Counted from the stretch's first letter, positions 1 through 32,000 are shown. The stretch: DNA of 32,000 nt from Nitrosococcus oceani ATCC 19707 (GCF_000012805.1 NC_007484.1:1350001-1382000), one strand, 5' to 3'. The notes: a model not told the origin generated them from the letters alone. Translations and numbers: made by a program.

Positions 1-38
1 GGCGCCACCGCTTATTTTTCCCCCTCGATTTTAGCAAT

Positions 39-1106
39 TTGCCGCCACCGCCTGTTAGTTTGTCTGGAACGGAGTATGGACAGGCATTAAGCCCCATTGA
101 TGGCAAGTTGGCAGAGCGGTTCTTGTTTAGTACTCCAGATACTCGCTTTGGCGATAAGATGATCAATTATATCTACCTGGATACCCGTCATCTCATTGCG
201 ATTACTTATCCGCCTATCCAGCCTGCTGAACTTGACAGATTGTATAAGCGCCATTATTCTGCGCCGCCCTCATCGATCAATAACCCAGAGAGTCCTTCGC
301 CCTATCGTCAGTTCGAGGGTAAACGCCCCTGGGAGAAATTGCTTCTGAGGCTACCCGTGGAGCGGTGGCTTTCGTATTTTTTTTCCAAAGATCTCTGGCT
401 AGATAATACCCTGAATGAGTTGAGTAATACGCTTCAATCTTCACAAATTAATATTCACAGCCCACTTCGAGTACTTGATACTGGTTGTTTTGAGGGCCAT
501 TTACTCGATGGCATTGCCGCCCGGAAATCCTGGCGAGGTTATGGCCTGGAACCCAATATCCAAGCGGTGGAAATTGCTCGTGGTAAGGGGCATTGTGTTT
601 GGCAAGGACGTGCTGAAGATGCTGTTGAGATTATTCCATATTCCTATCAGTTCGATGTCATTTTCATGGGGCAAAGTATTGAGCATACAGATGATCCGGT
701 GCGGGTCCTGCGCCGTCTTCGTCTGCTACTTGCCCCTGGTGGCGTTCTGGTCGTGAGTACGCCTAATTTGGATTCCCGGCAAATTACCTGGTTTGGCCCA
801 ACTTGGGCTCATTGGCATGCACCCTATCATCGCTATATTTTTTCGAGGAAGGGTTTATTCGCCCTAGCCAGACAAACAGGTTTGCATCCTGTTTGTTTCA
901 AAACCTTCTCCCATTGTTACTGGACTGCCATGTCACTAATGCAGAATTTTATCGGGCTTGGAGGTAGCGTATCCCATACAGTCGATTTTGATCATCCCCT
1001 GCGTTTACGGGCGCAAAGAATTAATTTTTGGCAGCAGTTTTTTTGGAATCGTATAGGCAAAGGGGATTATTGCTTCTTTGTGATGAGGGATGAGGAAAGT
1101 GGCTAA
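39..1106 (+). CDS. Class I SAM-dependent methyltransferase (polysaccharide-modification context)
   Basis: Motif I-like VLDTGCFEG and LLAPGGVLVVSTPN are typical of Methyltransf_11/23-type enzymes. The frame has no stop between nt 3 and 39, so the true start may lie upstream of the window or at an internal ATG (e.g. nt 159, MINYIY...). The 3' end overlaps the next gene by 17 nt. Confidence 0.75.
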   Translation: MPPPPVSLSGTEYGQALSPIDGKLAERFLFSTPDTRFGDKMINYIYLDTRHLIAITYPPIQPAELDRLYKRHYSAPPSSINNPESPSPYRQFEGKRPWEKLLLRLPVERWLSYFFSKDLWLDNTLNELSNTLQSSQINIHSPLRVLDTGCFEGHLLDGIAARKSWRGYGLEPNIQAVEIARGKGHCVWQGRAEDAVEIIPYSYQFDVIFMGQSIEHTDDPVRVLRRLRLLLAPGGVLVVSTPNLDSRQITWFGPTWAHWHAPYHRYIFSRKGLFALARQTGLHPVCFKTFSHCYWTAMSLMQNFIGLGGSVSHTVDFDHPLRLRAQRINFWQQFFWNRIGKGDYCFFVMRDEESG

Positions 1107-1926
1107 TTTGAAACTTCCAACTATTAGTATTGTAACGCCGTCCCTCAATCAGGGAGAGTATGTGGAGTGGACGGTGCGATCGGTGTTTGAGCAACGTTAT
1201 CCAAACCTGGAGTATATCTTTATGGATGGTGGCTCTACTGATCAGACGCTAGATCGTATTGCCTCCTACCGTAATCGTTTTTTACATTTTGAGTCGGGGC
1301 CTGATGGAGGGCAGAGTGCAGCTATTGCTAAGGGATTTAGCATTGCCACTGGGGAGATTATGGCCTATTTAAATAGCGATGATGTGCTACTGCCCGGTAC
1401 GCTTAATTTTGTGGCCGATTATTTCCATCGTCATCCTGAAGTAGATTTTCTTTATGGCCATCGTTGCATTGTTAACGAAATAAATCAAGTTATAGGACAC
1501 TGGATTCTGCCTCGGCATAGCAGTTTTTTAATGCGGCGTTGGGATCTTATCCCGCAGGAATCTTGTTTCTGGCGTCGTCGCCTGTTTGAACAAAAAGGGA
1601 ATATCGATGCCAGTTTCCAATTTGCTATGGATTATGATTTGTTCGTACGCTATATGGACGTTGGTAATTTCAAGCGGGTAAACCGATTTCTTTCGGCCTT
1701 TCGAGTGCATAAAGATGCTAAAACCACAACCCAGCTGACGACTACCGGTTGGGCGGAAATAGAACGTGTACAACGGTCCAATCAGATGCGGTTTCCACCT
1801 TTGCTAGGTAAGCTTTTCCCTCTTTCGGTACAATTACGTTCCCTCCTTTTTATTCGAAGAGGAGAGTGCTTTCCGGGGCTTCCTCCAGGGTCGAATTTTA
1901 ACTTAAACATCCTATGGGGAGATTAA
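1090..1926 (+). CDS. Family 2 glycosyltransferase
   Basis: N-terminal ISIVTPSLNQGEYVEWTVRSV...FMDGGSTDQT, then GQSAAIAKG, LNSDDVLLPG and AMDYDLFVRY. This is the GT-A/GT2 pattern with a DxD-like SDD. It is a paralog of the 3037..3786 product. Confidence 0.85.
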   Translation: MRKVANLKLPTISIVTPSLNQGEYVEWTVRSVFEQRYPNLEYIFMDGGSTDQTLDRIASYRNRFLHFESGPDGGQSAAIAKGFSIATGEIMAYLNSDDVLLPGTLNFVADYFHRHPEVDFLYGHRCIVNEINQVIGHWILPRHSSFLMRRWDLIPQESCFWRRRLFEQKGNIDASFQFAMDYDLFVRYMDVGNFKRVNRFLSAFRVHKDAKTTTQLTTTGWAEIERVQRSNQMRFPPLLGKLFPLSVQLRSLLFIRRGECFPGLPPGSNFNLNILWGD

Positions 1927-2103
1927 GTAGATTTTGAGATAAGCTTTTCGGTAAAAAAATGAACCCATTCTTGGGAAATTTATACCGGCTTTACAGTTTG
2001 CTATAGGATGGCAAAGTCGCCGATATTTTTTTATATTTGAACTTAAAATGCTATTTTTTTGCTAGAAATAGATGGTAGTTCTAATCTTCATGTGAATTAA
2101 TGT

Positions 2104-3036
2104 ATGGATAAGGAGAAAAAAATATACGTTGCTGGGCACCGGGGTATGGTAGGGTCCGCCATTGTTAGAAATCTTGAAGAAAGAGGATATATTAATATTA
2201 TTACCCGCACCCGCCAGGAACTTGATTTGCGCGATCAAAAGAAGGTATTTTCCTTCCTTGAGGGAGCACGGCCTGATTACCTATTTATCGCTGCGGCAAA
2301 AGTGGGTGGAATTTATGCCAATAATACCTACCGTGCCCAATTTATCTATGAAAATCTTGTTATTCAGTCTAATCTTATCCATGGAGCCTATTTAGCCGGC
2401 GTTAAACGTCTGTGTTTTCTAGGATCAAGCTGCATTTATCCAAAAAAATGTCCTCAGCCAATACGAGAGGACTATCTCCTGACAGGACCGCTAGAACCTA
2501 CCAATGAGCCTTATGCTATTGCCAAGATTGCGGGCGTTAAAATGTGTGAGAGCTATAATCAGCAATATGGAACCCGCTATATTTCGGTGATGCCCACTAA
2601 TTTGTATGGACCCCATGACAACTATGACCTTAATAACAGCCATGTATTACCTGCTTTGATCCGCAAGGCCCATGAAGCTAACTTAAGAGGTGATGAAAAA
2701 TGGGTTGTATGGGGAACGGGGACTCCAAGGCGGGAATTTCTTTATGTAGACGATATGGCGAATGCCTGTATTCTTTTAATGGAAAAAGATATTCCTGGCG
2801 GTTTATTTAATGTGGGCACAGGTGTTGATGTGACGATCAAAGAATTAGCTGAGATGATCATGGGTGTGGTGGGGTTTCAGGGAAGCATCGTTTTCGATTC
2901 GTCCAAGCCTGATGGTACCCTACGCAAATTATTGGATGTCAGCAGAATACAGGAATTAGGCTGGCGTCCACAGATAGACTTGCGTGAGGGAATAAACAAA
3001 GCTTACCGGGATTTTCTAAATCGTGTTGCTGCCTAA
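2104..3036 (+). CDS. fcl: GDP-L-fucose synthase (GDP-4-keto-6-deoxy-D-mannose 3,5-epimerase/4-reductase)
   Basis: 310 aa. Has the N-terminal Rossmann motif [20 protein letters not shown], the catalytic YAIAKIAG (YxxxK) and [10 protein letters not shown], a full-length match to the Fcl/WcaG pattern. Confidence 0.93.
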
Positions 3037-3786
3037 ATGACCACGGTAAAGCCGTTAGTTACGGTGGTGGTCCCTTCCTACAACCAAGGCTGTTATCTCG
3101 AGCAAGCATTGGCTTCCGTGTTTGGGCAGCAATTGCCTGTCGAAGTATTTGTGATGGATGGCGGCTCCAAGGACAGCTCGCTTGCGATTATCCACGAATG
3201 GGAGCATCGTTTATCTGGTTGGCGCAGTCATCCTGATCAAGGACAGGCCGCAGCTATCAATGAGGGAATCGGGTGGGGAGAGGCGCCTTTTGTGTGTTGG
3301 TTAAATAGCGATGATTGGCTACTGCCGGCAGGACTCACCTATTTATACCAAGCCTTGCAGCAATCTTTAGAAGCACCTGCAGCTTATGGGCGCTCATGGA
3401 ATTTTATTGAGAAAACCGGGAATCGACGGGCCGTCTGGGTAGAACCTTTTAACGAACGCCGTCTGGCGTTACGTTGTATTATTTCGCAACCTGCAACGTT
3501 GATTAGGCGCTCTGCCTGGGAAGTCATGGGGGGGCTGAATGAAAATCTTCACATGGCCATGGACTATGATTTATGGTGGCGTCTATTTAAAAGATTCGGC
3601 CGGTTACATTTTGTAGACAAATTCGTTGCGGTGAATCGGGATCATATGGCTACCAAAACAAAAAACCAACGCCGTTTACACTACCAGGAAGCTATCAGGA
3701 CTGTCCGCCAACATTATGGGCGCGTTCCTTTGAAATGGTGGCTCGCCCAACCCTATGCGATCTGGTTTAAAGCGTTACATAGATAG
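3037..3786 (+). CDS. Family 2 glycosyltransferase (paralog of 1090..1926)
   Basis: The ATG directly abuts the fcl TAA stop. Motifs VVVPSYNQGCYLEQALASV...VMDGGSKDSS, GQAAAINEG, LNSDDWLLPAG and AMDYDLWWRL are collinear with the first GT2. Confidence 0.85.
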   Translation: MTTVKPLVTVVVPSYNQGCYLEQALASVFGQQLPVEVFVMDGGSKDSSLAIIHEWEHRLSGWRSHPDQGQAAAINEGIGWGEAPFVCWLNSDDWLLPAGLTYLYQALQQSLEAPAAYGRSWNFIEKTGNRRAVWVEPFNERRLALRCIISQPATLIRRSAWEVMGGLNENLHMAMDYDLWWRLFKRFGRLHFVDKFVAVNRDHMATKTKNQRRLHYQEAIRTVRQHYGRVPLKWWLAQPYAIWFKALHR

Positions 3787-3788
3787 CC

Positions 3789-3800
3789 TTAAGCGAGCTT
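3789..3800. repeat. 12-nt direct repeat copy 1 (TTAAGCGAGCTT)
   Basis: Exact 12-mer located 3 nt after the GT2 stop. An identical copy is at 3944..3955. Confidence 0.6.
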
Positions 3801-3943
3801 GAAGATTTCGTTCCTATGGCATCTTTCTTCCGTGGTGAATGGTTTTTTCATATTAAGCCTATCTAGCTTTATCCCCTTAGTAAGTGCTTTTTGAAAAATA
3901 TGCTAACGAAACCGGCTTGCAGGTATTTTTTATAAGGCGCATT

Positions 3944-3955
3944 TTAAGCGAGCTT
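3944..3955. repeat. 12-nt direct repeat copy 2 (TTAAGCGAGCTT)
   Basis: Exact 12-mer ending 3 nt before the GT4 ATG (3958). It pairs with 3789..3800. Confidence 0.6.
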
Positions 3956-3957
3956 AT

Positions 3958-5097
3958 ATGCGGGTTTTACATTTTTATAGAACCTATTTCCCCGATACGA
4001 TGGGGGGAGTTGAACAAGTAATTTACCAAATTGCTCGTGGTACTTCTGCTTATGGCGTTGAAACGGAAATTCTCACCCTAAGCAAAACCAAATCTGAGGA
4101 AAATTTATTTATTGATAATCATCTTGTTCATCGAGCACGGCTTGATTTTCAAATCGCATCAACGGGTTTTTCGTTATCGGCCCTACTGCGGTTTATTCAA
4201 TTAGCCAAGCAAGTAGATCTGATTCATTATCATTTTCCGTGGCCATTTATGGATATGGTGCATTTCTCCTCGTTGGTTAAAAAACCATCTGTAGTAACTT
4301 ATCATTCTGATATTATCCGGCAGAAATTTCTCTTCAATTTTTACCGGCCACTCATGCACTGTTTTTTGAATCATGTTGATCGCATTGTAGCGACCTCTCC
4401 CAATTATTTCGCCACTAGCCAGGTACTAGATCAGTATCGGGCTAAAACCGAGGTGATTCCCATCGGCCTGGATAAAGCTTCTTATCCTAAAATAAGACCG
4501 GAATTACTACAATACTGGCGAACTCGGGTGGGTAATCGTTTTTTCCTATTTGTTGGCATGATTCGTTATTATAAAGGTTTACATATTCTTCTGGATGCTG
4601 TTAAGGGTACTGATTTTCCTTTGGTTATTTTAGGTTCTGGGCCTGTTGAAAAAGAACTGAGAAGGCATGCGCAACGTCTAGATCTAAAAAATATTCATTT
4701 TTTGGGAGCGTTATCCGATGAGGACAAAGTAGCGCTGATCGATTTGAGTCTGGCCATTGTGTTTCCTTCCCATCTTCGTTCTGAGGCTTTCGGTATCTCT
4801 TTGCTGGAAGGCGCTATGTTTGGAAAACCGATGATATCCAGTGAGATTGGCACGGGCACCAGCTATGTCAATATTCACAATGAGACGGGTCTGGTCGTTC
4901 CTCCCAGCAATCCCGGCTCATTTAGAGAAGCCATGATTTTTTTTTGGAATCATCCCAAAGCTGCGGCAGAAATGGGTAAAAATGCCGAGGCTCGCTACTG
5001 GCGGCAGTTTACTTCGGCGCATATGGCCGTAAGGTATGTGGATCTCTATCAGCGCTTGCTTGAAAAATCCGCCGGTAGTTTTAAAGTACCTCAATAA
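3958..5097 (+). CDS. Family 4 (GT-B, Glycos_transf_1) glycosyltransferase
   Basis: 379 aa. C-terminal SEAFGISLLEGAMFGKPMISSEIGTGTSYV carries the E-x7-E signature of retaining GT4 enzymes. The N-terminus MRVLHFYRTYFPDTMGGVEQV is typical. Confidence 0.85.
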   Translation: MRVLHFYRTYFPDTMGGVEQVIYQIARGTSAYGVETEILTLSKTKSEENLFIDNHLVHRARLDFQIASTGFSLSALLRFIQLAKQVDLIHYHFPWPFMDMVHFSSLVKKPSVVTYHSDIIRQKFLFNFYRPLMHCFLNHVDRIVATSPNYFATSQVLDQYRAKTEVIPIGLDKASYPKIRPELLQYWRTRVGNRFFLFVGMIRYYKGLHILLDAVKGTDFPLVILGSGPVEKELRRHAQRLDLKNIHFLGALSDEDKVALIDLSLAIVFPSHLRSEAFGISLLEGAMFGKPMISSEIGTGTSYVNIHNETGLVVPPSNPGSFREAMIFFWNHPKAAAEMGKNAEARYWRQFTSAHMAVRYVDLYQRLLEKSAGSFKVPQ

Positions 5098-5879
5098 GGT
5101 CCGAAGTAACAAAAAAGAAGTATTCGGGTATCTCCCGCTTATTTTCAAAAAACGGAGACTAAGTAATTTTATAACCCGCGGTTTCAAGTAGTAATTTGCA
5201 GTTCTATTATGCAGCGAGTAAATCTATTTGCTGCCCTTATGATGGTTTACTGGCGCTTGCCTGACCCTCATAGATCGTGGGTGGTGATTCATTTTCCCAG
5301 TAAAAGCCTTGAGGTATTGGAATAAGGGGGTGGTATTTTGCAAACCTGTTTTTCTCCTTAAAAATAGTTTGGCGCACTTTACCTGGGCCGCCCCCCGGGG
5401 TGTTTTATGCCCCTTTGGCTTCACAACCATCCCCTCGCTCCTAAATTTACCTGTTTTTGTTAGGTCGAGTTATCACGAACGCTATCTCTAGGCCGTTCTC
5501 CCACTAATTGTATTTATTATCCAAAATCGTCTGTTAACTAATAACTATACAAACTGTGTTTTCTGGTCTATAGCTTATAAATATTGGAGTTTATTATAAG
5601 ATTAACAAAAAATAATAAATAATGAGATCGGGAAATTAGAAGAATTAATCAAATAAATTCAAGTGATTATCTAATGATAGATAGCCCTAGGCATGGGCGC
5701 ACTAGTAACCATGAAAAGTGAAGGGAGTTACCAAGCGACAGGCTGAGACTAATGGGTGGTATAAAGCCAATCCGGTAACGAATAAAAATTGTGTTTCACT
5801 CCAGCGGCGTAGGTGTTGACGCGCTGTGGATTTGGCTAAGAACTGAAGCTAGCAATGGATCTATAGGTTAAGTTTTGCT

Positions 5880-6524
5880 ATGCCCCAAATTTTTTCTTCT
5901 CGTTTCGTCCTCTTTCTTAAGCTCGCTATTGTGGGTATGGTTTTGTTTCTTTTGGGGGCGGTAGTGCTTTGGCGCATTGTGACTAGTCCCCTGGCTTCCG
6001 TGGGTGCGGCCATCGAGCAGCCCGTTCCGTTCAGCCATAAGCACCATGTTAGCGATGATGGCATTGATTGCCGCTACTGCCATACCTCTGTGGAAAAATC
6101 TTCTTTTGCGGGAATCCCTTCAACAGAAATCTGTATGACCTGTCATTCGCAACTCTTTACGGATGCGGAAGTGCTGGCTCCGGTGAGAGCCAGTTTCCGG
6201 GCGAAAAAACCGTTGCGGTGGAAACGCGTCAATGATTTGCCTGATTTTGTTTATTTTAATCACAGCATTCATATTCATAAGGGGATTGGCTGTGTTTCCT
6301 GTCATGGGCCAGTGGATGAAATGCCACTTACCTGGCGGGCAAAGCCTTTAACCATGCAGTGGTGTTTAAATTGTCATCGGGCGCCAGAACGTTTTGTGCG
6401 GCCCCGCGAGTATGTCTTCGACATGAATTGGAAGCCGAAAGAAGAGCAATTGGTGCTAGGGAAGCGGTTAGTAGAAAAATATAATATTCAAAGCAAAACT
6501 GATTGTTCGACGTGTCACCGCTGA
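5880..6524 (+). CDS. actA: Alternative complex III subunit ActA, membrane-anchored pentahaem cytochrome c
   Basis: Has an N-terminal TM helix and five CxxCH motifs (CRYCH, CMTCH, CVSCH, CLNCH, CSTCH). It is the first gene of the act cluster. Confidence 0.9.
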   Translation: MPQIFSSRFVLFLKLAIVGMVLFLLGAVVLWRIVTSPLASVGAAIEQPVPFSHKHHVSDDGIDCRYCHTSVEKSSFAGIPSTEICMTCHSQLFTDAEVLAPVRASFRAKKPLRWKRVNDLPDFVYFNHSIHIHKGIGCVSCHGPVDEMPLTWRAKPLTMQWCLNCHRAPERFVRPREYVFDMNWKPKEEQLVLGKRLVEKYNIQSKTDCSTCHR

Positions 6525-6541
6525 GCATAAGGGGGGGTGTT

Positions 6542-9523
6542 ATGGCAGGATCGAGTATAAAACCTTTGGATTTAGCGCCCATTCGGGCCCGCCTTGCCGA
6601 GGCGCAAGGGCGTGCTTTCTGGAAAAGCTTGGAGGAGCTGGCGGGCAGTGAAGAATTCGAACGTTTTCTATACCAGGAATTCCCCTTTTTTCGCGAGCTG
6701 AGTCAGGCTTCGCTCAGCCGGCGGGACTTTATGCGGCTAATGGGAGCTTCTTTAGCTCTCGCCGGCCTAAGTGCATGCAGCACCCCGCCACCGGAGGAAA
6801 TCCTTCCTTACATACGGGCGCCGGAAGGTTTAGTGCCAGGTGAGTCGCTGTTTTTTGCCACGGCCATGCCTCTGGATGGCTTTGCAACCGGCGTGTTGGT
6901 GGAAAGCCGGATGGGTCGCCCCACCAAGGTGGAAGGTAATCCCCTGCATCCAGCGAGTTTGGGGGGGACGGATATTTTTGCCCAGGCTTCCGTGCTGCAA
7001 TTATGGGATCCCGACCGAGCTCAGGTGATAAGTCACCGGGGAGAAATTAGCACTTGGCAGACTTTTTTAGCTGCAATGGGTGAGAAGATGAGGACCTTTG
7101 AGGGCAACCAAGGCAAGGGGCTCTACCTATTAACGCCAACCGTAAGCTCACCAACGTTAATTTCCCAGTTACGGACGTTAGGCAAACGCTTTCCCCATGC
7201 CCATTGGCATCAATATCAACCGATTAACCAAGATAATAGCTATGAAGGGGCTCGTTTGGCCTTTGGTGAGTCCCTTGAGACCCGTTATCACCTGGAGCGG
7301 GCTGAGGTAATTTTGTCTCTTGATGGGGACTTCCTTGGCTCGCTGCCAGGACATTTGCGCTATGCCCGCGATTTTGCCAAGAAGCGGCGGGTGGATTCGG
7401 CACAAAGCACCATGAACCGCTTGTATGTAGCTGAGAGTTCACCCACTATAACCGGGACGATGGCGGATCATGGGGTTTCCCTGCGCGCTAGCCAAATAGA
7501 AGTATTAGCCTTGCAGTTGGCCCGCGCACTAGGCATTGGCGTGCCCAGGAGGGAAGAGACGGCTTCCGATTTGCCTGAACAATGGGTGCGGGCCGTGGCC
7601 GAGGATTTACGCCAGCACCGCGGGACTTCCTTGGTGATAACGGGAGAAAAACAGCCTCCCTTTGTTCATGGGTTGGTCCATGCCGTGAATCAAGCCTTGG
7701 GGAATGTGGGAACGACGCTTACTTACAGTGCGCCAAGAGCCTTCAATCCACGAAACCAAAATGAATCCCTGAACCATCTGGTGGCTCAGATGGACGCAGG
7801 CAAAGTGGATACGCTCATCATGCTAGGAGGCAACCCCGCCTATAACGCGCCGGCCGATCTGGCCTTCTCCAAGCAGCTCGCTAAGGTGAAATCATCGATT
7901 TATCTCGGGCTATATGAGGATGAAACCGCCGCTCATAGTCACTGGCATATCCCCGAAACTCATTACCTGGAGAGGTGGGGGGATGCCCGTGCCTACGAGG
8001 GCACGGTAAGTTTATTGCAGCCCTTGATTGCACCCCTTTATCAGGGCAAATCAGATTATGAATTGTTGGCGGTGTTGCTTGGCCAAACCGACCGGAGCGA
8101 TTATGACTGGGTGCGTGGATACTGGCAAAAGCAGTGGCCGAAGTCGGATTTCAAAAGCATCTGGAACCAGGCATTGCAGGCAGGTTTTATCGAAGGGACA
8201 GCATTAAGATCGAAATCCGTAAAACTGCGTGATGATTGGGTTGCCCATTTATCGAGGGGACAGTCTAAGAGCAAGGAAACTTCAGGCATGGAAATTATCT
8301 TCATGCCTGATCCAACGATTTGGGATGGGCAATTTACCAACAATGGTTGGCTGCAAGAATTGCCTAAGCCGCTCACCAAGCTTACTTGGGATAACGCCGC
8401 CTTAATTAGCCCCCGGACGGCTGAGAATTTGGGACTTGCCAATGAAGAAGTCGTGGCGCTTCGCTACCAGGAACGCCAGGTTCAAGCGCCTATCTGGATT
8501 ATGCCCGGGCACCCAGAGGGTGCGGTTACGGTGACGTTAGGCTATGGCCGCGCTAAAACCGGACAGGTGGGAGCGGGAACAGGTTTTAATGCCTACGCGC
8601 TGCGCTCCTCCAGGGCGCCTTGGTTTGGGTGGGGATTGGAAATTGTCAAAACTGGCAAGCACCATTCTTTGGCCACGACCCAGCACCATCATAGCATGGA
8701 GGGGCGGGATATCGTCCGAACGGCGACCCTCTCTGAGTTTCGAGAGAACCCCCATTTCGCCCAGCAGGAATTACCTTCTAAAAGTCTTTATCCTCAGTTC
8801 AACTATTCAGGTTATGCCTGGGGCATGACGATTAATCAAAGTACCTGCATCGGCTGCAGCGCCTGTGTTGTGGCGTGCCAAGCAGAAAACAATATCCCCG
8901 TGGTGGGGAAGGAGCAGGTCAGTTTAGGGCGGGAGATGCATTGGCTGCGCATTGATCGCTACTACAGTGGAGGCTTGGATGATCCGCGGACTTATTTTCA
9001 GCCAGTGCTCTGTATGCATTGTGAAAACGCGCCTTGTGAGCTGGTTTGTCCCACGGCAGCGACGGTGCATGATTCAGAAGGACTTAATCTTCAGGTTTAC
9101 AATCGTTGTATTGGTACCCGTTTTTGCTCTAACAATTGCCCTTATAAGGTTAGGCGATTTAATTTTTTGGAATATGCTAAGGAAACACCGTCTCTAGTAG
9201 CCCAAAAAAATCCTGAAGTCACCGTGCGAATGCGGGGAGTGATGGAAAAATGCAGCTATTGCATACAGCGCATTAGCAATGCTCGTATTCAAGCGGAGCT
9301 AGAAGAACGGCGTATTCAAGATGGGGAAGTATTAACTGCCTGCCAGGCAGCATGCCCCACCGAGGCCATTGTCTTTGGTGATTTAAACGATCCGGAAAGC
9401 CAGGTTGGCCAAGTAAAGGCATCACCGCTTAATTATGCGCTCCTGGGCGAACTTAACACCCGCCCCCGGACTACCTATCTTGCAAAATTAACTAATCCGA
9501 ATCCTAAGCTCAAAGAAGAATAG
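6542..9523 (+). CDS. actB: Alternative complex III subunit ActB (molybdopterin-oxidoreductase-like domain fused to a 4Fe-4S ferredoxin domain)
   Basis: Preferred start is the ATG at 6542, preceded by AAGGGGG; the track start at 6503 overlaps actA. The twin-arginine motif SRRDFMRL (codons from 6716) is followed by ALAGLSAC. C-terminal Cys clusters are CIGCSACVVAC, CMHCENAPCELVCP, CIGTRFCSNNCP and CQAACP. Confidence 0.92.
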   Translation: MAGSSIKPLDLAPIRARLAEAQGRAFWKSLEELAGSEEFERFLYQEFPFFRELSQASLSRRDFMRLMGASLALAGLSACSTPPPEEILPYIRAPEGLVPGESLFFATAMPLDGFATGVLVESRMGRPTKVEGNPLHPASLGGTDIFAQASVLQLWDPDRAQVISHRGEISTWQTFLAAMGEKMRTFEGNQGKGLYLLTPTVSSPTLISQLRTLGKRFPHAHWHQYQPINQDNSYEGARLAFGESLETRYHLERAEVILSLDGDFLGSLPGHLRYARDFAKKRRVDSAQSTMNRLYVAESSPTITGTMADHGVSLRASQIEVLALQLARALGIGVPRREETASDLPEQWVRAVAEDLRQHRGTSLVITGEKQPPFVHGLVHAVNQALGNVGTTLTYSAPRAFNPRNQNESLNHLVAQMDAGKVDTLIMLGGNPAYNAPADLAFSKQLAKVKSSIYLGLYEDETAAHSHWHIPETHYLERWGDARAYEGTVSLLQPLIAPLYQGKSDYELLAVLLGQTDRSDYDWVRGYWQKQWPKSDFKSIWNQALQAGFIEGTALRSKSVKLRDDWVAHLSRGQSKSKETSGMEIIFMPDPTIWDGQFTNNGWLQELPKPLTKLTWDNAALISPRTAENLGLANEEVVALRYQERQVQAPIWIMPGHPEGAVTVTLGYGRAKTGQVGAGTGFNAYALRSSRAPWFGWGLEIVKTGKHHSLATTQHHHSMEGRDIVRTATLSEFRENPHFAQQELPSKSLYPQFNYSGYAWGMTINQSTCIGCSACVVACQAENNIPVVGKEQVSLGREMHWLRIDRYYSGGLDDPRTYFQPVLCMHCENAPCELVCPTAATVHDSEGLNLQVYNRCIGTRFCSNNCPYKVRRFNFLEYAKETPSLVAQKNPEVTVRMRGVMEKCSYCIQRISNARIQAELEERRIQDGEVLTACQAACPTEAIVFGDLNDPESQVGQVKASPLNYALLGELNTRPRTTYLAKLTNPNPKLKEE

Positions 9524-9525
9524 CA

Positions 9526-10890
9526 ATGTCATCCAGATATCCTAGTAATGTGGGCAGCACTCTTGACAAAAAGCCTCCTCCGGGCGCCGTTGTGACAGAT
9601 AAGGTCAGTGGCCTGGTGTTGGCTCCTCATAGGCGTTGGTGGTGGCTGGGTGCTTTTGGATTTTCCGCGCTGCTGTCGTTGTTGTTTTTTTCTGCCATTG
9701 GTTACCTGTTAGTGACGGGCGTTGGTATTTGGGGGATTAATATTCCCGTGGCCTGGGCGTTTGCGATCACCAATTATGTATGGTGGATCGGAATTGGCAT
9801 GGCCGGAACTTTTATTTCGGCTGCTCTGTTGCTAACACGCCAAAAGTGGCGGGCCTCGATTAATCGTTCCGCGGAGACAATGACCGTTTTCGCAGTCTCT
9901 ATTTCTGGCTTATTTCCCATCCTTCACTTGGGGCGTCCATGGTTTTTTTATTGGTTAGCGCCTTATCCCGATATTATGAATGTATGGCCCCAGTGGCGCA
10001 GCGTCCTGGTGTGGGATTTCTTCGCTATCCTGGCGTATCTGGTTGTATCGCTGCTGTTCTGGTATACCGGGATGGTGCCCGATTTCGCTGTGATTCGCGA
10101 TCGGGCGCGCAAGCGTTCCCAACAGATATTTTATGGCCTCTTGGCCCTTGGCTGGCGTGGCGAAGCGAGACATTGGCGGCGTCTCGAAACGGCCACCCTC
10201 CTGCTGGCCGGCATGGCGGTTCCCCTAGTATTTTCCGTTCACAGTATGGTGGGGCTTGATTTCGCGGAAGGAATAGTTCCTGGCTGGCATTCCACGATTT
10301 TCCCCCCCTTCTTTGTCGCCGGCGCCTTGTTTTCAGGTTTTGCCATGGTGTTGATGCTTGTCGTTCCGCTGCGATCCGTTTTTGGCCTGCACGCGTTTAT
10401 TACCTCGCAGCATCTAAATAACATGGCCAAATTATTATTGGCTACCAGCCTTATTGTTACCTATAGTTACATTATGGAGGTTTTTATAGCTTGGTATAGT
10501 GCCGACCCTTATGAGATTGCCATGACCCAGAATCGAATGAGTGGAGCCTATGCCCCTGTTTATTGGGCAACGATATTTTGTAACGTTCTGGTGCCCCAGA
10601 TTCTTTGGTTTAAGCGAATCCGTCTTAATCCTATTGCCTTGTTTGTGGTGGGAACCGTGGTATTCATAGGCATGTGGTTAGAACGCCTCATGCTGATTGT
10701 CACAAGTTTGTATCGTGATTTTTTGCCCTCCGCCTGGGGAATGTTTTATCCGACTGTCTGGGATTGGATCTTTCTTTTTGCCCCAATAGGCTTTTTTGCC
10801 ATGCTTTTCCTGTTATTTATTCGTTTTGCACCGGTTACTTCCATGTTCGAAATCCGAAAGCTACGCTCAGAAGTGAAGAATCATGAATAA
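9526..10890 (+). CDS. actC: Alternative complex III subunit ActC (NrfD/PsrC-like quinol-interacting membrane subunit)
   Basis: 454-aa polytopic membrane protein. It starts 2 nt after the actB stop, and its position and hydrophobic pattern are typical of NrfD-family ActC. Confidence 0.9.
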   Translation: MSSRYPSNVGSTLDKKPPPGAVVTDKVSGLVLAPHRRWWWLGAFGFSALLSLLFFSAIGYLLVTGVGIWGINIPVAWAFAITNYVWWIGIGMAGTFISAALLLTRQKWRASINRSAETMTVFAVSISGLFPILHLGRPWFFYWLAPYPDIMNVWPQWRSVLVWDFFAILAYLVVSLLFWYTGMVPDFAVIRDRARKRSQQIFYGLLALGWRGEARHWRRLETATLLLAGMAVPLVFSVHSMVGLDFAEGIVPGWHSTIFPPFFVAGALFSGFAMVLMLVVPLRSVFGLHAFITSQHLNNMAKLLLATSLIVTYSYIMEVFIAWYSADPYEIAMTQNRMSGAYAPVYWATIFCNVLVPQILWFKRIRLNPIALFVVGTVVFIGMWLERLMLIVTSLYRDFLPSAWGMFYPTVWDWIFLFAPIGFFAMLFLLFIRFAPVTSMFEIRKLRSEVKNHE

Positions 10891-11425
10891 AATAGCTATT
10901 AAAAATTACGGCCTTATGGCTGAATTTGAAACGCCGGAACTGCTCGTGCAGGCGGTGAGAGAAAGCCGCCTAAATGGCTACCAGGCAGTTGAAGCCTATA
11001 CGCCTTTCCCTGTCGAAGGATTAGATGAAGCCCTGGGACTTCGTCGCGATTCATTGCCTTTTTTTGCCTTGGTAGGCGGTTGTATAGGGGCCGTTAGTAT
11101 TTACTTTGTGGAATATTATTCCGCAACCATTGACTACCCTATTAATAGCGGTGGCCGTCCTTATCATAGCTGGCCTGCTTTTATTCCCCCCGCTGTGGAA
11201 ATGGCTATCCTGGGCGCTGCTTTAGCGGTGGTGCTTGGCATGTTGATATTAAATAGATTGCCTAAATTACGTCATCCTATTTTTGGTGTATCCCAGTTTG
11301 ATATGGCGGAGCGTGATCGCTTTTTTCTGTGCATTAGCGCTCATGATCCGCTATTTGATGAAAACCGGGCGCAGCGTTTTCTTGAGAGCCTGGAACCGGC
11401 AGGTATCCATAAGGTCAAGGGATAA
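10883..11425 (+). CDS. actD: Alternative complex III subunit ActD (DUF3341-type)
   Basis: 180 aa with an 8-nt overlap with actC (ATGAATAA). It has a soluble N-terminal domain plus two hydrophobic segments and occupies the canonical position. Confidence 0.85.
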   Translation: MNKIAIKNYGLMAEFETPELLVQAVRESRLNGYQAVEAYTPFPVEGLDEALGLRRDSLPFFALVGGCIGAVSIYFVEYYSATIDYPINSGGRPYHSWPAFIPPAVEMAILGAALAVVLGMLILNRLPKLRHPIFGVSQFDMAERDRFFLCISAHDPLFDENRAQRFLESLEPAGIHKVKG

Positions 11426-11487
11426 TGTGCAGAGAGGGAAGTTTTTGGAATAGGTTATAAGGGGCACAGTGAGAGGGTGGATATATT

Positions 11488-12129
11488 ATGCGCCTGAACA
11501 GAAATCAGGTTTTAAGTTTAATGGCCACTGCCATGCTTATTTTTTTATCTTCAGGCTGTGAGAATGTGATGCAAAATATGTACGATCAGCCGAAGTATAA
11601 ACCACTCTCAAAAAGTAACTTATTTTCGGATGATCAATCCGCCAGGCCCCTGGTGGAGGAGACCGTGATGTTTTCTGCGGGTAGTTTCGCGGGTTCTTCT
11701 AGTGGACGGGAAGGAAAAAAAGCAGCGTTCTATTTACCAAAAGGAAAAATTCCTAGCGATAAAATCCCTTTTCCTATTACTGCTAAGCTTTTAAAGCGAG
11801 GTCAAGAGCGTTTCAATATTTATTGCGCCCCTTGTCATGGTCAAACAGGTTATGGAGACGGTATGATCGTCCACCGTGGGTTTCCTTCTCCCCCTTCTTA
11901 TCATTCCACTCGTTTGCGTGATGCGCCGGACTCCCATTTCTATAACGTAATAACGCAAGGTTTTGGCCGGATGTTTTCCTATGCTACACGTGTTGAACCC
12001 CAAGATCGCTGGGCTATTGTGGCGTACATTCGAGCCCTGCAATTAAGCCAGAATACAACTCTACACAATATTCCAGAGGAAACTGTCCGGCGCCAATTGG
12101 GAAAGAAAAATGATAACCAGACAGAATGA
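11488..12129 (+). CDS. actE: Alternative complex III subunit ActE, monohaem cytochrome c (probable lipoprotein)
   Basis: Signal-like N-terminus ending FLSSGC, a single CAPCH haem motif, and a downstream Met-containing region (GFGRMFSY). The RBS GAGGGTGG lies upstream of the ATG. Confidence 0.85.
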   Translation: MRLNRNQVLSLMATAMLIFLSSGCENVMQNMYDQPKYKPLSKSNLFSDDQSARPLVEETVMFSAGSFAGSSSGREGKKAAFYLPKGKIPSDKIPFPITAKLLKRGQERFNIYCAPCHGQTGYGDGMIVHRGFPSPPSYHSTRLRDAPDSHFYNVITQGFGRMFSYATRVEPQDRWAIVAYIRALQLSQNTTLHNIPEETVRRQLGKKNDNQTE

Positions 12130-13288
12130 ACCTTCCTTACCGTTAATATCCCGAGTTCAAAGATTTTCCTTGCTTGTTGGAATAATAGGGCTAATGCTTT
12201 CCGGGGTTGGCGCCTATTTTCAGTATCAGCAATTCCTGGTTTCTTATTTGTTCGCTTACATTTTTTGGATCGGTATCTCCTTGGGCAGCCTGGCGATCCT
12301 TATGATTCATTATTTAACTGGCGGGACTTGGGGATTGCTTATTCGTCGCCCTTTGGAGGCGGCAACCTGGGCGCTACCGCTTATGGTGGTTCTTTTTATT
12401 CCTTTGGCTGTGGGATTATCTGAAGTTTATGCTTGGGCGCGGCCTGAGGAAATAGCTAATAATTCTTTGTTGCAGAAAAAAAATTGGTATTTAAATATCC
12501 CTTTTTTTCTTGTTAGGTCCACTACCTATTTTATTATTTGGCTGGGTATTGCCTACTGTCTGAGCAGCTGGTCTAGAAAACAAGATAAGAATCCAAAAAC
12601 AGGAATTGTGTTAGGCCTCCAGCGATTGAGTGGAGGCGGATTAATTTTATTATCTTTAAGTGTAACTTTTGCCGCTATCGACTGGGTGATGTCTTTGGTT
12701 CCGGAGTGGACTTCAACGATTTTCGGTTTTATTTTTGGAATTAGCCAAATGTTGGCTGCTATGACTTTCGCGGTGATTATTGCTGGTTATCTGTCCAACA
12801 TTAAAATATTATCAGAAACTTTTTCGCCTGCTATTTTTCATGATTTTGGTAATATTTTACTGATGTTTATTCTGCTATGGGTTTATTTATTTTATATGGA
12901 ATATTTGATTGTCTGGTCTGGAAATTTACCCCGTGAAATTTCCTGGTATGTCCCCCGCGTGGAAAGCAGTTGGCGGTGGGTAAGCATGTTGCTCATTGTA
13001 TTTTACTTTATTATACCCTTTGTGGCACTCCTGTTTCGTTCTTTAAAAAGAACAAGAAGTACCCTGGTGGGGATCGCCGCTATTATTTTTCTCTCCAGTT
13101 TAGTGAATTCTTTTTGGCTAGTTGTGCCCTCCCTGCGTATTGAAGGCTTTGAACTTTATTGGACGGATCTAGTGGTTCCCATTGGAATGGGCGGGTTTTG
13201 GCTAGCCGTCGTACTTTGGCGGCTGCAAAATGTCTATTCCCTACCTGCTCGGATACCTGTAGAGGAAGCAATGGAGCATGGCAGATAA
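12110..13288 (+). CDS. actF: Alternative complex III subunit ActF (second NrfD-like membrane subunit)
   Basis: 392-aa polytopic membrane protein with a 20-nt overlap with actE. It occupies the canonical last position of actABCDEF. Confidence 0.85.
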   Translation: MITRQNEPSLPLISRVQRFSLLVGIIGLMLSGVGAYFQYQQFLVSYLFAYIFWIGISLGSLAILMIHYLTGGTWGLLIRRPLEAATWALPLMVVLFIPLAVGLSEVYAWARPEEIANNSLLQKKNWYLNIPFFLVRSTTYFIIWLGIAYCLSSWSRKQDKNPKTGIVLGLQRLSGGGLILLSLSVTFAAIDWVMSLVPEWTSTIFGFIFGISQMLAAMTFAVIIAGYLSNIKILSETFSPAIFHDFGNILLMFILLWVYLFYMEYLIVWSGNLPREISWYVPRVESSWRWVSMLLIVFYFIIPFVALLFRSLKRTRSTLVGIAAIIFLSSLVNSFWLVVPSLRIEGFELYWTDLVVPIGMGGFWLAVVLWRLQNVYSLPARIPVEEAMEHGR

Positions 13289-13697
13289 CCTATCGGGCCA
13301 GGAGCGCTACCGGCATGAAACCACGGATGTGCAGAACTATACCATTGTGTGGCTAGGACTGGTTATCCTTTTGGCCATCGTTTTGGGTGGATTCTTCGTA
13401 TTTGGCTTAATTCATCTATATGAGAACAACCAGCAAGAGATTGAGTCAACCCCACCAAAAAAAGAAGATATCATGGAACGAGTTCCTTCAGCACCTTATT
13501 TAGAGGCAAGTTCTGGCGCAGGGTTGGCTGAGTTGCAAGAGAAAAATGAGGATTTATTACATAGTTACGGTTGGGTGGATAAAAAACGGGGTATCTTTCA
13601 TATCCCTATCAAATATGCCATGGAATTATTAGTAGAAAAGAATTCGCAAACTCAAGAAGATATGGCTCACAGTAAAAAGCAAGTATCCCATCCCTAG
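13278..13697 (+). CDS. Small single-pass membrane protein between actF and coxB (function unknown; occupies the position of small accessory ACIII subunits)
   Basis: 139 aa. Its start overlaps the actF stop (ATGGCAGATAA). It has one TM helix (IVWLGLVILLAIVLGGFFVFGLI) followed by a soluble tail containing YGWVDKKRGIFHIPIKYAMELL. Confidence 0.65.
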   Translation: MADNLSGQERYRHETTDVQNYTIVWLGLVILLAIVLGGFFVFGLIHLYENNQQEIESTPPKKEDIMERVPSAPYLEASSGAGLAELQEKNEDLLHSYGWVDKKRGIFHIPIKYAMELLVEKNSQTQEDMAHSKKQVSHP

Positions 13698-13729
13698 ATG
13701 AACTAATTTCTATAGACTTGGAGACTTTA

Positions 13730-14365
13730 ATGATGGAAGGTTTTGGTTCATTTCTGGGAGAAGCATCCAGTTTATCGCGCCATTTCGACACTCTTTTTCT
13801 AGCATTATTTATCCTCTGCAGTCTTGTTACCATCATCATTACTTTCTTGATTATTTTCTTTGCTGTTAAGTATCGGCGTGGTGCTAAAGTAAACCGGTTT
13901 ACAGTACGCAAATCCACCGCCATTGAGTTTGTTTGGACTCTCATCCCTTTTGGTCTTTTTTTGGCTATTTTTGTATGGGCTGCCTATTTTTATACGGAAC
14001 TTTTATTTCCGCCAGATGATGAGATGGTGGATCTAGATATTGCCGTGGTGGGTAAGCAGTGGATGTGGAAGCTGCAGCACCCCAATGGGAAAAGAGAGAT
14101 TAATAAATTACATGTGCCATTGGGTAAAAATATCCGGCTAACCATGGTTTCACAGGATGTTATTCATAGTTTTTTTATCCCTGCATTCCGCATTAAGCAT
14201 GATGTATTGCCGGGACGTTATAGTACAATTTGGTTTCGTCCCATCAAGCTTGGCGAATACCATCTTTTTTGTGCTGAGTATTGTGGGACGGATCATTCCC
14301 GTATGCGCGGTAAAGTAGTTGTCATGGAGCCCTCAGATTATGCACAATGGTTACAACAAAAATAG
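13730..14365 (+). CDS. coxB: Cytochrome c oxidase subunit II (CuA subunit, no fused cytochrome c domain)
   Basis: CuA ligand pattern H-x34-CAEYCGTDHSRM, two N-terminal TM helices, and no CxxCH anywhere. The ATG at 13730 follows GGAGA (13720-13724); the track start at 13718 is a TTG. Confidence 0.9.
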   Translation: MMEGFGSFLGEASSLSRHFDTLFLALFILCSLVTIIITFLIIFFAVKYRRGAKVNRFTVRKSTAIEFVWTLIPFGLFLAIFVWAAYFYTELLFPPDDEMVDLDIAVVGKQWMWKLQHPNGKREINKLHVPLGKNIRLTMVSQDVIHSFFIPAFRIKHDVLPGRYSTIWFRPIKLGEYHLFCAEYCGTDHSRMRGKVVVMEPSDYAQWLQQK

Positions 14366-14436
14366 TGGTTATAAAAATAAGAAAGGAAGGTTAGTGGAAA
14401 AATTTCCTAAATATACTTTTCTAAAGAGATACTCTC

Positions 14437-16044
14437 ATGAGTGCTAATGCTGCTGCAGAATACACGAGCTATCTTGGTGGGGGAGATACCCTAAAATCCT
14501 GGTTAACAACACTTGATCATAAGCGTATAGCTGTACTCTATCTCATCTCTATTACGCTGTTCTTTCTTATTGGGGGAGTAGCTGCTGCCGTGATACGCCT
14601 AGAATTAGTAACCTACGCGGGGGATTTTGTTACGGCCGAAACCTATAACAAAACTTTCTCTCTCCATGGTATTGTCATGGTCTGGTTTTTCCTAATTCCT
14701 TCCATTCCAGCGACACTAGGTAATTTCCTTATTCCGCTGATGGTTGGCGCTCGGGATCTTGCTTTTCCCCGCTTGAACTTGGCGAGCTGGTATTTATATA
14801 CGGTAGGGGGGATATTTACTATTGGTATGGTGATTGCCGGTGGCGTAGATACAGGATGGACCTTTTACACGCCATTTAGCACCATGTTCTCCAACACGTA
14901 TGTTGTCGCGGCTGTTATTGGGGTGTTTATCGTTGGTTTTTCTACTATATTCACTGGCATAAATTTTATTGTAACCATTCATAAAATGCGAGCGCCAGGT
15001 TTAACCTGGTTTCGTTTGCCCATGTTCGTGTGGGCCAATTATGCTACCAGTGCCATCATGGTGCTGGCGACTCCCGTGCTGGCAATGACTCTTACCTTGG
15101 TGGCAGTTGAACGGATATTCCAGATAGGCATCTTTGATCCTGCGTTGGGGGGAGATCCTTTGTTATTTCAGCACCTGTTCTGGTTTTATTCCCATCCTGC
15201 TGTGTATATTATGGTTTTGCCTGCCATGGGAGTAGCGAGCGAGCTTATTGCTTGCTTTTCTAGAAACCCTATTTTTGGTTATCGCTTTATGGCTTACTCC
15301 GTAATGGCCATTGCGGTCCTTGGTTTTTTGGTTTGGGGTCATCACATGTTTGTGAGTGGCCAATCTGTTTATGCGGGCATGATGTTCTCGCTATTTAGTT
15401 TTGTGGTTGCTATTCCCTCGGCTATCAAAGTTTTTAATTGGACTGCTACCCTATACAAAGGATCTATCTCTTTTGAAGCGCCCATGCTTTATGCGCTAGG
15501 ATTTGTATTCCTGTTTATGATTGGCGGTCTAACTGGAATCGTTGTGGCGGCTCTGGCCCTGGACGTTCACTTGACGGATACTTACTTCGTGATTGCCCAC
15601 TTTCACTATATTATGGTGGGGGGATCGGTGATGGCGTATTTGGGAGGTATTCACTTCTGGTGGCCTAAAATGACCGGGAAAATGTATTCTGAAATGTGGG
15701 GTAGGGTTGCCGCTGTATTAATTTTCGTGGGCTTTAATGTAACATTCTTCCCGCAGTTTTTGCTGGGTTATTTAGGTATGCCAAGGCGTTATCATGAGTA
15801 TCCGGAGGCACTAGAAGTGCTCAATGTAATCTCTTCAGGGGGAGCCGTAATTCTAACATTGGGTTACCTTCTACCCCTCGTGTATTTATTATGGTCATTG
15901 CGCTATGGGCGTATTGCCGGTGGGAATCCTTGGGAGGCAAAAGGATTAGAGTGGCAAACCTCCTCGCCACCTGCTAAACATAATTTTAAGGAAACCCCCG
16001 TCGTGACGGAGGAAGCCTATGCTTATTCGCCATATAAGGTTTAA
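14437..16044 (+). CDS. coxA: Cytochrome c oxidase subunit I, A2-type haem-copper oxidase
   Basis: 535 aa. Has WGHHMF (CuB His pair) and HFWWPKMTG. The motif YSHPAVY (15187..15207) replaces the GHPEVY of A1 enzymes, which is the Tyr-Ser signature of A2-type oxidases. Confidence 0.95.
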
Positions 16045-16094
16045 TTAAAGGGTAATGTCCGGCTTTTAACTCATGGTGTTTGATTAAAATTAAA

Positions 16095-16739
16095 ATGAGC
16101 GACAAGCACACTGCTGTAGCAGAGCAATTTGATGATCCGGAGCAAGAATACCATGCAGCCACCCTCGGCATGTGGGTGTTCCTTGCAACTGAAGTCCTTT
16201 TTTTTGGCGTTTTGTTTGCTAGCTATGCGGTCAGCCGGTTTAATTATCCTGAAGCGTTTGCGGAAGCGAGCAGACACACGGATATCGTGCTCGGCACTAT
16301 CAGCACTGGTGTGTTGTTAACGAGCGGTTTTACCATGGCGCTTGCGGTCCGCAGCGCAAAGTTGGGAAGAGATAAAGCAATCATAGGTTTCCTGGTTTTG
16401 ACCATACTGCTGGCAATAGCGTTTCTTTTTATTGAAGGGACAGAGTATTACCAAGCCTATGGAGAGCAGCTTATTCCGGCCTTTAATTTTATGTATGAAG
16501 GCGCCCATGAAAAACCAGTAGAGCTTTTCTTCTTTCTTTATTTTTTGATGACGGGGATGCATGCCGTACATGTTACGATTGGCATTCTTATAATGGCGGC
16601 TATCGCCATCATGGCTGGACGCAGGCGGTTTACTAGTTATTATTATACGCCGGTTGAACTTACAGGGTTATATTGGGCCTTTGTGGATATTGTTTGGATT
16701 TTTCTTTATCCACTTTTCTATTTGGTAGCGCGGACGTGA
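16095..16739 (+). CDS. coxC: Cytochrome c oxidase subunit III
   Basis: Polytopic protein with HAATLGMWVFLATEVLFFG, MTGMHAVHVTIG and WAFVDIVWIFLYP, all typical of subunit III. The ATG at 16095 is preferred over the TTG at 16080. Confidence 0.9.
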   Translation: MSDKHTAVAEQFDDPEQEYHAATLGMWVFLATEVLFFGVLFASYAVSRFNYPEAFAEASRHTDIVLGTISTGVLLTSGFTMALAVRSAKLGRDKAIIGFLVLTILLAIAFLFIEGTEYYQAYGEQLIPAFNFMYEGAHEKPVELFFFLYFLMTGMHAVHVTIGILIMAAIAIMAGRRRFTSYYYTPVELTGLYWAFVDIVWIFLYPLFYLVART

Positions 16740-17428
16740 AGGGGCGAGATATCGCTTCATGGAAAACCCAGCTATGGGTATGGGTGATTTTAATTATCTT
16801 GCTTTTGGGAACTTTTGGCAGCGCCTATATTTCGTTGGGTCCGTTTAATCTTGTAATCAATATATTCATTGCCATAGGCCAGACGTTATTGGTACTAACC
16901 TTCTTTATGCATCTGAGATACCGTGACCATTTGGTAAGAATCTTTGCGGCGGCGGGATTTTTTTGGCTTCTCCTCCTTTTCGTCTTTACTCTGAGTGATT
17001 ATATCACTCGCCTGGAGCCAGTTTCCGCCAATAAGCTTGTCTATGTTTATCCTGGTGTTAGTGCTAAGGAGCAGCCGGATCATCCTCCGCCATCATCACA
17101 AAAGCGGGTAGAAGCTTCCCCACAAGCGGCCCAGTTAAAATCTCAGCTGTCAAGGAAAGTAAATCTAAAGAGAGGTAAGAAAGTCTATCAGGAGACTTGT
17201 TTTGCATGTCATGGAACGGGGGCTTTAGGTGCCCCCAAAAAAGGAGATAAAGCAGCTTGGAGTAAGCGTGCTACGCAAGGGCTGGAAACCTTAGTTACCC
17301 ATGCTATGAATGGTTACAAAGCGATGCCCCCTAAAGGAGGGAATCAGAAATTAAACGTTAACGAGATACGGAGTGGGGTTGTTTATATGCTAACTGAATC
17401 TGAGGTTGTATTAGGGCAGAAGAAATAA
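16736..17428 (+). CDS. Prokaryotic oxidase subunit IV (COX4_pro-like, 3 TM) fused to a C-terminal class I cytochrome c (c5-like) domain
   Basis: The GTG at 16736 overlaps the coxC TGA (GTGA coupling); the track start at 16673 is a TTG inside coxC. The N-terminal half carries the IAIGQTLLVLTFFMHLRY signature of subunit IV. The C-terminal half has GKKVYQETCFACHGTGALGAPKKGD...GYKAMPPKGG. Confidence 0.8.
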   Translation: MKGRDIASWKTQLWVWVILIILLLGTFGSAYISLGPFNLVINIFIAIGQTLLVLTFFMHLRYRDHLVRIFAAAGFFWLLLLFVFTLSDYITRLEPVSANKLVYVYPGVSAKEQPDHPPPSSQKRVEASPQAAQLKSQLSRKVNLKRGKKVYQETCFACHGTGALGAPKKGDKAAWSKRATQGLETLVTHAMNGYKAMPPKGGNQKLNVNEIRSGVVYMLTESEVVLGQKK

Positions 17429-17632
17429 AAGCTCATAAAAAATAGGGACGCATCATTACCTACCTATATAACACCTGTGGTGGGAGAGGTATAGGCAGGC
17501 TTAACTTCTTTACCCCCTACAAAATATTGATGGAAAAACATTTTGTAAATATAAGTTCGTGCGGTATTCAGGGCTAGCATAGATTAGAGAGTGATTGCAG
17601 CTGGCAAGGGACAGCGGAGATTCCGCCAAAAA

Positions 17633-17670
17633 TTTTACCCCCGCTTCAAAAAACTGAAGCGGGGGTAAAG
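17633..17670. terminator. Strong hairpin between convergent operons (candidate bidirectional intrinsic terminator)
   Basis: A perfect 14-bp stem, TTACCCCCGCTTCA (17635-17648) with TGAAGCGGGGGTAA (17655-17668), and a 6-nt loop AAAAAC. It lies 26 nt past the stop of the minus-strand operon. On the minus strand it is followed by AAAATTTTT. Confidence 0.6.
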
Positions 17671-17695
17671 GTCCTAAAGCATAAAAAGAAGAGCT

Positions 17696-19285
17696 CTAGT
17701 AAGAATGATGATTAGGGTTTGAGGCGCTATCGTAATGATTTTTTTGAGCTAAAATCTCCTCGGCAGCGTTACCGTTCTCCGCAACCGGGGCAGTTTCTAC
17801 ACGTGCTACCCAAGCTTGTAAGGTTTTATCTGTGGTAGTGAGGATTTGTTGTGGAAATAGACCAAGGAGTAATGCCAACGAAACCATGGTGCCGGCTATC
17901 CAGTATTCCCGTGAACGCAAATCTACGGTCTCTTTTACCGTAGCGCGGGTAACGGGACCAAGGAATGCCTTCTGATAAAAAACTAGATAGTAAGCAGCGC
18001 TTAGAATGATGCCTAGCAGCACGGCTAGTCCCATTCCTATATGGGCTTTGAATGCGCCGATCACGATTAGGTGTTCAGCGGCAAAACCATTGGTACCAGG
18101 CACACCAATACTTGCCAAGCCAAGAATAAAAAATAACGATGCTAAAATAGGCATGGGACGTGCCGCGCCGCCTAACGCAGTCAATTCAGTCGAGCCTAGT
18201 CTGTACTGGAGAAATCCTGCTATAAGGAAAATACCGCTGGCTACGATGCCAAAATTGAAGAGCTGAAACACTGCCCCTTGGATACCTTGGATATTGAAAG
18301 CAGCCGCGCCAATTAGCACGAAGCCTGCATGGCTGATACTAGAATAAGCAAGCATACGGCGTAGATTTGTTTGTTTTAGGGCAATCAATGCCCCATAGAT
18401 GGCGCCGATCGCGCCTAACAGCATCATTAGAACAAAATACTGGCTTGCGGCCTGGGGGGCCAGAGGTATGGCAAAGCGGATAATGCCAAATAAGCCTAGC
18501 TTTAGGCCTACGATGATGGCGGTGATGCTTGCCGGACCTTCCATCGCCATTGTCGGCAGCCAGACATGAAAGGGGAACAAAGGAGCCTTGATGGCAAAGC
18601 CGAAGAATAGTAATAAAAAAACTATTGATTGAGTCGCCAGAGGAATGGGGGTTTGCAGCAGTTCCATGTAGTTAAAGGAAAGCCCTGCTGGTGCGGCTAT
18701 TCCTGTTTCATTGGCGTGATTCAGCCCTAGCAGGATAAACCCAAAGAGCAAGAGAATTCCGCCGGTCAGCATGAACAGTACATATTTGAGCGCGGCATAG
18801 CGGCGGTGGACGCCGATTCCCCATAGGCTGATAAGAAAAAATAAGGGAGGCAGCGTGAGTTCCCAAAATAAAAAAAATAAAGCGAGATCCAGAGTGCAAT
18901 AGACGCCGATAGTAATGCCTTCCAGGAATAGCAGTAGGGCAAAATATAAGCTGGAGAGTGTTTTTATACTACGCCTGGAAGCTAATATCACAGCTACCGT
19001 GATCAGTGCGGTTAGTGGCACGAAGAGTACCGATAGCCCATCGACGCCTAGCAGATAATCGATATTCAGGGTCGGTATCCAGCTATGCTGCTCTACAAAC
19101 TGCATGCCATCCTGGTTAGGATCGAATAGCCCTAGCAGGATAAGGGATAGCAGCAGCTCGGCAACCGCTACCCCTAGCGCCACAGATAAGATCCGGTGCT
19201 TATTACGGATGCGGAGCAGGCTAATGCCTGCCACCACGGGAAGAAAGATCAAAAGACTGAGAAGGGGGAAAGGGGATGTTTCCAC
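17696..19285 (-). CDS. NuoM/NdhD/MrpD-like proton-antiporter-type membrane subunit (PF00361 family), last gene of the DAB-like operon
   Basis: 529 aa with a GTG start. Has LGVDGLSVLFVPLT, FFLFWELTLPPLFFLI (TM5 Glu) and GFAIKAPLFPFHVWLP (TM7 Lys), all hallmarks of NuoM-type subunits. Confidence 0.85.
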   Translation of the reverse strand: METSPFPLLSLLIFLPVVAGISLLRIRNKHRILSVALGVAVAELLLSLILLGLFDPNQDGMQFVEQHSWIPTLNIDYLLGVDGLSVLFVPLTALITVAVILASRRSIKTLSSLYFALLLFLEGITIGVYCTLDLALFFLFWELTLPPLFFLISLWGIGVHRRYAALKYVLFMLTGGILLLFGFILLGLNHANETGIAAPAGLSFNYMELLQTPIPLATQSIVFLLLFFGFAIKAPLFPFHVWLPTMAMEGPASITAIIVGLKLGLFGIIRFAIPLAPQAASQYFVLMMLLGAIGAIYGALIALKQTNLRRMLAYSSISHAGFVLIGAAAFNIQGIQGAVFQLFNFGIVASGIFLIAGFLQYRLGSTELTALGGAARPMPILASLFFILGLASIGVPGTNGFAAEHLIVIGAFKAHIGMGLAVLLGIILSAAYYLVFYQKAFLGPVTRATVKETVDLRSREYWIAGTMVSLALLLGLFPQQILTTTDKTLQAWVARVETAPVAENGNAAEEILAQKNHYDSASNPNHHSY

Positions 19286-19302
19286 GGTATATAATCCTAC
19301 GG

Positions 19303-20844
19303 TTAATTCATAACTAGGGCGGTTTCAAAGCGCTGCGATAACGCGGTCAGAGAGCCGTCGACCATTTCAAGCCAGGGTCCCGTATAAAAGCCAATACCTG
19401 CCAAAACACTACAGACGGTGGCGGCTAATAGGATTTCAGGCACATCCAGCTTGATCTTCTTGGGCTGAAGCGCTCTTTCCCGACGTTGGGCCAGGAAGGC
19501 GCGTTGGAAAGCCCATAGAAGGAAGGCGGCGGCCGCCACAGTGCCTGAAGCTACGGCAACGGCGATGCTCCAATGATAGGTGGCTATCGCTCCTTCCAAT
19601 ATGAGATGGGCCGCATCAAAGCCAGGAGTACCGGGCATGGCCATGGTGCTAAGGGCCGCGATCAAGAAGGTAAAACCCAGCAAGGGAGTAGCATCGAACA
19701 AGCCGCCTAGGCGAGGTAGCAGTGTGGTACGAGTGCTGCGGTAGAATATCCCCATCACGAATAGCAACCCACTGGCGGCGACTCCAAAATTAATCGTCAG
19801 CAGGAGGCTCCCTTCCAGGCCCACTCTATTTAGACAGAAAACGCCGATGATGAGCAAACCAGTGTGGCTTACCACGGCAAAGGCCAGCAGGCGGCGCAGG
19901 TTAACTTGCAGCAAGGCCATGACCGCGCCATAGAAGGTGCCGATGATGGCGAGGGTTACGATGAAACTTTTCCATTCTTCTACGGCATCGGGCATGAGGG
20001 GCAAGATAAAACGCAGTAAGGCATAAAGGCCCACTTTAAGGCCGACCAGGAAAACGCCTAGAGTCGCCACCGGGCCATGCTGCGCGACGATGGGTATCCA
20101 AGCGTGAAAGGGGAATAACCCTAAGCGGGGAGCAATACCAAATAAAAATAGTACGAAGATAGGCGCTTGCGCCTTTGGGCTAAGCGGCGAGGCCAAAAGA
20201 TCCGTGAGGGCAAACGACCAGCTTCCCGTCGCCTCAGCGTGGTACCAACCGAGGAGCAAGATGGCGATTAACAGCAACCCGATTCCTCCCACCATGTCTT
20301 GGAGGTAACGGGAAAGCGCCCAGTTTTTCTCTGGACCTTGGGTGGTTCCCCAGCGATGTAAAATAATCCCTGCTGGGACTAGTTCCAACGCCAGAAGCAG
20401 CCAAAATCCTAACAAGTTGATGCTCATGAATAATCCCATCAGCACTGCCTGAAAGGCAAAGATACTGGCCACATAAAAGCCTATGGGACGCTCATCGACA
20501 ATCTCCGTGGAGACGGTTTTACAGTAAAGGATAAGCAGCAGAGTCAGCAGGGCGGTGAGGGCAACGAATAAAATACTGATACCGTCCACGCCCAGATGAT
20601 AGAACAAAAAGGGAGGCAACAGCGAAACCCGTTCAACAAATTGGAGGTTAGCGGTACCGGTTTCGAAATGAGTCAGCAAATAGATTGCCAGACCTAGTTC
20701 TAAAGCGGCTGCAATAATACCTAATAGGACGGTTGAATTAGATTTAACGATTAAGGCGATGGTCATGGCCAGGAGCGGCAGCACGATCATTGTGCTCAGG
20801 ATGGGGAAGCCTGCTTGCGCGGACCAACTTATTTCGGCAATCAT
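19303..20844 (-). CDS. Divergent NuoM/NuoN/MrpD-like antiporter-type membrane subunit
   Basis: 513 aa with an ATG preceded by AGAGGA. Has HLGVDGISILFVALT and LALELVP (Glu retained), but the TM7 motif reads FGIAPRLGLFPFHAWIP, with Arg where the paralogs have Lys. Confidence 0.85.
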   Translation of the reverse strand: MIAEISWSAQAGFPILSTMIVLPLLAMTIALIVKSNSTVLLGIIAAALELGLAIYLLTHFETGTANLQFVERVSLLPPFLFYHLGVDGISILFVALTALLTLLLILYCKTVSTEIVDERPIGFYVASIFAFQAVLMGLFMSINLLGFWLLLALELVPAGIILHRWGTTQGPEKNWALSRYLQDMVGGIGLLLIAILLLGWYHAEATGSWSFALTDLLASPLSPKAQAPIFVLFLFGIAPRLGLFPFHAWIPIVAQHGPVATLGVFLVGLKVGLYALLRFILPLMPDAVEEWKSFIVTLAIIGTFYGAVMALLQVNLRRLLAFAVVSHTGLLIIGVFCLNRVGLEGSLLLTINFGVAASGLLFVMGIFYRSTRTTLLPRLGGLFDATPLLGFTFLIAALSTMAMPGTPGFDAAHLILEGAIATYHWSIAVAVASGTVAAAAFLLWAFQRAFLAQRRERALQPKKIKLDVPEILLAATVCSVLAGIGFYTGPWLEMVDGSLTALSQRFETALVMN

Positions 20845-20858
20845 TTCGAATCCTCTAT

Positions 20859-22400
20859 TTATAATGCTGCAAGTAGCGCCGCGATGATTAAAGCGACTAA
20901 AAACCGTGGCTCGCTTAGCAGTGCTTCAAACCGGTTGAGGGCGCTACCTAGCTGGTGGCGGCCTACACGGACTATATCTTCGCCAATGCCCCGCAAAATT
21001 AGGCGGTCTTCAAACCAGTAAAAAAGATCGGCTAGCGCATAAATTAGCCGTCCTCCCAGGCCGCTGACTTGAATAACTTCTGGATCGGCTTGATAGTCCC
21101 TTCGCTCAGCTGATTCTGTTGGTGCTGTGGATGTTTTGGGTATAGGCAGACCTGCTGCCGAATCCACAATCCGGCTGTCGAAATAATGGAGATCACTACC
21201 AAGTCGCTGGATGGGTTTAACGGCAATCCAATCGCCTAAATTTTCTAACCAGAGGCGCTGCAATGAAGCCAGATAAAGCCAGCGCCGTTTCTCTAGAAAG
21301 TTGGGAACCGGGCGCGGCGGATTATCTTTAATCTGCTGCATAATAGAAGAAGAAGTGAGGAACTGATATCCTCGGAATACCGCGTGGGCGCATAGATGCC
21401 ATAGCGCCAGATCCCAGAAACCTAGGCCCGCTTCGAGAAACATCAGGCCCACCTGGGCCGTGGTAGAGAAAATCAAGGCGCTTTTAGTATCCGTTTGGGT
21501 AAGCCCGCAGAAGAAACCGTAAATCGCCGTTAAAAGCCCTATGATCGCCATCAGCACCATGACTAGTGGAGCATGTTCAAATACCGGCTCCGATCTGAGA
21601 ACTAGATAAATGCCCGCATGTACCATAACTGCCCCATAAAAAATGGCGCTGGAAGGCGTGGGCCCTACTATGGCCCGTGCCAACCATGGCGCCAAGGGTA
21701 CCTGGGCGGATTTGGCAATGGCAGCTAAAAGAAAACAAAGGGCCAGCACCCGGGCTTCCCCGCGGGGCAGCTCGGCTGCATCGTTGGCGATATCGTTCCA
21801 TTCGAAACTGCCAATCCAGAAAAAGGAAAAAAAGATAGCTGTTACAAAAGCGATATCGCCAATACGTGTAGTAATGAAGGCCCGGGTTGCGTTGTTAGCC
21901 GCGACCGTCCGGTCATAGGCGTAGGCAATTAGCAAATAGGAAGTAACGCCAGCGACTTCCCAGCCCACGAAGCTGAGCACGGCGTTACCACCGATCGCCA
22001 GTAATAGCATGGCGCCGGCAAACAGGGAAAGCACCAGGAAAAAGCGGTGAAATCCGGCTTCACGATGCATGTAGTTAATGGAAAAACGTATTACCATCAC
22101 GGAGAGGATGATGCTCGTTGTAGCCATAGCGAGGCTGAGGTTATCAAAAATGAAACTAATATTGATGCGATAATTTCCGCTTTCAAACCAGGTTCCTAGA
22201 ACAATATGCTCGGCAAGGAGGCCCTGCAGCTTCATGAAGATGGCTATCAGCACCGCTAATAGGGAGATACCACTAGCATACAAGGTGATGCGGGCGGTGA
22301 GGCGCTCGCTGGCCTCACCGGCAATGCGGCCCGATAATATGCCTATGCCGATAAAAAGGGCGGCCAAAAAAGGAGGCAGGACGATAAGTTCAGGCAGCAT
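20859..22400 (-). CDS. dabB: NuoL/NdhF/MrpA-like antiporter-type subunit, DabB-type partner of DUF2309
   Basis: Has the NuoL-type N-terminal module (FDNLSLAMATTSIILSVMVIRFSINYM) plus FVGWEVAGVTSYLLIAY and AKSAQVPLAPWL. The preferred ATG at 22400 (MLPELIV) is preceded by GGAG and overlaps the dabA stop by 11 nt; the track start at 22427 is a TTG. Confidence 0.85.
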   Translation of the reverse strand: MLPELIVLPPFLAALFIGIGILSGRIAGEASERLTARITLYASGISLLAVLIAIFMKLQGLLAEHIVLGTWFESGNYRINISFIFDNLSLAMATTSIILSVMVIRFSINYMHREAGFHRFFLVLSLFAGAMLLLAIGGNAVLSFVGWEVAGVTSYLLIAYAYDRTVAANNATRAFITTRIGDIAFVTAIFFSFFWIGSFEWNDIANDAAELPRGEARVLALCFLLAAIAKSAQVPLAPWLARAIVGPTPSSAIFYGAVMVHAGIYLVLRSEPVFEHAPLVMVLMAIIGLLTAIYGFFCGLTQTDTKSALIFSTTAQVGLMFLEAGLGFWDLALWHLCAHAVFRGYQFLTSSSIMQQIKDNPPRPVPNFLEKRRWLYLASLQRLWLENLGDWIAVKPIQRLGSDLHYFDSRIVDSAAGLPIPKTSTAPTESAERRDYQADPEVIQVSGLGGRLIYALADLFYWFEDRLILRGIGEDIVRVGRHQLGSALNRFEALLSEPRFLVALIIAALLAAL

Positions 22401-25400
22401 GATGGGTCTCCGTCTGTTTGGGTTCAACTAGCGCAGGTGGCCTAGGATCGCTATAACCGTCATACCAGTCCATGGAGCGCTCCACCACCGGCAAGGGTGA
22501 GGGTTCCCGATAGCTTTTCCAGGGAATAAATCCTTGCTTAGGATCGAACACCGAAATTTTGCCGGTTTTTGGGTGGATAGCTGCTAACAGCAGCCAACCG
22601 CCATCAATGAGCTGGCGCAAAGGTGGCAGCAACCAGCTACCTCCGGCGGGCTCTTGGGAAGAGGGTTGGCGCTTGTAGATAGCGGTCAGGGTTTCCGTGG
22701 TTGCTTCCACTACGGTTAGAACGCGCATGGGCTCATGAACATCAACCATTTGATAGGAACACCAGGTGCGTAAATCATCGTCAATACCCTGCATGACGCC
22801 AAATAGACCGGTTACGTTTTGGGCTACCTTTGAGCCACTACCAAATCCCTGGTTATTGGCGGCCGAAAAGTAATAATCCAGATTAATACCTACGCCTACC
22901 GGGCCAGCGTTCTTAAGGACGCCTTCAAGAATAGTGCCTTCTGCGTCATCAATAGTTGGATCATAAGAAAGCACGAAGCAGCGGCGGTCTAGAAATATCC
23001 CCCGGGTGACGGAACGGCGCCCGATAAGCGCCGAGGCAACCGTGGCATGGCCTAGCTCTGGCCGGGCCTGGCTGAAGTCCGTGCCACGTTCGGCAACATG
23101 TCTCCTGGCCTGCTGTAGACTAGGTTTACGGGGTGCCGAAGCCATGCGCCGACAACGTTCATGGGCTGACAGCAGGAGGGCCTGATCAACTTCGGCTTTC
23201 AATTTCTTCAGGGCGGGCGCGAAATTAGCGGGCACTTTATCCAGATCGAACCAGGGGAACGATTCGGAACAAGTATCATGTTCCGTGCCGATGAACCAGG
23301 TGTCGTCAGGAATGTGGATACCTTGTTCAGCGAGCCGTGCCCGTATTTCCGGCCGGTTAGCCATGGCCGCAAAAGCGCGGGCATTGGGTCCGCCATGGCG
23401 CCCGCCGGAGGCGCCGCAGTCATAAGAAGCTAGCTGGGGGTTATTTTCGCTCATGGAGCCATGCCCGGATAGCACCACCAGCGGCGCAAAGCCAGAGGTA
23501 AACCCGATAGCGCGTAGAAAGGCTGCTAATCGTTCAGCTTGCTCAGCATCGGTGAATCCTACACGTAGATTATCGGGTGTGGCTTCCGTGCCGTCGTCCG
23601 GTACAGTAAGTTTCAATTGGGTCGGTACGGGTGGCACAAGCGCAGCGGTAGCTTTGCGTTTTAGCGATGCTTGCTGGAAGGGAAAGAAAACCTTGCCTGC
23701 TAGCACAGCTAGCATTCCAGGGAAGAGGACATCGATTAATACCTTTGAAGTCAATAGGTCGCGGCGGGTTTTATTATGAAGTACGCGAAGTAGAAATTGC
23801 TTGAAGTTATAGAGGCGTTTATGGAGGCCGTACCGTTTTTTTGCTTCCGGACGAGGTTCTTCATGAAGTTCATTAACAGGGGTTACCACAACCGGACAAT
23901 GGGGGGTGGTATCAGGGTAATCTAACCCGCGCCACTGAATGGGTACACCGAAAAAGCCTGGCGCCCCCAAGGTTTCAAGGTTAGGGTTGACTTCCTCTAA
24001 ATGGCGGCGAATACCTTCCTCCCGGTCGTCGAAACAGAAGATCAGTTGTGCCTCTGGGCGTTCATTCCGGTTGGCCCAGCGGCCACGCCCATGATTCTGA
24101 GTCAGCGCAGCGAAATAATCCTCCCGGTAATGGTACTCATAAGCACAGAGCCAGATATACCCCCGTTCTGAGGTGGTCAATTCATCCAGGATGGCGAGCA
24201 GTTGTTCAGCCTCGCTGGAGGAAAGTTTGCCCACCTCATTTCCCGGCAGACCTAGATGCTGTGCTAGGCAGAATAAACGCCAGACATGAGAATGCACGGT
24301 TTGACGTTTTGTCCTTTCCGCCGAAGGATTGTGCTTCCAGTTATGAATCATATTGGAGACCGTGCGCCAATTTTCCCGATCCTTTTGGGCAGTTCTGGGC
24401 AGAGCTATCAGTTCTTGTGCTCTGATGGCCAAATATTCTGGGAGCGTGTTTGAAAATAGCGCATACCGCCCAGAGAACTCCCAAAGGTAATTCTCGAAGT
24501 AAGTTTTGAGTTCCTCTAGATTACCGGCGATACCCCAGGTGTTTTGGGTAACCTGTTCAATATGAATCACATCCAAGAAGAGGCGGATAGCCAGATAATC
24601 CATAAGCGAAGTAGGGGCCTTCCGATTCGGCTTATATTTGGGCCGATGGTGGCGCCAGTTAATAAGACCGGACCAGCCTGGAAGTTCCACAGCTATCCGT
24701 TTCAGGTAACCTTCCCAACGGGATTCTGGGATTTTCAATCGCTCAAGGCAGGCAATAACGGCATCTACTGAGTGCTCTGGTAACTCGGCATGGAACGACT
24801 GCCAATCCGGTAGCCTAGCCAAGTCTAGTCCGAGTTCAGCGAAGGGGCACTTTCGCCATGCGGCATAGAGCCCTTGCCCTCGCTCCGGTAGACTCCAGGC
24901 TGTGAAGCCTTCATCAAGATGGGAAGCACAGAAGCGAATCAAGATGGGACGAACCTGATCTAAAAGATCCTCACCAGTCAGTGCTTGTAATAGACCACGC
25001 AGGGAGAGTTCCTCACCTACCTTATCGACTAGATGATGAAGATCTTTTCGTGCTTCAGCAAGCATTTCTTCTTGGGGGATAAGCGTGGGTTGGCTTGTGC
25101 GGAATTTACTCTGTTTACCTTCGGCCTGGCTGCGGGAAAATTCTTCTAGGTCTACCAGTTCCCCTAACTCTTCCGAATGCAGATTAGGATTTTCTAACTG
25201 GAAAACCCTTAAACATGCTTCCCATAGATCTCGGATGGCCTGGCTTTCCGTACGGCGGTTTTGATCTGTCTCTTGGGTAGCGTTAAGCAGTGTGTCGCGG
25301 GCAGATTTTGGCACGCCGTTCTGAAAACGCTCCAGAGCATCATATTCCTTGATTTGCCAACGAAAACGGCTGGGAGAAAGAGGGTTAATGTCCTGGATTA

Positions 25401-25767
25401 GGCTGATACGCCAAATGTCCTGTTTATTGATAGGACGGCCACTAACTTTCAGTACAATTTCGCGATTACGGCCATGGGTATTGTTTGCTAGGGATTCGTT
25501 AAGGTCAGCATCGTCAATACGGCCCCGGGCATAATGCTTACGGAAGTCTTCTTCAGGCAAGTAACCTCGGATGCCAGTCAGCTCAAAGTGAGCCGCCATG
25601 GCTTCGGCGAAGGAGATATGGTGGTAGCCCTGCATGGTGTTTAAGTGCATGAAGTCATACAGGGGGGCTGCGCATGGCAGCACGAGTTCTAACTTGTCTA
25701 CCGCGGTAGTCAGTTTTTCTCGGTTATCTAAGGGCGATTCCGCCTGTTCGGCGTGGTGTGCGCTCAT
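22390..25767 (-). CDS. dabA: DUF2309 (UPF0753, PF10070) protein, DabA-type putative energy-coupled carbonic anhydrase subunit
   Basis: 1125 aa. Family-typical blocks are ERGYIWLCAYEYHYRE, LIFCFDDREEGIRRHLEE, GAPGFFGVP, SGHGSMSENNPQLASYDCGASGGRHGGPNARAFA, FIGTEHDT, RPELGHA, INLDYYFSAANNQGFGSGSKVAQNV and HEPMRVLTVVEA. The RBS AGGAG lies 6 nt upstream of the ATG. Confidence 0.9.
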   Translation of the reverse strand: MSAHHAEQAESPLDNREKLTTAVDKLELVLPCAAPLYDFMHLNTMQGYHHISFAEAMAAHFELTGIRGYLPEEDFRKHYARGRIDDADLNESLANNTHGRNREIVLKVSGRPINKQDIWRISLIQDINPLSPSRFRWQIKEYDALERFQNGVPKSARDTLLNATQETDQNRRTESQAIRDLWEACLRVFQLENPNLHSEELGELVDLEEFSRSQAEGKQSKFRTSQPTLIPQEEMLAEARKDLHHLVDKVGEELSLRGLLQALTGEDLLDQVRPILIRFCASHLDEGFTAWSLPERGQGLYAAWRKCPFAELGLDLARLPDWQSFHAELPEHSVDAVIACLERLKIPESRWEGYLKRIAVELPGWSGLINWRHHRPKYKPNRKAPTSLMDYLAIRLFLDVIHIEQVTQNTWGIAGNLEELKTYFENYLWEFSGRYALFSNTLPEYLAIRAQELIALPRTAQKDRENWRTVSNMIHNWKHNPSAERTKRQTVHSHVWRLFCLAQHLGLPGNEVGKLSSSEAEQLLAILDELTTSERGYIWLCAYEYHYREDYFAALTQNHGRGRWANRNERPEAQLIFCFDDREEGIRRHLEEVNPNLETLGAPGFFGVPIQWRGLDYPDTTPHCPVVVTPVNELHEEPRPEAKKRYGLHKRLYNFKQFLLRVLHNKTRRDLLTSKVLIDVLFPGMLAVLAGKVFFPFQQASLKRKATAALVPPVPTQLKLTVPDDGTEATPDNLRVGFTDAEQAERLAAFLRAIGFTSGFAPLVVLSGHGSMSENNPQLASYDCGASGGRHGGPNARAFAAMANRPEIRARLAEQGIHIPDDTWFIGTEHDTCSESFPWFDLDKVPANFAPALKKLKAEVDQALLLSAHERCRRMASAPRKPSLQQARRHVAERGTDFSQARPELGHATVASALIGRRSVTRGIFLDRRCFVLSYDPTIDDAEGTILEGVLKNAGPVGVGINLDYYFSAANNQGFGSGSKVAQNVTGLFGVMQGIDDDLRTWCSYQMVDVHEPMRVLTVVEATTETLTAIYKRQPSSQEPAGGSWLLPPLRQLIDGGWLLLAAIHPKTGKISVFDPKQGFIPWKSYREPSPLPVVERSMDWYDGYSDPRPPALVEPKQTETHHAA

Positions 25768-25798
25768 GAGATTCTCCTAAATTCTATATGGAAGTCTA

Positions 25799-27256
25799 TT
25801 AAGGGAAACCGGCACTGAGACTGATGACGTAAGCCCCAAATAATTCTAGGGCGGAGGCTGGCATCAGGCCTAAGGCGATAATACCGAAAGCCAACACCCC
25901 AGCGGAGGCGAGCTCCGTGCCATGCAGGTCCTTCAAAGCGCGCATTTCAGGTCGAACCGGGCCGGTAAATAAACGAACGATAGTCCGCATGGCATAGGCA
26001 GCGCTGATGACTACACCGAGACTAACTAGCAGTACCCACCAACCCCAGCGTTCGAAGCTGCCGATGAGCGCATGAAGTTCAGCCGGAAATCCAACAAGGC
26101 CGGGTAAGCCTATCGAAGCCAGCAAGGCTAACGTGGTAAACAGGGCAAATTTAGGCATCACTTGGACCAGCGAACTGTAATCGGCGACCTCACGGCTGTG
26201 AGTTCGATCGTAGAGTAGGCCGATTAGCAGAAACAGGGAGCCGGCCACCAAGCCATGGGCGATCATCTGCATGGTTGCGCCCAAAAAACCCGCTTCATTG
26301 AGGGCGGAGATACCCAGAATAACAATCCCCATATGGCTAATCGAGGAATAGGCGATCATGGCTTTGAGATCGCTCTGGCGCCAGGCTAGTAACCCTCCAT
26401 AGACGATACTAAACAGTGCTAGTCCAGCTAATAAAGGCTGAAGGGCGAGGGCTGCGTCCGGCAGCATTCCGATAGCGCGAATAAGGCCATAGGCCCCCAT
26501 TTTTAGCAATATGCCAGACAGCAGAATACTCACGGGGCTTGGTGCCTCCACATGGGCTAAAGGGAGCCAGCCATGGAGGGGAAAGATAGGGACCTTAACT
26601 CCAAAGCCAATTAACAGCCCTAGAAATACCAGTATTTGCTTATCCAGGGGCATTTGGGAGGCGGCCTGGGTCATGGCGGCGATGGTAGTAGAGTGCTCGC
26701 TGGATGAAGTGTAAATTATCAGTAGGCTGACCAGCATGAATACGGAGCCACCCATGGTGTAGAGCACGAAGTTCAAGCTAGCCATCTGCCGGCGTTTGCC
26801 GCCCCACTGATCGATGAGAAAGAACATTGGGATTAGGGTCAGTTCCCAGAAAACGTAAAATAGCGCCCAGTCTTCGGCCATGAACACGCCCAGCACGCCG
26901 CATTCCAGCACTAACATGGCAATATTGTAGCCCTTGGGGCGATCAGTCATGTTATAAGAGGCCAAAATGGCAATGAACGAGAGCAGTGTTGCCAGCAGTA
27001 CCATGGGCAAGGCGAGGCCATCCATGGCTAAAGCATAGTGACTCCCCAGCTCTGGATTCCAGGGTTTCAGTTCCACAAGTTGAAACTCGGGACTACTGGC
27101 ATCAAAGACTAACAATAGGGAAAAACTAAGGATAAGCACGAGCGCTGATACCCCCACCGTAGTACGGCGTATTAAGAGAGATTTATGGGGGGGCATGAAT
27201 GCGATGATTAGTGCGCCGATAACCGGCGTAATTAGAATTAGGCTAAGAAATCCCAT
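25799..27256 (-). CDS. NuoM/NdhD/MrpD-like antiporter-type membrane subunit, first gene of the DAB-like operon
   Basis: 485 aa. Has ALAMDGLALPMVLL, FYVFWELTLIPMFFLIDQWGGKRR and GFGVKVPIFPLHGWLPLAHVEAPSPVS, the canonical NuoM pattern. Confidence 0.88.
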   Translation of the reverse strand: MGFLSLILITPVIGALIIAFMPPHKSLLIRRTTVGVSALVLILSFSLLLVFDASSPEFQLVELKPWNPELGSHYALAMDGLALPMVLLATLLSFIAILASYNMTDRPKGYNIAMLVLECGVLGVFMAEDWALFYVFWELTLIPMFFLIDQWGGKRRQMASLNFVLYTMGGSVFMLVSLLIIYTSSSEHSTTIAAMTQAASQMPLDKQILVFLGLLIGFGVKVPIFPLHGWLPLAHVEAPSPVSILLSGILLKMGAYGLIRAIGMLPDAALALQPLLAGLALFSIVYGGLLAWRQSDLKAMIAYSSISHMGIVILGISALNEAGFLGATMQMIAHGLVAGSLFLLIGLLYDRTHSREVADYSSLVQVMPKFALFTTLALLASIGLPGLVGFPAELHALIGSFERWGWWVLLVSLGVVISAAYAMRTIVRLFTGPVRPEMRALKDLHGTELASAGVLAFGIIALGLMPASALELFGAYVISLSAGFP

Positions 27257-27336
27257 TGTCTCAATTCTTATTTGTGTGGCTAGGATAGACAGGCGTATGC
27301 AGATTCGACTTTATAGAGTTAGGACTATTACACATA

Positions 27337-27346
27337 GGGCATGCCC
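27337..27346. promoter_or_regulatory. Perfect 10-bp palindrome GGGCATGCCC upstream of the minus-strand operon (candidate operator)
   Basis: Self-complementary 10-mer about 80-90 nt upstream of the ATG at 27256, embedded in AT-rich sequence. There is no functional evidence. Confidence 0.25.
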
Positions 27347-27511
27347 CTTTAAAGATATATTTTGAGTTAAAACGATATTGCGGAAGTATCTTTAACAAAG
27401 AATACTTTAAGCAAATTTTATGCCTATCATTTATTTGATAATAATAATTTGCTGAACTATAAAAGAAAATAAGGAACTAATGCCAAATTTTCGAGACTAA
27501 GGATCAAAAAA

Positions 27512-27549
27512 ATGGTTTATTTAAACCATTGATATGGTTTATTTCAACC
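27512..27549. promoter_or_regulatory. Tandem 16-nt repeats ATGGTTTATTT(A/C)AACC, each containing the dyad GGTTTA-TT-T(A/C)AACC (candidate transcription-factor sites)
   Basis: Copies at 27512-27527 and 27534-27549 differ at one base and start 22 nt apart. They sit in the 416-nt divergent intergenic region between the DAB-like operon and the DUF938 gene. Confidence 0.3.
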
Positions 27550-27672
27550 GATAAAAAAAACAGAGGGTGATTTGCCCCATTTCATGGCCAGGTATATTCT
27601 TTTTTAGCGGAGTCCTTTGCCCTCAGTGAGAGGGCTTCAGTCACGCTATAAACTTTAGAAATTTCAGGTTGA

Positions 27673-28299
27673 ATGTGGATGAAAAATTTTTCACAGGCGT
27701 GTGAAAATAATAAAAAGCCGATTTTAGAGATATTAAAAATCGTGCTTAAAGGGCCTGGTGAGGTATTAGAAATCGGAAGCGGCTCGGGTCAGCATGTGCT
27801 GTATTTTGGGGAGCATCTCCCCCACTTGAACTGGCAGCCGACCGAGCTACCGGCTGGGATAAGTGCATTGCGGGATAATTTAAGCGCAGCCCCCCTTGAG
27901 AACATTCTGATGCCGAGGGTACTCGATGTTTGCCAGTACCCCTGGCCCATAAGCTCTGTCGCTAGCATCTTTACTGCTAATACTTTACACATAATGGCTT
28001 GGCCTGATGTTCGGCATTTTTTCAAGGGTGTCGGGCGGGTACTTAATCCAAATGGCTTGCTATGCATTTACGGGCCATTTCGCTATAGTGGGAACTACAC
28101 TAGCGAGAGCAACGCCTATTTCGATAGGTGGTTGAAAGAGCGAAATCCTGCAAGTGGTATCCGAAATTTTGAAGACGTCAACTTTCTTGCCCAGGAGCAG
28201 GGATTAGAACTACTTCATGATTATTCGATGCCGGCTAATAATCAATTAATAATCTGGGAATTAAGACATTCATTGATGAAAAATCTACCAGCATGTTAA
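27673..28299 (+). CDS. DUF938-family class I SAM-dependent methyltransferase
   Basis: 208 aa. Has NKKPILEILKIVL...VLEIGSGSGQHVLYF (motif I) and LNPNGLLCIYGPF...FDRWLKERNPASGIRNFEDV, typical of the DUF938 family. The start is at 27673 or 27679. Confidence 0.8.
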   Translation: MWMKNFSQACENNKKPILEILKIVLKGPGEVLEIGSGSGQHVLYFGEHLPHLNWQPTELPAGISALRDNLSAAPLENILMPRVLDVCQYPWPISSVASIFTANTLHIMAWPDVRHFFKGVGRVLNPNGLLCIYGPFRYSGNYTSESNAYFDRWLKERNPASGIRNFEDVNFLAQEQGLELLHDYSMPANNQLIIWELRHSLMKNLPAC

Positions 28300-28474
28300 C
28301 CATGCTTGGTATTTACGCTGTGATAGACAGAGAGAGTATGCTTTAAATAAGGTTAAGACTCCTCGCGATATAATTTTTGAGCTGAGGAAGGGCATCCTTG
28401 CCTATAGTGGGGAATAGCCTTAAGCTTTTACAGTATTGGGTTTAGCATTCGAAATAGACAGGATCGAAGGCGAT

Positions 28475-31150
28475 ATGGCGGAGAATAAGGCGCAGACCAT
28501 TGAAGATATCGAGGCTCAAGAAACCCGGGAATGGTTGGAGTCTCTGGATTATGTCTTGCAGCAAGGCGGCCCCCAACGTACGGTACGGCTGCTGGATCGT
28601 TTGCGGCTTCATGCCCAAAAAGCAGGGGTAAGCCTGCCTTATCCGGCCAACACGCCTTATATTAATACCATTCCGGTGGAGCAAGAGACTTCTTTTCCTG
28701 GCAGTCAGGAAATCGAGCGGCGTATTCGGAGTTTGGTGCGCTGGAATGCCATGGCCATGGTAGTGCGGGCTAACCGGGAAGAAGAGGGGATTGGTGGCCA
28801 TATTTCCACCTTCTCTTCAGCGGCTACCCTCTATGAAATTGGTTTTAACCATTTTTTCCGAGCCAGAAATGAAGAGCAAGAGGCCGACATTGTTTATTTT
28901 CAAGGCCACGCCTCGCCGGGTCCCTACGCTCGCGCTTTTCTTGAAGGCCGTTTATCCGAGCAGCAGCTGGAAAACTTTCGCCGGGAGTTGAAACCGGAAG
29001 GAGGCTTGCCATCCTATCCCCATCCTTGGCTCATGCCTGATTTTTGGGAATTCCCCACGGTCTCTATGGGACTTGGTCCCATTATGGCTATTTATCAAGC
29101 CCGGTTTAACAGTTATTTAGAGGACCGGGGGCTGAAAAAACCCTCCGGACAGAAAGTTTGGGCCTTTATTGGGGATGGGGAAACCGATGAGCCGGAAACG
29201 TTGGGGGCGATTAGTCTGGCCGTCCGGGAACGTTTAGATAATCTTATTTTTGTCGTCAACTGCAATCTCCAGCGGCTCGATGGCCCGGTGCGGGGCAACG
29301 GAAAGATCATCCAGGAGTTGGAAGCTATTTTTCGAGGTGCCGGCTGGAACGTTATTAAAGTGATTTGGGGTCGAGATTGGGACCCGTTGCTGGCCAAAGA
29401 CTATGAAGGCGTGCTGGTCCGGCGGATGGAACAGGCCGTCGATGGAGATTATCAAAAGTACGCTGTTGAATCCGGGAGCTATATTCGCAAACATTTCTTT
29501 GGCACGGATCCTCGCCTTCAGGAGATGGTCAAACACCTTTCGGACGAGCAATTACGCCGCCTGCGCACGGGAGGGCATGATCCAGAGAAAGTCTATGCGG
29601 CTTATAAAGCGGCGGTAGAGCATCAGGGTTCACCGACCGTCATTTTGGCTCGAACCATTAAAGGCTATGGCTTGGGTGAGGCGGGTGAGGGAAAAAATAT
29701 TACCCACCAGCAAAAGAAATTAAATGAGCAGGAACTTCGTGATTTCCGGACTCGCTTCGGCATTCCTATTTCTGATAACCAGGTAGCTCAGGCACCTTTT
29801 TATAAACCGCCGGAAGAGAGTCCGGAATTTAAATATCTGCATGAGCGCCGCCAGGCTCTAGGCGGTTATCTACCGGCGCGGCAGGTGCGCGATGAGTCCC
29901 TGCAAGTGCCTTCCGAGGAGTTTTTCGCTGAATTCCATGCCGGCACCGGTGAGCGGACCATGGCAACCACCATGGCTTATGTCAGAGTGCTGACCAAATT
30001 ACTCCGCGACCCTGAAATCGGCAAGCTCATTGTCCCTATTATCCCCGATGAGGCGCGCACCTTTGGCATGGAATCCCTTTTCCGCCAGGTGGGAATTTAC
30101 TCCCACGTGGGCCAGCTTTATGAGCCAGTGGATAGTTCCACCTTGCTCTATTATAAAGAAGCCACTGATGGGCAGATTCTGGAAGAGGGAATTACCGAGG
30201 CGGGTTCTATGTCCTCCTTTATTGCCGCGGGTACGGCCTATGCCACCCATGGAATCAGCACCATTCCTTTTTTCACTTTCTATTCCATGTTTGGCTTTCA
30301 GCGCATTGGGGATCTCATTTGGGCGGCCGGGGATATGCGCTGCCGGGGCTTCCTGGTGGGGGCAACAGCGGGCCGCACCACGCTTGCCGGCGAAGGGCTT
30401 CAGCATCAGGATGGTCAAAGCCAAGTGCTGGCCTATTCTGTTCCTAACCTGAAGGTCTACGATCCCGCCTATGCTTATGAAATTGCGGTCATTATCCAGG
30501 ATGGCATGCGCCGTATGTATCAACAGCAGGAGGATATTTTCTATTATCTAACGGTGACCAACGAGCTCTACCCCATGCCAGAGATGCCTGACGGGGTTCG
30601 GGAAGGCATTTTAAAGGGCATGTACCGGCTGAAAACCACCGCGAACCCGGATGCGAAGCTGAGGGCGCAGCTTTTTGGCAGTGGCGCTATTTTAAATGAA
30701 GTCCTTAAGGCCCAGGCGTTGCTGGAAGATTATCAGGTGGCGGCAGATATTTGGAGCATTACCAGCTATAAGGAGCTTTACTTGGACGGTCATTCCGTAG
30801 AGCGCTGGAATATGTTGCATCCGCTGGAATCGCCCCGGGTGCCGTATGTGAAACAATGCTTAGAAGAAGCCCCGGGGGTTTTTGTGGCCGCTTCCGACTA
30901 CTTAAAGGTATTACCGGACTCAATTTACCGTTGGTTTCCTAGGCCGGTGGTTGCCTTGGGGACGGATGGATTTGGCCGTAGTGACGGCCGCCGGGCGTTG
31001 CGCGATTTTTTTGAAGTCGATGCCCGGTTTATTACCCTGGCGACCCTGGCGGCGCTAGCCCGTGAAAAGAAGCTGGAGCCAGGGGTGGTCCAACAAGCGA
31101 TTCAGGATCTGAAGATCGATCCAGAAAAAGTCAATCCCATGATTTCTTAA
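28475..31150 (+). CDS. aceE: Pyruvate dehydrogenase E1 component, homodimeric AceE type
   Basis: About 891 aa from the ATG at 28475 (MAENKAQTIEDIEAQETREWLESL), preceded by GAAGG; the track start at 28436 is a TTG. The ThDP motif GDGETDEPE...NCNLQRLDGPV and full-length collinearity match AceE. Confidence 0.95.
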   Translation: MAENKAQTIEDIEAQETREWLESLDYVLQQGGPQRTVRLLDRLRLHAQKAGVSLPYPANTPYINTIPVEQETSFPGSQEIERRIRSLVRWNAMAMVVRANREEEGIGGHISTFSSAATLYEIGFNHFFRARNEEQEADIVYFQGHASPGPYARAFLEGRLSEQQLENFRRELKPEGGLPSYPHPWLMPDFWEFPTVSMGLGPIMAIYQARFNSYLEDRGLKKPSGQKVWAFIGDGETDEPETLGAISLAVRERLDNLIFVVNCNLQRLDGPVRGNGKIIQELEAIFRGAGWNVIKVIWGRDWDPLLAKDYEGVLVRRMEQAVDGDYQKYAVESGSYIRKHFFGTDPRLQEMVKHLSDEQLRRLRTGGHDPEKVYAAYKAAVEHQGSPTVILARTIKGYGLGEAGEGKNITHQQKKLNEQELRDFRTRFGIPISDNQVAQAPFYKPPEESPEFKYLHERRQALGGYLPARQVRDESLQVPSEEFFAEFHAGTGERTMATTMAYVRVLTKLLRDPEIGKLIVPIIPDEARTFGMESLFRQVGIYSHVGQLYEPVDSSTLLYYKEATDGQILEEGITEAGSMSSFIAAGTAYATHGISTIPFFTFYSMFGFQRIGDLIWAAGDMRCRGFLVGATAGRTTLAGEGLQHQDGQSQVLAYSVPNLKVYDPAYAYEIAVIIQDGMRRMYQQQEDIFYYLTVTNELYPMPEMPDGVREGILKGMYRLKTTANPDAKLRAQLFGSGAILNEVLKAQALLEDYQVAADIWSITSYKELYLDGHSVERWNMLHPLESPRVPYVKQCLEEAPGVFVAASDYLKVLPDSIYRWFPRPVVALGTDGFGRSDGRRALRDFFEVDARFITLATLAALAREKKLEPGVVQQAIQDLKIDPEKVNPMIS

Positions 31151-31165
31151 GAAGGATATTGTCCT

Positions 31166-32000
31166 GTGGCGCGTGAATTCAAGCTTCCGGAATTGGGCGA
31201 GAACATTGAATCTGGCGATGTGGCCAAAGTGCTGGTGTCTCCGGGAGATACCCTGGAAAAAGATCAGCCAGTATTAGAGCTTGAAACCGACAAGGCCGTG
31301 GTGGAGATCCCTTCAACGGCCAGCGGTAAAATTAAGGAGCTAAAGGTTAAAGCGGGAGATCAAGTAGCAATCGGCCAGGTTATTCTTACCTTGGAAGAAG
31401 GAGGAGAAGAGGCCCAGGAGGATGTCCCCGCTGCTAGAGAAGAGCCGAAGCCCGAACAGGAACACAAACCCCCTGAAAAAAGCGCGGCTGCAACAGGTCA
31501 CCAGCAGCCGACAACAGATGTTTCTCCGATAGAGGCTCGTGGGGAGGGAGGAACGGAGCGAGAAAAAATTCCGGACTATGAGGCGACATCCTCGGCGCCT
31601 GCCCCGGCAACCCCGTCGGTACGCCGGCTGGCCCGGGAACTCGGCGTTGATATTCATGAGGTTGCAGGGTCTGGCCCGGGTGGGCGGATTTCTGGGGATG
31701 ATGTCAAACATTATGTCCGTGCCTTGATATCACAACGGCCTGCCCCCTCGGCGTCGGCGGTGGTTTCTCGGGCGAGCCCTTCCCTCCCTTTGCCTTCGTT
31801 TGAAAAATGGGGTTCGGTGGAGCGGGAGCCCATGAGCAGGGTTCGCCGCAAGACAGCAGAGCAAATGAGCCAAGCCTGGACTATTCCCCATGTGACCCAG
31901 CATGATCAGGCGGATATCACCCGGCTTGAACAAGCCCGGAAGCGTTTTGCCAAGCGGGTAGAGCAAGCAGGCGGCAAGCTCACCCTGACCGCTATTGCCT
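31166..32000 (+). CDS. aceF: Dihydrolipoamide acetyltransferase (PDH E2), 5' partial, runs off the window
   Basis: Not in the ORF track because it has no stop in the window. A GTG at 31166 lies 15 nt after the aceE stop. The translation gives a lipoyl domain (LELETDKAVVEIPS, Lys codon 31292-31294), an Ala/Pro/Glu linker, an E3-binding domain (PSVRRLARELGVDIHEVAGSGPGGRI) and the start of the catalytic domain (RVRRKTAEQMSQAW). Confidence 0.9.
   Translation, partial: MAREFKLPELGENIESGDVAKVLVSPGDTLEKDQPVLELETDKAVVEIPSTASGKIKELKVKAGDQVAIGQVILTLEEGGEEAQEDVPAAREEPKPEQEHKPPEKSAAATGHQQPTTDVSPIEARGEGGTEREKIPDYEATSSAPAPATPSVRRLARELGVDIHEVAGSGPGGRISGDDVKHYVRALISQRPAPSASAVVSRASPSLPLPSFEKWGSVEREPMSRVRRKTAEQMSQAWTIPHVTQHDQADITRLEQARKRFAKRVEQAGGKLTLTAIA

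Follow-up and report, generated by a model that had tools for sequence, protein, structure and literature searches.

The window analysed here, a stretch of 32,000 nucleotides from Nitrosococcus oceani ATCC 19707, contains five ORFs that are all located on the minus strand and span positions 17696-27256 (Table 1). The junctions measure 31 nt (M1/dabA), an 11-nt overlap (dabA/DabB), 14 nt and 17 nt, and inspection of the ORFs confirmed both this arrangement and the extent of the cluster as given in a preliminary description of the region. The overlap assumes that DabB starts at the ATG at 22400, which has a GGAGA motif 8 nt upstream; the DabB residue numbers used below refer to the 522-aa form that starts at the TTG at 22427. 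The terminator at 17669-17634 follows directly after the final stop codon and is the sole strong one within 17300-27800, while a promoter scan upstream of the operon yielded weak consensus matches only, and these were rarer than in shuffled sequence. With tight junctions, no strong internal terminator and one terminal signal, the layout is consistent with the previously suggested single operon ending at a strong hairpin. Expression data on the five genes were found neither in the microarray study of N. oceani, supplement included, nor in a proteomics paper on three ammonia oxidisers. The neighbours of the operon in the window are genes for alternative complex III (ACIII) and caa3 oxidase, DUF938 and pyruvate dehydrogenase E1.

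Table 1. Coordinates of genes and features in the window.
Feature	Position	Strand	Basis
AT-rich intergenic region upstream of M1, presumed promoter location	27257-27672	-	sequence
M1 (NuoM/ND4-type antiporter-like subunit, 485 aa)	25799-27256	-	ORF, Pfam/NCBIfam profiles
dabA (DabA, beta-carbonic-anhydrase-like catalytic subunit, 1125 aa)	22390-25767	-	PF10070
DabA zinc-site CxD motif codons (C578, F579, D580)	24028-24036	-	alignment to DabA2 C351/D353
DabA zinc-site codons H769-C784 (HGS...DCG segment)	23416-23463	-	alignment to DabA2 H524/C539
DabB (NuoL-type, 513 aa), likely ATG start	20859-22400	-	PF00662 + PF00361
DabB, longer ORF reading (522 aa), TTG start	20859-22427	-	ORF listing
DabB amphipathic arm, residues 369-501, homologous to NuoL lateral helix HL	20925-21323	-	hhalign
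DabB single C-terminal anchor helix (TM16-like), residues 502-520	20868-20924	-	hydropathy
M2 (full-length, degenerate NuoM-type subunit, 513 aa)	19303-20844	-	PF00361, TIGR01972
M3 (NuoM-type subunit, 529 aa), GTG start	17696-19285	-	PF00361, TIGR01972
Intrinsic terminator, 16-bp stem, 8 G-C pairs, then T-run	17634-17669	-	terminator scan

Profile searches with PF10070, PF00361 and PF00662 and the NCBIfam models bore out the family assignments proposed for all five genes. As had also been claimed, genes for NuoA/H/J/K, peripheral-arm subunits and small Mrp subunits were absent among the window ORFs of at least 80 aa. Neither the operon nor the remaining window encodes the quinone or NADH modules of complex I, the Cup family (CupA/CupS) had no match among the ORFs scanned, and the tight junctions of the operon leave no space for a small MpsC/DabC-like gene.

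DabA matched PF10070 over the whole model (794 bits, positions 1-747; Pfam). Its only solved relative is DabA2 of H. neapolitanus (PDB 9rd0_A, E 7e-64), in which the zinc ligands C351/D353/H524/C539 align with C578/D580/H769/C784 of the N. oceani protein. These four residues are invariant in the clade (77/77 members), bearing out the kinship with DAB systems put forward earlier. At position 787, N. oceani alone has Ser while the other members have Cys. A hydrophobic hairpin is located at about residues 670-698; an AlphaFold2 model from a 15-sequence alignment predicted a helical hairpin at 640-710, although its mean pLDDT of 61 was too low for comparing folds. Compared with an 871-aa DabA, the insertions are mainly at 188-265 and 405-510. 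We ruled out the length of DabA as a marker of the five-gene type, since the ordinary MpsC/PII/DabB cluster at locus L085 includes a DabA of 1076 aa.

DabB matched PF00662 and PF00361 (covered model positions 4-225 of 294). Among the NCBIfam models it scored best against NuoL (285-289 bits versus 150 bits for TIGR01960 ndhF3), with the match confined to residues 13-369, and the NuoL, NdhF1 and ND5 chains likewise aligned only within residues 14-370. This core corresponds to NuoL TM1-11 only, in which DabB E157/R188/D191/K239/H344/H348/R352 are the counterparts of NuoL E144/R175/D178/K229/H334/H338/K342. Hydrophobic helices are absent between about 360 and 501, and to judge from the sequence DabB has lost NuoL TM12-15, half of a normal channel; because four helices are removed, its topology would be preserved. 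Conventional DabBs at related loci (L030/L075, L085) retain TM12-15, and that of L085 terminates in a short HL-like motif with no anchor helix after it. Retention of the TM5 Glu was rejected as a mark of DabBs with a neighbouring subunit, since the conventional L030/L075 proteins have this Glu too.

For the C-terminal region of DabB, we compared the window protein plus 62 orthologs with an alignment of NuoL using hhalign. DabB 369-443 matched E. coli NuoL 523-588 with a probability of 98.6% (E 6.6e-16), identifying the arm as a homolog of the lateral helix; significance was reached by the profile-profile comparison alone, a pairwise local alignment of the DabB C-terminus with the E. coli protein falling short of it (score 33). 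The last TM helix lies 112 aa beyond the conserved motif in DabB (ortholog median 118) versus 52 aa in E. coli NuoL, and the predicted lateral helix has about double the length of its E. coli counterpart (about 60 aa longer). The anchor helix was found in all DabB orthologs checked, including those of L083 and the distant L084.

The top NCBIfam model for all three M genes was TIGR01972 (NuoM), which scored 496 bits for M1, 299 bits for M2 and 461 bits for M3, while the PF00361 scores were 234, 134 and 202 bits, respectively. The best solved relative of M1 is NdhD1 (6hum_D, 306 bits). M1 has the complete channel set E138/K221/K252/H308/H334/E393, the key residues of which are invariant in 73/73 orthologs, and M3 carries E142/K233/K262/H319/E404 with F345 in place of the TM11 His; its channel residues are invariant or near-invariant in 61 orthologs (E404 in 60 of them). 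The M/N-type residues (TM5 Glu, TM7 Lys, TM8 Lys, TM12 Glu/Lys) are thus present in M1 and M3, whereas M2 differs. Although M2 aligns over its full length with NuoM/ND4 chains and has 14 predicted helices, the residues at its channel positions are A152, R240, K270, H327, F353, A412 and H413, and across 61 orthologs the TM5 Glu is replaced by V/F/L/A, the TM7 Lys by Arg and the TM12 Glu by A/I/V, with the Lys kept at the TM8 position.

The preliminary description had counted four antiporter-like modules. There are indeed four PF00361 subunits, but they are not four equal channels, since M2 has neither the TM5 Glu nor the TM12 Glu/Lys and carries Arg for the TM7 Lys, and DabB retains half a channel. 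The cyanobacterial NDH-1MS module had been named as the nearest analogy. Among the structure chains, those of 6tjv (NdhF3/NdhD3) scored lower against the operon subunits than those of 6hum (NdhF1/NdhD1); because the similarity of the subunits is greater to NdhF1/NdhD1/NuoL/NuoM than to NdhF3/NdhD3, the likeness to NDH-1MS is functional only.

We also examined 80 related loci from species-level genomes. The order M1-A-B-M2-M3 on one strand was observed at 60 of these, and three further complete loci in which DabB and M2 are fused bring the number with this order to 63/80; most of the remaining 17 were interrupted by contig ends. The arrangement occurs in Methylococcales, Nitrosomonadales, Competibacteraceae, Acidiferrobacterales, Sedimenticolaceae, Thiohalophilus and Magnetococcales, and L084 has the same five genes in one-to-one orthology at only about 35% DabA identity. 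Gene order and orthology were strictly kept over DabA identities of 35% to 73%. Exceptions, in a few genomes, are long DabAs without adjoining membrane subunits (L050, L051) or beside M1 only (L036, L070), and in Competibacteraceae unrelated genes are interposed among the operon members. The survey bears on the condition, set earlier, that the NuoM-like genes be conserved next to DUF2309, and marks the additional NuoM genes as conserved partners rather than chance neighbours. Related operons are flanked by SulP at about 19 loci and by SbtA and PII at 9 loci, and a CsoSCA-like protein is encoded directly downstream at 22 loci. The ACIII/caa3 neighbourhood did not appear among the neighbour clusters conserved across the 80 loci, and we therefore dropped this adjacency as a functional link. 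Many hosts, such as Competibacter and many type I methanotrophs, are not RuBisCO autotrophs; the complex may serve to supply bicarbonate rather than as part of a CO2-concentrating mechanism.

In Competibacteraceae, DabB and M2 form a single protein of 1020-1048 aa, represented by about 45 protein clusters from independent assemblies. The fusion consensus places about 14 aa between the DabB anchor helix and M2 TM1, which as a linker is consistent with a periplasmic loop. An AlphaFold2 model of a natural fusion (mean pLDDT 74) had confident cores but a pTM of 0.53 and a low-confidence DabB C-terminus. An M1~DabA fusion of 1646 aa in L003 was set aside as a probable sequence error, being a single case and topologically implausible because the 14 predicted helices of M1 put its C-terminus in the periplasm.

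We propose that the products of the five genes form a single complex in the membrane, which would be an enlarged energy-coupled (vectorial) carbonic anhydrase of the DAB type, a reading to which we assign a probability of roughly 0.62. Physical assembly into one complex is suggested by the DabB~M2 fusion, the long lateral helix and anchor of DabB, and the inorganic-carbon genes in the neighbourhood. Cytoplasmic DabA would convert CO2 to bicarbonate at its beta-carbonic-anhydrase-like zinc site with DabB as its docking partner, and the gap left by DabB TM12-15 would probably be filled by the membrane hairpin of DabA, by analogy with the DAB2 structure. The arm and anchor helix of DabB would hold the three NuoM-type subunits together as a membrane arm like that of complex I but with no redox module, in which M1 and M3 would keep full proton-channel chemistry and M2 would be a degenerate spacer or anchor subunit, its likely place in the subunit order being at or near the far end. 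The cryo-EM structure of DAB1 has DabC at the NuoM position beside DabB (bioRxiv 10.64898/2026.05.01.722082), making this site a known docking surface. Cations, probably H+, would pass down their gradient via M1, M3 and DabB, and the flow, relayed along the arm, would render the hydration of CO2 effectively one-way and trap bicarbonate in the cell. In its most specific form the model describes a natural complex-I-type arm without redox module, consisting of one truncated L subunit with the doubled lateral helix and three M subunits (one a degenerate cap) and coupled to a carbonic anhydrase, with trapping driven by several ions per CO2 or by an exchange of inward for outward H+ that expels the hydration proton; for this form, including the stoichiometry, we consider the odds to be even.

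Alternatively, the main job of the same five-subunit complex may be ion translocation, either as an Mrp-like exchanger of Na+ and H+ or as a pump generating membrane potential, with DabA chemistry driving ion export or serving to sense and regulate it via CO2/bicarbonate. One H+ per CO2 already provides ample driving force for trapping, so that extra channels are thermodynamically superfluous in an enlarged pump; M1 and M3 resemble fully competent channels, and N. oceani is a marine organism. However, the free energy of CO2 hydration is far too small to drive several ions uphill. In the COGNAT study, ybcC-type proteins were proposed to power the export of ions, the number of ions rising with that of the membrane subunits (PMC5700660), and the homologous S. 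aureus system was originally named a membrane-potential-generating system. Against this, small Mrp subunits are all absent and the NCBIfam Mrp models scored far below the NuoM/NuoL models for the operon subunits, the conserved neighbours are inorganic-carbon genes and not Na+ homeostasis genes, and the DABs studied so far spend the gradient to accumulate inorganic carbon (Desmarais et al., bioRxiv 10.1101/476713). We consider this alternative unlikely.

Less probable still is that DabA and DabB alone make up an ordinary DAB, the three NuoM-like genes being mere passengers on the transcript, with products that make up an entity of their own or belong to another complex. The DAB complexes published so far, heterodimers or heterotrimers, contain no additional PF00361 subunits (bioRxiv 10.64898/2026.03.13.711513; 10.64898/2026.05.01.722082), and the few long DabAs without adjoining M genes and the insertions in Competibacteraceae also speak for this reading. 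The strict order and orthology down to 35% DabA identity and the existence of a DabB~M2 fusion family argue against it, and a DabB without TM12-15 but with a double-length lateral helix and an anchor makes little sense without subunits to span. Docking of DabA/DabB via the M subunits on a respiratory complex, with redox-driven CO2 hydration as in NDH-1MS, is very improbable: despite the adjoining ACIII and caa3 genes, the separate NuoAHJKLLMN cluster of N. oceani (Noc0474-0481, an orphan arm, the canonical nuo operon being located elsewhere; PMC3772326) and the NDH-1MS precedent cited in the DAB2 preprint (bioRxiv 10.64898/2026.03.13.711513), the ACIII/caa3 genes are transcribed convergently to the operon and are not conserved next to it in the 80 related loci, M2 at its probable place at the far end is without the TM5 Glu by which NuoN is linked to NuoK and the E-channel in complex I, and the subunits show no closer relationship to NdhF3/NdhD3 than to NdhF1/NdhD1.

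In the nitrogen and methane cycles, key parts are played by ammonia oxidisers and gammaproteobacterial methanotrophs, and their acquisition of inorganic carbon is poorly understood. If the proposed enlarged carbonic anhydrase is their CO2/bicarbonate capture machine, it would be a widespread and so far unstudied transport system. In the most specific form of the model, nitrifiers and methanotrophs would have a new architecture for energy coupling, and the complex would offer a minimal natural model of long-range coupling among antiporter-like subunits, in which an antiporter chain with a lateral-helix clamp acts on a simple reversible reaction instead of a redox arm, making the communication between distant subunits tractable. 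The 2026 structures of DAB1 and DAB2 render the comparison directly testable.

The architecture had been described as uncharacterised, and in our search of the literature on DabA/DUF2309/MpsAB with NuoM, nitrifiers or methanotrophs we found no experimental study. The presence of extra NuoM genes beside ybcC is nevertheless already known, as it was briefly noted in COGNAT in 2017 (Klimchuk et al., PMC5700660), the sole report that the search returned. There, ybcC 'clade C' is associated with extra NuoM (COG1008) and SulP (COG0659) genes, with ybcC upstream of a nuoL homolog, and multi-ion translocation was speculated upon; the operon very probably belongs to this class of gene clusters. The note was a brief bioinformatic one that predates the recognition of DabA as a carbonic anhydrase, and it does not include the truncation of DabB, the long arm, the degeneracy of M2 or the fusions.

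The closest known system is DAB2, a two-gene DabA2/DabB2 heterodimer from Halothiobacillus neapolitanus (PDB 9rd0; bioRxiv 10.64898/2026.03.13.711513). As in DAB2, a PF10070 DabA that has a membrane hairpin and an identical Cys/Asp/His/Cys zinc site is adjoined in the operon by a PF00662 and PF00361 DabB with the TM5 Glu region, TM7 Lys and TM11 His residues. However, DabB2 has 15 TM helices and a short axial helix, whereas the operon DabB, missing TM12-15, carries an arm of about 130 aa and the anchor, and scores higher against NuoL/NdhF1 (190-202 bits) than against DabB2 (126 bits). The operon DabA is about 300 aa longer, and three NuoM-type subunits are added. In DAB2, TM12-13 of DabB2 and the DabA2 finger form a periplasmic half-channel (bioRxiv 10.64898/2026.03.13.711513); since this region is missing in the operon DabB and the alignment revealed no clear counterpart of the finger residue Glu444 in the N. 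oceani DabA, the coupling site must differ.

DAB1 (DabA1/DabB1/DabC; Thermocrinis albus, H. neapolitanus) resembles the operon in that a further membrane partner adjoins DabB as NuoM adjoins NuoL, in the hydrophobic replacement of channel residues in DabC as in M2, and in its long DabA (1046 aa in H. neapolitanus). In contrast to DabC, M2 is a full-length PF00361 protein, and M1 and M3 with intact channel residues are added, so that the five conserved genes match neither the two-subunit DAB2 nor the three-subunit DAB1 with DabC/MpsC. The complex I arm (NuoL-NuoM-NuoN, and '2M' variants with an extra NuoM) likewise combines an L-type lateral helix and anchor helix with M-type subunits, and M1 and M3 share its TM5 Glu, TM7/TM8 Lys and TM12 Glu; but the operon has no NuoA/H/J/K, quinone or NADH module or NuoN-type subunit, its L-type subunit lacks TM12-15, and a carbonic-anhydrase-like protein stands in for the redox arm. 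Mrp antiporters differ in that the operon has neither MrpB/C/E/F/G nor the MrpA C-terminal domain. NDH-1MS (NdhF3/NdhD3/CupA/CupS) also places a CO2-hydrating protein on L-type and M-type antiporter-like subunits, but CupA is unrelated to DabA and the module is driven by electron transfer via the NDH-1 core.

Profile searches against Pfam and NCBIfam agreed with the families assigned in the preliminary description to five consecutive minus-strand genes of Nitrosococcus oceani, which are M1, DabA, DabB, M2 and M3 in order of transcription (see table), with NuoM as the nearest NCBIfam model for all three proteins that match PF00361 only. The junctions claimed there were likewise recovered (31 nt for M1/DabA, an 11-nt overlap for DabA/DabB, 14 nt for DabB/M2 and 17 nt for M2/M3), as was the hairpin after M3, the sole strong terminator-like hairpin of the region. 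The overlap presumes that DabB starts at the ATG at 22400, which has GGAGA 8 nt upstream; DabB residue numbers are counted from the TTG at 22427 and are lower by 9 if the ATG is used. No further complex I or Mrp subunits were found in the rest of the window, again as claimed, the remaining genes being for glycosyltransferases, alternative complex III and a caa3 oxidase, a DUF938 methyltransferase and pyruvate dehydrogenase E1. The alternative complex III genes (multihaem cytochrome c, molybdopterin/FeS ActB-like, NrfD-like ActC, ActD, cytochrome c and two ORFs without family match) are followed directly by the caa3-type set (COX2, COX1, COX3 and COX4 fused to cytochrome c), convergent to the DAB-like operon. 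This neighbourhood was not among the conserved neighbour clusters of related genomes.

Coordinates of the operon and of features at related loci (L-numbers); entries without an L-number are window positions
Feature	Position	Strand	Assignment or remark
M1	25799-27256	-	PF00361; TIGR01972 NuoM 496 bits
DabA (A)	22390-25767	-	PF10070, 794 bits, whole model covered
DabB (B)	20859-22427	-	PF00662 + PF00361; nearest NCBIfam NuoL, first ~370 residues only
M2	19303-20844	-	PF00361; TIGR01972 NuoM 299 bits
M3	17696-19285	-	PF00361; TIGR01972 NuoM 461 bits
Terminator-like hairpin	17669-17634		
Alternative complex III and caa3-type oxidase genes	5880-17428	+	
SbtA/PII-like and SulP genes, examples	L012:6063-7019, L045:7687-8004, L016:6496-7860		Flanking
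CsoSCA-like genes, examples	L059:17957-19033, L016:17957-19036, L005:18047-19117		
Long DabA	L050:7989-11240, L051:1879-5115		Two Methylococcales MAGs
Joined M1-DabA ORF	L003:8366-13306		1646 aa

A genome scan with one genome per species gave 80 loci whose DabA shares 43-51% identity with the N. oceani protein, and their ORFs were matched to the five window proteins by BLAST. The order M1-A-B-M2-M3 on one strand was present at 60 loci and, with DabB and M2 fused, at a further three, so the arrangement recurs at 63 of the 80; most of the remaining loci were interrupted by contig ends. The hosts belong to the Methylococcales, Nitrosomonadales (Nitrosospira, Nitrosomonas, Nitrosovibrio), Competibacteraceae, Acidiferrobacterales, Sedimenticolaceae, Thiohalophilus and Magnetococcales, and a metagenomic contig with a DabA only ~35% identical (L084) carried the same five genes in one-to-one orthology. 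Exceptions were two loci with M1 and DabA only (L036, L070) and the two MAGs with a long DabA, which have no antiporter-like gene within 8-10 kb; the L050 gene is surrounded by housekeeping genes (MlaC, methyltransferase, Ham1, APH, EamA). The length of DabA alone is not diagnostic of the five-gene form, since a 1076-aa DabA is located inside an ordinary MpsC/PII/DabB cluster (L085).

The whole DabA family comprised 1,683 clusters (50% identity clustering, E ≤ 1e-30). In two Methylomicrobium genomes a conventional dabB-dabA pair is divergent from the adjoining five-gene operon (L030:3274-7793, L075:3301-7829 (minus)), its DabA being 871 aa long and 34% identical. Both types thus coexist in one genome, and being side by side they are probably not redundant. 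Some DabA homologs reach 1250-1440 aa, being longer at the N-terminus by 390-570 residues (proteins P0257, P0258, P0263, P0272-P0274 and P0277, and locus L087); the L087 gene adjoins an MpsC gene on a short contig with no separate DabB, and proteins of this type may be the DabB-DabA fusion named in the DAB1 preprint (bioRxiv 10.64898/2026.05.01.722082).

The window DabA matches an N. oceani protein with 100% identity. DabA residues C578, D580, H769 and C784 map to the zinc ligands of DabA2 (PDB 9rd0), and all four were unchanged in 77/77 clade members. Outside these ligands, residue 787 (window 23407-23409) is Ser in the motif DCGAC; it is Cys in all 77 other clade members and in conventional DabAs. 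For the channel residues, 61-73 orthologs per membrane subunit were aligned with E. coli NuoL, NuoM and NuoN. M1 kept every NuoM channel residue (E138, K221, K252, H308, H334, E393) in 73/73 orthologs, and M3 kept E142, K233, K262, H319 and E404, with the TM11 His alone being lost. DabB retains E157, R188, D191, K239, H344, H348 and R352. In M2 the TM5 Glu is replaced by hydrophobic residues, the TM7 Lys by an invariant Arg and the TM12 Glu by A/I/V, with K270 and H413 still present. Because of these losses M2 appears to serve as a relay or a structural element, much as DabC was described in the DAB1 preprint. Judging from these residue sets, the arm therefore consists of two complete channels (M1, M3), one half-channel (DabB), presumably completed by DabA, and one degenerate subunit (M2), and not of the four equal antiporter modules first proposed.

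The hydrophobic helices of DabB end near residue 360; then come ~140 conserved amphipathic residues and one terminal helix (502-520). In a profile-profile comparison, residues 369-443 aligned with the lateral helix HL of E. coli NuoL (residues 523-588; 98.6% probability, E 6.6e-16), and the final helix lies 112 aa beyond the conserved W-x-[FL]-[DE] motif in N. oceani (ortholog median 118; E. coli NuoL 52). DabB is therefore a NuoL that lacks TM12-15, whose lateral arm is roughly double the normal length and which retains a TM16-like anchor; topology is kept after the loss of four helices. The ~60 additional arm residues would span ~90 Å if helical, by our own estimate about the width of two more antiporter-like subunits. 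Conventional DabBs (L030/L075, L085) have four or five helices more, and that of L085 closes with a short HL-like motif and has no anchor helix. In the cryo-EM structure of DAB1, the small subunit DabC sits where NuoM adjoins NuoL (bioRxiv 10.64898/2026.05.01.722082), which is a precedent for an M subunit beside DabB.

DabB and M2 form one ORF in Competibacteraceae (loci L006, L007, L008, L009, L013, L027; proteins P0121-P0167), and a protein search recovered such fusions, 1020-1048 aa in size, in about 45 clusters drawn from NCBI, JGI, ENA and Logan assemblies. Only ~14 residues (consensus) link the DabB anchor helix to TM1 of M2, which argues that M2 lies at the distal tip of the arm or close to it. 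At fusion-bearing loci, unrelated genes separate B~M2 from A or from M3, including PP2C phosphatase, GNAT acetyltransferase, Rpn-like nuclease and AAA ATPases. The fusion and the unusual build of DabB, together with the DAB1 precedent, suggest a single five-protein complex; M proteins acting independently of DabA/DabB are less consistent with the data. The joined M1-DabA ORF of Candidatus Competibacter phosphatis makes little topological sense, the C-terminus of M1 being expected to be periplasmic, and probably reflects a mistake in assembly or sequencing; the locus also carries a stray DabA fragment.

The N. oceani operon itself has no informative neighbour genes. Elsewhere, genes flanking the operon encode a SulP-family transporter (~19 related loci) and an SbtA-type bicarbonate transporter paired with a PII-like protein (9 loci), and 22 Nitrosomonadales loci encode a CsoSCA-like protein of 358 aa that carries the motifs CxDxR and HxxC and weakly matches the catalytic domain of CsoSCA (PF20686, 29 bits). 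All of these are inorganic-carbon genes. The CsoSCA-like gene, absent from the N. oceani window, follows M3 in the same orientation after 15-130 nt at 18 of the 22 loci; in betaproteobacterial ammonia oxidisers it may therefore belong to the operon as its sixth gene. Genes for a histidine kinase (16 loci) and a universal stress protein (8 loci) were also frequent near the operon.

The best-supported reading, to which we assign a probability of about 0.6, is that of a DAB-type vectorial carbonic anhydrase whose membrane arm is extended and resembles that of complex I. Ions would run down their gradient through M1, M3 and DabB, and this flow would be relayed along the arm to make CO2 hydration at DabA one-way; we infer the assembly, subunit order, flow direction, ion identity and stoichiometry. 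One H+ per CO2 is already thermodynamically sufficient, so extra channels would have to bring some other benefit. Possibilities are an exchange cycle, in which H+ entering via M1 and M3 drives out the proton freed by hydration, and operation at low or reversed ΔpH. An Mrp-like ion translocator and docking of the DabA/DabB system onto a respiratory complex are both less consistent with the data than the carbonic anhydrase.

That the architecture is uncharacterised, as the preliminary description held, stands insofar as no experimental work on the five-gene system was found in the literature searched, a scope excluding most subscription journals. Within the same scope the arrangement had one earlier mention, the COGNAT study of 2017 (PMC5700660), which recorded additional NuoM and SulP genes next to 'clade C' ybcC genes and conjectured that several ions might be translocated. 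The Desmarais study (bioRxiv 10.1101/476713) dropped genes 'with divergent operon structure' for its DabB tree. No expression data for the N. oceani operon genes were found in the literature searched; a separate orphan 'NuoAHJKLLMN' membrane-arm cluster outside the window (Noc0474-0481) was strongly down-regulated upon energy induction, according to a table in PMC3772326. DabB scored higher with NuoL/NdhF1 (190-202 bits) than with DabB2 (126 bits) or NdhF3 (101 bits), and the nearest relative of M1 with a solved structure was NdhD1. The five-gene system shares with DAB the DabA family, the zinc site and an adjacent DabB, while it departs from DAB in subunit composition and in the lack of DabB TM12-15, and the modules that define complex I, Mrp and NDH-1MS are all absent from it.
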